Source: an uncultured Chloroflexia bacterium
Lineage (GTDB): Bacteria > Chloroflexota > Limnocylindria > Limnocylindrales > CSP1-4
NCBI GenBank assembly: GCA_963824735.1
Contig: CAWGQH010000016.1
Coordinates: 133,032 to 197,031, forward strand
Length of the DNA stretch: 64,000 nt
Direction of reading: 5' to 3'
Every line of letters begins with the position of its first letter. Positions within the stretch are counted from its first letter, which is position 1. Both the position numbers and the translations under genes were made by a program. Of the stretch, positions 1 through 64,000 are shown piece after piece. The notes beneath the pieces were generated by a model, which had not been told where the DNA came from, did not search any database, and saw only the letters and a list, made by a program, of their open reading frames with translations.

Positions 1-2112
1 TTCGGCAACCCCGACGTCCGGGAAGGGGCGCTCGAGGCCGCCAGGAGCGCCTGCCTGCAGTCTCCCGGGCCGACCGTCCTCCTCGGCCACGCCATGGGCG
101 GCATCGTCGCCTACGACCTGCTCGCCACCGAGGAGTCCGAGGCGCTGGGCGTCGAGTCACTCCTGACGTACGGATCGCCCCTCGGGATTCCCAGCATTCG
201 AAAGCAGGTGGAATGGATCCACCCGCGAACCCCCTTCCCGACCGGCCTCCGCCGCTGGATCGACATCGCAACGGAGCTCGACTTCACCACGGTCGAGGGC
301 GAGCTTGCGAAGCTCTATCGGGCCCAGGATGGGCGCCGCGTCGAGAGCATCGTGATCCCGTCGCCGGAATCCGACCGGGGCAACGCGCACGACCCGCAGG
401 CCTACCTTGCGTCGGTCGTCCTCGCCGAGGCGGTGCTCGATCTACTGTCCGCGAAGGCCGGCGTCACGCCGGAGCTCGAGCCACCGGCCGACCAGGATCA
501 CGCCGGCGAACCGGTCCGCAGCATCGCCGCCGCCTCGCCGCCGGCTCCGGCACGCGAGGACGACGTCCCGATCGCCGGCACGCGCATCGTCGAGCGAACG
601 GCCTCAGCCGATTTCCCGCCGGTCGTTGCGCCGGGCTCCACGCACGAGCTGCTGGTCGCGGTCGCAGGGCTCGCGATCCATGCCCGGGCGGAGGCGCTTC
701 TGCCGTTCGCCGTGCCGGTAGACCAGCACGAGGTCACCCTCAAGGTCGGGGTCTACGCGGCCGACTTCGAGGTCCGCGCGATTGACGATGCGCGTCGAAC
801 GTGGACCGAGATGACGATCGACCTCGACGACGCCGAGCACGTCGCCGAAGCGCGCTTCAAGCTCACCGCTCACGACGGCGACGAGCAGCGTGAGAGCCCG
901 ATCTATATCTCCTTCTACCGCGGCAACCTGCCCGTCGGCCAGCTCTCCCTCGTCTGTTCCATCGATCCGCTGCACGAAATTCGACAGGCGCCGATCTCGG
1001 TCACGATCGGCGGCGCGAGCGACCCGGAGTACGTGCTCGTTGTCACGGATCGGAGCCAGGGGCCAAAGGGGGCCGGGCCGTTCGACATCTTCGTGAGCAA
1101 GGAGGGCGAGTACCTCAACAAGCCGCTCGGTTCGTTCCCGGTCGCCGTCGACGCGTGGGATTACGCACGTGCCCGCCTCGACGGCTTCCGCAAGGTGCGT
1201 GAAGAACCGACGACGGAGGACCGGATCCGGGCGGCCGAGTCCCTGGGCATCGAGCTCTGGCGCGACCTGCCCGAGGACTTCAAGCGGTTCTATTGGGACG
1301 AGGTGCACGAGCATCCCGGCGCGTCGCTCGCGATCTACTCGCAGGAGCCGTACATCCCGTGGGAGCTCATCAAGCCGCAGCGCGATGTCGGCGGCGAGGA
1401 GGACGGCTTCCTCGGTGCAACGCTGCGGATCGCGCGATGGAAGCAGGCGGTCCGCTTCCCCGATCCGCTGACGGTCACCGGCTTCTCGGTCATCGCACCG
1501 GTGTACGGACCCGAGTCCGGGAGCCGCCCCCTGCCAGGAGCGCAAGCGGAGGCACAACAGCTGATCGAGGAATTCGGCGCTGAGCCGGTCAGCGGCGAGC
1601 GAGCAGTCGTCCGCGAGATGCTCGAGTCGTCCAAGGGCATCCAGCTGATCCACTTCGCGGGCCACGGGGACTTTGATCCCGATGCGGCCGAGATCTCGGT
1701 CATCCGCCTCGCCGACTCGGCCCTCGTGCCGCGGGACCTGAGTCGAGCCCGGCTGGGCCAGACTGCGCACCCATTCGTGTTCCTCAACGCCTGCGAGGTC
1801 GGTGAGCAGGGCTGGGCGCTGACCAAGATCGGTGGCTGGGCCGAGGCCTTCACCGACATCGGGTTCTCCGGCTTCATCGGGCCCTACTGGGCGGTGAACG
1901 ACCGGATCGCCCGGAAATCGTCGCTGCTCTTCTATCGCTCCCTGTCGGCAGGTCTGACGGTCGGCGAAGCGGTCCGCCAGATCCGCCTCCAGTTCTACGC
2001 CGATCCCGACGACGCGGGTCACCCGAGCTGGCTCGCATACACGCTCCACTGCCAGCCGAACATCCACATCCAGATGCCGGTGCCGGCGGTCGCGACGAGA
2101 GGAGAAGACTGA
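1..2112 (+). CDS. alpha/beta-hydrolase-like + CHAT (caspase-like protease) domain protein, 5' end cut by the window
   Basis: Frame 1 is open from nt 1 (FGNPDVREG...), so ORF 94..2112 is truncated by the window edge. N-terminal part: lipase-like elbow LLGHAMGG (nt 79-102), TYGSPLG, GNAHD. C-terminal part: IHFAGHG (His codon 1663-1665) and VFLNACEVG (Cys codon 1792-1794), the CHAT/caspase-type His-Cys dyad. Confidence 0.8.
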   Translation, partial: FGNPDVREGALEAARSACLQSPGPTVLLGHAMGGIVAYDLLATEESEALGVESLLTYGSPLGIPSIRKQVEWIHPRTPFPTGLRRWIDIATELDFTTVEGELAKLYRAQDGRRVESIVIPSPESDRGNAHDPQAYLASVVLAEAVLDLLSAKAGVTPELEPPADQDHAGEPVRSIAAASPPAPAREDDVPIAGTRIVERTASADFPPVVAPGSTHELLVAVAGLAIHARAEALLPFAVPVDQHEVTLKVGVYAADFEVRAIDDARRTWTEMTIDLDDAEHVAEARFKLTAHDGDEQRESPIYISFYRGNLPVGQLSLVCSIDPLHEIRQAPISVTIGGASDPEYVLVVTDRSQGPKGAGPFDIFVSKEGEYLNKPLGSFPVAVDAWDYARARLDGFRKVREEPTTEDRIRAAESLGIELWRDLPEDFKRFYWDEVHEHPGASLAIYSQEPYIPWELIKPQRDVGGEEDGFLGATLRIARWKQAVRFPDPLTVTGFSVIAPVYGPESGSRPLPGAQAEAQQLIEEFGAEPVSGERAVVREMLESSKGIQLIHFAGHGDFDPDAAEISVIRLADSALVPRDLSRARLGQTAHPFVFLNACEVGEQGWALTKIGGWAEAFTDIGFSGFIGPYWAVNDRIARKSSLLFYRSLSAGLTVGEAVRQIRLQFYADPDDAGHPSWLAYTLHCQPNIHIQMPVPAVATRGED

Positions 2113-2918
2113 TGACTGACGGGCTCGACGCGCGCCCTGAGCGACGGCTCTCCGCGGCCGGCGGTCCCGCACCCGTCGACGACGACACGATCCAGTCCCT
2201 TGCCGAGGAGATCGAGGAGGACGAGGAGCGCGGCGGATCGGAGAGCGACGCGGCGCCATTCGACCTCGGGATCCCCGAGCCGCGGGCGATCGATCTCCGG
2301 AAGGTCTGGAAGCTCGCCGGACAGAAGCCGGATGCGCAGATCCTCGCCGCACTCGGTCCGAATGTGCCGGTGCTCCTGTCGCACAGCATCACGGCTTTCC
2401 CCGTCGGCGCAGGCAAACCGCCGCGCGTCTGGGGCATCCGGTACGGCAGTCAGCTCTTCGGGATCGACGCCCGCACGGTGAGCGTGCAGCCGACGACCGA
2501 GCTGCTCGACGTGCTCACCGTCGGCGCCGAGGCCGAGCTCGCCGTCGGCCTCGCGGGCGAGCTCTCGGTCCCCGACGCCGTCGGCGCCGCGATCGAGTCG
2601 GTGCCGGGTGTTGCCCTGAACGACGCACGGGTTGCGGCATCGCTCGACGAGTCGGCGAAGCTCAGGATCCGGTTCACGCTGTCCGTGCCGAAGGTGATCG
2701 CGGGTACCGAGGCGCGCGGCGGCGCGCGCTGGCAGCTGTACGCGCAGGATCGCCGGCTCGACGGCCACCAGGCGATGCTGCAGACGCTGCTCGTTCCGAA
2801 GGGGACAAAGCGAATCCGGACCGAGATCGTGGCATCAGTGGCCGCGGCGGGTTGGTTCGGCCCGCGCGAGTGGCGCTTCGAGACCGAGACCTTCGACCTC
2901 GCCCTCGACGGGCTGTGA
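2112..2918 (+). CDS. hypothetical protein, translationally coupled to the upstream CHAT gene
   Basis: ORF 2112..2918. Its ATG overlaps the upstream TGA (TGATG, nt 2110-2114). The first ~75 aa are acidic and low-complexity (EEIEEDEERGGSESD); the C-terminal part has alternating hydrophobic, strand-like character. I recognise no motif. Confidence 0.6.
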   Translation: MTDGLDARPERRLSAAGGPAPVDDDTIQSLAEEIEEDEERGGSESDAAPFDLGIPEPRAIDLRKVWKLAGQKPDAQILAALGPNVPVLLSHSITAFPVGAGKPPRVWGIRYGSQLFGIDARTVSVQPTTELLDVLTVGAEAELAVGLAGELSVPDAVGAAIESVPGVALNDARVAASLDESAKLRIRFTLSVPKVIAGTEARGGARWQLYAQDRRLDGHQAMLQTLLVPKGTKRIRTEIVASVAAAGWFGPREWRFETETFDLALDGL

Positions 2919-2921
2919 CCC

Positions 2922-5310
2922 TCAGCGGGAGGAGGTCGACGATTTTCCGCGCCCCATGAACAGCTCGGCGAGGAGGAACGCGAGGACGCTGACCCCGAAG
3001 ACTTGACCTGCTTCGACGTCACCTAGTGGCTTGACGAATGCCTCATACACGTTGTCGGCGACGACGATGGACAACGGTCCCAGGGTCATGCCCAGGACGA
3101 GAACAACTGGCCACCTGGAGATGTCCCCGGCGGGTGCCCGCAACGGCGGCACGTACTGTTCGATGAGCGCTCCTGCAATGGAGGCGGTGAAGATCGTAAT
3201 GACGGCCAGGACAAGCAGCGGAACGATGTTGTCGTTGAAGTATTGCTCCCCGCCTTCAGCATCTTGAGGCAAGGGAAGCTTGGACAGCTGAAGCAGCCCG
3301 AGACCGCCGACGAGCAGCGCACCGGCGAAGAAGCCGCGTCCAATGGCGGCAGTGCGGTTCGGCGCCTGGCGATTCGCCATCCAGTCGCCGGGTCGCGGCG
3401 CCGCCTTCGCCGTGGGGGCGCCGGAGGTCGCGGATCGCGTGGCGGTCGCTCCCCCGGCCGTTTTCGAGGAGCCCATCGCCGACGCAGCTCCACGAGTCTT
3501 CCTGCCCGGACGAGCCGCTCGCCGGCGAGCCGGCGGTGGCGCCCTTCGTGGCACCGGCTGCTCCGGCGCCCGTCGCTCCCGCCACCTTTGGGTCGACCTG
3601 GCCGGCCGTTGCGTCGCGCTCCGCCCGGAGCTCGGCCTCGAGCCGGCGGCGCTCCGCCTTCAAGCGGTCAACCTCGTCCGAGATCAAGTGGCGCTGTGTC
3701 TCGAGCCGGGCCGCCTCGGCGGCGCTGGCCGCGGCGGCCTCCGTGCGCTCTCGTTCCTCCTCGTGCCGGGTCGCCTCGGCCGCAGTGGCCCGCTCGTGCT
3801 CGGCGGCGTGCTCCGCCTCCAGCCTGCGCCGCTCCTCCTCGGCCAGCCGAGCCGCCTCCGTCTCGGCAGCCAGTCGATCGCGCTCTTCGACAGCCCGGCG
3901 CTCACGTTCCCTCGCCTCGTCGAGTTCCACGCGCAGCCGCTCGCGCTCGGCCGCGGCGGCAGCCTCCGCTTCCGCAACCTCGCCCGCCGGCGCGGCTCCT
4001 GCCTGCCCGGGCGACAGCGGCTCGCCCCGTTCGATGACGGTCGGCGCTGACGGCGCGTCGGCGGGCGCAGCCGACTTGGTCGTCGCCAACGCCGCGACCG
4101 TCGCGGCGACAGCGGCCGTCTCCGGATCGGCGCCCGCCTTCACCGCATCGGCCTCTGCCTTGGCGGCCGCGACGGCCACCGTCGGGTCAGGCTTCTGTTC
4201 ACGTGCAGGAGCGTGCGCCGGGACCTCGAACAGCAGTCCGTCCTGCACACGCATGAACAGAACCGGCGTCGCCCACTCCACGTCGTTCTCGTCCGCATAG
4301 ATCGCCTTGCGCGCCTCGGCCATTGCCGAGTCGACCGGGTAGCCATCCGCCAGCGCGGCGTAGAACTCCGACGCGAACACGATGGCCGAGCGGTCCGTGA
4401 TCTCGAACTGCATGCCGATGACGGCGGGGATCTCCCGCTCGATCAGGCTGGTCGCCACGCCGGAGAACGGATCCTCGACCGAGCTCCGACCTCCCTCGCA
4501 GGCGTTGAGCACGGCCAGTCGCAGCGAGACTTCGTCCTGCAGGATCGTGCCCAGCTGGACGCCGCTGATCCGCCGGGACCGGCCTTGGTCATCCTCGAAG
4601 AGCACGACACCGTCGTCCGCGTCGTGGTCGTAGCCACCATGCCCGATGTAGTGGAGGACGTGATAGTCGGCTTGGCGCAGCTGGCGCTGGAGGGCTCGCA
4701 GTGTCGGCGTCTCGAGCCAGTCGATGGCCACGGCGCCCGACTGAACGAGCGGCGCGAGCGCCTGACCGAGCTTCGCCTTCTCGGACGCGACATCGATCGG
4801 CTCCGCGTCGGACGGTGCCGAAACAACCCCGATGATCCGCAGCGGCAAGGCGATCTGCAGCGGCCGCTTGGCCTTCGGGAGGTCCAGGTAGCGCACGATC
4901 GGTGTCCATGTCGAGATCGACATGAAGCTCGGATGGTCGTACAGGTACTCCCACGGGACCTGGCTGAGCTCGGGCGCGCCGGTCAGTGACAGGGTGATCC
5001 GCAGACCGCGGTTCTCGGTCCGCGCATCCGCGAACGACGAGCGGAAGAGCTCCTTGACGTCGCCGTCGAACAGGGACGAGAACAGGCGCCCGCCGAAGTC
5101 CTTGGCGAGCTCCATCTCGGGCGACTCGACGCGGCGCTTGCCCCGCCGCGTCCGACCGACCTTCAGGACGAAGTTCTCGAGCTCGATGTCGCTGAACGGC
5201 AGCTTGAACCGACCGAGCGCTTCACCGGATGGACCGGTTGCCACGACGCGGTAGGTGCCGGCAGACAACCCCCGATCGATACGCAGCCGGAACTCGGAAT
5301 AGGCGGTCAT
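2922..5310 (-). CDS. CHAT domain protein with Glu/Arg-rich helical linker and C-terminal 4-TM domain (one frame break as assembled)
   Basis: ORFs 3256..5403 and 2922..3554 lie in different frames. The likely start is ATG 5310 (MTAYSEFRLRIDRG). LHYIGHGG (His codon 4639-4641) and AVLNACEGG (Cys codon 4498-4500) form the CHAT dyad. A ~110-aa Glu/Arg/Ala-rich segment spans roughly 3600-3990. Four hydrophobic helices are encoded at about 2925-3340 in the second frame. A 1-nt change joins the two frames, for example in the C5 run 3451-3455. Confidence 0.7.
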
Positions 5311-5480
5311 GAGACCGCCTCGCGGCTGTCCGTGGGACCGATCCCCACTCGATCCATGTCCAATGCCCCTGGGCAGTTTTCCCGTGGCGGCTCCCCGAGC
5401 CACCTCCGTTGTGCGAAAACCGTATTCCCGGTGTCAATCAAATTTGTGACACTTGCCGGTGCAGCGCTCGGCGTACCCCG

Positions 5481-6470
5481 TCAGGCGCCCCCGGCGGCAT
5501 CCGCGAGGATGGACAGGTCGCCTGCGAGCCGGTCCGCCACACCCTCCGCGACTGCTTCGCCGGCGGATCGCTCGAGACCGAGCAACGCCGAACCGAGCAC
5601 CGGCGGGGCATCCAGGCGCAGGACCCTGGCGGCCGGCGCCGCATTCGCGACGGCCGCAGCCAGTCGCCGGTGGAACGCGGGGTCCTCTGCACGGAAGACG
5701 CCGCCCGCGAGCACGACGTCGGGGTCCAGCCGCCCGAGTCGCAGCCGCCTGATCAATGCCGCGGCCATCACCCCGAGCTCGTCTGCGAGCCGGTCCACGA
5801 TCTCGCGAGCGACCGCGTCGCCCGAGACCGCGGCCGCGAACACGACCGGCGACAGGTCGCCGAGGCGCTCAGCCGCCAACCTCCCCGTGTAGAACGCTCG
5901 AACGACTGCCCCCGGCGATGACAACCCGAAGTGGGCGGGCACGAGCTGCTCGAGACTCGTCCGCGGGCCGCGGCCGTCGCGCGCCCGGACCGCCGCGGCC
6001 TGAGCCGCCAGCCCGACGGACGTTCCCCCGCCCCAGTCACCCGAGATGTCGCCTACCCCGTCGAACCGGGCAACCCGGCCATCTGGCGCGACTCCGACGC
6101 CGTTGACGCCCTGGCCGCAGATCAGGGCGATCCCCCACGGCCGGCGGCTCCCGGCGCGGAGGGCCGCCATCGTGTCGTTGACGACGACGACCTCGCGGGC
6201 GATCCCCAACCGCGCGATTGCGCGCTCCAACAGCCGCACGTCGCTGGCGTAGTCGGCACCGGCGAGGGCAAAGACACCGACATCCGCCGGACCGTCGACC
6301 GACGCCCCGACATCGCCCGCGAGCCGCTCGAGCCGCGCCATGCCCTCGTCGAGGCCGACCGCCTGGTGGGAGATCGTCGGCCCACGGACGGCCGTCAGCA
6401 GCGCTCCATCGTCCGCGACGAGCGCGGCATCGGTCTTCGAGTTTCCGCCGTCGACCGCGAGGACTACCAC
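5481..6470 (-). CDS. BadF/BadG/BcrA/BcrD-type ATPase (N-acetylglucosamine-kinase-like)
   Basis: ORF 5481..6782 trimmed to GTG 6470 (VVVLAVDGGNSKT), which overlaps the upstream stop at 6464-6466. Motifs: VDGGNSKT, ICGQGVNG, GDWGGG. Confidence 0.75.
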   Translation of the reverse strand: MVVLAVDGGNSKTDAALVADDGALLTAVRGPTISHQAVGLDEGMARLERLAGDVGASVDGPADVGVFALAGADYASDVRLLERAIARLGIAREVVVVNDTMAALRAGSRRPWGIALICGQGVNGVGVAPDGRVARFDGVGDISGDWGGGTSVGLAAQAAAVRARDGRGPRTSLEQLVPAHFGLSSPGAVVRAFYTGRLAAERLGDLSPVVFAAAVSGDAVAREIVDRLADELGVMAAALIRRLRLGRLDPDVVLAGGVFRAEDPAFHRRLAAAVANAAPAARVLRLDAPPVLGSALLGLERSAGEAVAEGVADRLAGDLSILADAAGGA

Positions 6471-7087
6471 GGCACGGTTTCGACCGGCGCCACACCGAGC
6501 TCGTCGATTCCGACATAGGTCACCCCGTCGTCGGCGGCGCTGGCGAGCAGCCGCTCGACGGTGGTCGGTGTCACGACCGGCCAGCCGTGGAGCAGGACCA
6601 CCGCTCCATCGCCCACGCCCTGGATCCCCTCGCGAACGCGTCGTTCCAGCGCTTCGGCGGTCGCGTGTTCGGCCCAGTCCTCGCCATCGACGTGCCATCC
6701 CACGTGCCGGTAGCCGGCTGCCGTGATCGCACCGAGCACCCGCGGATCTGATGCTCCGTCGCCGAACGGGCAACGGAACCACGGCCGTGGGTCGACCCCG
6801 CAGGCCTGGCGGATCGCTTCCTCGGCGCGCTCGACGTCGTCAGCGATCCCTTCGTCGGTGAGATGCGACATGCGCGCGTGGTAATGGCCGTGACTGCCGA
6901 TCACGTGGCGACCGTCGACGAGCGCCCGCGCCACCGTAGGAACCGATTCGACCCAGCGGCCCTGCAGGAAGAACGTCGCCCGGGTCGCCCCGGCAGCAAG
7001 CACCTCGAGCAGCCGCTCGGTCCCGCCCGGGTTCGGGCGGTCGGCGTGCTCCGCGTCGAACGTCAGCGCGACGCGGATCGGAGCCAC
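6464..7087 (-). CDS. polysaccharide deacetylase (NodB/CE4 family)
   Basis: ORF 6464..7087. NodB-type motifs: ALTFDAEH, GSHGHYH, RCPFGDG. Confidence 0.85.
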   Translation of the reverse strand: MAPIRVALTFDAEHADRPNPGGTERLLEVLAAGATRATFFLQGRWVESVPTVARALVDGRHVIGSHGHYHARMSHLTDEGIADDVERAEEAIRQACGVDPRPWFRCPFGDGASDPRVLGAITAAGYRHVGWHVDGEDWAEHATAEALERRVREGIQGVGDGAVVLLHGWPVVTPTTVERLLASAADDGVTYVGIDELGVAPVETVPW

Positions 7088-7099
7088 GGCAGTCCCGCC

Positions 7100-8212
7100 C
7101 TACTTCTCGACGCCGGTGATGACGATGCCTCGTGTGAAGAAGCGCGAGGTAAGCAGGAACGCGACGACCGGGATGATCATCGTCATCAGCGTACCGGCCT
7201 GGATCAGCTCGGGGTTGCGGTAATGGATGCCGTTGAACCGCGACAGGCCGACGGCCAGCGGCTGGAGATCGGGCTGCGCCGACAGGTAGATCAGCGGGCC
7301 GAAGAAGTCGTTCCACGAGTAGACGAGGTGGAAGATCGCCACCGCGACGACCACCGGCCAGGCCTGCGGAAGGAGCACCGACACGAGGGTCCGGAACGGA
7401 CCTGCTCCATCGATCGCGGCCGCCTCGTCCATCTCGGTCGGGATCGTCATGAAGTACTGGCGCATGAGGAACACGTCGAAGGCGTTGGCGAAGAACGCCG
7501 GGACGAGCAGCGGCAGCCACGTGCCGACCCAGCCGAGCTCCACGAACAGCGTGTACGTCGGGATGATCGTCACCGCGTACGGCAGGAAGATCGTCGCGAT
7601 CAGGAGCGTGAACAGCGCGTTCCTGCCGGGGAAGCGGAAGCGCGCGAACCCGTACGCCACGAGCGTGCACGAGAGCACCGTCCCGATCGTCCCGATGATC
7701 GCCAGCGCGAACGTGTTGAACAGCAGGCGCGGATAGTCGATCAGGTCCCAGACTTCGGCAAAGTTCTCGAGGTGCGGGGCGAACGTCCACGCCGGCTCGA
7801 GCGTCCGCCACGATCCCTCCCATGCGATCGGCGGGGCCGAGGGATTGCCCGGATCCACGAACTGGCTCTCGGTCCGCCCCGGCTTCAGCAACGCGAGCTG
7901 GCGGGTCGCGCCGTCGAGCGGCACGTTGTAGACGTCGAGCGTCTCGCCTTCGTATTCGAAGGTCGCCGGGTCGGCTGGGTAGACCGGCGATCCCGGTTGG
8001 CTGATCTGGTCCGTGGACTTGAGGGCGAACGTCGCCGAGCGCAGCAGCGGCGACAGGAACGCGGCGAGGAACAGGACGGCGATGAGCGTGAGCAGGAATG
8101 ACTTCGGCCGGTCGCCGCGCTCAGGTGGCCGGCGGCGGTCGGACGCCCCTCGCCGCCTGAACATGCCGGTCAGCCGCCCTCCCGTGTCCTGCAGCCCGAC
8201 GCCGATCGCCAC
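7100..8212 (-). CDS. carbohydrate ABC transporter permease
   Basis: ORF 7100..8212; the start may instead be the internal MFRRRG at 8164. Multi-TM protein with a large first external loop. EAA loop: MDEAAAIDGAGPFRTLVSVLLP. Confidence 0.85.
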   Translation of the reverse strand: MAIGVGLQDTGGRLTGMFRRRGASDRRRPPERGDRPKSFLLTLIAVLFLAAFLSPLLRSATFALKSTDQISQPGSPVYPADPATFEYEGETLDVYNVPLDGATRQLALLKPGRTESQFVDPGNPSAPPIAWEGSWRTLEPAWTFAPHLENFAEVWDLIDYPRLLFNTFALAIIGTIGTVLSCTLVAYGFARFRFPGRNALFTLLIATIFLPYAVTIIPTYTLFVELGWVGTWLPLLVPAFFANAFDVFLMRQYFMTIPTEMDEAAAIDGAGPFRTLVSVLLPQAWPVVVAVAIFHLVYSWNDFFGPLIYLSAQPDLQPLAVGLSRFNGIHYRNPELIQAGTLMTMIIPVVAFLLTSRFFTRGIVITGVEK

Positions 8213-9163
8213 TCAGCGCGCCTCGCCCGCGTAGTACACCCAGCGCCGAGCGCCCCAGAACAGGAGCAGCGTGAGCAGCAGCGTGATCGCGAACAGCACC
8301 CACGCGAGCGTCGCCCCGTAGGACATGTCCTGGAAGGCGAAGAAGTTCTTGTACAGGTACAGGTTGTAGAAGAGCGTCGAGCCGCCCGGTTGCCCGGTCC
8401 CGTTCTTGAGGACCAGTGGCACGAGGAAGTACTGGAGCACCTCGACCGCTGCGAGCACCAGCGTGTAGAACACGACCGGCGACATCAGCGGGATCGTCAC
8501 GTTTCGGAGGCTTGCCCACGCCCCGGCGCCGTCGATGCGGGCCGCGTCGTACAGCTCGGTCGGGATGCCCTTGAGCCCGGCGAGGTAGACGATCACGCCG
8601 GCCCCGATCCCCCAGACGCCCATGATCACGAGGCCCGGGTAGATCCAGGTCGTGCTCTCGAGCCAGTCCGGCGGATGTTCGATGCCGATGAGCTGCAGGA
8701 AGTTGTTGATCCAGCCGTTGCCCTCGGAGCCGAGCATGCCCTGCCAGATCAGCACGCCGGCCACGAACGGCACGACGTAGGGCATGAAGAAGAGGACGCG
8801 GAACGCGCCAGTACCGCGCAGGTGCCGCGAGTGGAGCAGCAGTGCGACCACGAACGGCAGAGCGACTGCGATCGGCAGCGCGATGAGGGCGTACCTGAAC
8901 GTGACGCTCAGCGAATGGATCGCCGTCGGGTCGTTGAGCAGCTTCTCGTAGTTGCGCAGGCCGACGAACTGGAGCGGCTCGGCCTGCTCCAGGTTGATGT
9001 TGGTGAAGGTGAAGCCGAGCGTGGCGATCATCGGGCCCAGCGTGAAGACGAGGAACCCGATGATCCACGGCGAGATGAACACGTAGCCCCACAGCGCGCG
9101 CCGCCACGCCAGCCCACGGGGGCGGGCGAGGCGGCGCGAGCGGGGCTGGGTCAGGACGGCCAT
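8213..9163 (-). CDS. carbohydrate ABC transporter permease
   Basis: ORF 8213..9163. Six TM helices. EAA loop: LYDAARIDGAGAWASLRNVTIP. Confidence 0.9.
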   Translation of the reverse strand: MAVLTQPRSRRLARPRGLAWRRALWGYVFISPWIIGFLVFTLGPMIATLGFTFTNINLEQAEPLQFVGLRNYEKLLNDPTAIHSLSVTFRYALIALPIAVALPFVVALLLHSRHLRGTGAFRVLFFMPYVVPFVAGVLIWQGMLGSEGNGWINNFLQLIGIEHPPDWLESTTWIYPGLVIMGVWGIGAGVIVYLAGLKGIPTELYDAARIDGAGAWASLRNVTIPLMSPVVFYTLVLAAVEVLQYFLVPLVLKNGTGQPGGSTLFYNLYLYKNFFAFQDMSYGATLAWVLFAITLLLTLLLFWGARRWVYYAGEAR

Positions 9164-9176
9164 CGCCTGGGGTCGC

Positions 9177-10629
9177 TCAGCCCTCCTGGTCCCAGATCGC
9201 TTGAAGCTGTGTCGTGAGGTCCTGGACCTCGGTGTCGATATTGAGTCCCGCGTTGGACTGCCACTTCGTTCCGAACTCGATCAGCTTGTCGAAGCTCTCG
9301 TTGTACGCCGGCATGTACGACTCGAAGTTCGGCACGTCGGCGTAGTTGACGCCTTCCTTGGCGACGTTCCAGTCGACCTCGTTCGGTGAAGCTGTCCTGC
9401 AGCGTGGTGAAGAACGCGTCCTGTGCCTCCGGCCGGGCGGGCATGCCGCCGTACGTCGTGAGCAGCGTGTCGGACGCGTCGCCGAGGAGATACGTCAGCG
9501 CCTCGAATGCCTCGTCGGGGTGCTTGGTGTCCTTGTGGATGCGGAACGTGTCGGCGTTGAACGCCGCGGTCGTCGTGCCGTTGTACGACGGCGTGGCCGC
9601 GAGGTCCCAGTCGTCGCCGGAGTCGCCGACGCCGTACGTCGACCACAGGTAGTTCGGGCTCATCGAGACGTTGCCGGTGAAGAACGGGTAGTCGCTCGGG
9701 TTGAGCTCGTCGCTCTCGAACTGGGGTCCCGTCATCGAGTAGTGGTCGGTCCACATGCCGTCGTAGAACGCCTTCCAGCCCGCGACCCACGCGTCCGGGA
9801 TCTCGACGGTCTTGCCATCGGCGCCACCGGCGAGCTGACCGGGACCCCAGTAGGCACCGGTCTGGCGGAGGTCGTCGCGCTGCGGCTCGAGGCCCCACTG
9901 GACGATGTTCTCAGGATCGAACCCGTCCTGGGTCGCGTCCTTGCCGTTCTGGTCGACCGTCAGCAGCTTCGCGACCTCGCGGATGGTGTCCCAGTCCCAC
10001 GGTCGCTCCGTGCCGTCCGGCATCGTGTAGGTCCCGTTCCACTCGTGCGGCGGTTCGTTGAGTCCCGCCTCCTCGAAGTGGCTCTTCTTGTAGAAGAGGG
10101 CCGAGGGATAGATCGCGAACGGGATGCCGAGCTGGCCCTCGCCGCCGGTGTTGTACAGCTCGACCATGTTGTCGGGGTACTGTCCGAGGTCATAGCCGGT
10201 CGAATCGATGAGCGGCTGGAGGTCGAGCCACTGGCCGTGGAACGCCTCGGCGCCGCCGATGCCGGTCGGTCCGACGATGTCAGGTGGATTCCCGGCTGCG
10301 ATCTGGGTCGCAAGCGCGTCGCGGGCGCCCTCGTACGGGACGGCTTCGAACGTGAGATGGATGTTCGGGTGGGAGGCATTGAATTCCTCGACCACCTGCT
10401 GCTCGACCTCGACCTGCTCGGGGGCGTCACCGCCACCGAGGCAGCAGTACCAGCGCAGCTCGACGACCTCGCCGTTGCCGGCCGGCTGCGACGCCGGCGG
10501 CGCCGCCGACGAGCCGGGCGCCTGGCTGGCCCCGGGTGCGCTCGTCGTCGTCGACTGGCCGCAGGCAGCGACGAGCAGGGCGGCGGCCGCTATCAGAACC
10601 AGCAGCCTCGTCATTCGCGGGGTTCGCAT
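9177..10629 (-). pseudogene. ABC transporter sugar-binding lipoprotein (single frame break as assembled)
   Basis: SD AAGGAGGAGG precedes ATG 10629 (MRTPRMTRLLVLIAAAALLVAACGQ, lipobox). After ...LQDSFTE the frame breaks near TT 9382-9383. The other frame continues EVDWNVAKEGVNYADVPNFESYMPAYNESFDKLIEFGTKWQSNAGLNIDTEVQDLTTQLQAIWDQEG to TGA 9177-9179. The listed ORF 9151..11349 is a read-through artefact. Confidence 0.85.
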
Positions 10630-10663
10630 CGATCGGTCCTCCTCCTTGAGTCCGTTCGGGCGC

Positions 10664-11474
10664 CTAGGAGCCGACGGGTCCTCCCGTTCGCAGTCCGGCC
10701 ACGAGCGCCGGCTCGTGATCGCTCGGCCGGTTCGAACGCACCACGATGCGCTCGACGTAGTAGCGGGTTCGGTCGCCGCGGACGAACGTCCGGGCGAATT
10801 CGATGGGGTCGCCGTCTTCATCGAAGGCGACGCCCTCGATGACGAGCGCGGGGGTCCGCGGGGGCTGGTCGAGCAGCCGCGCCTCGCGCGTTCGCAGCAG
10901 CACGGGTTCGAGCGATTCGCGGGCGCGCGCGATGTGCGTCGCCGTACTGCTCGGTCAGGACGTCGTACAGCGAGTTGTGCTCGAGGTCGGAGGCCAGGAG
11001 GCCGGGAAACCGCTCGGCCGGCAGGTGGACCTGTTCGAGCAGGAGCGGTTCCCCCGAGGCGACCCGGAGGCGCTCGACGTACACGATCGGCGAGCCGACC
11101 TCGAGGTTCAGCGCGCCGGCGACGACCTCGCCCGCCGACTCGGGCCGGGCCGCGACGAGCCGTGTCTCGGGGTCGAGGCCGCGGCGCTGCATCTCCTCGG
11201 TGAAGCTGAGGGTGTCGGCGAAGTCGCGCTCGATGCGCGCCTTGAGGGCGAACGTGCCGCGGCCGCGGGTGCGCTCGAGTCGACCCTCGCGCGCGAGCTC
11301 GCTGAGCGCCCGCCGGATCGTGATGAGGCTGCAGCTGTAGCGGATGCACAATTCGCGCTCGGGCGGCAGCCGGTCACCCGGCGCGATCTCGCCCGAATCG
11401 AGAGCCGCCTTGAGGTGGAGGTACACCTGGTGATGGAGCGGGACAGGACCGAGCTCGAGGCGGAAGCGCGCCAT
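10664..11474 (-). pseudogene. GntR/HutC-family transcriptional regulator (single frame break as assembled)
   Basis: ATG 11474 (MARFRLELGPVPLHHQVY). Winged helix: PPERELCIRYSCSLITIRRALSELAREG. The UTRA-like C-terminal domain continues in ORF 10664..10903 (RESLEPVLLRTREARLLDQP...FARTFVRGDRTRYYVE) after a break at the GGG run 10921-10923. Confidence 0.8.
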
Positions 11475-11608
11475 CGGCAGACCGGCTCCTCCGTTCGACG
11501 GGGCAAGCATCGGCCGCGCCTGGGGCTTGGCCGAGATTGTTCATAATGTTATAAGCATTGTGTCAAGGACCCGGCACGTGCCGGTCGGTGGCGAGGTGGG
11601 GAGGCGAG

Positions 11609-12869
11609 ATGGGCGTCAAGGTGACGGTCGTCGGTGGCGGGAGCACGTACACGCCCGAACTGGTGGAGGGCGTGGTCCGCCGCGCCGACCGCGTGCCCGT
11701 CGACGAGCTCGTCCTGCTCGACGTCGATGCCGGAGCGCCTTGCGGTCGTCGGCGGCCTGGCCGAGCGGATGCTCGCGAAGGCCGGCTGGCCCGGCCGCCT
11801 CGTCAGGACGACCGATCGCGATGCCGCGCTGGACGGCGCCGATTTCGTGCTCGTGCAGCTCCGCGTCGGCGGCCAGGCCGCGCGCCTGCGCGACGAGACC
11901 ATCCCGCCCCGCTTCGGCGCGGTCGGCCAGGAGACGACCGGTCCCGGCGGGCTGGCAAAGGCAATCCGCACCGTGCCCGTGATCCTGGAGCTCGCCGAGG
12001 CCGTGGACCGCCGGGCTGCACCCGGGCACTGGATCGTCGACTTCACGAACCCGGTCGGGATCGTGACCCAGGCACTGATCGACGGGGGCCACCGCGCGCT
12101 CGGGCTGTGCAACGTGGCGATCGGGATGCAGCGCTGGCTGGCCGACTGGCTGGAGGTGGAACCCGAGCGGGTCAGCCTCGAGCACGTCGGCCTGAACCAC
12201 CTGAGCTGGGTCCGGGCCGTGCGCGTGGACGGCCGCGACGTGCTGCCCGACCTGCTGGCGGACGACGCCGAGCGCATCGCCGAGCACACCGGGCTGCCGG
12301 TGGACCTCGTTCGGTCCGTGGGCGCCATCCCGTCCTACTACCTGCGCTACTACTACCTGACCGAGACGGTCGTGCGGGAGCAGCGGGACGGCCACAGTCG
12401 TGCGAAGGACGTGATGGACATCGAACGCCAGCTCCTCGAGATGTACCGCGATCCGGCGCTCACCGAGAAGCCGGCGTTGCTCGGCCAGCGGGGAGGCGCG
12501 TACTACAGCGAGGCCGCGGTCGACCTCATCGCGTCACTGCACGACGGACGCGGTGACGTGCAAGTCGTCGACGTCCGCAACGACGGCGCGCTGCCCGACG
12601 TGTCGGCCGATGCAGTGGTCGAGATCCCGTCGCGGATCGACCGCGATGGCGCCCATCCCCTGCCCCTCTCCCCGCTCGCGCCGGCCGAGCAGGCCCTGCT
12701 CCGCGAGGTCAAGGCCTACGAGCGGTTGGCCGCCGACGCGGCCCGAATCGGGGATCGCGACGCGGCACTGCGAGCCCTTCGGGCGAACCCGCTGGCCCGG
12801 GCGGTGGCCGATCCGGGGCGCCTGCTCGAGGAGCTGCTGGCGGACCCGGCCGGGGTGAGCGGCGGATAG
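11609..12869 (+). pseudogene. GH4-family 6-phospho-beta-glucosidase (single frame break as assembled)
   Basis: SD GGGGAGG precedes ATG 11609 (MGVKVTVVGGGSTYTPELVEG, NAD-binding). The frame breaks near CC 11730-11731. The rest lies in ORF 11634..12869 (FTNPVGIVTQA, GLCNVAIG, NHLSWV). Confidence 0.85.
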
Positions 12870-13211
12870 ACGACGGCCGCGGGCCCGGCGTCCAGCGCCC
12901 ACCGCGCTTCGTGCCCATTCACCACGCGAATGCAGACCAGGCATCATGCGGTCGCCCGCCTTCTCGCCCATTCACGAGGTGACTCGGATGAATGCGAGAG
13001 GCGCGCCGGGGAGTCTGAACTAGCCGCGCGCGGCTTGGCACGGCGCATGGTGCGTCCGTTGCATTCGCCACGTGCATCGCTAGCGAGCGGCGACCCGCGA
13101 ACCCGAGCAGGCGCCCGGGCACGCCGATCGCAACGCGTTGTTTGCGAAACTTCGCAAAGTCCGAACCATTATTCATACCGGCGCGGGCCGCCTTTCGGGC
13201 ATCCTTGGTTG

Positions 13212-16027
13212 GTGCAGACGCCTCCGCAGCGCGTGACCCGCCAGGGACGCCCGCGCAACGACCCCGCGCGCCCCACGACGGCCGGCTGGTTCGGACTCAT
13301 CATCTTCTTCTTCCTCGCCGGCATCGGTGCCATCGGCGCACTCGCGACGATCAGCCTCTATTCCGCGCTCGCCTCGAACCTCACTCCGGTCGAGGCCATG
13401 CAGGACTACGAGCTGCCAGAGGAGTCGATCGTCTTCGATCGCAACGGCACCGAGCTCGCCCGCTTCGGGGAGTTCAAGCGCGAAGTCGTCGAGTTCGACG
13501 AGATCCCGCCGATCCTGCTCGACGCGACGACGGCCGTCGAGGACAAGACGTTCTGGGAGAACGCCGGCTTCGATCCCGTCGCCATCTTCTCGGCCGGCCT
13601 CGACTCGCTGCGTGGCCGCGGCCGCGGCGCCTCCACCGTCACCCAGCAGCTGACTCGAATGCGACTCCTCGACGACGAACTGCTCCAGGACCCGGACCGA
13701 CTCGCCGAGCGCAAGCTCAAGGAGATCATCCAGTCGATCCGGCTCACGCAGCACTTCGCGGGGGAGCCGGGCAAGCGGGACATCATCACCGCCTACCTGA
13801 ACCAGATCTACTACGGCAACCAGAGCTACGGCGTGAAGGCGGCCGCCCGCTCGTACTTCGGCATCAACGATCTCAGCGAGCTCACGCCGGCCCAGGCCGC
13901 GGTCCTGGCCGCGCTGCCGAAGTCGCCCTCGAACTACGACCTCGTGCGCAACGCCGTCGAGGAGTGCCTCGAGCCCGGCGAGAACGAAGGCGAATGCGCG
14001 AAGACCCAGCTCGTGGTGCCACCGGACACAACCGTCGTGGAGCGCCGGAACCAGATCCTCACCCTCATGGCCGAGGACGACCGCACGCCGATGTCCGACG
14101 GCCAGTACACCAGCGAAGAGCTGCTTGCCGCGCGCGACGAGCCGGTCGTGCTCGTCCGCCAGACCACCGAGCGCTGGCAGGCGCCGCACTTCGTGTGGCG
14201 CGTGCGCGATGAGCTGTTCACGAAGCTGTGCGGCGAGGACGCCACGTGCCCGCAGCTCGATCGCGGTGGTCTGCGCATCACGACCACGCTCGATCTCGAG
14301 GTCCAGGAGACCGCGGAAAAGTGGGTCAAGGCTGCGGCCGTCGTGCCGTTCCAGGACAACCCGCGGCAGGCAGCCAGGCGCCTCGGCCTCACGTACGAGG
14401 ACTGGATGGCCAACCTGGCCGACAAGCGGCTGCGCAACGGCGCGCTCGTCGCAATGGACTACCAGACCGGCGAGCTGATCGCCTATGTCGGCAGCGCCGA
14501 CTACTACTCGACCAAGCACTCGAAGCGCTTCCAGCCGAAGTACGACGTGGTCGGGAACGGCTACCGCCAGCCGGGTTCGGCGTTCAAGCCGTTCAACTAC
14601 GCGATCGGGATCGACTCGGGCAAGCTCACCGCCGGCACCGTGCTGATGGACGTCGGCACCGACTTCGGCAACGACTACACGCCAAACGACGCCGACCGCC
14701 TCGAGCGCGGACCGCTCACTGTCCGAAATGCACTGCAGTTCTCGCTCAACATCCCCTCGGTCAAGGCCCTGCAGGTCAACGACCCGGCGACGGTCTTCGA
14801 GCGCGCCCAGGAGTTCGGGCTGCGCTTCCGGGGCGACTCGAGCGATGCCGGCCTGTCGCTGGCGCTGGGCACGCAGGAAACGCCGCCGGTCGACCTCGCC
14901 ACCGGTTACGCCACGATCGCCAATGGCGGCCGGTACATCGGGAACACCACGATCCTCACGGTCAAGGATCGCGACGGCAAGGACGTCGCCGATCCGTACG
15001 AGCCGCCCGAGCCGACGCAGGTCATCAGCCCGCAGGCGGCCTACATCACCACGAACATCCTGGCCGGCAACACGAACCGCAACGTGAACCCGTTCTGGGG
15101 CGAGTTCTCGCTCCGTGGCCCCGATGGTGACCGCCGGCCGGCCACGCTCAAGACCGGCACGAACAACGACGCCAAGGACCTCAACGCCTACGGCTACATC
15201 GCGCCGCCCACCCGCGAACAGCGCGAGGACGGGCAGTACGCGCTGGTCGTCGGAGCGTGGAACGGCAACAGCGACAACAGCGAAGTCAGCACGCCCAACA
15301 ACCCGGTGTTCTCGATCGAGGTGTCCACGCACGTCTGGCAGGGCTTCCTCCAGGAGACGACCAAGGACTGGCCGATCCGCAACTTCCGGCGGCCCGAGGA
15401 AGGCCTGGTGGAAGTCACGATCGACCCGCTGACCGGCTACCTGCCGCAGCGCGGTGACGAGGGCGTCGAGGAGTGGTTCATCGCGGGCACCGAGCCCAAG
15501 AACCGGCTTCCGCGCGAAGCGTGCGGGCGCGACGTCCTCGAGCTCCTGGCCTACGAGTCGAAGTTCGACAACTGGCTGGAGTGGGACCGCGACTGGCTGC
15601 GCCGTGCACGGCGCGGGCCGGGCACGGTGGGAGGTCCCGACCGCACAGCGGTCAGCTACTTCTACAACAATCGCTTCAACCCCTTCGGCCGCGCATGGGG
15701 CCCGATCATGGGCCAGAACTGCGCCGAACCGACGCCGGAACCCTCCTGCGTTCCGCTGCCGACGCCGGATGCCAGCGGCGTGATCCCGTCATTCGAGCTC
15801 CCGGAGCCGTCGGGCGATGCACCGGCCCTGGTCGCGTGCCCGCCCGAATCGGCGACGCCGGAGCCGAGCGCGCCACCCAGCGAGGAGCCGTCGCCGCCAC
15901 CGTCAGCGAACCCACGCCCGAACCGGAGCCCACACCGACGCCCGAGCCGGATCCCACGCCGACGCCCGAGCCGACGCCGACGCCAACGCCAACGCCACCG
16001 GACAGCTCCGCCCCACCGCCGCCCTGA
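13212..16027 (+). pseudogene. class A penicillin-binding protein (PBP1A-type transglycosylase/transpeptidase; frame break in C-terminal tail)
   Basis: Start at GTG 13212 or TTG 13209. TM anchor: WFGLIIFFFLAGIGAIGALATISLY. GT51 motifs: EDKTFWENAGFD, RGASTVTQQL. Transpeptidase motifs: SAFKPF (SxxK), SLN, KTGT. The frame breaks at about 15906. The native Pro/Thr tail EPTPEPEPTPTPEPDPTPTPEPTPTPTPTPPDSSAPPPP ends at TGA 16025-16027. Confidence 0.85.
15929..15976 (+). repeat. 24-nt tandem duplication inside the Pro/Thr-rich PBP tail
   Basis: cccacaccgacgcccgagccggat (15929-15952) is followed directly by cccacgccgacgcccgagccgacg (15953-15976), then by ccgacg/ccaacg hexamer repeats. Confidence 0.6.
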
Positions 16028-16043
16028 TCGAGGCGCGGGAGGG

Positions 16044-16823
16044 GTGACGATCGAGCTTGCCGGCGTCACGGTCACCCGCGGCGGGCGGACGATCCTGGGA
16101 CCGCTCGAGTGGACCGTCCGCCCGGGTGAGCGCTGGGCCGTCCTCGGCCCGAACGGCTCGGGCAAGACCACCCTGCTCCAGGTCGTGAGCCTCTACCTGT
16201 GGCCGACTTCCGGGACGGTGGACGTCCTCGGAGGACGGTTCGGGCGGATGGACGCGCGTGAACAGCGCCGCCGGATCGGCTACGCGGGGAGTGCCCTCGA
16301 GGACGAGATGGACGAGGCGCTCAGCCCGTTGCAGCTCGTGCTCAGCGCGCGCCACGCGGCACTCGCCCCGTGGTGGCACGAGTACAACGACGCGGACCGG
16401 GTCCGCGCCGCGGCGCTGATCGAGCGCTTCGGGATCGCGCACGTGGCCGACCATCCGTTCCGAACGCTGTCCAGCGGGGAGCGGCGGCGCGTCTCGATCG
16501 CCCGGGCCCTCATGCCCAACCCTGACCTGCTGCTGCTCGACGAGCCGGCTGCAGGGCTGGACCTCGGAGCGCGAGAGACGCTGATCCGCGACCTCACCGG
16601 GCTCGCGGCCGAGAGGCGGCCCGAGTCGATCGTGCTCGTGTCGCACCATGTCGAGGAGATCCCGCCGGGCTTTGGGCATGCGCTGGTCCTGGCCGACGGG
16701 CGGGCCGTGGCGGCGGGACGGATCGAGGAGGTCGTGAGCGCGGAGGTCCTCGGGCGGGCCTACGGGATGCCGATCGCGGTCGAGCGGCGCGACGGCCGGT
16801 ACTGGGCGCGTCGCGCGGACTGA
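16044..16823 (+). CDS. ABC transporter ATP-binding protein (no adjacent permease)
   Basis: SD GGGAGGGG precedes GTG 16044. Walker A GPNGSGKTT, signature LSSGERRR, Walker B LLLLDEP. It is in frame with ORF 12930..16823 only because the PBP stop is lost to a frameshift. Confidence 0.85.
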   Translation: MTIELAGVTVTRGGRTILGPLEWTVRPGERWAVLGPNGSGKTTLLQVVSLYLWPTSGTVDVLGGRFGRMDAREQRRRIGYAGSALEDEMDEALSPLQLVLSARHAALAPWWHEYNDADRVRAAALIERFGIAHVADHPFRTLSSGERRRVSIARALMPNPDLLLLDEPAAGLDLGARETLIRDLTGLAAERRPESIVLVSHHVEEIPPGFGHALVLADGRAVAAGRIEEVVSAEVLGRAYGMPIAVERRDGRYWARRAD

Positions 16824-16931
16824 GGAAGTCGGCGCGGTGGACCGGGGCCACTCGGAATTCGCAGCGCTCACGGCAGCCGGGGCGAAGGGCCCTGACACGC
16901 GACCGTCATCGAGAAGCGGCAGGATAGGCGC

Positions 16932-18506
16932 ATGACCACGACCACGGCGACCATTGGTGCCCCTGCTGCAACCCGAACTCCGGGCTGGGTCGGCGCGTTC
17001 GCCGGGCTGATCGGCGCGGCGGTCGCGCTCGGGGTGAGCGAGCTGATCTCCGGCGTCCTGTCGCCCGGGTCGTCGCTGATCGCGGCCGTCGGGCAGACGA
17101 TCATCGACCTGCAGCCGCCCGGCGCCAAGGACTTCGTGGTCGCCCTGTTCGGCACCAATGACAAGCTCGCGCTCGAGATCATCGTCACGGGCACCGCGCT
17201 GGCGATCGGGACACTGCTCGGCTATCTCGGGCGGGACCGGTTCGCGATCGCGGCCGGCGGGTTCGTCGCCTTCGGCATCGTCGGCTTCCTGGCGGTCCTG
17301 CGGTTGCCGCTGGCATCACCAGCCATCGGCGCACTGAGTGCCGGGGTCGCGGTCATCGCCGGGATCCAGGTCATGAGCTGGCTGATGCAGACCGCGCGCC
17401 GCACGGAGACCGCGGACCCACGGGCCGGGATGCCCGACTGGCGCCGTCGGAACCTGCTCCTCACGGGTTCGGCGATCGGGGTTGCCGCGCTGGCCGGAGG
17501 GGTCGTGGGCCGGATGTTCGGCGCCCGCTCGAGCGTCGCGCCGGCGGAGGCCAACGACCAGATCCCGCCCGCCTCCGAGGTCGTCGCCGCGTTGCCGACG
17601 GGCGCGGACCTGGCACCGCAGGTCGGCGGCCTGACCCCCATCGTCGTTCCGAACGACCGCTTCTACCAGATCGACACCGCGCTCCTCACGCCGATCGTCG
17701 ACAGCGCCACGTGGCAGCTCCGGATCCACGGCATGGTCGATCGCGAGACGACGCTGACCTGGGACGAGCTCGTGGCGATGCCGCTCTTCGAGCAGTACGT
17801 GACGATCGCGTGCGTGAGCAACGAGATCGGCGGCAACCTCGTGGGCAACGCGAAATGGACGGGCGTTCGCTTGCGCGAGGTCCTCGACCTCGCCGGGGTC
17901 CAGGCCGGCGCCGATCAACTGGTCGGCCGGTCGGTCGACGGCTGGACGGCGGGCATGCCGACGTCGTGGGTCATGGACCCGGCACGCGAGGCGATGATCG
18001 CGGTTCGCATGAACGACGACCCGCTGCCGCCCCGCCACGGGTTCCCGGCACGGCTGATCGTTCCCGGCCTGTACGGCTACGTGTCGGCGACGAAGTGGCT
18101 GGCCGAGCTGGAGCTCACGACCCTGGAGGCGTTCGATGCCTACTGGGTGCCGCTCGGCTGGGCCAAGGAAGCACCCATCCTCACCCAGTCGCGGATCGAC
18201 ACGCCGCGCCCTGGCTCGGTGGCCGCCGGCCGCGTCCCGATCGCGGGCGTGGCCTGGGCGCCCGACCGCGGCATCTCGAAGGTCGAGGTCGGCATCGACG
18301 GTCAGTGGCAGGAAGCCCGCCTGTCGTCACCGATCTCGGACGCGACGTGGGTCCAGTGGGTCTACGACTGGAACAGCACGCCGGGCCGCCACCACATCGA
18401 GGTGCGTGCCACCGACGGCAACGGCGAGGTCCAGACCGACCAGCGCACGCCGCCTGCGCCGGACGGCGCACGGGGCTGGCATTCGGTGGACGTGACCGTC
18501 GGGTAA
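16932..18506 (+). CDS. sulfite-oxidase-family molybdopterin oxidoreductase with N-terminal membrane domain
   Basis: ORF 16932..18506. A multi-TM N-terminus is followed by a Moco domain (YVTIACVSNEIGG, HGFPARLIVPGLYGYVSATKWL) and an Ig-like C-terminal domain. Confidence 0.8.
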   Translation: MTTTTATIGAPAATRTPGWVGAFAGLIGAAVALGVSELISGVLSPGSSLIAAVGQTIIDLQPPGAKDFVVALFGTNDKLALEIIVTGTALAIGTLLGYLGRDRFAIAAGGFVAFGIVGFLAVLRLPLASPAIGALSAGVAVIAGIQVMSWLMQTARRTETADPRAGMPDWRRRNLLLTGSAIGVAALAGGVVGRMFGARSSVAPAEANDQIPPASEVVAALPTGADLAPQVGGLTPIVVPNDRFYQIDTALLTPIVDSATWQLRIHGMVDRETTLTWDELVAMPLFEQYVTIACVSNEIGGNLVGNAKWTGVRLREVLDLAGVQAGADQLVGRSVDGWTAGMPTSWVMDPAREAMIAVRMNDDPLPPRHGFPARLIVPGLYGYVSATKWLAELELTTLEAFDAYWVPLGWAKEAPILTQSRIDTPRPGSVAAGRVPIAGVAWAPDRGISKVEVGIDGQWQEARLSSPISDATWVQWVYDWNSTPGRHHIEVRATDGNGEVQTDQRTPPAPDGARGWHSVDVTVG

Positions 18507-18538
18507 GCCCTGCGCGCGAATCGGTATAGAGTCGAGCC

Positions 18539-19099
18539 ATGCCGCGACGTCGCTTCATCTTCGATCCACCGGAGCGTTTCGTGACCGGCACGATCGGGGA
18601 ACCCGGCCAGCGCACGTTCTTCCTGCAGGCCCGCGACGGCGGTCGCGTCGTCAGCGTTGCGCTCGAGAAAGTCCAGGTGGCGGTCCTCGCCGACCGCCTC
18701 GGCCAGCTGCTCGTCGAGCTCGACAAGCGCGGGATCGCGCCCGAGGAGCCGGTCGACCCGGGCATCGAGGACACGAGCCCGCTTGACGAACCACTCAACG
18801 AGGCGTTTCGTGCCGGAGCGCTGACGCTCGGCTGGGATGGCGACGCCGAGCTGATCCTCGTCGAGGCGCGCGCCGAGTCGGAGGATGGCGAGACCATCGG
18901 CCCGGACGAGGACGACGACGAGGACGAGGACGGTCCCGACCTGCTGCGCGTGCGGATGACCGCGGGCGAGGCCCGGAGCTTCGTCGAGCGCGCGGTCCGC
19001 GTCGTGGCCTCCGGCCGACCGCCGTGCCCGCTGTGCGGCCAGCCGCTCGATCCGACGGGCCACCTCTGCCCGCGCCGCAACGGCCACTACGTCAACTGA
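18539..19099 (+). CDS. DUF3090-family protein
   Basis: ORF 18539..19099. FIFDPPERFVTGTIGEPGQRTFFLQA, an acidic linker, and C-terminal CPLCGQPLDPTGHLCPRRNGH. This matches my memory of the actinobacterial DUF3090 family. Confidence 0.7.
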   Translation: MPRRRFIFDPPERFVTGTIGEPGQRTFFLQARDGGRVVSVALEKVQVAVLADRLGQLLVELDKRGIAPEEPVDPGIEDTSPLDEPLNEAFRAGALTLGWDGDAELILVEARAESEDGETIGPDEDDDEDEDGPDLLRVRMTAGEARSFVERAVRVVASGRPPCPLCGQPLDPTGHLCPRRNGHYVN

Positions 19100-19110
19100 C
19101 CAGCCCGCGG

Positions 19111-19847
19111 ATGCCGGACCCGGTGACCGCCCTGCGCATCCTGCGCGAGGGCGAGATCGAGATTGTCGGCCGCATCGTCGGCTCATCGAACAACGCGATG
19201 CTGGCCACGGTCAGCGTCCCCTGCCCGGATCCCGAGCCGGCCGAGTCGATCCACGCGGTCTACAAACCAACCGCCGGCGAGCGGCCGCTCGACGACTTCC
19301 CCGACGGGACGCTGTCCCGACGCGAGGTCGCGGCGTGGCACGTGTCCGAGGCGCTCGGGTGGGGCATCGTCCCGCCGACGCGTGCTGCGGGACGGGCCCG
19401 TTCGGCGAGGGCATGGTCCAGCAGTACATCGAGCTCGATCTGACCGTCGACGTGGTCGAGATGATCGTGTCGGACGACCCGCGCCTGCGGCGGATCGCGG
19501 CGTTCGATGCGGCCGTGAACAACACGGACCGCAAGGGCGGTCACCTGCTGCCGGTCGATGGCGGGACGCACGTGTTCGGTGTCGACCACGGTGTGTGCTT
19601 CTCCCCCGTGCCGAAGCTGCGGACGGTGCTGTGGGGCTGGCGCGGCGACCCGTTCGACGACGAGGAGCTGGCCGGGTTCGACCGGCTGTGTGGCGCGCTC
19701 GCCGGGGAGCTGGGAGTCACCCTGCGCGGGCTGCTGACGTCCACCGAGGTCGAAGCGACGCGGCGACGCGTCGAAGGGCTGCTCGCGGCGCGGCGCTGGC
19801 CGATGCCGTCGCCGCACTGGCCGGCCGTGCCCTGGCCGCCGTTCTAG
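19111..19847 (+). pseudogene. SCO1664-family (PI3/4-kinase-like) protein (frame break as assembled)
   Basis: ATG 19111 (MPDPVTALRILREGEIEIVGRIVGSSNNAMLA...). The frame changes at about 19380-19400. The rest lies in ORF 19335..19847 (GPFGEGMVQQYI...AFDAAVNNTDRKGGHLL...GVDHGVCF). Confidence 0.65.
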
Positions 19848-19857
19848 GCCGAATCCG

Positions 19858-20325
19858 TCAACGAGGCTCGACCGACACGACTGCCAGGCCGGCCTCCGAC
19901 AACGCTTCCGGAGCGGGCTCGAGCTCCGGGCTGGTGACCACGTCCGAAGCTCCGATCCGCTGTGCGTATTCGATGAGGCTGTCCGGCTTGTCGGTCTCGG
20001 GCAGCCAGCCGTAGGCATCGATGCCGGCCTCCGAGAGGGCGCGGACGCGTCGGGCGAGCGGTGCCTGGCCGGCGGCCTCGAGGTCGTCCGCGGTCAGGAG
20101 CGGCGGGGCGCCGCGGTCCGGGCCGTCGCTTGCGAATTCCGTGGGCAGCGGCAATTCGAGCGCCGACGCCGTTGCGCCGACGTCGTACAGCACGACCCGG
20201 GCGCCGCGCTCGAAGCCGAGCTCGGTGGCGCGCTGGACCACCGGGTCGGCGACCGGCTCGTCGTTGACGATCGCGACGATCGTGGGCTGGGCCTGCGCGT
20301 TCATGCGTTGCATGGTCCGGTTCAC
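19858..20325 (-). CDS. hypothetical protein
   Basis: ORF 19858..20325 (155 aa). The composition looks coding. No motif recognised. Confidence 0.5.
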   Translation of the reverse strand: MNRTMQRMNAQAQPTIVAIVNDEPVADPVVQRATELGFERGARVVLYDVGATASALELPLPTEFASDGPDRGAPPLLTADDLEAAGQAPLARRVRALSEAGIDAYGWLPETDKPDSLIEYAQRIGASDVVTSPELEPAPEALSEAGLAVVSVEPR

Positions 20326-20576
20326 GATGTTTCGGGCGCATCAAGAGAAGTGCTACCGCCGTGCTCGCACGCGACGGGCGCTCTTGGCTCGTTCGATGAA
20401 CCAACGGCGGTCGGGAAGCGGTTCATCCGTCATCCGGCTCGGCCGGCGAGCCATCTGACGGTCGGAAGGGTCGTCCGCCGCTGGCTGGCTCGCACGGCGT
20501 GCCAAACAGCGCCGGGGGCGGGTCCCGTTCGCCCGTTGGCTTGTTCAGCGAGCCGCCGCGCTCTCATTGGCCGGCT

Positions 20577-22510
<1,934 letters not shown>

Positions 22511-22514
<4 letters not shown>

Positions 22515-23626
22515 GACGGCACCGCGACCACGGCGTCGCCCTCGGCCAGTCGCCGTCGGCGCGATGACCTCGACCCAGCCGTCCTCGAAGAGCCCGGGCT
22601 CGACGCCGACGAGTGTGCGTCGTACCGTCGTCGGCGACGAGCTCGACCGCATAGCCGCCCTCGAGCAGCGCCACGAGCGCGTTGACCGGCACCGCGAGCA
22701 CGTTCTCGCGGCTCTGGCGCGTGATGCGGACCGTCGACCGGCGCCTGCGTCGTAGCTCGCCGCGCCGCCGGGCCGCTCCAGCGAGATCGTGACCGCCACC
22801 GTCGGGTCGGACTGGGTTCCCGAACTCGTCGGTCGCCGCCTCGGCCACCGTCCCGATCTCGCTCACCGACCCGGTGACGGTGGATCCGTCGGGCAGCTCG
22901 ACGGCGACCGCGTCGCCCGACCGCGACGAGGTCGACGGAATCGGCCTCGAGGTCGACCGTCACGACGCGCACGTCCGACGTGCCCCTTCAGGACCGGCCT
23001 GACCCGGGCCGACCTGCAGCCCGACCTCGACCGGCAGCTCGGTGACGCGGATCGCACCGGGCACGAACACGATCTCGCCCGGCGCGATCGTGCCGTCGAC
23101 GGTCATCCCGTTGGCACGCTGCCAACGCTTCACGGCTGCGGTCGTCGTCGTCGTCCCACTCGGCGTCGTTCACGTCGAACCCTTTGCGGGTGTATCCGAG
23201 CGCCTTGAGGTTCTCCTCCAGCTGGTTCACGTCGGCGCCGTTCGACATGTCCGGCTTCGAAAGCCCGCCATGCCGGCCGGTTGCCGTACAGCAGGACGGG
23301 CCGCCGCTTGCCGTTGACCTCGTAGAGCCGGTCACCGCGCTCGAGGATCGTGCCGAGCTCGGGCAGCCGGGTCAGCGTCCCGGCGAGCCCGTTGAGCGAC
23401 CTGCCGTCTCGCCGGTGTAGCCGAGCGTCCCGTCGAGGGTCTCCTCGATCGTGAGGGTGCGTCGCTCAACGGCGACCGCCTCACGGTCCGTGTCCTGCGG
23501 CTCTGCGCTGGTCTGGCCGCCGCTCGCGGGCATCGCGCCGAGGATCCCCGTGGATGCCACGCCGATAGCCACCACGCCAACGGCGGCCAGCCCGATGCCG
23601 GCGCGAACAAACCCACGGCGGGTCAT
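22511..23626 (-). pseudogene. HlyD/MacA-like periplasmic adaptor with peptidoglycan-binding domain (multiple frame breaks)
   Basis: ATG 23626 (MTRRGFVRAGIGLAAVGVVAIGV...VERRTLTIEETLDGTLGY). PG_binding_1-like GADVNQLEENLKALGY is in ORF 22988..23335. [23 protein letters not shown] and the terminal [12 protein letters not shown] (stop 22511-22513) lie in other frames. Confidence 0.65.
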
Positions 23627-24256
23627 GGCCGCACCTCGGTGCTCGGCCGGCTCTCGCCGCCGCCCGGCGCAACATTGGTGCCGCTGCCTGGACGCGATCT
23701 CGCCGAGCAGGTCGCCACATGCGTCCTCGGCCGCCTGGAACTCGTCGGAGCGCGGATCGAACTTCGGTCCCTTGCCGTCGTCACCCGGGCCGCCGATCAT
23801 CGCCCGGCCACCGGTCTCGAACTGCGGATCGGGCATGTCGATCCCGTGCTCGCGCATGCACTGCGCGAAGGCCAGCATCGCGTCGCGCTGCTCCTGGGGG
23901 ATGTCACCCGGCTGGCCGAGGCCTGTCGGCATCAGCTCCTGGCAGGCCTCCTGCGCCTCCTGGAGCTGCTCGCGGTCAAGGCCGTCCGGGCCACCGGCCC
24001 GGATCGAGAACGACATCTCGCCGTTGCCGCCGACCTGCGGGTCGGGCATGTCCACGCCGTGCTCACGCATGCACTGGGCGAAGGCGAGGGCGGCATCCTC
24101 GGGATCGACCGAGGCCTCGGGCTCGCTCGAGGACGAAGGCTCGGGGGACTGGCTGCCGAGGCTGGCCACGCCCGACGGGTTGGCAGCCGCCCCGGAACAC
24201 GCGGCAAGGATCGCGATCGCCGACACGGCGAGCGCGAAACGAAGGATTCGACTCAT
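23623..24256 (-). CDS. secreted lipoprotein with duplicated Cys-containing motif (probable frame break near the 3' end)
   Basis: ATG 24256 (MSRILRFALAVSAIAILAACSG, lipobox). AFAQCMREHG[VI]DMPDPQ occurs twice. The listed ORF 23372..24289 reads through into the adaptor gene. Another frame ends ...GSGTNVAPGGGESRPSTEVRP at TGA 23623-23625, overlapping the downstream ATG. Confidence 0.6.
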
Positions 24257-24336
24257 GACTTCGGGACTCCATGCGAGGTGGTGGTGCATGAAGCAGTTCT
24301 ACGGAGCGACCCTGAAGGTCGCCTGAAAATTCCGGG

Positions 24337-25665
24337 TCAGCTCAGCGGGAGACGGACCTCGAGCCGCGCGCCCGACCCCTCCGGACGGTTCGACGCTTCG
24401 ATCGCCCCGCCGTGCCGCTCGGCGATCCAGGCCGCGATGGCGAGGCCAAGGCCGGTGCCACCGGCGTGCTCGCCCGGTGCCCGCCAGAAGCGGTCGAAGA
24501 CGCGCGGGAGGTCATCGGGACGGAAGCCGGACCCGGCGTCCTCCACCCGTAGCCGGGCCGTCCCGCCGTCCAGGCGCGCTGAGACATTCACGATCGAGCC
24601 ACGCGGCGCGTGGCGGATCGCGTTGTCGAGGAGGATCCGGACCAGCTGCCGGAGCCGACCCGGGTCCCCGCTGAACGGAAGCGGCTCGGCGTCGGCTTCG
24701 ATGCGCACATTGCGTTCGGTGGCGAGCGGCGCGAGGCTGCCCGCGGCGTCAAGCGTCACCTCGCCGAGATCCGTCCGTTCGACCGCGAGCTCGAGCGCGC
24801 CCGAATCGGAGCGGGCGAGGAGGAGCAGATCGTCGACCAGGGCGCCGAGTCGGTCGGTCTCCGCCTCGATGTCGTCGAGGGCATCGCCGACCTCGGCGAC
24901 CGGCTGGTCGGCGTGGCGGCGGAGGTGCGCTACCGAGCCCTTCACGACGCTGAGCGGGGTACGCAGCTCATGACTCGCGTCCGCTGCGAAGTCGCGCTGG
25001 CGGCGCATCGCATCGCGGATCGGGACCAGCGCACGCTCGGCGTACAGCCAGCCAACGCCAAGCGCGATCGCGAGAACCAGCACGCCGCCGACGGCCAGGA
25101 CCGTGAGCAGCACCGCCAGGGCACGCTCCTCGGCGATCCGGTCGGCCACGACCTGGATGACAAAGGGCTGGTCGCCGACCGTCACGCGGTGCGACAGGAT
25201 CCTGACCGGGGTGCCATCCACGCTCGCGAGGTCGATCGACTCGCCGGTCAGGCGGGCTTCGTCGACGCCGGTCGAGTTGGGCAGCTGGGCATTGAAGACC
25301 TGCGAGACATCCGGGAAGGCGGCGTCGTTGGGGCCGATGACGAAGGCCAGCGTCCCGGCCGACGACCCACCGACAAAGCTGACCCCCGGCCGGCCAGGAT
25401 CGCCGGACACGATCTGATTGAAAACGGGGCCCGGCGGTGCCATCGCCGGGGGGACCGTGGCGAGCATTTCGATGCGCGGCGCGAGGATGGCGGCTCGCTG
25501 ACGGAGCTGCTCGACCGCCGCCGATTCGAGGCTGCTGGCGACGGCGATGTAGATGAGCGTCCCGAGGAGAACCAGAACGGCCAGGGTGGAGCCGCCACTC
25601 CAGGCCAGGAGTCGCCAGCGGACGCGGCGAACGAGCGCAGCATCGGAGACGGCCCGGGTGCTCAC
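24337..25665 (-). CDS. two-component sensor histidine kinase
   Basis: ORF 24337..25665 is intact, and its GTG start overlaps the RR stop (GTGA). Two TM helices, H-box HELRTPLS, G-box GTGLGLAIA. Confidence 0.9.
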   Translation of the reverse strand: MSTRAVSDAALVRRVRWRLLAWSGGSTLAVLVLLGTLIYIAVASSLESAAVEQLRQRAAILAPRIEMLATVPPAMAPPGPVFNQIVSGDPGRPGVSFVGGSSAGTLAFVIGPNDAAFPDVSQVFNAQLPNSTGVDEARLTGESIDLASVDGTPVRILSHRVTVGDQPFVIQVVADRIAEERALAVLLTVLAVGGVLVLAIALGVGWLYAERALVPIRDAMRRQRDFAADASHELRTPLSVVKGSVAHLRRHADQPVAEVGDALDDIEAETDRLGALVDDLLLLARSDSGALELAVERTDLGEVTLDAAGSLAPLATERNVRIEADAEPLPFSGDPGRLRQLVRILLDNAIRHAPRGSIVNVSARLDGGTARLRVEDAGSGFRPDDLPRVFDRFWRAPGEHAGGTGLGLAIAAWIAERHGGAIEASNRPEGSGARLEVRLPLS

Positions 25666-26347
25666 GTTTCGACCATCCGGTAGCCGATGCCACGGACGGT
25701 TTCGATCCGGGCCGCGCCTCCCGGACCGAGCTTGCGCCGCAGGAACGTGATGAAGGCATCGACCGTGTTCGGGGTGACCGCGACGCCGAACGGCCAGGCC
25801 ATGTCGAGCAGCTGGTCACGGCTCAGCGCGTGGCCCGGGTGGCGAAGCAGGCATTCGAGGAGCGAGAACTCGCGGAGCGTGAGCTCCACGGGTCGGCCGT
25901 CAACCGTGACCCTTCGTCGCGACTCGTCAGGCGCGATCGGTCCGCTGGCGAGGATCGCGCCGTCGTCCCAGGCGGAGGTGTCCGCCGCGCGTCGTGAGAG
26001 CGCTCGGAGTCGCGCCGACGACCTCCTCGTAGGCGAACGGCTTGACGACATAGTCGTCGGCTCCTGCGTCGAGCCCGGAAATCCGGTCCGCGAGGCCGTC
26101 CCGCGCCGTGAGCATCAGGATCGGGACGCGGCAGCCCCGGGCGCGCATCCGCCTGGCGACCTCGAACCCGTCGAGATCGGGCAGGCCCACGTCGAGGATC
26201 AGCGCGTCGAAGGTGGCCGCCGGCCTCGACGAGCTCGAGCGCCTCACCGCCACCGACAGCGAGGTCGACGACGTGGCGCTCCTCGACCAGGAGCCGTTGG
26301 AGGAGCCTTCCCAACCGCGGGTCGTCCTCGACGATGAGCACGTGCAC
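25662..26347 (-). pseudogene. OmpR-family response regulator (two frame breaks as assembled)
   Basis: GTG 26347 ([13 protein letters not shown]). The receiver continues in ORF 25927..26253 ([23 protein letters not shown]...ILMLTARD...KPFAYEEVV). The winged helix is in ORF 25662..26051 (ARLRALSRR...LTLREFSLLECLL...VRGIGYRM). The breaks are at about 26220 and 26015, both at GG/CC doublets. Confidence 0.8.
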
Positions 26348-26737
26348 GTACCGGTTCTACGGCCTCTTTCTGAAGGTTCTCTGAAAGCCCCTTCCTCGAC
26401 GCGCCACGCGCGGCTCGCTCAACGAACCAGCGACGGTCCGCTCGGATTGAACGCGAGCAGCACCGGGCTCGAACACGACCATTTGACAGAACGCCTGTTC
26501 GGCCTCAGGATTCCTGTTGTCAATCCGCAGCGAGGGCCCACGGTCGAGCGACCCGAAAGACCGCTCCCGTCCGCCAGCTTCGGATCCGCGCCGCTCCGGC
26601 CCAATACCGGCCGTGACGAGCGCAACAAGTGCCGCGCAGGCCGCCCAGGACGCGACCGTGCGCAAGAGAAGGGAAATCGAACAACTACCGTGCTTTCACG
26701 TACAACCACTGCGTCCCTCGCCGGACGCGCCAGTTCC

Positions 26738-26878
26738 ATGCGTCGCCAGCGGCGGCGCGTCATGCACACGAACCGGCCCTATTGCCGGACGAACGGCTGC
26801 GCCAGCTTCCTCGACGTCGACCCGATCACGGGGACGGCCAGCTGCCCGATCTGCGGGTACGTCCTCCGGCCCCACTGA
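26738..26878 (+). CDS. small Cys4 zinc-ribbon protein (38-46 aa)
   Basis: Start at ATG 26738 or ATG 26762; stop at TGA 26876-26878. Peptide: MHTNRPYCRTNGCASFLDVDPITGTASCPICGYVLRPH. Third-codon positions are almost all G/C (a single T), unlike the flanking non-coding DNA. Confidence 0.45.
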   Translation: MRRQRRRVMHTNRPYCRTNGCASFLDVDPITGTASCPICGYVLRPH

Positions 26879-26893
26879 CCCGAGCGGCGCCCG

Positions 26894-27673
26894 CTACTCG
26901 GGCGCGACGATCTCGATCGGCCCGCCGACGTTCGAGAACTCGAAGTTCGTCGTGCCGGTGACGGCAACGCCATTCGGGTCCGTCGCCGAGAACGCCGTTT
27001 TCGCGAGGACCGGCGTGCCGTCCTCCTCGACCCAGATGTCGAACACGTCGTACTGACCCGTGCCGCCCGCGGCCGGCGCGTACGGGATCGTGCGGCTGGC
27101 CGTCAGATGGTGCAGGTCGCGGCCATCGACCTCTTCGACCCCGACGTAGAGCAGATCGTGCGGGTCGGTGACGAGGCGCATGTTCTGCACCAGGCCGGCG
27201 AGCTGAGCCTCGGCGGCCGCCTTCGGGACCGACGCCCAGTCCCCGTCCCCCTGCTGGACGTACGCCGTTTCACCGAGCACGACCATCTTCATGTCGACCT
27301 CGGTCGCGCCGGAGGCGATATGCATCGTGATGTCGAGATCGTCGCCCGAGAAGTCGCCCGACAGCATCGCCTCGACGTCGCCGAGCGCCGTCGTGGCGGT
27401 CGCGACCTGCTCGAGATGCATGATCATCGGATCGGCGGCCAGCGTGGCGACGAGGGCCTCGGCGTACGGGCCACCGGCATCGGCCGGCGGCGGCTCCTCG
27501 TCGCGCGTCGTGGGCGGCGCCTCGCTGGGCGGCGCGACGGACGGTGGTGCCTCGCTCGCGGGGACAGGGGTGACGACGGCCGGAGAGGACGCCGCGCCAC
27601 CGCACGCGGTAAGCGTCACGGCGAGGAGCAGCACCGCCAGGAACGAGGGGCGCGCGGTCATCCCGGTAACCAT
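26894..27673 (-). CDS. putative lipoprotein
   Basis: ORF 26894..27673. Signal peptide plus lipobox LLLAVTLTACGG, then a Pro/Ser/Glu-rich linker. No catalytic motif seen. Confidence 0.7.
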   Translation of the reverse strand: MVTGMTARPSFLAVLLLAVTLTACGGAASSPAVVTPVPASEAPPSVAPPSEAPPTTRDEEPPPADAGGPYAEALVATLAADPMIMHLEQVATATTALGDVEAMLSGDFSGDDLDITMHIASGATEVDMKMVVLGETAYVQQGDGDWASVPKAAAEAQLAGLVQNMRLVTDPHDLLYVGVEEVDGRDLHHLTASRTIPYAPAAGGTGQYDVFDIWVEEDGTPVLAKTAFSATDPNGVAVTGTTNFEFSNVGGPIEIVAPE

Positions 27674-27738
27674 GCACGGACGTCGCGCCGCGCGGGATGC
27701 CCCGAACGGCCCATGACCCGCCGACGCATGCTCCCTGC

Positions 27739-29094
27739 ATGCAGACCGTGGACCGCGTAAGGCTCGAGTCGCTCCATGAACCCGAGCGACAGCGTTTCGT
27801 CGCCGAGCACCCGCGCTCGAAGGAGCTGTTCGAGCGGGCGAAGGCCTCGCTCCATGACGGCGTCCCGATGAACTGGATGGTCCGCTGGGCGAGCCCGTTC
27901 CCGCCGTTCGTCGAGACCGCCGAGGGCGCGTCGTTTCGCTGCGTCGACGGCCACGACTACGTCGACTTCTGTCTCGGCGACACGGGCGCGATGGCCGGGC
28001 ACGGCGCCGCGGCCACGATCGAGGCGGTCGAGCGGCAACTCCGCCGCGGCATCACCCACATGCTCCCGACCGAGGATGCGATCTGGGTCGGCGAGGAGCT
28101 CCAGCGCCGATTCGGGCTGCCCTACTGGCAGTTCACGCTGTCGGCCACGGACGCGAACCGCTTCGCGCTGCGCCTCGGCCGCCAGATCACCGGGCGGTCG
28201 AAGGTCGTCGTCCACGACTTCTGCTACCACGGCACCGTCGACGAGACGTTCGCCGTGCTCGACGACGGCGGCCGGACGGTGGCGCGCCAGGGCTCGATCG
28301 GGCCGCAGGTCGACGTCGCCGAGACGACCCGCGTCGTCGAGTTCAACGACATCGACGGCCTCGAACGCGCACTGGAGGATCGCGACGTCGCGGTCGTGCT
28401 GTTCGAACCGGCGCTCACCAACATCGGGATCGTGCTGCCGGACGACGGATACCTCGACGCCGTCCGCGAGCTGACCCGGCGGACCGGCACGCTCCTGTTG
28501 ATCGACGAGACCCACACGATCTGTGCCGGGCCCGGCGGGGCGACAAAGGCCTGGGCCCTCGAACCCGACGTGCTCGTGATCGGCAAGACGATCGGTGGCG
28601 GGATCCCGATCGCGACGTACGGGTTCACGGCAGAGGTCGCCGACCGGATCCGCGCTTCGACGAGCTACGAGGATGCAGACGTCGGCGGGATCGGCGGGAC
28701 GCTGGCCGGCTACGCGCTGTCGCTGGCGGCCACGCGGGCGACGCTCGGCGAGGTCCTGACCGACGAGGCGTTCGACCGCATGCTGCCGCTGGGCGAACGC
28801 TGGGCCGACGGCGTCAATTCGGTCATCCGCGAACGCGACGTTCCGTGGCACGTCACCCGACTCGGTGCCCGCGCCGAGTACCACTTCACCCCCGAGCCAC
28901 CGCGAAACGGCCGCGAGCAGTGGGACCACAGCGACCCGGAGCTCGAGGCATTCCTCCACCTCTGGGCCATGAACCGCCGGATCCTCATGACGCCGTTCCA
29001 CAACATGGCCCTGATGTCGCCATCGACCACCGAGGCAGACGTCGATCGCCACACCGAGGTCTTCGCCGAGGCGGTCGACGCGCTGTTCGCGTAG
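27739..29094 (+). CDS. class III (GSA-aminomutase-like) PLP aminotransferase
   Basis: ORF 27697..29094 trimmed to ATG 27739 (MQTVDRVRLESL). LLLIDETHT; VIGKTIGGGIPIATYGF carries the PLP-lysine motif. Confidence 0.85.
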   Translation: MQTVDRVRLESLHEPERQRFVAEHPRSKELFERAKASLHDGVPMNWMVRWASPFPPFVETAEGASFRCVDGHDYVDFCLGDTGAMAGHGAAATIEAVERQLRRGITHMLPTEDAIWVGEELQRRFGLPYWQFTLSATDANRFALRLGRQITGRSKVVVHDFCYHGTVDETFAVLDDGGRTVARQGSIGPQVDVAETTRVVEFNDIDGLERALEDRDVAVVLFEPALTNIGIVLPDDGYLDAVRELTRRTGTLLLIDETHTICAGPGGATKAWALEPDVLVIGKTIGGGIPIATYGFTAEVADRIRASTSYEDADVGGIGGTLAGYALSLAATRATLGEVLTDEAFDRMLPLGERWADGVNSVIRERDVPWHVTRLGARAEYHFTPEPPRNGREQWDHSDPELEAFLHLWAMNRRILMTPFHNMALMSPSTTEADVDRHTEVFAEAVDALFA

Positions 29095-29105
29095 GAGGCT
29101 CCACG

Positions 29106-29708
29106 ATGGAGCTCGACCATGTCCTGATCGCATGCACCGATCTCGACGCAGCCGCTCGCGAATTCGAAGCGCGCGTCGGGCTGTCGTCGGTCGAGGGCGG
29201 CCGGCATCGCGACTGGGGCACGGCGAACCGGATCGTCCCGCTCGGATCGAGCTATCTCGAACTGGTCACGGTCGTCGATCAGCGCGTCGCAGCCGCGAGC
29301 AGTTTCGGGCGGTGGGTCGGCGACGGCGCGACGGAAGCCGGACGGCTGATCGGCTGGGCCGTGCGGACCTCCGGACTGGATGAGACTGCCGGGCGGCTCG
29401 GCCTCACGGTTCGCAGCGGATCGCGGGCAACACCATCCGGCGAGGAGCTGCGATGGCGAAGCGCCGGGATCGACGAGGCCATCGCCGAACCGTGCCTTCC
29501 GTTCTTCGTCGAATGGGGCGAAGGCGTGCGGCTGCCCGGCTCGGAGAACCCTCAGCCGGCGACGATCTCCAGGCTGGTGCTCGAGGGCAGCCCGGATCGC
29601 CTGGCCGGATGGCTCGGTGAGCATTCGCTGCCGATTCGGGTGCACGACGGGCCGGCCGAGGTCGCCGCGGTGGTTCTGTCGACGGCCGCCGGCGAGATCA
29701 TCCTGTGA
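29106..29708 (+). CDS. VOC/glyoxalase-like domain protein
   Basis: SD GGAGG precedes ATG 29106 (MELDHVLIACTDLDAAAREFEARVGL). About 200 aa within ORF 28845..29708. Confidence 0.7.
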   Translation: MELDHVLIACTDLDAAAREFEARVGLSSVEGGRHRDWGTANRIVPLGSSYLELVTVVDQRVAAASSFGRWVGDGATEAGRLIGWAVRTSGLDETAGRLGLTVRSGSRATPSGEELRWRSAGIDEAIAEPCLPFFVEWGEGVRLPGSENPQPATISRLVLEGSPDRLAGWLGEHSLPIRVHDGPAEVAAVVLSTAAGEIIL

Positions 29709-29745
29709 GCGGCGACGGCTGAGGACGCCGCGCCCGATTGCGCCG

Positions 29746-29894
29746 CGTGCATGGGGTGCACCTAACGGCCATCGAAGGGCGGTCCAGGGGCCCAGATCGA
29801 CCCGAAAATGACCGAAATCGGTCGAATTCGTGCGCCCCACGACACAAACGGCCAACGAAGTCGGGTTCGTTTGCGGTACGTGCATGGGGTGCAC
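29746..29894. repeat. two copies of a 16-nt hairpin-forming direct repeat flanking a palindrome
   Basis: CGTGCATGGGGTGCAC occurs at 29746-29761 and 29879-29894; each contains GTGCA-N5-TGCAC. The palindrome GACCGA-AA-TCGGTC lies at 29810-29823 in between. The whole element sits in the 220-nt gap between convergent genes. Confidence 0.5.
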
Positions 29895-29928
29895 ATCCGC
29901 CGGCGGCGGGGCTGGCCCGCGGGTGGTG

Positions 29929-30385
29929 TCAGGCGCCGAACGCCGCCTCCAGCCGCGCCAGTTCCGCCTCGGGATCCAGCGGCCGCCGATGCTGGCGATC
30001 CGTCGGCGCCTCGGTGTTGAGGCGATCAATCGCAAGGTTCGTCGCCGCAACGAGCCGTTCCAGGTCACGCCGCAGGCGCGGTCGCGTCACGGAGGACGCC
30101 GCCGCCGCCCGCGCCAGCAGGGCGTCCCGCTGCGCGAGCAGGTTGCGGACCTCCTTGTCCGCCTCGATCCACGGCGGCGCCACGCCCGCATTGCGCAGCA
30201 CCCGGAACCCGAGCGCGCGCTCCCCGGCCGCGGAGTCGTCCTCGAGCGGCAGCCGCTGCCCCGAGTATGGCAGCTCGTCGAACGCGCCGTCCGTCCATCG
30301 CCTCGCGGATCTGCCGCTCGACGATGCTCTCCCACGTCGGACCGACCGAGAGCTTGCCCTCGCCGTCGCGTCGCTTGGCCACCAT
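29929..30385 (-). pseudogene. DUF1992 (DnaJ-C28-like) family protein (single frame break as assembled)
   Basis: ATG 30385 (MVAKRRDGEGKLSVGPTWESIVERQIREAMD). The break is at about 30291 (CC doublet). The sequence then reads GAFDELPYSGQRLPLEDDSAAGERALGFRVLRNAGVAPPWIEADKEVRNLL in the ORF 29929..30201 frame. Confidence 0.65.
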
Positions 30386-30449
30386 GCGCGAATCGTAGCG
30401 GCCGCGTGACAGGCAAGCTGACACGCGTCGCGCGTATCGTGAGGGCGAC

Positions 30450-33400
30450 GTGCAAACGATCGACGGCCAGCCGGTCTACGCCGCCACGGACCTTGTTGGC
30501 TTCCTGGCGTGCGAGCATCTCACGCAGCTCGAGCGCGCCGCGATGGCGGGTATGACGGTGCGCCCGGAACGCGTCGACCCCGAGCTGGACATCATCCGCA
30601 AGCGCGGGTTCCAGCACGAGCAGCGCTTCCTCGACGAGCTGCGCGCCGAAGGAAAGACCGTGGCCCACATCGAGCTCGACGGCTCGATCGAGGACCGCGG
30701 CGACCAGTTGCGCGCGGCGGCCGCAGCGACGCGCGAAGCGATCGCCGAGGGCCCGGACGTCATCTACCAGGCCACGTTCTTCGACGGAACGTGGCGCGGC
30801 CATGCCGACTTCCTGCTCCGCATTGAGTCTCCGGACCGACCGTCCCGCTTCGGCCCGTACCACTACGAGGTGGCGGACACGAAGCTCGCTCGCCACGTCA
30901 AGGCGAGCGCCGTCCTCCAGATCTGCACGTACGTCGAGCTGCTCGACCGAGATCCAGGGCGTCGAACCCGAATGGATGCACGTGGCGCTGGGTGGCAGCG
31001 CGCACGCCGTCGAGCGGCTCCGCGTCGACGACTACATGGCCTACTACCGCGCGGCGAAAGCTCGGTTCCTGGCGGCGCTCGACGATCCATCCACGCTTGC
31101 CTTCCCGTCGGGGACCACCTACCCCGAGCCGGTCGAGCACTGCGACGTCTGCCGCTGGGCGATCGAGTGCGGGCGGCGGCGGCGCGAGGACGACCACCTC
31201 AGCCTCGTCGCCGGCATCTCGGCACGGCAGCGGCGGGCACTCGCGGACCGTGGGATTGCGACGCTCGCGGACCTCGGCCGGCTGCCGCTCCCCATGACAC
31301 CGAGGATCGAGGGCACCAGCGAACAGGCGCTGGTCCGCGTCCGCGAGCAGGCCCGGATCCAGCTGGAAGGGCGCCTCGCCAACGCACCGCGTCACGAGCT
31401 GCTGCTGCCGGCACCGGGCGAGGCGATCGACCCGGAACGGGGGCTCGCGACGCTCCCCGAGCCGTCGAAAGGCGACCTGTTCTTCGACATCGAAGGCGAC
31501 CCGTTCGCGTTCGAGGACGGTCTCGACTACCTCTTCGGCGTCCTGGAGACCGATGGCACGTTCCACGCGATCTGGTCGCGCGACGAGACCGGCGCGTTCA
31601 CGCTCGAGGCGGAACGTGCGGCGTTCGAGCGGCTCATCGACTTCTTCATGGAGCGGCTCGAACGCGACCCGGCGCTCCATGTCTATCACTACGCCCCGTA
31701 CGAGCCGACCGCCCTCAAGCGGCTGATGGGCCGCTACGGCACCCGCGAGATCGAGGTCGACCGGCTGCTGCGGGGCGGCGTCCTCGTCGACCTGCTGCGC
31801 GCCGTCCGCCAGGGCGTGCGGGCGTCGGTCGAGAGCTACTCGATCAAGAAGATGGAGCAGTTCTACGGCTTCGAACGCAGCATCGACCTGCGCGACGCCG
31901 GGTCGAGCATCGTCGCGTTCGAGCAGTGGCTCGAGCTCGGCGAGGGCGAGCGGCCAGCTTCGGACCACCTCGAGCGGATCGAGCGCTACAACGAGGACGA
32001 TGTCGTCAGCAACACCCGCTTGCGCGACTGGCTCGAGACGCTCCGCGTCGAGCTCGCAGCGACAACCGGGCTCGAGGTTCCGCGACCAAGGCCGCGCGAC
32101 GGCGAGGCACCGGAGGAGTTGTCCGAGGCCCAGGCCCGAGTCGAGGCGCTCGCGGACCGGCTCGCCGGCGACGTCCCGAGCGACCGTGCCGACCGGACGG
32201 TCGAGGAGCACGCCCGCTGGCTGCTGGCGCAGCTGCTCGGCTGGCACCGCCGCGAGGACAAGTCGACCTGGTGGGAGTTCCACCGCCTCATGGACCTCAC
32301 GCCGGAGCAGCTCGTCGACGAATCGGCGCCGCTCGGCTTGCTCGAACCGGTGAAGCCGCTCGGGCCGCCGGAGAAGGGCAAGCAGGTCTGGCGCTACCGC
32401 TTCCCGCCGCAGGACTACGACCTGGGCCGTGGCGATGTCTACGATCCGGCGCTCAAGGCGCGTGACTCGGGTGCGAAGTTCTCCGAGTGGAGGACTGCCG
32501 AGCTTGTCGCGATCGACGACGCCGCACGGACCGTCGACCTGCGCGGGTCGGCCGACAACCCGCTCCCGCACCCCGCGGCGATCGTCCCGCTCGACATCTA
32601 CATGACGACCGGCCAGCGCGCTGCACTCGAGGCGCTCGGGACATGGGTCGCGGACCACGGGATCGACGCCGACGGCCCCTACCGCGCGATCCGCGACCTG
32701 CTGATCGGCCGGCCGCCGCGGACCCGGATGCTCGCCGGCGAAGCGCTCCGGCGGGCGGACGAGACCGACCTCGATGCCGCGCTCCGGCTCGCGCTCGAGC
32801 TCGACCGGACGGTGCTCCCGATCCAGGGACCGCCCGGTTCGGGCAAGACGTACAGCGGCGCGCGGATGATCTGCCGGCTGCTCGCGAACGGGAAACGGGT
32901 CGGCATCACAGCGAACAGCCACAAGGTGATCGGCAACCTGATCAAGGAGGTTTACAGGGCTGCCGGGTCCACCGTCGACGTCCATGTCGTCCAGCGCGGC
33001 GACCCCGACCAGATCCTGGAGGATGACCGCGTGATCCGCGGCAAGGATCCGCGCCACACGCGGGCGCAGCTCGACGCCGGGCTCGCGAACCTTGCCGCGG
33101 GCACGTCCTGGCTGTGGGTGTCGGAAGCGATGGCCGGGTCGGTCGACGTGCTGTTTGTCGATGAGGCCGGCCAGATGTCGCTCGCGAACGTCGTGTCGAT
33201 GGCGGCCGCTGCGCAGAGCTTCGTGCTCCTCGGCGATCCGCAGCAGCTCGATCAGCCGCTCCACGGCACCCACCCGCCCGGCGCGGACCGTTCGGCGCTC
33301 GCACACGTGCTCGATGGGCTCGCGACGATCCCACCGGACCGTGGCCTGTTCCTCGAGACGACGTGGCGGCTCCATCCGGATCTGTGCCGGTTCACCTCCG

Positions 33401-34029
33401 AGGTGTTCTACGACGACCGACTGGAGGCCGAATCACACCTCGATGTCCAGCGGCTGATCGGTGAGGACCCGGCCGACGGCGTTGGACCGCGCCTCGTCCC
33501 CGTCCCGAGCGAGGGGTTCGACTCGGAATCGCCGATCGAGGCAGAGGCCGTGGCCGCGCTCGCTCACGCGATCGTGGCTGATGGGCGCTGGATCGACCAG
33601 AAAGGGACCGAGCGCGACCTCACCTGGGATGACGTCCTGATCGTCGCCCCGTACAACGCCCAGGTCGGCGCCATCAAGCGCCTGCTCCCCGCCGAGGGCC
33701 GAGTCGGAACCGTGGACAAGTTCCAGGGCCAGGAGGCCCCCATCAGCATCTACTCGATGACGACATCGAGTCCCGAGCTGGCGCCGCGCGGCATGGACTT
33801 CCTGTACAGCCGCAACCGGCTGAACGTCGCTACGTCGCGGGCCCGCTGCGTCGCGGTGGTCGTCGCATCGCCGGCACTCCTGCAGGCCCGTGCGCGGACG
33901 CCCGCCCAGATGCGACTGGCCAACGCGCTGTGCCGCTTTGTCGAGATGGCATCCACAGGGCCGGCGACCGATGACGCGCTGGATGCGGAGCCGGACAAAC
34001 CTGCGACTCTGACGCTCGGGCTCGTGTAG
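30450..34029 (+). pseudogene. Cas4/RecB-like Fe-S nuclease + RNase-H-like module + SF1 helicase fusion (single frame break as assembled)
   Basis: ORF 30450..32465 (first ~165 aa sensible) plus ORF 30802..34029, with the break at CC 30947-30948. An N-terminal Cys (FLACEH), DFLL...EVADTK (PD-(D/E)xK) and CDVCRWAIEC (CX2CX5C, 31141-31170). FFDIEGDP...HYAPYE is TM0106-type RecB-like. Helicase motifs: Walker A GPPGSGKT (32827-32850), LFVDEAGQ, VDKFQGQEA, LNVATSRAR. Confidence 0.85.
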
Positions 34030-34065
34030 CCGAGGCGAGCCCGCAGCCGCGTATCATCGCCGCCG

Positions 34066-35316
34066 ATGTCCTTCTCGCCATCGCGCCTCGAGGCCCTCCG
34101 CCAGCGCACGATCTGGACGCTCGTCGCCGGAGTCGCGATCGGCAGCACCGGCCACATCGCGGCGGTCACCGTCGGCACGATCGTCGCCGGTGAGCTTGCC
34201 GGCACGTCGGCCCTCGCCGGGCTCCCTGCCGCGTCCGTCGTGCTCGGCTCGGCGATGGGCTCCGCGCTCCTGTCGATGCTCATGGCGCGTCGCGGGCGGC
34301 GCGCAGGGCTCTCGCTCGGCTACACGATCAGCGTGGTCGGCGCGTTCGTCGCGACCGGCGCGGTGATCACCGGGTCGCTGCCCACCCTGGTCCTCGGCAC
34401 GCTGTTGATCGGGTTCGGCAACAGCTCCAACCAGCTGTCGCGGTACGCCGCCGCCGACCTCGTGCCGCCCGGACGTCGGGCCTCCACGCTCGGGCTCGTC
34501 GTCTGGGGAGCGACCGTCGGCGCGGTCGTCGGGCCGAACCTCGTCGCGTTCTCGGGCGAGGTCGCGGCGAACCTCGGGCTGCCCGTGCTCACCGGCCCGT
34601 ACCTCGTGCCGATGGTGTTCGTCGGCGCGGCCGCTGTCCTGTCCTTCGTCATGCTCCGGCCCGACCCGTACGAGCTCGCCGACACCACGGTCGAGCAGAT
34701 GCGAGGCGATGACGGAGCGCCACCTCGGCTTGCGGAGCTCCTTCGACGCCCGGCCGTCCTCGCGGCGATCACGGCGCTGGTGTTCGGCCAGGTGGTGATG
34801 GTGCTGATCATGACGATGACCCCGTTGCACATGACCCAGCACGGCCACGGCCTCGCGGCGGTCGGGTTCGTGATCAGCGGCCACACCTTCGGGATGTTCG
34901 CCCTGTCGCCGATCTCGGGCCGCCTCACCGACCGCTACGGCAGCCCGGTCGTCATCGCGGCGGGCCTCGCGGTCCTCGCGATCTCCTCGGTCCTCGCGGC
35001 AGTCGCCCCACCGGAGGGTGGTGCGCTCCTGTTCGTCGCCCTGTTCCTGCTGGGCTACGGGTGGAACATGGGCTTCGTCGCCGGATCCGCTCTGCTCACG
35101 CACGGTCTGGCGATCCCCGAGCGCACCCGTCTCCAGGGCTTCACCGACGCCTTCATCTGGAGCTCGGCGGCCGCGGCAAGCCTGTCGTCCGGGCTCGTCG
35201 TCGACTGGGCCGGCTACGCGACCCTGGGGCTCATTGGCGCGGGCCTCATCGCCATCCCGGCGATCGTGCTCCTCGGCACGCGGGCCAGCAGGGCGCTCCC
35301 CGCCCCGACCGGCTAG
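34066..35316 (+). CDS. MFS transporter
   Basis: ORF 34066..35316. About 12 hydrophobic helices. An MFS-type loop motif (MARRGRRAG) follows TM2. Confidence 0.85.
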   Translation: MSFSPSRLEALRQRTIWTLVAGVAIGSTGHIAAVTVGTIVAGELAGTSALAGLPAASVVLGSAMGSALLSMLMARRGRRAGLSLGYTISVVGAFVATGAVITGSLPTLVLGTLLIGFGNSSNQLSRYAAADLVPPGRRASTLGLVVWGATVGAVVGPNLVAFSGEVAANLGLPVLTGPYLVPMVFVGAAAVLSFVMLRPDPYELADTTVEQMRGDDGAPPRLAELLRRPAVLAAITALVFGQVVMVLIMTMTPLHMTQHGHGLAAVGFVISGHTFGMFALSPISGRLTDRYGSPVVIAAGLAVLAISSVLAAVAPPEGGALLFVALFLLGYGWNMGFVAGSALLTHGLAIPERTRLQGFTDAFIWSSAAAASLSSGLVVDWAGYATLGLIGAGLIAIPAIVLLGTRASRALPAPTG

Positions 35317-35351
35317 CCTGCGAACTTGCGCTCGGGCCTACCCTGAGCGGG

Positions 35352-36146
35352 ATGATCGAACGCCCTGCCGATCCGGATCACGCCACCGAGGAGTTCTGGC
35401 GGGACTTCCTCACGCGCGGCGACGCGATGGAGCGCAAGGTCCGCGGTGTGCTCCGCCGCCTGCCGCACGAGCCGCGCTGCATGTTGTGCGCAGCGCCGTT
35501 CGCCGGGCCGGCGGCACCGGTCATGCGGGCCATCGGCAAGCGCCCATCGGACAAGAACCCGACGATGTGCACGTCGTGCTTCGACTTCATGGCGAAGCAC
35601 CACGGCGGCGCCGAGATCGAGTGCAGCTTCCTGTTCGCCGACGTGCGCGGGTCCACGGCCATCGCCGAACGCATGTCCGCGGCCGAGTTCCGAAGCCTGC
35701 TCGACCGCTTCTACGCGCTCGCGACGACCCTCGTCATCGACCACGACGGCAGCATCGACAAGTTCGTCGGGGACGAGCTCGTGGCGATGTATTTCCCGCT
35801 GCTCAGTGGCATGCGCCACACGGAGCGCGCCGTCTCGACGGCGAAGGCGCTGCTCAAGGCGACCGGGCACGGCGGCCCCGACGGTCCGTGGCTGCCGCTG
35901 GGCGCCGGCGTGCACACCGGCCCGGCATGGGTCGGCGCGGTCGGTAACGGTCCGCGCACCGACCTGACGGCACTTGGTGACACAGTCAACACGACCGCCC
36001 GGCTCGCATCCGTTGCGGGCGCCGGCGAGATCCTGGTCAGCGCGACGGCCGCCGCCGCTGCCGAACTCGATCCCGGCCTCGAGCGGCGGTCCCTCGAGCT
36101 CAAGGGCAAGGCCAACCCGACCGAGGCGTTCGTCGTCCGCGTCTAG
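35352..36146 (+). CDS. class III adenylate/guanylate cyclase with N-terminal Cys4 element
   Basis: ORF 35061..36146 trimmed to ATG 35352 (MIERPADPD). CMLC...CTSC. Cyclase motifs: FLFADVRGSTA, KFVGDELVAMY, GDTVNTTARL. Confidence 0.85.
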   Translation: MIERPADPDHATEEFWRDFLTRGDAMERKVRGVLRRLPHEPRCMLCAAPFAGPAAPVMRAIGKRPSDKNPTMCTSCFDFMAKHHGGAEIECSFLFADVRGSTAIAERMSAAEFRSLLDRFYALATTLVIDHDGSIDKFVGDELVAMYFPLLSGMRHTERAVSTAKALLKATGHGGPDGPWLPLGAGVHTGPAWVGAVGNGPRTDLTALGDTVNTTARLASVAGAGEILVSATAAAAAELDPGLERRSLELKGKANPTEAFVVRV

Positions 36147-36182
36147 CTGCTCCCGCCCGCGCACTGTTCGTCGGCGGCGAAC

Positions 36183-36228
36183 AAACCGGCCGCCTGACCC
36201 TCGCGAGGGCACCCTCGTGCACCGGTTT
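36183..36228. terminator. possible bidirectional stem-loop between convergent genes
   Basis: AAACCGG (36183-36189) pairs with CCGGTTT (36222-36228). The palindrome CCCTCGCGAGGG (36198-36209) lies inside. There is no clear U-tract. Confidence 0.3.
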
Positions 36229-36917
36229 CATTCGGTGGCAGCGGACACTGAGGGCTTCTCCCAGACCGAGACGTGCTTGTCGCTCACGTTCGTGAACGGC
36301 TCGCGTTGCCAGCCGCTCCAGCGCTCGCGGAGACGCAGCCCGGCCATCGCGGCCATCAGGTCGAGCTCCGCTGGCCAGACGTAGCGGAACGGACCCGACG
36401 AGCCGCGGATCTCGTCGCCGCGGACGTCGAAGTGGTGCGAGATCAGGCCCTGGTTGACGACGTCGTACTCGTCGATGCCCATGTGCCGCTCGCTGAAGTC
36501 GAAGACCCGGAAGGTCTCGCCGAACGGCAGCCGCTGCAGGTCGGGCACGCCGACCTCGATGACGAACGCACCGCCCGGCTCCAGATGCGCCGCCGCGTTG
36601 CGGAAGACCGCCACCTGCCCGGCCTGCGTGGTCACGTTCATGATCGTGTTGTAGACGAGGTAGACGAGCCGGAAGGCACCATCGGCCCGGGCGGTCGTCA
36701 TGTCGCCGACGATGACGGGGATCGTGTCCCCGCCTTCCTTCCGCCGAAGGTATTCGAGCATCGCCCGGGACAGCTCGATGCCATGCACCTCGACGCCGCG
36801 CCGGCGCAGCGGCAGGCCGATCCGCCCGGTCCCGATCGCGAACTCGAGCGCCCGACCGTCACCGGCGAGCGAGGCGAGGAACTCGACCGCGGGCTCGATC
36901 GCGGCCGGCTGGTTCAT
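36228..36917 (-). CDS. class I SAM-dependent methyltransferase
   Basis: ORF 36228..37661 trimmed to ATG 36917 (MNQPAAIEPAVEFL). SAM motif I: LEFAIGTGRIGLPL. Confidence 0.8.
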   Translation of the reverse strand: MNQPAAIEPAVEFLASLAGDGRALEFAIGTGRIGLPLRRRGVEVHGIELSRAMLEYLRRKEGGDTIPVIVGDMTTARADGAFRLVYLVYNTIMNVTTQAGQVAVFRNAAAHLEPGGAFVIEVGVPDLQRLPFGETFRVFDFSERHMGIDEYDVVNQGLISHHFDVRGDEIRGSSGPFRYVWPAELDLMAAMAGLRLRERWSGWQREPFTNVSDKHVSVWEKPSVSAATE

Positions 36918-37006
36918 CGGCTCCAGGGGATCGTCGTAGCGTCGCCGCAACGGTCGCGTCGAAATGGCCGTCGTCGTGCATCGGTCCGTCAGCGCTCCCA
37001 GACGTC

Positions 37007-37969
37007 CTACGCGTTCACGACGCGCATCCCCGCGCGCTCGTAGACCGCCGTGGCGCCGGTCACGTTCTCTGCGTCCACGTTCACCATGACGCGCCGCATT
37101 CCACGCTCGGCGAACGTGGCGAAGGATCGTCTCAGGAGCGCGAGCCCGATTCCCCGACCCCGGTGCGAAGCGAGCACCGCAAGCCAGTCGACCCAGCCAC
37201 CGTCGCCGATGCTGGCGCTGAGCGCGCCGACCGGCACGTCGCCGTCCCGCGCCAGCAGCCAGAGCGACGGATCGTAGCTCGGGCTCGTCACGTGCTCCTC
37301 GAGCCACCGATCGAACGGCTCCGGGTGGTCGGCCGGGTCCTCCGCGAACGCTGATTCGAGGATCGAGTGGACCGCGCGGAGATCGTCGGGCGGCTCGATC
37401 CCGCCGATCGTGATTCCTGGCGGGTCCTGTGTCGGCGCGATCGGCTCGTCGAGATCGATCTGCATGTGCCAGTTGTGCTGAACCGGTCGCAGACCGCGGG
37501 CCGTGGCCATCGCCGCCGCCACCGCATCGCGCGCATTGATGGCGTGGCGGAACCGCGGCGTGGTCGCGCCGGCCAGGAGTTCGGCGGCCCGCGCCTCGAT
37601 CCGGTCGAACAGCGCCGAGCCGATGCCGCGTCCCCGTTGCTGGGGATGGACGACGCCCCACGATCCGACAAGATCCGGCTCATCCCGCCGCGCCTGTCCG
37701 TACGCGACGATCGTGCCCGCGTCGTCGGTCACGACCCAGGCGTCCGCAGCGAGGTCGAAGTCGGGCCGGCTCCACACCTGGCGGACGAAGGATTTGTCCA
37801 GGGTCGGTTCGATGCCGTCCGCCAGCTGATCGTCGACGAGCACGCCCGCCACCCCGCCGACGTCGTCCCAGGTCGGCGCCCGGAACCGGTATCCGGAGGG
37901 AAGATCCACACCGAGAGGGTACGCGTCCGCCCGCATCGGGGATTGCGGACTCGCGAGTTGGACGCGCAT
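37007..37969 (-). CDS. tandem-GNAT N-acetyltransferase
   Basis: ORF 37007..37969. Two acetyl-CoA motif A copies: HPQQRGRGIGSALF and ASHRGRGIGLALL. Confidence 0.8.
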   Translation of the reverse strand: MRVQLASPQSPMRADAYPLGVDLPSGYRFRAPTWDDVGGVAGVLVDDQLADGIEPTLDKSFVRQVWSRPDFDLAADAWVVTDDAGTIVAYGQARRDEPDLVGSWGVVHPQQRGRGIGSALFDRIEARAAELLAGATTPRFRHAINARDAVAAAMATARGLRPVQHNWHMQIDLDEPIAPTQDPPGITIGGIEPPDDLRAVHSILESAFAEDPADHPEPFDRWLEEHVTSPSYDPSLWLLARDGDVPVGALSASIGDGGWVDWLAVLASHRGRGIGLALLRRSFATFAERGMRRVMVNVDAENVTGATAVYERAGMRVVNA

Positions 37970-38011
37970 TCTCTCGGTCCGGTCGAAGCGGACCGACGCG
38001 GGAGGCGCAGC

Positions 38012-38965
38012 ATGTCCGAGCGCAGACTGGGCCGGTCCATCGCGGCCAGGCTCGAAAGGCTCGAGGGAGAGCCAGGACTCACCGCTGACGGGTCGTCGGT
38101 GTCGAGACCTCCGGTGGCATCGCCGCCGGAACGAGAACCTGCTGATAACGCTCCGCCCCAGCCGGCAAAACCGAAACCGGTGACGCCGGCACCGCCGCAG
38201 ATCCGCGATCCGGCAGGCCCGCCTGGCGGCGTCGTTACCTGTTCGAACTGCGGGACCGTCAACGCACCGGAGGCAGAGTTCTGCGCGAGTTGCGGGAGCT
38301 TCCTGGGGTGGGCTGGGCAGGCAGCGGGCGACGCCACGGCCGCGCCAGGCTCAGCCTGCCGACAGGACGGCTCTCCGACGCTGCTGCCAAGGCGGCGACC
38401 CCTGCGACGGGCGACCTCATCTGTGCGAACTGTGGCGAACCCAACGACCCGGGTCGGAAGTTCTGTCGTCGGTGTGGATCGTCCGCTTGCCACGGCTGCC
38501 GCCGCGCCCGCTCCTCCTGCCCCGTCAGGCCTCGACGATCTCGCCGACTACCTGACTGCCTACGTTCCGACCTGGGTCGTGTCGTTGTTTCTCCCGCTGT
38601 GGGGCGCGCTCATCGCCGCGGAAGCAGGCGGCACCGAGTTCGGTCAGCCGTTCAAGCTCGCCATCGCCATAGCTACGGCCGTCACCGCCGGACTGTGGGT
38701 TTGGGGCGAGGGCTATCAGACCGCCAGGGAGGCGGCCGCCCGGGGCCGTGGACGTCGCCGCCGCGTCCGACCCTTCGATGCCCTTCGGGTCGGCGCCTGG
38801 GAGGTGGGTGCCGCAGCGATCGCCGCGTTCGCCTGGGCCACGGCGGCTCCCTTCAGCTGGGCAAGCTTCAGCAGTGCGTTCTGGCCGCTCGCCACGGTGA
38901 TCGGGGCTGCCGTGATTCTTGGGATCGCGGGCAAGTTCTTCGCCCCACTGGAGGGCGCCCGCTAA
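38012..38965 (+). pseudogene. double zinc-ribbon membrane protein (second ribbon out of frame as assembled)
   Basis: ATG 38012 (MSERRLGRS). Ribbon 1, CSNCGTVNAPEAEFCASCG (38240-38296), is in frame. Ribbon 2, GDLICANCGEPNDPGRKFCRRCG (38410-38478), is in the ORF 38290 frame. The C-terminal multi-TM part (VVSLFLPLWGALIAAEAGG...) returns to the first frame. Confidence 0.6.
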
Positions 38966-38996
38966 GGAGACCTGCGCGCGAGCCGGATGCCCACGC

Positions 38997-40215
38997 CTAC
39001 GTCACTCGGGCGCGCCTCGGGTCGACCTCGTGGTGGACACCCCGTTCGACCAGGTCCCGGAGCCGGGCCATGGCGTCAAACACGTCGACGAAACGCGTGT
39101 ACAACGGCGCGACCGCCGAGCCGGACCGTGTTCGGGCCGCGGAAGTCAGGGATGACGTCCACCCGCTCGATCAGCGCGCGGCAGATCGGCCACGCCTCGG
39201 GATGGTCGAGCGCGACGTGCGACCCGCGCCGCGCGGGATCGCGCGGGGAGCCGAGCTCGAAGCCAAGCGGGACGAGCCACTCGTCGTGGAATGCGACGAT
39301 CAGCTCGGTCTGCGCCACCGACTTCGCACGCAACGCGTCGATCCCCGCCTCGGCGGTGATCCGGACCGACTCCTCGATCGCGGCGAGCACCAGGATCGAC
39401 GGCGTGCCCGCCATGAACCGCGTGATGCCGGGCGCCGGCGAATAGGACTGCTCCATCGCGAACTGGTCGTCCTGCCCGAACCACCCCTGGATCGGCGATC
39501 GCAACCGGTCCGCGTCCGCGACGTACAGGTAACCGGCCGCCCCCGGGCCGGCGTTGAGGTACTTGTACGTGCACCCGACCGCGTAGCGGACCCCAAGTGC
39601 GTCGAGGTTGATCGGCACCGCGCCGGCGGAATGGCTCAGATCCCAGATCACAGTCGCGAGCGGGTCGAGGGCAGCCATGTCGGCGAGCGCGCCGGAGCGA
39701 TACCCGACGTGCGACAGGACGACCAGTGCGCCGCGCGGGATGTCGTCAGGCTGCGGCCCGAGGATCGGGTCGGCGGGATCGAACAGGACCAGCTCCAGCC
39801 CGCGCGCACGCGCGATCCCCTCGAGCACGTAGCGGTCGGTCGGGAAGTTCTCGCGGTCGGTGGCCAGGACCCGCAGCGACGGATCGGCGTCGAGCAGCGC
39901 GTGGACGAGCTTGTAGAGGTTGACCGTGACGGAGTCCGTGACAAGGACCTGGCCCGGCAGAGCACCCAGCACCTCCGCGAGCGCATCGCCGGTCCGGATC
40001 GGTGCATCGATCCAGTCCGGCCAGCCGCTGACGACGCGCTCGCCCCACTCGTCGATCTGTCGATGCAGGCGCTCCCGGGCGGCCTTTGGCAGCCGCCCCA
40101 GCGAATTGCCGTCGAAGTACAGCCGGTGCTCGTCGGGGATCACGAAGCGCTCGCGGAACGGAGCCAGCGGATCGCGGGCGTCGAGCTCCTGCGCCTCCTC
40201 GCGCGTCAGAGCCAT
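38997..40215 (-). pseudogene. kynU: kynureninase (single frame break near the 3' end as assembled)
   Basis: ATG 40215 (MALTREEAQELD). Motifs: FDGNSLG, DLSHSAG, CTYKYLNAGPGA. The break is at CC 39113-39114. The tail VAPLYTRFVDVFDAMARLRDLVERGVHHEVDPRRARVT ends at TAG 38997-38999. Confidence 0.85.
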
Positions 40216-40874
40216 CCGATGACTGCCTTCCACAGCGGGTTGTCCGGATCGAGGTGCCCGTCGTGGTCCTCGTTCGGCTCGACGACCAGGGTGGCGCCGG
40301 AAGCTCGCGCGAAGCGCTCGGAGATCTCGAGGGGCACGACGTCGTCGAGGGCTCCGTGCGTCACCAGCGTTGGGACGCCCATCGGCAGCCGCTCGATCGG
40401 CGAGGCGAGGCTCGTCGGCTGGCCGTCGAGAAAGCGGTCCACGACTCCGTTCGAGAGCCGCAGCTCACGGGCGCGCTGCAGGTCGAGCACGCCGGCCTGC
40501 GACACCACCCCCGTCAATGGCACGCGCGGGTACTCGCGCGTGGCGGCCCACGCGGCCAGGTGACCGCCTGCGGAATGACCGATCGCCACCACCCGTGACA
40601 GGTCCACGCCATCGAGCTCGGCGAGCTTGTCAATGGCCGCGCTCACGTCGTCGAGCGTCTCAGGCACGCCGCCGCCGTTGCCCAGCCGGCGGTACTCGAT
40701 GTTCCACGCCGCCCAGCCGCGCTCGGCAAGGTCCTCGGCCATGGCCTCGTTCAGGTCGAGGCCGTATTCGGCCTTCCAGAACCCGCCGTGGATGACGACT
40801 GCCACCGGGCCTTCGCCATAGAGCACGCCGAACTGCGAGGGGTCGTCGCCGTAGCGATGGACGGTCTTCCGCAT
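40206..40874 (-). CDS. alpha/beta hydrolase, AFMID/BNA7-like (probable kynurenine formamidase)
   Basis: ORF 40206..40874. VVIHGGFW oxyanion motif and GHSAGGHL elbow. It overlaps the kynureninase start by 10 nt. Confidence 0.7.
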   Translation of the reverse strand: MRKTVHRYGDDPSQFGVLYGEGPVAVVIHGGFWKAEYGLDLNEAMAEDLAERGWAAWNIEYRRLGNGGGVPETLDDVSAAIDKLAELDGVDLSRVVAIGHSAGGHLAAWAATREYPRVPLTGVVSQAGVLDLQRARELRLSNGVVDRFLDGQPTSLASPIERLPMGVPTLVTHGALDDVVPLEISERFARASGATLVVEPNEDHDGHLDPDNPLWKAVIGWL

Positions 40875-40923
40875 CGACAGATGCTAGGCCACGCCCCGCC
40901 GCGGCGGATGGCATGCTTCGGCG

Positions 40924-41613
40924 ATGCCACTGGACCGGGACGATCCGGCGTACAAGGGCCAGCGCGACTTCACACCGCTCGCGCTTCGGTTCTACGACCC
41001 GTTCGTGCTGCAGTTCTCGGCGGGCTGGGTCTGGCGCTGCCCGCTCGAGCGGCTGCTCGAGAACTACCGCTGGCACATCCGCCCCAACCACCTCGACGTG
41101 GGGCCGGGGACCGGCTACTTCCTCGAGCACGCAGGGCTGCCGGAGGGCAGCGAGGTCACGATCCTCGACCCCAACCTCAACGTCCTGCACCGTGCCGCGG
41201 AGCGCCTGGGGTCCCTGGACGTCACGGCGGTCGAGGCCGACGTGCTCAAGCCGCTCCCCGTCAAGGGTCCGTTCGGGTCCGTCGGGCTGAACCTGGTGCT
41301 CCATTGCCTGCCCGGCCCGATCGTCCGCAAGTCGGCGGCGATCCGGAACGTCGCAAAGGTGCTCAGTCCCGACGGCCTGTTCTTCGGATCGACCGTGCTC
41401 GGGGACTCCGGCAACCATTCCTGGGCGGCGCGGCGGATGCTGAACCTCTACAACGGCCGTGGATCGTTCGACAACCGCCTCGACACGGAGGACGGCCTGC
41501 GCGAGATCCTCGCGGACGGCTTCGAACACGTGGAGCTTGACGTGGTCGGCTCGATCGCGATCTTCTTCGGGTTGGGCCCGAGGGGACCGCACTCGGAGGA
41601 AGCGACGGCCTAG
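40924..41613 (+). CDS. class I SAM-dependent methyltransferase
   Basis: ORF 40924..41613. Motif I: LDVGPGTGYFL. Confidence 0.75.
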   Translation: MPLDRDDPAYKGQRDFTPLALRFYDPFVLQFSAGWVWRCPLERLLENYRWHIRPNHLDVGPGTGYFLEHAGLPEGSEVTILDPNLNVLHRAAERLGSLDVTAVEADVLKPLPVKGPFGSVGLNLVLHCLPGPIVRKSAAIRNVAKVLSPDGLFFGSTVLGDSGNHSWAARRMLNLYNGRGSFDNRLDTEDGLREILADGFEHVELDVVGSIAIFFGLGPRGPHSEEATA

Positions 41614-41972
41614 CTCGTCGTTCGGATCTTCCAGAACGAGTCCTTCTTCACGACCTTCCCGTCGCGGAACGTCCACAGGTCGCAGCCCCGGACCTCGATG
41701 CGCTGTCCGTCGGTCGTCGTGCCCGACAGGGTCCACTCGGATGCGCCTCGGTCTCCGTCGACGAAGTGCTCATCCTGCTGGTAGCGGACGTCGGGGATCC
41801 CGGCGAAGCGCGCAGCGAAGCCCGCGCGGACCTCGTCGCGGCCGACCCACCTGGTACCCCACGGTTCCGTCCCTCGCGGCCCTTCGAAGACGGCGTCATC
41901 GGCGAAGTGGGCCATGATCGCGTCGAGATCGTGCTCGTCGAATGCCGTTGCGATCACCTTGAGCATCTGCAT
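41610..41972 (-). CDS. SnoaL-like / NTF2-fold protein
   Basis: ORF 41610..42503 trimmed to ATG 41972 (MQMLKVIATAFDEHDLDAIMAHFADDAVFE...). About 120 aa. Confidence 0.7.
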   Translation of the reverse strand: MQMLKVIATAFDEHDLDAIMAHFADDAVFEGPRGTEPWGTRWVGRDEVRAGFAARFAGIPDVRYQQDEHFVDGDRGASEWTLSGTTTDGQRIEVRGCDLWTFRDGKVVKKDSFWKIRTTS

Positions 41973-42004
41973 CGCGGCGTCGTGCTCCACAACGCTCCTC
42001 CTCG

Positions 42005-43253
42005 CTACTGCCACGGTGACGGCAGGTGGGTCAGCGGCTCGAAGTCGGGCAGCACGTCCGTCTGCAGCGATGGGTCCGCCGCGGGAACATAGCGTTCCTC
42101 GAGCCCGAGCTCCTTCAGCACGATGTTGCGGGCCTGCGCGATGGCCGTCGTCTTGTAGAAGGCGACCGTTCGGTTGAACCCCTGCCGGCCGAACCCGCAA
42201 TCCGTGGACAGGATCAGCTTGTCCGCCGGGATTACCTCCAGCGCGCGCCGGACCCGCCCGGCGACGACCGGCGGCATGTCGGCCTGCAGCGTGCGGTGGT
42301 TCACGACGCCGACGGCGACCTTCTTCTTGAGGTTGCCGGCGAACGGCTTGAACAGGTCGATCTCGGCGAGGTTGTTCTCGGTCGCCTCGACGGTCCACAC
42401 GTCGCCCTTGAGCCGCTCGAGGTAGATCTCGATCGAGTTGGCGTACGACTCGCCGGTGTAGACCTTCTGCATGTTCGGGTTGCCCCAGCAGGTGTGGATC
42501 CACAGCTCGACGTCGTCGAGGCCCTCGACCTCATGGTTGAACGCGTCGACGAGGAAGTCGAGCAACTCGGTCTGGTCGGGGTAGAAGCAAGCGACGAAGT
42601 GGATCGTCGGCTCCTCGATCTGGATCACCCTGGCCCCGGCCGCCGCGAGCTGGCGCAGCTCGGTGTTCATCGCCGTCGCCATGTCCCAGATCAGCTGCTT
42701 CTTGTCCTCGAGGTCGTATTCGGGCGTGTGGCTGTCGAGGAAGATCGACAGGACCTGCGATGAGCAGCTCCCGAACTTGACCGGCTTGCCGGACCCCGAT
42801 CGGGCCTGGGCGATGCGCCAGAGCTTGGCGTACTCGAGCGGGTTGCGCGGGTCGTGCTCGACCTTGCCGACCACCCGCGGCCAGCGCCACGTCGACTCGA
42901 TCTCGTTCATCAGGGTGCCCGGGCGCGAACTCGAGCAGACGGTCGCGCGAGCGCTCGTACTGCAGCTCCTCGTGCTCGAGCCCCTTCCAGCGCTGCAACG
43001 GGTAGTGGTGCCACGAGCGCCCGGCGAAGTCCTCGTCGAGGTGGTAGTCGCCGTTCGTGAGGATGTCGAGCCCGGCGCGCTCCTGTTCGGCGATCACGGT
43101 CGCGTGCGCGTCCAGGAACTGCTCGCGGAAGCGGACGTCGAGCAGCGCCGTGTCGAGCGGGCGGCCCCACAGGCCGCCGTCGTACCAGCGCGGTCGCGGC
43201 CACGAGCCGGTAACGGTCGCTGGGAGCATCAGGTCCTTGGTGGCCGTGAGCAT
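42005..43253 (-). pseudogene. cobalamin-independent methionine-synthase-like (Meth_synt_2) protein (single frame break as assembled)
   Basis: ORF 42531..43253 (MLTATKDLMLPATVTGSWPRPRWY) plus ORF 42005..42910, with the break in CCCGGG 42918-42923. Motifs: IQIEEP, HTCWGN, STDCGFG. Confidence 0.8.
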
Positions 43254-43401
43254 CGCGGCACGCCTCCTCGTCGAGATTCTGCGATTGGTGGATCCAGGGT
43301 CTTCCGGAACCGCCGTCTACCGCCTAGTATTCCGCCGCGGCTTGGCCCCAGCACAGGCTGTTGGGACTTCCTTGCCGTGGGGGGAGCGAGGAGGGTCAGG
43401 T

Positions 43402-44931
43402 ATGACCGTGTCCGAGCGACCAATCGGGAACGCAGCCCCGTCGCTGGAGCGCGACGCCATCGGGCTGCCCGAGGTGCTGTTCCAGTCGATCACCCACATG
43501 GCGCCCGCTGTGGCGACGGCCCTGTCGATCGGCGCGGCCACGTCGTTCGCCGGCGGCATCACGCCCCTGGCCGTGCTGTTCGCGATGATCGCGGTGCTGT
43601 TCACGGCGTACTCCATGGCCCAGCTCGCGAAGCACCTGCCGTCCGCCGGTGGGATGTTCACCTACGTCCGCAACGGGCTCGGGTCGTTCTTCGGCTGGCT
43701 CGTCGCGTGGGGGTTCGCGCTGGCCGAGCCCCTGGTCATGCCGCTCCTCCTCGGAGGGTTCGGCTTCTACGGCGCGATCTTCCTGTCGACCTACCTCGGC
43801 ATCAACTTCGAGTACGCGTGGCTCGGGCTGGCGGTCCTGTGCGGACTCGTCGTCTGGTGGCTCACCTACCGGGGCATCGGGATCTCGACGCGGACAGGCA
43901 TCGTCCTCGGGATCATCGAGATCGTCATCTTCCTGTTGATCTCGGCGCTGCTCATCGTGAACGCGGACCAGAACACGCTGAACGTGTTCCTTCCCGGCGC
44001 CGATGGCGTGCGGCCGGCCTTCCAGGGGATGATCTTCTGCCTGCTGGCCTTCATCGGCTTCGAGGCGGCGGCGCCGCTCGGTGAGGAGACCAGGGAGCCG
44101 CGGCGCACAATCCCGCGCGCGGTCATCTGGTCGGCCGTCCTCATCGGCGCGTTCTACGTCTTCAACTACTACGCCGCAACGGTCTTCTTCGGGCCGGATC
44201 GGATGACCGAGTTCTACACGTTCAACGACGGCGACCCGTGGGGCTTCATGGCCGAGGAGGTGCTGCCCGGCATCGGTGGCCTGCTCATCGTCTTCGCGAT
44301 CCTCAACAGCTCGCTGGCGAACGCGAACGCGGGCGCGAACGCGGCGACCCGATCACTCTTCGCCATGGGCCGCGTCAGGCTGCTGCCCGGCTGGTTCGCG
44401 GCGGTCCACCCGCAGAACCGGACGCCGGTCAACGCAGTGCATTTCCAGGCGATCAGCGCGATCATCATCGCCGTCGTCCTCGGAGTGATCCTCGCCAACG
44501 ACCCGTTCCCGACGCCCGAGGGCGCATCCAGCTTCGGCGGCCTGAACGTGTACGTCTTCCTCGGCACGATGCTCGGGCTGATCTTCGTCTTCCTGTACAT
44601 CATGGTGAACCTGGCGTGCATCGGCTACTTCTGGCGCCAGCGACGCGACGAGTTCAACTTCATCAAGCACCTGATCGTGCCGGTCCTCGGCGTGGTGGCG
44701 ATGATCCCCGCCGGGCTGGCGGTGATCGGCGGCGTTACGATCCCGATCCTCGACATCCCGCTTCCGCCGTACGCGAACGCGCTGCAGTACACCGCGCCGA
44801 TCGTGGGGGTCTGGATGCTGATCGGCATCGTCCTCTACTTCGTGCTTCGCGCCCGCGAACCCGAAGCGCTCGATCGCATGGGCGATGTGTATGGCGGCGA
44901 GGCGCCGTCGCCAACCGACAGCATCGAGTAA
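43402..44931 (+). CDS. APC-family amino acid/polyamine permease
   Basis: ORF 43057..44931 trimmed to ATG 43402, preceded by GGAGCGAGGAGGG. About 12 TM helices. Confidence 0.85.
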   Translation: MTVSERPIGNAAPSLERDAIGLPEVLFQSITHMAPAVATALSIGAATSFAGGITPLAVLFAMIAVLFTAYSMAQLAKHLPSAGGMFTYVRNGLGSFFGWLVAWGFALAEPLVMPLLLGGFGFYGAIFLSTYLGINFEYAWLGLAVLCGLVVWWLTYRGIGISTRTGIVLGIIEIVIFLLISALLIVNADQNTLNVFLPGADGVRPAFQGMIFCLLAFIGFEAAAPLGEETREPRRTIPRAVIWSAVLIGAFYVFNYYAATVFFGPDRMTEFYTFNDGDPWGFMAEEVLPGIGGLLIVFAILNSSLANANAGANAATRSLFAMGRVRLLPGWFAAVHPQNRTPVNAVHFQAISAIIIAVVLGVILANDPFPTPEGASSFGGLNVYVFLGTMLGLIFVFLYIMVNLACIGYFWRQRRDEFNFIKHLIVPVLGVVAMIPAGLAVIGGVTIPILDIPLPPYANALQYTAPIVGVWMLIGIVLYFVLRAREPEALDRMGDVYGGEAPSPTDSIE

Positions 44932-44948
44932 CCGAAGCGCGTGGATCG

Positions 44949-44975
44949 ATGAGCCGGCCTCCCGGGCCGGCTCAT
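44949..44975. terminator. GC-rich hairpin between convergent genes (likely intrinsic terminator)
   Basis: ATGAGCCGGCC (44949-44959) pairs perfectly with GGCCGGCTCAT (44965-44975) around the loop TCCCG. It is followed by TCGTT. Confidence 0.55.
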
Positions 44976-44986
44976 TCGTTACCGGA

Positions 44987-45949
44987 CTACTCGAAGATCC
45001 CGAGCGGGCAGTAGGCGGTGACGATGAAGTTGGGCACGTCCACGATCTCGCTGATCCGCAGGTCGACCGCCACGCTGCACAGCAGGTAGGCCCGCACGGC
45101 TTCGAGCCCGTGCTCGCGGCCGAGCCAGTCGATCATCCGGCGGACTGCGTCACGGGCCGCGATCAGCAGGTCCGGCCCGATGCCGTCCGTGGCGTAGCGC
45201 GCGCCGTTGCGCAGCTCCGCGTGCGGATCCGGCGCCGCGAGGAATGCCGGCGCGTCGAGGTGCAGGTCCTTGCGGACGGTGAGGCGCAGGCGTGCCCGCA
45301 TCGGCGTTTCGATGGCCGTCCCCGACACCTCGCCGTCGCCCTGCGTCGCGTGGCCGTCGCCGGCGGACAGGCGCGCACCCGGCTGGAAGACCGGCAGGAA
45401 CAGTGTCGAGCCGGCGACGAGGTGGCGCGTATCCATGTTGCCGCCGTGGACGTCGGGCGGGATCGTCGACAGCGGACCCCTGGTTGGCGCAACGCCGATC
45501 ACGCCGCAGAACGGCGCCACCGGGATGCGGATGCCCGGCCAGAACTCCACGCGCTCGGCACCGGCCTCGAGGCGCGTCACCTTGTAGACGGGATCGGGGA
45601 AGTCGTCGGCCAGGAGGCCGAAGCCCGGGATGGAGGCCGTCCAGCCCCAGTCCGCGGGCTCGAATTCGAGCAGGTCGATCTGGAGCGTGTCGCCCGGCTC
45701 GGCTCCCTCCACCGCGACCGGCCCGGTGACCTGGTCGACCCGGTCGAAGTCCAGCTTCGCGAGGGTCTCGTTGGTGGACTCGGCGTTCAGCTGCCCGAAC
45801 GAGGCGTCCAGGCAGTCGAGCTCGACGACGTCGCCGGAGCCGATGCTCGCCACCGCGGGGATGGCCGGATCCCAGGTGAGATGGTTCTGGTCGCGTGAGA
45901 CGTGGATGGTCGCCGCGTCAAGACCCATCTGCGCATTGTACGGATGCAC
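44987..45949 (-). CDS. acetamidase/formamidase (FmdA/AmdA) family protein
   Basis: ORF 44987..45949. Motifs: VHGGNMD, GDGHATQGDGEVSGTAIE. Confidence 0.85.
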   Translation of the reverse strand: MHPYNAQMGLDAATIHVSRDQNHLTWDPAIPAVASIGSGDVVELDCLDASFGQLNAESTNETLAKLDFDRVDQVTGPVAVEGAEPGDTLQIDLLEFEPADWGWTASIPGFGLLADDFPDPVYKVTRLEAGAERVEFWPGIRIPVAPFCGVIGVAPTRGPLSTIPPDVHGGNMDTRHLVAGSTLFLPVFQPGARLSAGDGHATQGDGEVSGTAIETPMRARLRLTVRKDLHLDAPAFLAAPDPHAELRNGARYATDGIGPDLLIAARDAVRRMIDWLGREHGLEAVRAYLLCSVAVDLRISEIVDVPNFIVTAYCPLGIFE

Positions 45950-45958
45950 CGGCGAGCC

Positions 45959-48665
45959 TCATGCGGAAGCGCCTTCGGGGTGCCGGCGCTGTGTGGTCCG
46001 TCCCGGGTCGGCGACCGCGGCAGACGTCACGACGACCGTGTGGTGGCCTGGCTCCAGGCGGGCGACGACGCTTGCGGGCTGTCCGTCGACGGTCACGACC
46101 GATGCCGCCGTGGCCGGCGCGGTGAACTCGCCGCGTCGTCCCGAACGGCAGCTCCACGTCGACGACGAGGGTGTCTCCGTCCAGGCGCCAGCCGATCGCC
46201 GCGCGCCCGAAGCTCGTCTCGATCGCGGCGTTTGCCCAGTCGATGCCGCGGCCCGGCTTCGGCGCGAGGAGCACGTGCCGGTAGCCGGGGCGCTCCCGAT
46301 CGGGCGCGATACCCGCCACGTGCCGGTACACCCAGTCCACCACGGCGCCGTAGGCGTAGTGGTTGAAGCTCAGCATGTGCGCCTCGCCGGAATCGGGGAG
46401 GTCCTGGGGCGTCGTCATCGTGCCGGGGTGGATCGATCCGTCGGGGCGGATCGCATCCCAGCGCTCCCAGACGGTGGTGCCGCCCTGGCGAACCTGGTAG
46501 AGCCAGGACGGCGACTCGCGGCGAAGGAGCATCAGGTAGCACTCGTCGAGGTGCCCGAACTCGCTGAGCGCCGGCAGCACCAGCGGCGTCCCCAGGAACC
46601 CGGTGGCGACACGCCCTTCGGTTGCGCGGACCAGCGCCGCCAGGGCGGCCGCGACGCGCGCTCGTTCGCCGTCGGGCGCAACGCCCAGCTGCAGCGCGAC
46701 GGCGCAACCGGTCGGCGTCTCGAGGGCATGGTCGGTCCAGCGGTCCCACGTCGCGGCCGCCATCTCGCGGCCGAGCGAGCTGTAGGTTTCCGCTGCCGAT
46801 CGGTCTCCCAGGACTGCCGCGGCGTCCGCCACGAGCCGGGCGCTGTGCGCGAAGAACGCGTTCGCGAGGTAGTCCGAGTCCGCCTTCGCCTCCCACGGCC
46901 GCGCGACCGGCGCGTCGGGGTCGAGCCAGTCGCCGAACTGCGTCCCGGGGACGAGCAGCCCGTCCGGCGCGCGTCGTCGTGCCAGCGAATCCACCCAGGC
47001 GCGCATGCTCGCGAACTGCCGTTCGAGCACCGCCCGGTCCCCATACGCCTCGTAGACCGCCCACGGCACGATCGTGGCCGCGTCGGCCCAGCCCGCCCGT
47101 CCAAAGCGGAGCTCGCCGGAAAGGACGACGTCGGGCACGACCGAAGGGACCCCGAGCGCCGGGTCCTGATCGATCGCCAGGTCGCGCAGCCAGCTCGTCC
47201 AGAACGCGGCCGAGTCGAACAGCGTGCTGCCGGTGGCCGCGAACGCCTGCGCGTCGCCGGTCCAGCCGAGTCGCTCGTCGCGCTGCGGACAGTCGGTCGG
47301 GATGGACACGAAGTTGTCGCGCTGGGACCACACCACGTTCTCGTGGAACCGGGTCAGGTCGGCGTCCGAGCACTCGAAGGACGCGCGCCCCGCGGTATCG
47401 CTGCTGATCGCGACGAACTGGGCATCGAGGATCTCGGCCGACGTCTCGACCTCCGCGTGGCGGAAGCCGTGGAACGTGAACGCCGGCTCGAGCACGACCG
47501 GGTCCTCGCCGGCGAGGATGTACACGTCCGTCGCCTTCGCGGAGCGGAGCGCGCGGGTGTGCAGGCCGCCGTCGGGTTCGGTCACCTCGGCGTGGCGCAC
47601 CACGACCCGGTCGTCGCGCGCCCCGCGGACCGTGAGCCGGACCCAGCCCGAGATGTTCTGGCCGCCATCGAGCCGCCAGCACCCCTCGCCCGCCGGCGTC
47701 AGATGGACCGGCAGGACGGCGACCCGCCGGACCGGCGGTGCGGAGCGCGGCTCGATCAAGCCCGGATCGAACGGGACGCTGGTCGCAGCGATCCAGCCGG
47801 AATCATCGAAGCCCGGCAGGTCCCAGCCGGGCTGCGCCGCGCGCAGGTCGATCGTGCTGCCGTCGTACAGGTCCGCCGCGCGGACCTCGGTCGTCGACGC
47901 CCGCCAGGTCCGGTCCGACGCGACGACCAGGCGCGTGCCGTCGACGCAGTCGATTTCGAGCTGCGCCACCAGCCCGAGCTCCTGGCCGTAGCGGCAGCGG
48001 TCGTCCGCCGCGTCCCAACCAAGCCGGCCGCGGTACCACCCGTCCCCGAGCACTGCGCCGATGGCGTTCCGCCCCGGCGTCAGCAGGCGCGTCACGTCGT
48101 ACGTGTCGGCAAGGATGCGGTGGCGATAGGACGTCCAACCCGGCGCCAGCAGGTCGTCGGAGACCAGGCGACCGTTCAGGGACACCCGGTGGACGCCGAG
48201 CGCGGTGACATGGAGGCGAGCGCTGGCGATCGGTGCCGGCACGTCGAACTCCCGCCGGAGCACCGGCGACGGTGACTGACCGCGGCTGCCCGGGTCGTCC
48301 GGGAGCGTGATGGCGCGCGCGGACCACGCGCCGGCCTCGAGGAGGCCCGCCTCGATCCGCAGCGGATCGCTCCAGCCGGACCAGCCCGAGACGTCACGCA
48401 CGCGGACCCGGTAGTGGCGGACCTCCCGGCTGCGCAGCGGACCGCCTGGTGCGGGCACGGCGACCTGCGCATCGGTGTCCCGCTGCTCGGTCGTCGCGAG
48501 AACGGTCTCGAAGCCGGGCGATTCGGACGCCTCGATCTCGTAGCCGAGCTGCACGAGCCCGGGATGCGAGGCGCTGACCTGCCAGGAGAGCCGCGGCTGC
48601 TCAGCGCCGAACGCGAGCACGCCGTCGGGGAGCTGCGAGCGGACCCGCTGGACGACGAGCGTCAC
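45959..48665 (-). pseudogene. GH78 alpha-L-rhamnosidase (single frame break near the 3' end as assembled)
   Basis: GTG 48665 overlaps the upstream TGA (GTGA). Motifs: DCPQRDERLGWTGDAQ, WLYQVRQGGTTVWERWD. The break is at about 46133. The tail GEFTAPATAASVVTVDGQPASVVARLEPGHHTVVVT... ends at TGA 45959-45961. Confidence 0.85.
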
Positions 48666-49498
48666 CCCTTGACCGCCCCGGAGGAAATCCCCGACACGAT
48701 CTGGCGCTGGAAGAACAGGAACACGATCAGCGGCGGGATGGTGATCAGGAGCACGTCGGCGAAGAGCAGGTGCCAGCGCGTGTTGAACTGGCTCTGGAAG
48801 TTGAACAGCGTCAGCTGGACCGTTGCGTTCTCCGTGCCGGGCAGGAAGTAGAGCGGGTTGACGAAGTCGTTGTAGACGGCAACGGTGGCCACGACGATGA
48901 CCGTGATCACGGCCGGACGCAGCAACGGGAAGATCACCGAAAAGAACAGGCGCAATGGCGAGGCCCCGTCCATGATCGCGGCCTCGTCCAGCTCGCGCGG
49001 GATGCTCGCCACGAAGGCCCGGAAGATCAGGACCGAGAACGGCAAGAGGAACGCCACCTCGACGAGCGTCAGCCCGGGAAGCGTCTTGAACAGCCCGAGC
49101 GCCTGCAGCACGTAGATGGTCGGGACGATCGCCGGCGGGATGATCAGACCGGCCAGCATGAGCGCGCTCACGACCGAGCCGATGCGATCGCGCCGGCGCT
49201 GCAGCACGAACCCGACCATCGCCGCGAACAGCACGATCAACGTGACCGAGGCCACGGTCAGGATCAGGCTGTTCCGCATCGCGGTGATCATGAGGTTGTT
49301 GCGGAACCCGATCACCTCGAGGACGTTGTCGACGATGAGCCAGTTCGTCGGCAGGGTGAACTGCAGTCGGGCGGACTCGGCCTGGTCTTTCGCCGCCGTG
49401 AACACGATGAACACGAACGGAACGACGAAGATGATCCCGACGATCGCGAGCGCGACCGCATCGATCCACCACTTCCTGACGAACCGCACGGCGGTCAC
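48662..49498 (-). CDS. carbohydrate ABC transporter permease
   Basis: ORF 48662..49927 trimmed to GTG 49498 (GTGA overlap with the upstream stop). EAA loop: LDEAAIMDGASPLRLFFSVIFPL. Confidence 0.85.
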   Translation of the reverse strand: MTAVRFVRKWWIDAVALAIVGIIFVVPFVFIVFTAAKDQAESARLQFTLPTNWLIVDNVLEVIGFRNNLMITAMRNSLILTVASVTLIVLFAAMVGFVLQRRRDRIGSVVSALMLAGLIIPPAIVPTIYVLQALGLFKTLPGLTLVEVAFLLPFSVLIFRAFVASIPRELDEAAIMDGASPLRLFFSVIFPLLRPAVITVIVVATVAVYNDFVNPLYFLPGTENATVQLTLFNFQSQFNTRWHLLFADVLLITIPPLIVFLFFQRQIVSGISSGAVKG

Positions 49499-50469
49499 AG
49501 CTCGAGCTCCCGCTTCGAGAAGAACCGCATGAGCGGATAGACGAGCGCTGTCACGGCGATGAACAGGATGACGTTGCCGGCCGTCGCCAGGCCGTAGAAC
49601 CCGGCCTGGTACTGCTTGTAGATCGTCGACGTCAGCACGTCGGTCGCGAACCCGGGGCCGCCGCGCGTCATCGTCCAGATCAGGTCGAACGTGCGCAGGC
49701 CACCGATGAACGACAGCAGGATCACGGTGAACGTCGCGTTCCTGCTCAGCGGAATGATGATGTGGCGGAAGTGCACCCACGCACCGCCCTCGAGGCGCGC
49801 CGCATCGCTGTACTCCTCGGGGATCGAGAGGATCCCCGCGATGAAGATGACCATGGCGATCCCGACGCCTTTCCAGACGTCGACCAGCGCCACGGACAGC
49901 AACGCGATGTCTGTGTTCGTGAGCCACCCCGGGCCATCAATGCCGATGGCGGCGAGGGCCACATTGATCACCCCGCGTGAGGGGTGCATCAGCACGGCGA
50001 AGGTGATGCCCACCGCGACGGTGCTGACCAGGACGGGGAAGAAGATGATCCCTCGAAACAGCGTCCTGAGCCGGATGCTCGAGGTCAGGAGCGTCGCGAG
50101 CAGCAGGCCAAGGACGACCTTGAGGCCGCTCGTCACGAACGCGTAGACGATGGTGTTCCGCAGGCCGTTCGTCAGGGACGGCTCCCTGAGGAACAGCTCG
50201 AAGTTGTCGAGGCCGATGAACTGGGCGTCGAACAGGGTCCAGCGGGTCAGGCTGTACCAGAACGAGAGCACCGTCGGCGCGATGAAGATGATGCCGAAGA
50301 CGATCAGGGCCGGCAGGTAGAACCAGTAGGGGTAGGCGCCCAGCGTTGCGACGTTCCGGCGGCGGATGACACCGACACCGTCGGAAACCTGAGCGTCAAA
50401 TGGCGGTGCGGCGGGGGTCGACCCATGCTGGTCGACCCCCTGGTCGTGCTCCCTGCGGAGGACGCCCAC
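49495..50469 (-). CDS. carbohydrate ABC transporter permease
   Basis: ORF 49495..50469. EAA loop: YSDAARLEGGAWVHFRHIIIPL. Confidence 0.85.
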   Translation of the reverse strand: MGVLRREHDQGVDQHGSTPAAPPFDAQVSDGVGVIRRRNVATLGAYPYWFYLPALIVFGIIFIAPTVLSFWYSLTRWTLFDAQFIGLDNFELFLREPSLTNGLRNTIVYAFVTSGLKVVLGLLLATLLTSSIRLRTLFRGIIFFPVLVSTVAVGITFAVLMHPSRGVINVALAAIGIDGPGWLTNTDIALLSVALVDVWKGVGIAMVIFIAGILSIPEEYSDAARLEGGAWVHFRHIIIPLSRNATFTVILLSFIGGLRTFDLIWTMTRGGPGFATDVLTSTIYKQYQAGFYGLATAGNVILFIAVTALVYPLMRFFSKRELEL

Positions 50470-50478
50470 GCAGCCTGC

Positions 50479-51858
50479 TTACCAGCCCGGGAGGCCGAGC
50501 TGCTGTCCCTGCTTTTCGACGTCCTGGTCGTACAGTTCGGCGCCTTCCTCGGCGGTGTTCTGTCCAGTTCCGACGGCCACGGTGATCTGCTCGAGCGCCG
50601 GGCCCTTGATGGGCGACAGGAACTCGAGGGCCGGCGCGACGAGGCCCGCGTCGATGTATGGCTGCATGTCCTTGATCGCTACCGGGACGTCGTCCGGGAG
50701 CGTCGAACCCTCGATCATGTACGGACCTGATGGAGCAACGCCGGCGCTCATCGCCTCGGTGCCTTCGACCGACGCGATGTATGCGAGGAACTGCTTCGCT
50801 GCGTCGAGCTTGGCACCTTCGGTTGTTGCCGGAATGTAGGTCGCGGCGGGCATCCAGATGGTGGCACCGTTGTTCGCGGCGTCCGTGCCCGGCTGGGCAA
50901 AGAACCCGACGTCGGCGGCCTGCTCCGGGAAGTTCTCGACGATCGTACCGACAGCGAACGTCAACATCGGGTAATGGGCGCACTCGCCGGTGGCGAGCAG
51001 CTCCTGGCCGCGCTCGAACTTGTCGGCCTCGAAGTCCTCCTGGAACCAGCCCTTCTCGTGTGCTTCCTGCATGTGCTCGAAGCCGGCCATCGCAGCCGGC
51101 GTGTCGGAATAGTGAGCCTCGTTGGCCGTGTACTTCTCGGCGAAGTCGGGCACGGCCGCCTGCACGTTGTAGTAGTCCGCCAGCACGAAGAGCTGTGATG
51201 TCCACGTGTCGCCGAATGTCCCGCAGATGGGAGCCGTGCCGGCTTCCTTGATCTTCTCGTTGTTCGCCGCGAACTCCTCCCAGGTCTTCGGGACCGTGAG
51301 CCCGAGATCGCTGTAGATCTTGTTGTTGTACAGGATGCCGCCGCCGAGGCTGCCCTCCGTCGGCACGCCGTAGATCCCGTCACCGGCGGACACGGTCGGC
51401 AGGTACGCCTCGACCATGTTCTCGATGAACGGCTCGCCCGACAGATCGACCAGCGACTCGGTCGGGTTCAACGCCTGGAACAGGGACCCGGAGTTGTAAT
51501 AGAAGATGTCCGACATCTCGCCGGTGGCCAGGCGGGTCTTGACGAGGTTGTCGCCCTCCGTGCCGCCCGGGTGCGTCTCGATCTCGATCGTCACGTTCGG
51601 ATGGAGCGCCATGTAGGCCTCGGTCAGGCCCTGGAGACGGGCCTGCGTGACGTTGTTGTCGTCCACGTAGTAGGTCAGGGTCACCGGCTCGTCCGAGACG
51701 GCGCTCGCGGTCGGGGCTTCGGACGCGGCGGGAGCCTCAGAACCCGGCGCCACCGATGGCGCCTCGGTTGCACCGCTGAAACCGCCGCTGCAGGCGGCGA
51801 TCGCCAGCGCGGCAAAGATGGTGAGGACGCCCAGTCGCGTCCTGGCTGAGTGGCGCAT
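50479..51858 (-). CDS. ABC transporter sugar-binding lipoprotein
   Basis: SD GAGGAGGAGGAG precedes ATG 51858 (MRHSARTRLGVLTIFAALAIAACSGG, lipobox) within ORF 50479..51942. Confidence 0.85.
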   Translation of the reverse strand: MRHSARTRLGVLTIFAALAIAACSGGFSGATEAPSVAPGSEAPAASEAPTASAVSDEPVTLTYYVDDNNVTQARLQGLTEAYMALHPNVTIEIETHPGGTEGDNLVKTRLATGEMSDIFYYNSGSLFQALNPTESLVDLSGEPFIENMVEAYLPTVSAGDGIYGVPTEGSLGGGILYNNKIYSDLGLTVPKTWEEFAANNEKIKEAGTAPICGTFGDTWTSQLFVLADYYNVQAAVPDFAEKYTANEAHYSDTPAAMAGFEHMQEAHEKGWFQEDFEADKFERGQELLATGECAHYPMLTFAVGTIVENFPEQAADVGFFAQPGTDAANNGATIWMPAATYIPATTEGAKLDAAKQFLAYIASVEGTEAMSAGVAPSGPYMIEGSTLPDDVPVAIKDMQPYIDAGLVAPALEFLSPIKGPALEQITVAVGTGQNTAEEGAELYDQDVEKQGQQLGLPGW

Positions 51859-52008
51859 GCTCGCTCCTCCTCCTCGGATCGCGTATGCCGCTGGGCGGCA
51901 GACCGCGAGGAACGCGTTCAGGCGCGTTCGAGCCGCCAGCATGGGGCCGAGTCATGCGGCCGACTTGACCGTCCTTGACCAGTTCTTGGACGGTCTTGCG
52001 CTGCCGCG

Positions 52009-52965
52009 CTAGCCCCGAACCGCGGTCCGTTCGACGCCGGCCGGGATGCCGCCGGCCCGCTGGCGGTGGCGAAACTCGCGTGGGCTTATCCCATAGACAG
52101 CGCGGAACCGGCGCGAGAAGTAGGCCGGATCGGGCCAGCCCACCGCCGCTCCGATCGACGCCACGGTGTCGTCCGTTCGCGTCAGCATGACCGCTGCGCG
52201 TTCCGCACGAATCTGGGTGAGATAGTGCATGGGCGGCATCCCCAGCGACCTGGCGAAGCTGCGAGCGAGGTGGGTGGGGCCAACGTAGGTCAGCCGACTC
52301 AGTTCCGTGAGCGTCCAGGGGAACGCGACGTCATCCTCGATCAACGCGCGCGCTGTCGCGACCGAGGACGGGAGTGGCATCGATGCGTCGGCGTCGCCGG
52401 CGGCACGGGCCGCCGTCGCGACCACGTCGAGTGCCAGCAACAGGTGTCCGACCTGCCCCGCGCGAGTGCGTGCCTCCGGCGCACCGCGGTCGATCGGCTC
52501 GAGCGCGGCGAGAAACGATTTGGTCTGGGCCTCGTCGAGCTGGACGTTCACGATCTCGCAACCCCGCTTGTTGCCAGGCCGCGGCAGTGGATCGAACAGG
52601 ACGCGGAGCTCGTCGTCGCGGAACGCCCACAGCAACTCTGCATCCGCGAGATCGGCCCGGAACAGGCAGTTGTAGACACGGATGTCCTCGCACAGCCGGT
52701 ACTCGTGTCCGATTCCGGGCGGAACGAAGATCACCGTCCCGCGTTCCACGCGCTCGATCCCGCGATCGCTGACGTGATAGGCGCTTCCACTCTTGACGAT
52801 CGCGAGCTCGTAGAAGTCGTGGAAATGCCAGGGGGTCGTCGTGAAGTGCAATGCGTCGAAGATGCCCACGGCAGCGTCTGGCGGGATGTAGACCGCCGCG
52901 AGGCGGTGGACGGCCGAACTCGGATCCCGGCCGTGGTCCTCGAGCACCCCCTTCGGAAGAGCCAT
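52009..52965 (-). CDS. AraC-family transcriptional regulator (cupin + HTH)
   Basis: ORF 52009..52965. An N-terminal cupin-like domain and a C-terminal double HTH (THLARSFARSLGMPPMHYL...GWPDPAYFSRRFRAVYGISPREFR). Confidence 0.85.
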   Translation of the reverse strand: MALPKGVLEDHGRDPSSAVHRLAAVYIPPDAAVGIFDALHFTTTPWHFHDFYELAIVKSGSAYHVSDRGIERVERGTVIFVPPGIGHEYRLCEDIRVYNCLFRADLADAELLWAFRDDELRVLFDPLPRPGNKRGCEIVNVQLDEAQTKSFLAALEPIDRGAPEARTRAGQVGHLLLALDVVATAARAAGDADASMPLPSSVATARALIEDDVAFPWTLTELSRLTYVGPTHLARSFARSLGMPPMHYLTQIRAERAAVMLTRTDDTVASIGAAVGWPDPAYFSRRFRAVYGISPREFRHRQRAGGIPAGVERTAVRG

Positions 52966-52967
52966 CG

Positions 52968-54170
52968 CTACCAGCTCGCCGCGACGCCGCCGACGCGGGC
53001 CGCCTCCCGAGCCTCGGCCTCGCCGCTATCCAGATAGGCCCGGTATGGGTCGGCCGGCAGGCCGCGGTCGGTTCGCAGCTCCGCGAGCATTGATCGCACG
53101 TCGACCTGATACGCGTCCTGGAGGAGCCGGTTCGCTTCGAGGACGTCGCCACGCTCCTGGGCCTCGCGCAGCGCCTCGGTGTCGACGAGCAGCGCCCGGG
53201 CGAAGGTCTCCTGGAGCGTCATGACGGAGCGGATCATCGCCGGGATCTTCGGCTCGATGTTGTGGCACTGGTCCAGCATGTAGACAACCCGATTGGCGGT
53301 GTCCCTGGCGATCGCGTCGGTGTCATCGCGCATCGCACCAACGAGCTCGTGGAAGATCCGGAACAGCTGGTACGGGTCGATGCTGCCGACCATCAGGTCG
53401 TCGTCGCCGTACTTCTTGTCGTTCAGGTCAAACGCTCCCAGGCGTCCTTCCTGGAGCAGGATCGCGACGATGTGCTCGATGTTGACGGCCATGGCGTGAT
53501 GCCCGGTATCGACGCAGACCTGCGCGCGCTCACCGAGGTGCTGGCAGACCGACAGCGACTGGCCCCAGTCCTGCACGTCGGTGTGGTAGAACGCCGGCTC
53601 GTAGAGCTTGTACTCGAGGAGCATGCGGGCGTTGTCGGGGAGGGCCGCATAGACCTCGGTCAACGACTCGATGAGGCGACGGCGGCGTGCACGGAAGTCG
53701 TCCTGGCCGGGATAGTTCGTCCCGTCTGACAGCCAGACCTTCACGATGTCGGAGCCGGTTTCTCGGGCAATCTCGCAGCAGCGGGTGATCGCGTCGATCG
53801 CCTTGCGCCGCACCGCCGCCGATGGGTGGGTCAGGGAACCGAGCTTGTAGTCCTCGTCCTGGAACGTGTTCGAGTTGATGCCGCCGATGCGGATGCCACG
53901 CTCCGACGCGAAGGCCGCGAGCGCGCCGAAGTCCTCGACGTCGTCCCACGGGATGTGCAGGGCAACGGTCTTCGGGATCCCGGTGTAGCGGGCGACCGTA
54001 GCCGCATCCTCGACCTTCTCGAAGGCATCCCGCGGGACGCCGGCCTGCGGGAACACGCGGAACCGGGTGCCGGTGTTCACGAACCCCCACGACGGAATCT
54101 CGACGGCCAGCTCGGTCGTCGCCCAGCGGATGCGGTCGAGATCGGTTCGCGTCTGCACGTCCATCGTCAC
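52968..54170 (-). CDS. rhaI: L-rhamnose isomerase (xylose-isomerase-like TIM barrel, actinobacterial/P. stutzeri type)
   Basis: ORF 52968..54170. Motifs: EYKLYEPAFYHTDV, DTGHHA. The gene context is rhaM/rhaB/rhaEW. Confidence 0.8.
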   Translation of the reverse strand: MTMDVQTRTDLDRIRWATTELAVEIPSWGFVNTGTRFRVFPQAGVPRDAFEKVEDAATVARYTGIPKTVALHIPWDDVEDFGALAAFASERGIRIGGINSNTFQDEDYKLGSLTHPSAAVRRKAIDAITRCCEIARETGSDIVKVWLSDGTNYPGQDDFRARRRRLIESLTEVYAALPDNARMLLEYKLYEPAFYHTDVQDWGQSLSVCQHLGERAQVCVDTGHHAMAVNIEHIVAILLQEGRLGAFDLNDKKYGDDDLMVGSIDPYQLFRIFHELVGAMRDDTDAIARDTANRVVYMLDQCHNIEPKIPAMIRSVMTLQETFARALLVDTEALREAQERGDVLEANRLLQDAYQVDVRSMLAELRTDRGLPADPYRAYLDSGEAEAREAARVGGVAASW

Positions 54171-54490
54171 TCCAGGTGGAAGACCTCGGGGATCCTCGTG
54201 TGGAACCCCGTGTCGGGATCGGTCAGGGGATCGATCAGCTCGGCCATCTCCGCCTGCCAGCGGGCATTCGCCTCGCTGGTTGCCATCTGGCCGGTGAACC
54301 GGTCGAAATCGTCGACCTCGAGGTAGGCAAAGAGGTCCGCGCCACGCAGGAAGATCGAATAGTTGCGTGCACCGGCCGCGCGCAGGTCGGCGAGGAGCTC
54401 CGGCCAGACCGCTTCGTGACGGCGGCGGTACTCCGCCTCGCGACCGGGCAGCACCCGCATCGTGAACCCGATGCGTTCCGGTCCGCTCAC
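54167..54490 (-). CDS. rhaM: L-rhamnose mutarotase
   Basis: GTG 54490 overlaps the DeoR stop (GTGA). ERIGFTMRVLPGREAEYRRRHEAVWPELLADLRAAGARNYSIF. About 107 aa. Confidence 0.8.
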   Translation of the reverse strand: MSGPERIGFTMRVLPGREAEYRRRHEAVWPELLADLRAAGARNYSIFLRGADLFAYLEVDDFDRFTGQMATSEANARWQAEMAELIDPLTDPDTGFHTRIPEVFHLE

Positions 54491-55353
54491 GGCCGAGCCG
54501 CGACGAACTGTGTCGGGCTGGCGGGGGTCACGTCGGCATCGGACGCGGGGGCCTCCACCAGCTCGATGCCGGCACGACGGACGCCCTCGACGAGGCCCGG
54601 TGGGGCGGGCGCTTCGGTCACGATCCGGGCGATCCGGTCGGTCCGGCAGAACGTCGCGAGCATCGCCCGACCCCACTTGGAGTGGTCGACGATGCCGGTC
54701 ACCTCGATCGCTCCGGATACCATCGCCCGCTTGATCTGGGCCTCCTCCTCCGTCGCGTCGGTCAGTCCCGACTGGATCGTGAAGCCTGCCGCGCCAAGGA
54801 ACGCGCGGGCGATGTTGATCCGCCGGAAGAAGCCGTCGCCCCACGGACCGACGACCGACAGCGCCTCCCAGCGCATGCGGCCGCCCGGCATCAGGATCGT
54901 GATCCCGTCCTGCCCGGCGAGCTCTTCGGCGATCCGGATCCCGTTCGTGACCACGGTCAGCTCCCGCCAGCCGCCGATCTGACGAAGCCGGCGCGCGACC
55001 TCGAGTGCCGTCGTGCTGGCGTCGAACGCGATCGTCTCGCCGTCGTGCACGAAGTTGGCTGCTGCCGCCGCGATCCGCCGCTTCGCATCGGCTTCGATGC
55101 GCTGGCGGACGTCGAATGCCAGCTCGGGTCGGTCCGGCGCCGTGGCGATCGCGCCGCCGTGCGTCCGGGTCAGCCGGTGCGACCGCTCGAGTGCGAGCAG
55201 GTCCTTGCGGATCGTCTGCTCCGAGACGTCGAACCGCTCGGCGAGTTCCGTGACGAGGACGCGGCCGTGCTCCTCGACCATCCGGTGGATCTGCTGCTGC
55301 CGTTCCTGCGTGAACACTGGCGTCCCTGGGCTTCGAACGACGACTGCGCTCAT
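54487..55353 (-). CDS. DeoR/GlpR-family transcriptional regulator
   Basis: ORF 54487..55353. HTH: VLVTELAERFDVSEQTIRKDLLALE. A DeoR C-terminal sugar-phosphate-binding domain follows. Confidence 0.85.
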   Translation of the reverse strand: MSAVVVRSPGTPVFTQERQQQIHRMVEEHGRVLVTELAERFDVSEQTIRKDLLALERSHRLTRTHGGAIATAPDRPELAFDVRQRIEADAKRRIAAAAANFVHDGETIAFDASTTALEVARRLRQIGGWRELTVVTNGIRIAEELAGQDGITILMPGGRMRWEALSVVGPWGDGFFRRINIARAFLGAAGFTIQSGLTDATEEEAQIKRAMVSGAIEVTGIVDHSKWGRAMLATFCRTDRIARIVTEAPAPPGLVEGVRRAGIELVEAPASDADVTPASPTQFVAARP

Positions 55354-55410
55354 CCTAACGCGAGGTCACGCGACGATGAGCAATGTGGTTGCGAATGCGT
55401 GGCTGCAATG

Positions 55411-55440
55411 TTGACATGGCGCCATGATCGAACCTAATGT
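55411..55440 (+). promoter_or_regulatory. sigma-70-like promoter candidate for the rhaSTPQ-like operon
   Basis: TTGACA (55411-55416), an 18-nt spacer, then TAATGT (55435-55440, TAnnnT). It lies about 75 nt upstream of ATG 55514. Confidence 0.35.
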
Positions 55441-55513
55441 GCGCCAATCCGAAAGCATTCGCAACATCCGCAACGATGGGCGTGAGCGATGCCGGAAGAG
55501 GAGGAACGTGTCG

Positions 55514-56671
55514 ATGTCCCCTACCCAGCGACGGCTCTTCGGGCTGCTGGCGACCGTGGCCCTCGTCGCGGCCGCATGCTCATCGGGTGGCGGCTCTCCA
55601 AGCCCCGCCGCGGTTGAGTCGACCGCCGCTTCCGCACCGCCTGCGTCCGAGCCACCCGCATCCGCCCCGGCGTCCGCGGCAGCGAGCGCCAGCGCGGCGG
55701 CCGGCGGCGCGGTCACGGCAACGCCGGGCGAGTCGGTCAAGATGCTGCTGTTGCCGAAGTTCACGGGCGTGGCAGTGTTCGACCAGGCAAACGAGGGCGC
55801 CCAGGAGGCGCATGCGGAGCTCCAGAACCCGGCCGAGCTGTCCTACACCGGCCCCGACCAGGCATCGAGCGCCACGGGTGGACAGATCGAGTACGTCACG
55901 AACGCGCCGACGCAGGACTTCCAGGCTCTGATGATCTCGAACAACTCGGGCGACCAGATCGCGCCCGCCGCGAAGACCGCGGCAGACGGCGGGATCAAGG
56001 TCGTGACGTGGGACTCCCCGATCCCGTCCGCTGAAGGCGAAAGCCTGTTCGTCGCGCAGGTCGACTTCGACGAGACCGGCGTGGTCATGGCCGACATGGC
56101 CCTCGAGATCCTGGGCGAGGCCGGCGGTGAGTTCGCCGTGCTCTCGGCGACGCCGGACGCGGCCAACCAGAACGCGTGGATCGCCTCGCTCGAGGAGACC
56201 CTCACGGACCCGAAGTACGCGAACCTCAAGCTCGTCGACACCGTCTACGGCGACGACCAATCGGAGAAGTCGTACAACCAGGCACTCGCGCTGGTGGACT
56301 CTCATCCGGACCTGAAGCTGATCATGGCCCCGACGACGGTGGGCATCGCCGCCGCCGCGAAGGCCATGCAGGACGAGGGGCTGTGCGACACGATCAAGGT
56401 CTCCGGCCTCGGCCTGCCGGCCGAGATGGAGTCGTACGTCCCCGATTGCTCCCCGCAGTTCGCGCTGTGGTCGTTCGTCGACCTTGGCTACGTCACGTAC
56501 TACGCCACGTACCTGCTCGCGACCGGTGCCCTCCAGGGTGTCGAGGGCGAGACGTTCGAGGCCGGCCGGATGGGCACCTACACCATCGAGAAGGACCCGA
56601 CACGTGACGCCGGGCTCCGGATCGTGATGGGTCCATTCACGGTCTACGACGAGACCAACGTCGGCGGCTGA
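55514..56671 (+). CDS. rhamnose-type ABC transporter substrate-binding lipoprotein
   Basis: SD GAGGAGGAA precedes ATG 55514 ([26 protein letters not shown]). Periplasmic-binding-protein type I fold. First gene of an SBP-ATPase-permease-permease operon (rhaSTPQ order). Confidence 0.8.
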
Positions 56672-56770
56672 CCCCAGGCAGCCCACGCGACGCACGGGCG
56701 CCACGCTCAAAAGGGCGTGGCGCCCGTATTGTTTCTTGAAGCGGCAGCGGCCGACGGTGGGGCCCGAGGG

Positions 56771-58291
56771 ATGACGGACCAGCAGCGCGATCCCCAACCG
56801 ATCATCGAGGTACGAGGCGTCTCGCGGCGTTTTGGCTCGACCCAGGCGCTCGACGGTGCATCGCTCGCCCTCTACCCGGGCGAAGTGCACGCCCTCATCG
56901 GTGAGAACGGCGCCGGCAAGTCGACGCTGATCAAGGTGATGACCGGCGTCGAGCAGCCGGACACCGGCGAGCTCGTCGTCGACGGTCAACCGCGATCGAT
57001 CGCGAGCGCCCTCGCTGCGCAGGCACTCGGGATCGTGGCGATCTACCAGGAACCGATGGTGTTCCCCGACCTGTCGGTCGCCGAGAACGTCTTCATCAGC
57101 CACCGCGACCGCGGGCGGATCGTCAACCGCGGGCAGATGCAGCGCGATTCGAAGGCGGTCTTCCAGCGGCTCGGCGTCGAGCTCGACGTCGAGCTACCGG
57201 CCCGCGGCCTGACGGTGGCCGAGCAGCAAACCGTCGAGATCGCCAAGGCACTCTCGCTCAACGCCCGCGTCCTGATCATGGACGAGCCGACGTCGTCGTT
57301 GTCCGCCAATGAGACCCGACGGCTCTTCCGGATCGTCGAATCGCTCCGCCAGTCCGGCGTCGCCGTCCTCTTCATCTCGCATCGGATGGACGAGGTCTTC
57401 GAGATCGCCGACCGGATCACGATCCTGCGCGACGGGCGCTGGATCCGGACGGCGCGACGAGGCGAGCTCGCCAGGGACGTCGCGATCCGGGACATGGTCG
57501 GGCGCGACGTCGGCGACTTCTTCAAGCGCTCGCGTCACGAGCCCGGACCCGTCGTCCTCGAGGTGCGCGATCTCGGGCTGTCCGGCGTCTTCGACGGTAT
57601 CTCCTTCGAGGTTCGCGCAGGCGAGGTGCTGGGTTTCGCGGGCCTGGTCGGCGCACACCGCACCGACGTGGGGCTCGCCCTGTTCGGCGTGGCTCCGGCC
57701 GACAGCGGCACGATCGAGATCGACGGAAAGCCGGTGCGGATCTCCAGCCCGAGCAATGCGATGCGGCACGGGATCGCCTACGCGACCGAAGACCGCCATG
57801 GCTACGGCCTCGTGCTGCCCCTCTCGATTGCGGCGAACCTGTCGCTGCCGTCGCTCTCGCGCTATACGGGCCCGGCCGGCCTGCTCAAGCGCCGGGACGA
57901 GGCGGCGACGGCACGCGACTACCGCGAGCGGCTGAGCATCCGGACCGCGTCGATCGAGAGCCCGGCAGGGTCGCTGTCGGGCGGTAACCAGCAGAAGGTG
58001 ATGCTGGGCAAGTGGCTCAACACGAACCCGCGCGTTCTGATCCTCGACGAGCCAACGCGCGGCATCGACGTCGGGGCGAAGGCCGACGTGCACCGGATCA
58101 TCGACGACCTGGCGAAGGCCGGGATGGCCGTGATCATGATCAGCTCGGACCTGCCCGAGGTCCTCAACATGAGCGACCGGGTGCTCGTCATGCGCGAGGG
58201 CCGGCAGACCGCGGTCCTCGGCCACGAGGAGGCGACCGCCGAAGCCGTCCTGACGGCCGCGATGGGCGAGGCCGGGGTGACCGCCGCATGA
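56771..58291 (+). CDS. sugar ABC transporter ATP-binding protein (duplicated ATPase)
   Basis: ORF 56717..58291 trimmed to ATG 56771. Two Walker A/signature sets: GENGAGKST with LTVAEQQ, and a second half with LSGGNQQK / [11 protein letters not shown]. Confidence 0.9.
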
Positions 58292-59352
58292 CCGCCAGCC
58301 CGGTGAGCATCGTCACGTCCCGCGTGCGGCCCGAGCAGGTCCGCGAGGCGTCGCTGGTCGTGATCATCGCGCTGCTGATCGCGTTCTTTGCAACACAGAT
58401 CGACGGCTACCTGTCGGGCACGACGTTCACCCGCATCAGCGCCAGCTTCGCGATCGTCGCGGTCCTCGCGGTCGGCCAGACGCTGGTCGTCCTGACCCGC
58501 AACGTCGACCTGTCGGTGGGCTCGATCGTCGGCCTCATCGCCTATGGCGTCGGCACGCTGCTCGGCAGCTTCCAGGACCTGCCGCCGGTGCTCGTGATCG
58601 GACTGTGCCTCGTCCTGGGGGGCGTCCTCGGCGCGATCAACGGCGTCATCGTGTCGTGGGGCCGCGTCCCGGCGATCGTGACGACGCTCGGCACGCTGGC
58701 GATCTTCCGGGTGCTGCTCGTCGAATTGTCCGGATCCAAGACCGTGACCACCGAGTCGCTCCCGACCTGGGTCGTCGACCTGCCGCGGGTCGACCTGCTG
58801 ACGATCGGCACGCTCGACATCCGGCCGCTGGTGGTGATGGCGCTCGCCATCGCGGTCGTGTTCCAGCTCGGGCTCCGGTACCTGCCGTTCGGGCGGCGGT
58901 TGTTCGCGATCGGGTCGAACCCCGAGGGTGCGCAGCTCGTCGGCATGCCGGTCAAACGCGACGTCTTCCTCGCGTTCACCCTGTCCGGCGCCCTGGCCGG
59001 CCTCGCCGGGTTCATGTTCCTGTCGCGCTTCGGGAACATCACGGTTGCCGCCGGTCTGGGCCTCGAGTTGCAGGCCGTTGCCGCAGTGGTCGTCGGGGGC
59101 GTCAACATCTTCGGCGGGATCGGCTCGATCGGCGGGGCGGTGCTGGGCGCCTTCCTGATCGACCTCCTCTCGCAGAGCCTCACCCGGATGGAGGCGGTCT
59201 CCGAGTTCACGCGCGACGCGCTGCTCGGCCTGCTGATCCTCCTTGCCGTGGCGAGCGACAGCGTGATCCTTGCCCGGCTGCGGGCGGGCTGGCAGGCGGC
59301 CAGGGCCCGCGAGATGGCCCGTCGCGAGGCCGAGGGGGTCGCAGTTGGCTGA
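58288..59352 (+). CDS. sugar ABC transporter permease
   Basis: ATG 58288 overlaps the upstream TGA (ATGA). Multi-TM protein of the ribose/rhamnose permease family within ORF 58012..59352. Confidence 0.85.
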
Positions 59353-60361
59353 CGTCCGCCGCTTCCTCCGCACCTGGGAAGGACTCCTGCTGGTCCTGCT
59401 GATCGTGATCGTCGTCGCGAACGCGAGCACCGTGCAGGGCTACCTCCAGCCGCAGAACCAGGTCAACCTGCTGACGCTCGGGATCGAGAAGGCGATCGTC
59501 GCGCTGGTGATGGCGTTCGTCATCATCGGCGGCGAGATCGACCTGTCGGTGGCGTCGATCATGGGCCTCGCCGCGATCCTGTTCGCGTGGGCGATCGACC
59601 AGGGCACAGCACCCGAGATCGCGCTGCTGCTCGCGCTGGGAGTCGGCCTCCTGTGTGGCCTCAACAACGCGTTCTGGGTCGCGGTCGTGGGACTGCCATC
59701 GCTCGCGGTGACGCTGGCCGGCCTGATCGGCTATCGCGGCCTCGCGCTGATGCTCATCGAGGATGGCTCGCTCGGTGGCTTCCCCGACTGGTTCGAGACG
59801 CTCGGCCAGCGACCGATGGTGGGGCCGATCCCGTTCGCCGTCCTGTTCTTCTTCGTGTTGCTGGTCGTTGCCGCGGTGGTGCTCCACCGGACCGGGTTCG
59901 GGCGTCTCGTGTATGTCGTCGGGAACAGCACGGCCGTCGCCCGCTTCTCCGGCGTCCGGGTGTCCCGCGTGAAGGCGGCCCTGTTCATCATGTCCGGGCT
60001 CGTGGCCGCGGCCGCCGGGCTGCTGCTCGCGGCGCGTTTCGGTTCCGTGCGCGGGAGCATCGCCCAGGGCTTCGAGCTCGACGTCATCACGATCGTGCTG
60101 TTCGGCGGCGTGAGCATCTTTGGCGGACGCGGATCGATGCTCGGCGTGTTCCTGTCGATCCTCGTGATCCTGAACCTGCGCAACGGGCTGTCGCTGCTCG
60201 GCGTGAGCGGCAATTCGCAGACCGGCGTGATCGGAGCGCTGCTGATCCTGTCGGTGCTGCTGCCGAACGTTATTTCCGACCTGCGCCGATACCTCGCGCG
60301 CCGATCGCTCCGCGATGCCTCTCCCTCCGACGCGCTGCCGACGCCAGGAGGCGCCACATGA
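59345..60361 (+). CDS. sugar ABC transporter permease
   Basis: TTG 59345 overlaps the upstream stop (TTGGCTGA). Multi-TM protein within ORF 59270..60361. Confidence 0.8.
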
Positions 60362-60462
60362 GTCCCTTTCCTGGTCCACGCCCAATCGGCCGCCGCTCGG
60401 GCCCTGCTCCTCCAGGCCCGAGCGGTCGCGCCGACCCAATGTCGAGGGCGGGGTGGCATCCC

Positions 60463-62531
60463 ATGACGACGCACGTCACCGCGTCAACAGGGGCCACGGG
60501 CGACACAGTCAGCGATCTTCTCGAGCGCTCGCATCGACTCGGGGCCGATCCGAAGAACACGAACTACGCCGGCGGCAACACCTCGGCCAAGGGCAGCGCG
60601 ATCGATCCGCTGACCGGACGCCCGGTCGAGCTGCTCTGGGTCAAGGGTTCAGGCGGCGATCTCGGGACGCTCACCGAGGCCGGTCTGGCGGTCCTCCGGC
60701 TGGATCGCCTCCGGTCGCTCGTGGACGTCTACCCCGGCGTCGAGCAGGAAGACGAGATGGTCGCGGCGTTCGACCACTGCCTGTTCGGACGCGGCGGTGC
60801 CGCCCCGTCGATCGACACCGCGATGCACGGGCTGGTCGACGCGGCCCATGTCGACCACCTCCACCCGGACAGCGGGATCGCGTTCGCCACCGCGGCGGAC
60901 GGCGAGGCGCTGACCCGGCGGGCATTCGGTGACCGCGTCGCGTGGACCCCGTGGCGACGGCCCGGGTTCCAGCTCGGGCTCGACATCGCCGCGATCCGGC
61001 GCGAGCGACCCGATGCGATCGGCGTGATCCTCGGCGGCCACGGCATCACGGCCTGGGGCGCGACATCGGAGGAGGCCGAGCGGAATTCGCTCGAGATCAT
61101 CCGGACCGCGGAGCGGTTCATCGCGGAGCACGGCCGGCCGGAGCCGCTTGGCGCTGCGGTGCCGGGGCACGCGGCGCTGCCCGAAGCGGACCGACGGGCG
61201 CGCGCCGCCGCACTCTTCCCGTTGCTGCGCGGGCTGGCGTCCACGGATCGCCCGCAGGTGGGCCACTACACCGACAGCGACGTCGTCCTCGACTTCGTCG
61301 CCCGCGAGGCGATGCCCCGGCTCGCCGCGCTCGGGACGTCGTGCCCCGACCACTTCCTGCGCACGAAGGTCCGGCCGCTCGTCGTCGATCTGCCTGGGTC
61401 GGCGCCGCTCGAAGAGCTCGAGGTCGCGGATCCGCGAGCTCCACGCGGCCTACCGCGACGAGTACGCCGCCTACTACGAACGGCACGCCACGCCCGACTC
61501 GCCGCCGATGCGCGGTGCCGACCCGGCGATCGTGCTCGTTCCGGGTGTCGGCATGTTCAGCTTCGGGACGGACAAGCAGACCGCCCGGGTCGCCGGCGAG
61601 TTCTACGTCAACGCGATCAACGTCATGCGCGGTGCGGAGGCAATCAGCACGTACGCGCCGATCCCCGAATCGGAGAAGTTCCGCATCGAGTACTGGGCGC
61701 TGGAGGAGGCCAAGCTGGCCCGCCAGCCCAGGCCGAAGCCGCTGGCGACCCGCGTCGCATTCGTGACCGGCGGCGGCTCGGGGATCGGACGGGCGATCGC
61801 CCACCGGCTGGCGGCCGAAGGCGCGTGCGTCATCGTCGCCGACATCGATGCGGGCAACGCGGAGGCGGTCGCCCGCGAGATCGGCACCACCGACCGGGCG
61901 GTCAGCGTCGCCTGCGACGTCACCGATGAAGGCGCAGATCGCCGCCGCGCTCGAGGCGTCGGTGCTCGCGTTCGGGGGCGTCGACATCGTCGTCAACAAT
62001 GCCGGTCTGTCGATCTCGAAGTCGCTGTTCGAGACGGACGCCCGCGACTGGGACCTCCAGCACGACGTGATGGCCCGCGGCTCGTTCCTCGTCTCGCGCG
62101 AGTTCGCCCGGGTGATGCGCGACCAGGGCATGGGCGGCGACCTCGTGTACATCGTCAGCAAGAACGCCTTCTTCGCGGGGCCGAACAACGTCGCCTACGG
62201 CGCGTCGAAGGCGGACCAGGCGCACCAGGTCCGGCTCCTTGCCGCGGAGCTCGGGCAGTACGGCATCCGCGTCAACGGCGTCAACCCGGACGGCGTCGTG
62301 CGCGGCTCCGGGATCTTCGCCAAGGGCTGGGGCGCCGATCGCGCGCGCACCTACGGGGTCCCCGAGGACAAGCTCGGCGAGTTCTATGCGCAGCGAACGC
62401 TGCTCAAGAAGGAGGTGCTGCCGGAGCACGTGGCTGCGGCGGTGTTCGCCCTCGTCGGGGGCGACCTGTCGCAGACGACCGGCCTCCACGTCCCCGTCGA
62501 CGCCGGGGTCGCAGCCGCCTTCCTGCGATGA
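60463..62531 (+). pseudogene. rhaEW: bifunctional rhamnulose-1-phosphate aldolase / short-chain dehydrogenase (RhaEW type; two frame breaks as assembled)
   Basis: Start at ATG 60463 (MTTHVTAS) or ATG 60358. The aldolase half carries NYAGGNTSAKG and HLHPD. The SDR half carries TGGGSGIGRA and YGASKAD. The breaks are at about 61424 and 61931. Stop at 62529-62531. Confidence 0.8.
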
Positions 62532-63981
62532 CCGGCGGCGCGGTCGCGGCCGTCGACCTCGGCGCCTCGAGCGGGCGTGTCGTCGTCGGCCGGGTGTCGG
62601 ACCGAACGCTCGACCTCACCGAGGTCCACCGCTTCCCGAACGGGCCCGTCACGTCACCTGACGGGCTCCGCTGGGATGCCGCCGTCCTCAGGCGCGAGGT
62701 CCTCGAAGGCCTGCGCCGCGCCGCGTCAGCGGCGGACGACCTGGCCGGCATCGGCGTCGACGCATGGGGCGTCGACTACGGGCTGCTCGATGCCGGCGGT
62801 GAGCTCGTCGCCGAGCCGTTCCACTACCGCGACGAGCGGACCGCGCGCGGCGTCGAGCGCGTCCACGCGATCGTGCCGCCCGACCGTCTCTACGCGCGGA
62901 CCGGCCTCCAGTTCCTGCCGTTCAACACGCTCTACCAGCTGGCGGCCGAGCCCGACGCCTCGCTCGCGGATGCAGCCACGATGGTCCTCATCCCCGATCT
63001 CGTCGGCGTCGTGGCTGACCGGCCGGCCCGCGGCGGAACGCACGAACGCGTCCACGACCGGCCTGCTCGACGCGACGTCGGCGACCTGGGCGTGGGACGT
63101 CATCGACGCGCTCGGGTCTCCCGCGACGCCTGTTCGCGGAGCTGTCCGACCCGGGCGACCGGCTCGGGCCGCTTCGCGACGACGTGGCCGAAGCGACCGG
63201 CCTGCCGGCAGCGACGCCGGTGATCCACGTCGGCTCGCACGACACCGCGTCGGCAGTCGTCGGCGTTCCGGCCGCCGGCGATGCCTTCGCCTACATCTCG
63301 TGCGGGACCTGGGGCCTCGTGGGCGTCGAGCTCGACGGGCCGGTCGTGACCGACGCCAGCCGCGCGGCGAACTTCACGAACGAGCGCGGCGTGGACGGCC
63401 GGGTGCGCTTCCTGCGCAACGTCATGGGGCTGTGGCTCCTGCAGGAATCCATGCGCACGTGGGCCGAGGCCGGCGAACCCGGAGGACCTCGACCGCCTGC
63501 TGGCCGGCGGCGGCGAAGCTTCCGGCCGGGGGTCCCGATCGTCGACCCGAACGATCCGGCATTCCTGCCGCCCGGTGACATGCCGGCGCGGATCGCAGCG
63601 GCGCTGCGCAGGGACGGGCAGGCCGCGCCATCGACGCGTGAGGCGCTCGTCCGCTGCATCCTCGACAGCCTCGCGGCGGCCTTCGCCTCCGCCGTGCGCG
63701 ATGCGGCGCGCCTGTCGGGCCGTCGCGTCGAAACCGTCCACCTGGTCGGCGGCGGAGCGCGGAACGATCTCCTGTGCCGGCTCACGGCCGACGCGATCGA
63801 GCTCCCGGTCGTCGCCGGACCGGTCGAGGCCACGGCGCTCGGCAATGTCCTCGTCCAGGCCCGGGCCGCGGGATTGATCAGCGGGGATCTCGAGACCCTT
63901 CGCGCGCGGATCCGTGCGACCCAGACGCTGCGGCGCTACGAACCTGGACGCCGACCGGCCACCGTATCCTCGACGCCGTGA
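62528..63981 (+). pseudogene. rhaB: rhamnulokinase (FGGY family; at least four frame breaks as assembled)
   Basis: ATG 62528 (ATGA overlap). Motifs: AVDLGASSGRV, GVDAWGVDYGLLD, GSHDTASAV, HLVGGGARN. The frame changes at about 63008, 63130, 63479 and 63530. Confidence 0.8.
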
Positions 63982-64000
63982 CGCGTCGGCGACTCCCACG

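Follow-up and report, generated by a model that had tools for sequence, protein, structure and literature searches.

A CHAT Protease and Its Translationally Coupled Partner from a Conserved, Unannotated Family in a Soil Chloroflexota Genome: a Possible Protease-Gated Death-Effector Module

Introduction

Where caspase-superfamily peptidases occur in systems of the kind considered here, they come with an α/β-hydrolase (Kaur et al. 2020, PMC7159879), and a caspase-like protease has been found to activate an α/β-hydrolase zymogen by R↓G cuts at R73 and R117 (Evans et al. 2025, PMC12642450). In these modules, which include LcCaspase-LcHydrolase, EACC1 and Pepco, the protease is coupled to a small uncharacterized protein. 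In bacterial gasdermin systems, a cytoplasmic protein of ~260 aa adjoins a CHAT or caspase-like protease, and membrane damage follows when an inhibitory peptide is cut off (Johnson et al. 2022). Switch-like proteolysis of an adjacent substrate is also the principle of type III-E Craspase, in which TPR-CHAT (Csx29) acts with Csx30, and of SAVED-CHAT cascades. CHAT domains may be membrane-anchored as well, as in DdvA, a transmembrane anti-sigma factor (PMC11506125).

The locus described here lies at one end of a window of 64,000 nucleotides (the whole stretch of DNA analyzed) from an uncultured soil Chloroflexota MAG of the Limnocylindria type, and not from an actinobacterium as a sequence-only reading of the window had supposed. 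Its genes A and B share with the Kaur and Evans modules a caspase-superfamily protease coupled to a small uncharacterized protein, an accompanying lipase-like α/β-hydrolase and, among relatives, a coupling of the pair to a STAND NTPase; candidate R↓G motifs recall the Evans modules in particular. Unlike in those modules, a single polypeptide carries both hydrolase and protease, with the hydrolase apparently inactivated in this genome, and the gene for B is downstream of the protease rather than upstream. B (268 aa) is also twice the size of Pepco (117 aa) or EACC1 and has no Pfam match at all.

We propose, at a probability of about 0.45, that the locus is a protease-gated death-effector module in which A is the CHAT protease, B is a latent effector from a new family, and a second CHAT gene, C, is an accessory. 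The claim that it matches no named system stands insofar as no module protein matches a named defense system, A and B having no PADLOC or defense-family match; however, the general kind is already published (PMC7159879; PMC12642450). Since a caspase-like protease with a latent effector and a hydrolase-caspase pairing are both on record, the module does not fall outside all known systems. The module would fit a known defense logic, while the family of its candidate effector, B, is absent from all libraries searched.

Locus Organization

The features of the locus are collected in Table 1. The TGATG coupling of the CHAT gene to a 268-aa ORF was reproduced at the coordinates first given for it, with the stop codon of A sharing a base with the start codon of B, and the catalytic Cys codons claimed for A and C (4498–4500 in C) are both present. 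Two CHAT genes and a convergent junction of 3 nt had also been described. Both exist, but the stop codons that face each other belong to ORF B and to the four-TM ORF D (TCA 2922–2924) and not to two CHAT ORFs.

The sequence-only reading allowed for an NTPase or sensor beyond the left edge. None was found 5' of window nt 1, where a further 118 codons of A are followed by metabolic genes (nagA amidohydrolase, SIS). Within the window, the module is flanked by sugar-metabolism genes rather than a defense island, no known defense gene adjoins it, and neither an activating signal nor a sensor is identifiable in this version of the module.

Table 1. Coordinates of the module features within the window
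Feature	Position	Strand	Description and basis
Gene A, 3' part	1..2112	+	Putatively degenerate lipase-like α/β-hydrolase, linker, β-sandwiches, helical region, CHAT protease; runs off left edge; stop TGA 2110-2112
α/β-Hydrolase domain of A (aa 119-268 of 821)	1..450	+	Weak Pfam PGAP1, AF2 fold, Foldseek lipases
Middle region of A	580..1305	+	β-Sandwiches aa 312-500, helical segment aa 503-553; AF2 secondary structure
CHAT domain of A	1324..2076	+	Clan CD, caspase-like; His codon 1663-1665, Cys codon 1792-1794
ORF B	2112..2918	+	268 aa; ATG 2112-2114, TGA 2916-2918; unannotated conserved family, coupled to A
Arg40-Gly41 codons of B	2229..2234	+	Candidate CHAT cleavage site; alignments A1/A2
Residues 133-190 of B	2508..2681	+	Two β-amphipathic stretches, 133-150 and 172-190
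ORF D	2922..3476	-	184 aa, ATG 3476; four TM helices; C-terminal domain of C or separate gene
Single extra base	3486..3486	-	T on coding strand; separates C frame from D frame
Coiled-coil region of C (predicted)	3484..3963	-	Glu/Arg/Ala-rich; translation, tblastn mapping
Gene C	3964..5310	-	ATG 5310; N-terminal domain 5310-4924, CHAT 4923-4174, then unassigned Ala/Pro-rich stretch

The Hydrolase-CHAT Protein

The full-length A protein is 821 aa (P0201), of which the window holds the 3' 703 codons; the full length was also obtained from the relative L001. The AlphaFold2 (AF2) model (pLDDT = 79) presents an α/β-hydrolase, a disordered linker, β-sandwiches, a helical part and a CHAT domain. The CHAT assignment is supported by Pfam (E = 1.7e-17), and H673 and C716 are invariant in alignment A4. 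Matches of the hydrolase part to PGAP1 (Pfam 5.5e-5, below cut-off) and thioesterases are weak. In a Foldseek search the model matched Csx29/TPR-CHAT (5e-11) as well as separase and lipases, with PGAP1 as a weaker match. Weak matches to complement C3/C4 chains and complexes were also obtained and probably belong to the middle region.

While Csx29 is the structurally closest relative of the A CHAT domain, the locus is without TPR, SAVED, gRAMP, CRISPR or cyclase genes, and B is unrelated to Csx30. DdvA is also among the Foldseek matches of this domain (2.5e-6).

The fusion of a lipase-like α/β-hydrolase and a middle region to CHAT, as first read from the sequence, is borne out by Pfam, AF2 and Foldseek; the hydrolase nucleophile, however, is lost here. 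The nucleophile elbow reads GHAMGG, with Ala (codon 91–93) in place of Ser, and judging from this motif the hydrolase module is catalytically degenerate in the present genome. More distant relatives have a GHSMGS elbow, and Ser is missing from the subclade of the window (alignment A4). The relatives that keep Ser also carry an acidic-ERG motif, as found in B, at residues ~60–75 of the hydrolase domain; these sites are gone from A in the present genome.

The ORF B Family

Searches of Pfam, NCBIfam, PADLOC and PDB sequences with B returned no match. The family comprises 56 close homologues (47–96% identity) and, with a profile, 167 representatives of 50%-identity clusters, all of them stand-alone proteins of ~250–300 aa. 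Identity among strains is 94–100%. The sequence-only reading had depended on the partner ORF being conserved; B is a real gene and the founder of a conserved family.

The B protein can be divided into an N-terminal segment, a linker and a β core. Residues ~8–35 are conserved and were modeled at a pLDDT of ~87–90, and the conserved core of ~230 aa contains many invariant aromatic residues. The linker between them is acidic, disordered and variable except that Arg40 is invariant and Gly41 is at least 90% conserved (alignments A1/A2); in distant homologues the ERG motif gives way to a looser x-[F/H/M/Y]-G-G. An R↓G specificity has been published for a caspase-like protease, and the N-terminal segment of B is modeled as adding strands to the core in the manner of the reported EACC1 autoinhibitory fragment (PMC12642450).

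The two highest β-amphipathic moments of B flank a zone of low pLDDT (hydrophobic-moment scan, alignment A2), the AF2 model falling below 50 at residues 127–152 and 164–192. A 24-nt tandem repeat was identified at 2513–2564 (TRF). When the model was searched against the PDB with Foldseek, 48 of the 50 matches listed, including the best 41, were β-pore-forming toxins of the leukocidin/γ-hemolysin/NetB/CytK type (best E = 2.8e-4, prob 0.99), although these matches are weak, with TM-scores of only 0.25–0.30 and an RMSD of ~16 Å. Like the α-hemolysin/leukocidin family, B is β-rich, of similar size and has a central flexible segment between amphipathic strands that resembles a pre-stem. It differs in its N-terminal pro-segment, and no sequence-level link to this or any other pore-forming family was found. 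With no signal peptide in its sequence, B would act from the cytoplasm of the producing cell. From the models, B is possibly pore-forming.

The resemblance to bacterial gasdermins is one of size, gene order beside a protease and presumed logic. B has no gasdermin match in Pfam, PADLOC or the top 50 Foldseek PDB matches, its candidate inhibitory peptide is N-terminal rather than C-terminal, and it lacks an N-terminal Cys for palmitoylation.

Gene Neighborhoods

Every group-1 relative for which context is available (L001, L002/L008, L004-6, L009) keeps A and B as a tightly coupled pair. Across the family, B homologues lie directly 3', on the same strand, of CHAT proteins that differ in architecture: hydrolase-CHAT proteins of 880–970 aa (L002, L004, L009), a 1501-aa protein with CHAT (4.7e-24), a NACHT-like STAND NTPase (NPHP3_N, 6e-9) and repeats (L011), a 473-aa short CHAT protein (L016), and a 968-aa protein with a C-terminal CHAT domain (2e-40; L024). 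One homologue comes after a protein with a weak EAD5 match, and another has no CHAT nearby (L010). The protease-plus-substrate idea put forward earlier is reinforced by this recurrence.

The same constancy beside CHAT proteins, with the tight translational coupling, would also suit a regulatory partner of the protease. Rather than an effector, B might be a pseudosubstrate inhibitor, a chaperone or a securin-like adaptor that binds A via its acidic ExxR-like linker, either holding the protease in an inactive state or steering it to other substrates. Separase and securin interact by ExxR-type recognition, which the invariant Arg within the acidic stretch of B resembles, and the CHAT fold of A is separase-like. 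We nonetheless regard a regulatory role as unlikely. The β core with its invariant aromatics far exceeds what a pseudosubstrate peptide needs, and the persistence of B without A (L007) or without a nearby CHAT (L010) is unexpected for a dedicated inhibitor.

Flanks differ among L002, L004 (transposases, Fic), L020 and L007, and L007 and L020 show deletions or rearrangements of the module. In L007, which is syntenic, most of A and the entire CHAT domain of C are missing, but B survives (94% identity). An accessory module would be expected to occur in such variable settings. The genes might instead serve ordinary cell biology with no conflict function, in envelope, division or developmental proteolysis like that of cyanobacterial HetF; envelope or division proteins would then be the targets of membrane-tethered C, and A-B would serve in protein turnover. 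Such a role would agree with the metabolic neighbors in the window, the lack of an adjacent known defense gene, the many CHAT paralogues near module loci in Chloroflexota, and the best NCBIfam match of C, HetF (3.7e-20). That match, however, reaches 72 bits where the cut-off is 1200, and the patchy occurrence of the module in differing neighborhoods of close relatives is at odds with housekeeping. The coupling of B relatives to a CHAT-STAND NTPase and a neighboring CHAT protein with a weak TCAD7 match (0.028, below cut-off) are hallmarks of conflict systems, and a housekeeping role is quite improbable.

Proposed Mechanism

Under the effector reading, A would be a cytoplasmic CHAT (caspase-like) protease, ancestrally fused to a lipase-like α/β-hydrolase zymogen that has probably been inactivated in the present genome, and B would be its translationally coupled latent effector. 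Once activated, A may cut the acidic linker of B after Arg40 ([D/E]-x-R↓G), freeing the core (~41–268) from the ~40-residue N-terminal segment that is modeled packed onto it. The freed core could then insert its amphipathic β arms (133–150 and 172–190) into the cytoplasmic membrane from inside, by which the cell would be killed or arrested in functional analogy to gasdermin or EACC1. The analysis establishes the domain identities, the coupling of the genes, the conservation of B and its recurrence beside CHAT proteins of differing architecture; a cut at R40, autoinhibition of B, attack on the membrane and any role in defense are inferred. The sequence-only reading had cast the membrane protein as effector; B is the better candidate than the TM protein.

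Gene C, ORF D and Signs of Decay

The CHAT domain of C was identified by Pfam (E = 5e-26), and PADLOC SAVED_CHAT/BovA matches are confined to it. C had been taken as a constant, membrane-anchored third partner. Three-gene co-localization in other genomes holds for A-B but not for C, which adjoins the pair in the window and in L004, is 7 kb away in L002 and was not seen near the L009 locus. Its C-terminal part is exchanged among relatives (coiled coil with four TM helices; Pro-rich stretch with one TM helix and an extra domain; PD40/Tricorn propellers). C is a variable accessory and no constant module member. With exchangeable membrane or sensor parts, it might serve as a sensor or initiator protease above A.

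The order of CHAT, Glu/Arg helix, frame break and four-TM domain proposed for C was recovered, although the four-TM part may be a gene of its own. The extra T at 3486 is absent from L001 and L020, relatives that are 96–99% identical. Each assembly carries its own private indels, the break at 3486 being private to this one, and in these long-read metagenome assemblies such indels also turn up in the housekeeping genes alongside, the pattern that assembly errors would be expected to give.

The break bears on whether the locus is a decaying relic, with a dead hydrolase, frameshifted C/D and genes heading for loss, in which case the locus would encode no functional product in this genome, irrespective of what it did ancestrally. 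The loss of Ser and of the ERG sites in A, the break itself, the losses in L007 and the additional frame breaks that L001 and L020 carry in A, B or C would fit this. We consider it rather improbable: B in its entirety and the CHAT domains of both A and C are uninterrupted ORFs in the window that retain every invariant residue, B is highly conserved among strains, and the indels have the private distribution described above. As local signs of decay, the lost Ser, the lost ERG sites of A, the C/D frame break and the deletion variant L007 count against the effector reading as well.

As a membrane-anchored CHAT protein, C invites comparison with DdvA. The anti-sigma domain of DdvA is N-terminal, whereas C has an N-terminal cytoplasmic CHAT domain and a C-terminal TM part, and the window has no adjacent ECF sigma factor. 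ORF D itself has three conserved cytoplasmic motifs: GRGF, LIEQxxPPLRxP and an MGRGK tail.

Layout of the locus, its flanks and its host

The genes of the module and the predicted domains of the first of them are collected in the table. Gene A, the fused hydrolase-CHAT gene, is open at the left edge of the window; since the full-length protein of this genome is 821 aa long (P0201), just 118 codons are absent. Translated, C, the second CHAT gene, has an N-terminal domain and a CHAT domain, after which come an Ala/Pro-rich stretch and a long segment rich in Glu, Arg and Ala. The sequence-only reading had placed the stop codons of two CHAT genes tail to tail. The 3-nt convergent junction is real, with the stop codon of D three bases past B, but it joins B and D rather than the two CHAT ORFs. 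The catalytic cysteine codons of that reading, 1792-1794 in A and 4498-4500 in C, are correct.

Coordinates of the genes (window positions) and of the domains predicted for the A protein (residues)
Feature	Position	Strand	Description	Basis
Gene A	open from nt 1; stop TGA 2110-2112	+		ORF reading
ORF B	ATG 2112-2114 to TGA 2916-2918	+	start overlaps stop of A (TGATG); 268 codons	ORF reading
ORF D	2922-3554	-	stop TCA 2922-2924; four hydrophobic helices	ORF reading
ORF C	3256-5403	-	first ATG 5310; overlaps D in another frame	ORF reading
A, alpha/beta-hydrolase	residues 1-268			AF2 model
A, disordered linker	residues 270-309			AF2 model
A, beta-sandwich domains	residues 312-500			AF2 model
A, helical part	residues 503-553			AF2 model
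A, CHAT domain	residues 560-810			AF2 model

An identical B protein is encoded on the ENA metagenome contig L001, which is 98.7% identical to positions 1-12920 of the window. Every relative found in GTDB genomes is a MAG that carries the label uncultured Chloroflexia or Candidatus Limnocylindrales, and the host is therefore a member of the Chloroflexota and not an actinobacterium, as had been assumed. To the left of A, contig L001 carries an amidohydrolase (nagA-like), SIS, aldolase and other metabolic genes, which led to rejection of the suggested NTPase or sensor upstream of nt 1. In a test for an Avs-like STAND arrangement, a NACHT/AAA NTPase domain was absent from A, B, C and the upstream neighbours in L001. 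The right flank encodes a BcrAD/BadFG-type kinase, a polysaccharide deacetylase, a sugar ABC transporter and GntR.

Within positions 1-12920, the module is thus bordered by nagA/SIS-type genes on the left and by the kinase, deacetylase, sugar-ABC and GntR cluster on the right, and it has the appearance of an insertion within a region for amino-sugar utilisation. In two close relatives (L020 and L007), the right flank is unlike that of the window and consists of an ECF sigma factor and unannotated genes; the right border was therefore rearranged between strains. Scans of positions 1-6000, a type of scan that is uninformative for this taxon, found no promoters or terminators, and no tRNA genes or Rfam families were found anywhere in the window. 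Outside the module, a tandem repeat with a 24-nt period is present at 15914-15996 (3.2 copies, score 105; also periods of 6, 12 and 18).

Gene A as a fused hydrolase-CHAT protease

The CHAT assignment of A is well above threshold (Pfam PF12770, 1.7e-17, 64.2 bits against a gathering cut-off of 24). The dyad H673/C716 is invariant in the family alignment and lies in the conserved GHG ... NAC context. The AF2 model, calculated from a 31-sequence alignment (pLDDT = 79), has the caspase-hemoglobinase fold of the CHAT family. A Foldseek search with the model identified Csx29/TPR-CHAT (5e-11) along with separase, SAVED-CHAT and DdvA, and we assign these matches to the C-terminal part of the model. 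The A. fulgidus lipase and, more weakly, PGAP1 were also identified and are assigned to the modelled N-terminal part, where an alpha/beta-hydrolase is fused to CHAT with a sub-threshold Pfam match to PGAP1. Weak matches to complement C3/C4 chains are taken as reflecting the predicted beta-sandwich middle.

Relatives of A at 63% identity or less keep the motifs GHSMG[ST], DFATV and GHDP, which we read from the alignment as those of the hydrolase catalytic triad. Many of these relatives also contain an acidic insert with an ERG motif at residues ~60-80 and [DE]R at ~95-110; P0211 and P0228, for example, retain both GHSMGS and the ERG sites. The window protein has GHAMGG at the nucleophile elbow in place of an intact GxSxG; across the window clade, the serine is replaced by A, D, G or R in different members, and the ERG insert has been lost. 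A strict acidic-ERG motif is present in none of the Ser-less members of the family alignment.

According to Kaur et al. (PMC7159879), every caspase-superfamily peptidase of an NTP-dependent conflict system comes with a gene for an alpha/beta-hydrolase. One such hydrolase is a zymogen that is activated by a caspase-like protease at two R|G sites, R73 and R117 (Evans et al., PMC12642450). Two R|G sites near ~70 and ~117 are both absent from the window protein (GDLGRDGRAS and DEQPEW). Given the motifs of the A family and these two precedents, A looks like a fused version of the published hydrolase-caspase pair with a hydrolase effector that has decayed in the window lineage. The locus would then represent a natural fused form of the pair, with one clade in which B is retained and the hydrolase effector is lost by decay.

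Gene C, ORF D and the frame break

The CHAT domain of C is also assigned with confidence (Pfam 5e-26, 92.3 bits against a gathering cut-off of 24), and its dyad motifs are YIGHGG and LNACEGG, the cysteine being C302. Three more specific identities were rejected. The PADLOC match to SAVED-CHAT is confined to the CHAT part of the profile (positions 122-286 of 498); the HetF match reaches 71.8 bits against an NCBIfam equivalog cut-off of 1200; and BovA membership failed on score and coverage. ORF D has no match in Pfam, NCBIfam or PADLOC.

The window, L001 and a further related locus, L020, (96% identical) were aligned over C and D. The window has one extra T at 3486 that is absent from both of the others, and without it the Glu/Arg segment of C reads directly into D. 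Private indels are also present in L001 (3975/3992, 3351 and 3280) and in L020 (3992, 3982 and 3561), L001 has an additional frame change in the 5' part of A, and the flanking housekeeping genes carry indels too. The window differs from L001 by 14 indels in 12.9 kb and from L020 by 20 gap openings in 5.5 kb. Among these differences are many single-base indels that interrupt ORFs, including those of housekeeping genes, and neither the gene calls nor the frame breaks of such contigs can be accepted without caution. Since taking the majority of the three sequences at each site yields a single intact ORF with the order CHAT-coiled coil-4TM, the break at 3486 is most simply explained as an assembly error or a strain-private mutation.

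Alternatively, D may be a gene of its own. Homologues of D at 63-93% identity are called as 184-189-aa proteins that start with MG[STA], and the start Met is conserved amid a variable low-complexity stretch. Locus L007 retains D (48-50% identical) without the CHAT and coiled-coil parts of C. Two short-read contigs (P0252 and P0253), examined for the choice between a C/D fusion and two genes, both end 15-28 nt upstream of the D ATG.

Parts of the window module look degenerate. What this genome carries may be a relic in decay, a reading that is compatible with the ancestral function. The relic reading is contradicted in part by the CHAT domains and B, which are intact, and by the indels, which are private and assembly-like.

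A second copy of the N-terminal and CHAT domains of C is present in L020 at ~1755-3083 of its own coordinates, 86% identical to window positions 4131-5452. It lies ~1 kb beyond gene C, was left uncalled by the gene caller on that strand, and is probably a duplicated, decaying paralogue.

ORF B founds a family without annotation

Homologues of B at 47-96% identity (n = 56) are all named 'hypothetical' and are 260-290 aa in length. A profile of the family retrieved 167 cluster representatives at E<=1e-3 from 1.84 billion proteins; truncated fragments aside, these are mostly stand-alone proteins of ~250-300 aa. Pfam returned nothing for B at E<=0.1, and neither NCBIfam nor PADLOC returned a match. 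Among 43 distant homologues, there was likewise no Pfam match at E<=0.01 and no PADLOC match, and two B-family profiles searched against all PDB sequences found none at E<=10.

In the alignment, residues ~8-35 form a conserved N-terminal segment. The linker is acidic and variable apart from an invariant Arg40 and a nearly invariant Gly41, and the core is conserved, with Pro, Trp and Gly invariant at many positions. Distant homologues have, in place of the ERG motif of the linker, a looser x-[F/H/M/Y/R]-G-G that lies about as far from the first core strand. No signal peptide was found in B, and its N-terminus is acidic.

The AF2 model of B (pLDDT = 71, pTM = 0.68) places residues 11-30 at a pLDDT of ~87-90; the remainder is a confident beta core except for residues 127-152 and 164-192, which are of low confidence. 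An alignment-averaged hydrophobic-moment scan found the strongest beta-amphipathic stretches at 133-150 and 172-190, forming arms around the low-confidence zone. A Foldseek search against the PDB identified beta-pore-forming toxins of the leukocidin/gamma-hemolysin/NetB/CytK type in 48 of the 50 matches listed, including the best 41. The best of these had an E-value of 2.8e-4 and a probability of 0.99, but the TM-scores were 0.25-0.30 and the pLDDT falls below 50 in the putative stem; the result is thus a lead from a predicted model and not a fold assignment. A search against viral structures gave scattered weak matches that share no common family.

At the DNA level, a 24-nt tandem repeat at 2513-2564 (2.2 copies) encodes an 8-residue repeat, L-x-V-G-x-x-x-E, that corresponds to the first amphipathic arm.

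Compared to named effector families, B resembles the bacterial gasdermins in having an adjacent protease, since it overlaps the stop codon of the CHAT gene A. Pfam and PADLOC gave no gasdermin match for B or for the 43 distant homologues, and no gasdermin was among its top 50 Foldseek matches in the PDB. Bacterial gasdermins have a short C-terminal inhibitory peptide, whereas the C-terminus of B lies in the confident beta core and its conserved, putatively detachable segment is N-terminal. The gasdermin N-terminal Cys also has no counterpart, as the first 60 residues of B contain no Cys. The Pfam models of Pepco/Trypco, EACC1 and CATASP do not match B, and unlike the alpha-hemolysin/leukocidin toxins, B has neither their sequence profile nor a secretion signal.

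The family therefore appears to be new, being absent from Pfam 2025, NCBIfam 2026, PADLOC 2023 and the PDB, and it also appears to lie outside the ten protease-associated families listed in PMC12642450. The candidate N-terminal R|G licensing site, proposed from the alignment, and the fused hydrolase-CHAT architecture likewise appear to be new, whereas protease-licensed effector logic and the pairing of alpha/beta-hydrolase with caspase are known. The earlier suggestion that the locus matches no named system holds for B and D, which match no Pfam, NCBIfam or PADLOC family, but not for the logic and the pairing, which are already published.

Gene neighbourhoods of the B homologues

Two groups of loci were distinguished by similarity to B. 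In the first (B at least 59% identical), A is directly upstream of B, either overlapping or a few bases apart (window, L001, L002/L008, L004-6 and L009). Convergent to B, and separated from it by 3-4 nt, is a C-type CHAT gene in the window/L001 and in L004-6. The C gene of L004-6 is a single 630-aa ORF in which the same N-terminal domain and CHAT precede a linker rich in Pro, a single TM helix and an additional domain at the C-terminus. In L002, the C-type CHAT is fused to PD40/Tricorn propellers and is located 7 kb upstream. No C-type CHAT was seen near A-B in L009; at 8902-12702 of that locus, two papain-family (Peptidase_C1) proteins follow A-B on the same strand, one with DUF346 repeats.

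Locus L007 (6745-9400) is a syntenic deletion variant with the same nagA flank and a B that is 94% identical, but A is reduced to its first ~143 and last few codons. The CHAT and coiled coil of C are gone, and B and D are kept with their 3-nt convergent junction.

The second group comprises L003, L011-15 and L017 (B ~50% identical). In L011, B overlaps the end of a 1501-aa protein composed of CHAT (4.7e-24), a NACHT-like NTPase (NPHP3_N 6e-9, AAA_16) and C-terminal repeats; within this group, an upstream protein in one ORF was confirmed for L011, and the sequence at that place is fragmented in L003 and L013. After B, L011 encodes a 274-aa multi-TM protein, then CHAT genes on both strands. The multi-TM protein was compared to D, and no similarity was found.

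Past the multi-TM protein in L011 is a convergent 676-aa DUF7363 protein that, scanned in L003, has weak matches to CHAT (0.015) and TCAD7 (0.028). Beyond it are a C-type CHAT with PD40/Tricorn propellers and a further CHAT protein of ~770 aa. Each of the group-2 loci contains a dense CHAT cluster, located between 8.8 and 16.5 kb.

Other proteins encoded directly upstream of B are a 473-aa short CHAT protein (L016), a 968-aa protein with a C-terminal CHAT (2e-40; L024) and a protein with a weak EAD5 match (L022). In L010, B is apparently alone, near four unannotated upstream genes and genes resembling toxin-antitoxin pairs. From the neighbourhoods surveyed, B accompanies CHAT proteases across at least four protease architectures. 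The remaining neighbourhood is variable, with transposases and Fic (L004), metabolic genes (window) or an ECF sigma factor (L007 and L020). A caspase-like His/Cys dyad in the 596-aa protein upstream of one distant B homologue (P0151, L018) was dropped as a candidate; Pfam returned nothing, and hhalign against the A family gave a probability of 0.07.

These neighbourhoods bear on two alternative functions. The genes may serve housekeeping proteolysis of the HetF kind; this is opposed by the HetF score of 72 versus 1200 bits, by a distribution that is patchy and contexts that vary, and by the associations with a STAND protein and with a weak TCAD7 match. B may also be a pseudosubstrate inhibitor or an adaptor of the protease, a role that is at odds with its large conserved core and with its persistence in L007, where most of A is gone, and in L010, where CHAT is apparently lacking altogether.

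Proposed function

The gating of death effectors by proteases is emerging as a dominant strategy in prokaryotic immunity and as the evolutionary counterpart to signalling by caspases and gasdermins. To our knowledge, just a handful of such effector families have been defined so far. The constant element of the loci described here is a CHAT protease followed by B, and its features fit the published pattern of protease-licensed effectors, which includes gasdermin, EACC1, Pepco, MBL and alpha/beta-hydrolase (PMC12642450). The fit arises from the conserved N-terminal segment of B, read as detachable; from the invariant Arg-Gly in its disordered acidic linker; from the recurrence of the acidic-ERG motif in the ancestral fused hydrolase; and from the published R|G specificity of a caspase-like protease.

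In the proposed scheme, every functional step of which we infer, the CHAT protease would cut B at the conserved R|G site and remove the N-terminal segment, and B, once cut, would insert into the membrane. Membrane insertion is the most specific hypothesis for cut B because two amphipathic arms flank a flexible zone and the Foldseek matches point to one family, and it is only inferred. Tentatively, with a probability of roughly 0.3, B may found an undescribed family of intracellular, hemolysin/leukocidin-like beta-barrel pore-forming death effectors in which an N-terminal pro-segment maintains latency until CHAT proteases license them by cleavage at a conserved [D/E]xR|G.

A further effector family without annotation, comprising ~170 sequence clusters, is indicated by the locus; the members seen to date come mostly from uncultured soil Chloroflexota. 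If B is a pore former, perforation of the membrane from the inside on a protease trigger would have a third, independent solution in B, besides gasdermin and EACC1/Pepco, and the family would be connected to three or more sensor architectures (hydrolase-CHAT, CHAT-STAND and short CHAT). Classical secreted toxins and cell-suicide effectors would also be linked if B is hemolysin-like and forms pores inside the cell. No sensor was identifiable in the window version of the module. C is a second CHAT protease, with a C-terminal part swapped among membrane and propeller modules, and could serve as a sensor or initiator protease.

ORF D presents invariant GRG motifs on either side of its 4-TM bundle, at residues 46-49 (GRGF, before TM1) and 175-178 (MGRGK, in the C-terminal tail), both on the predicted cytoplasmic side. 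Given the candidate R|G specificity, these could be further CHAT cleavage sites, although RG dipeptides are common in a high-GC proteome. According to the predicted topology, the variable parts of D are TM1 and the outward-facing loops, and the invariant parts are a cytoplasmic loop, LIEQxxPPLRxP..D..RW, and the tail. Between the window and L001, there are 29 mismatches per 500 nt at 3000-3500 versus 1-7 elsewhere in A-B, and between the window and L007, B is 94% identical and D ~50%, though the two are adjacent. This uneven divergence of B and D possibly reflects diversifying selection or recombination.
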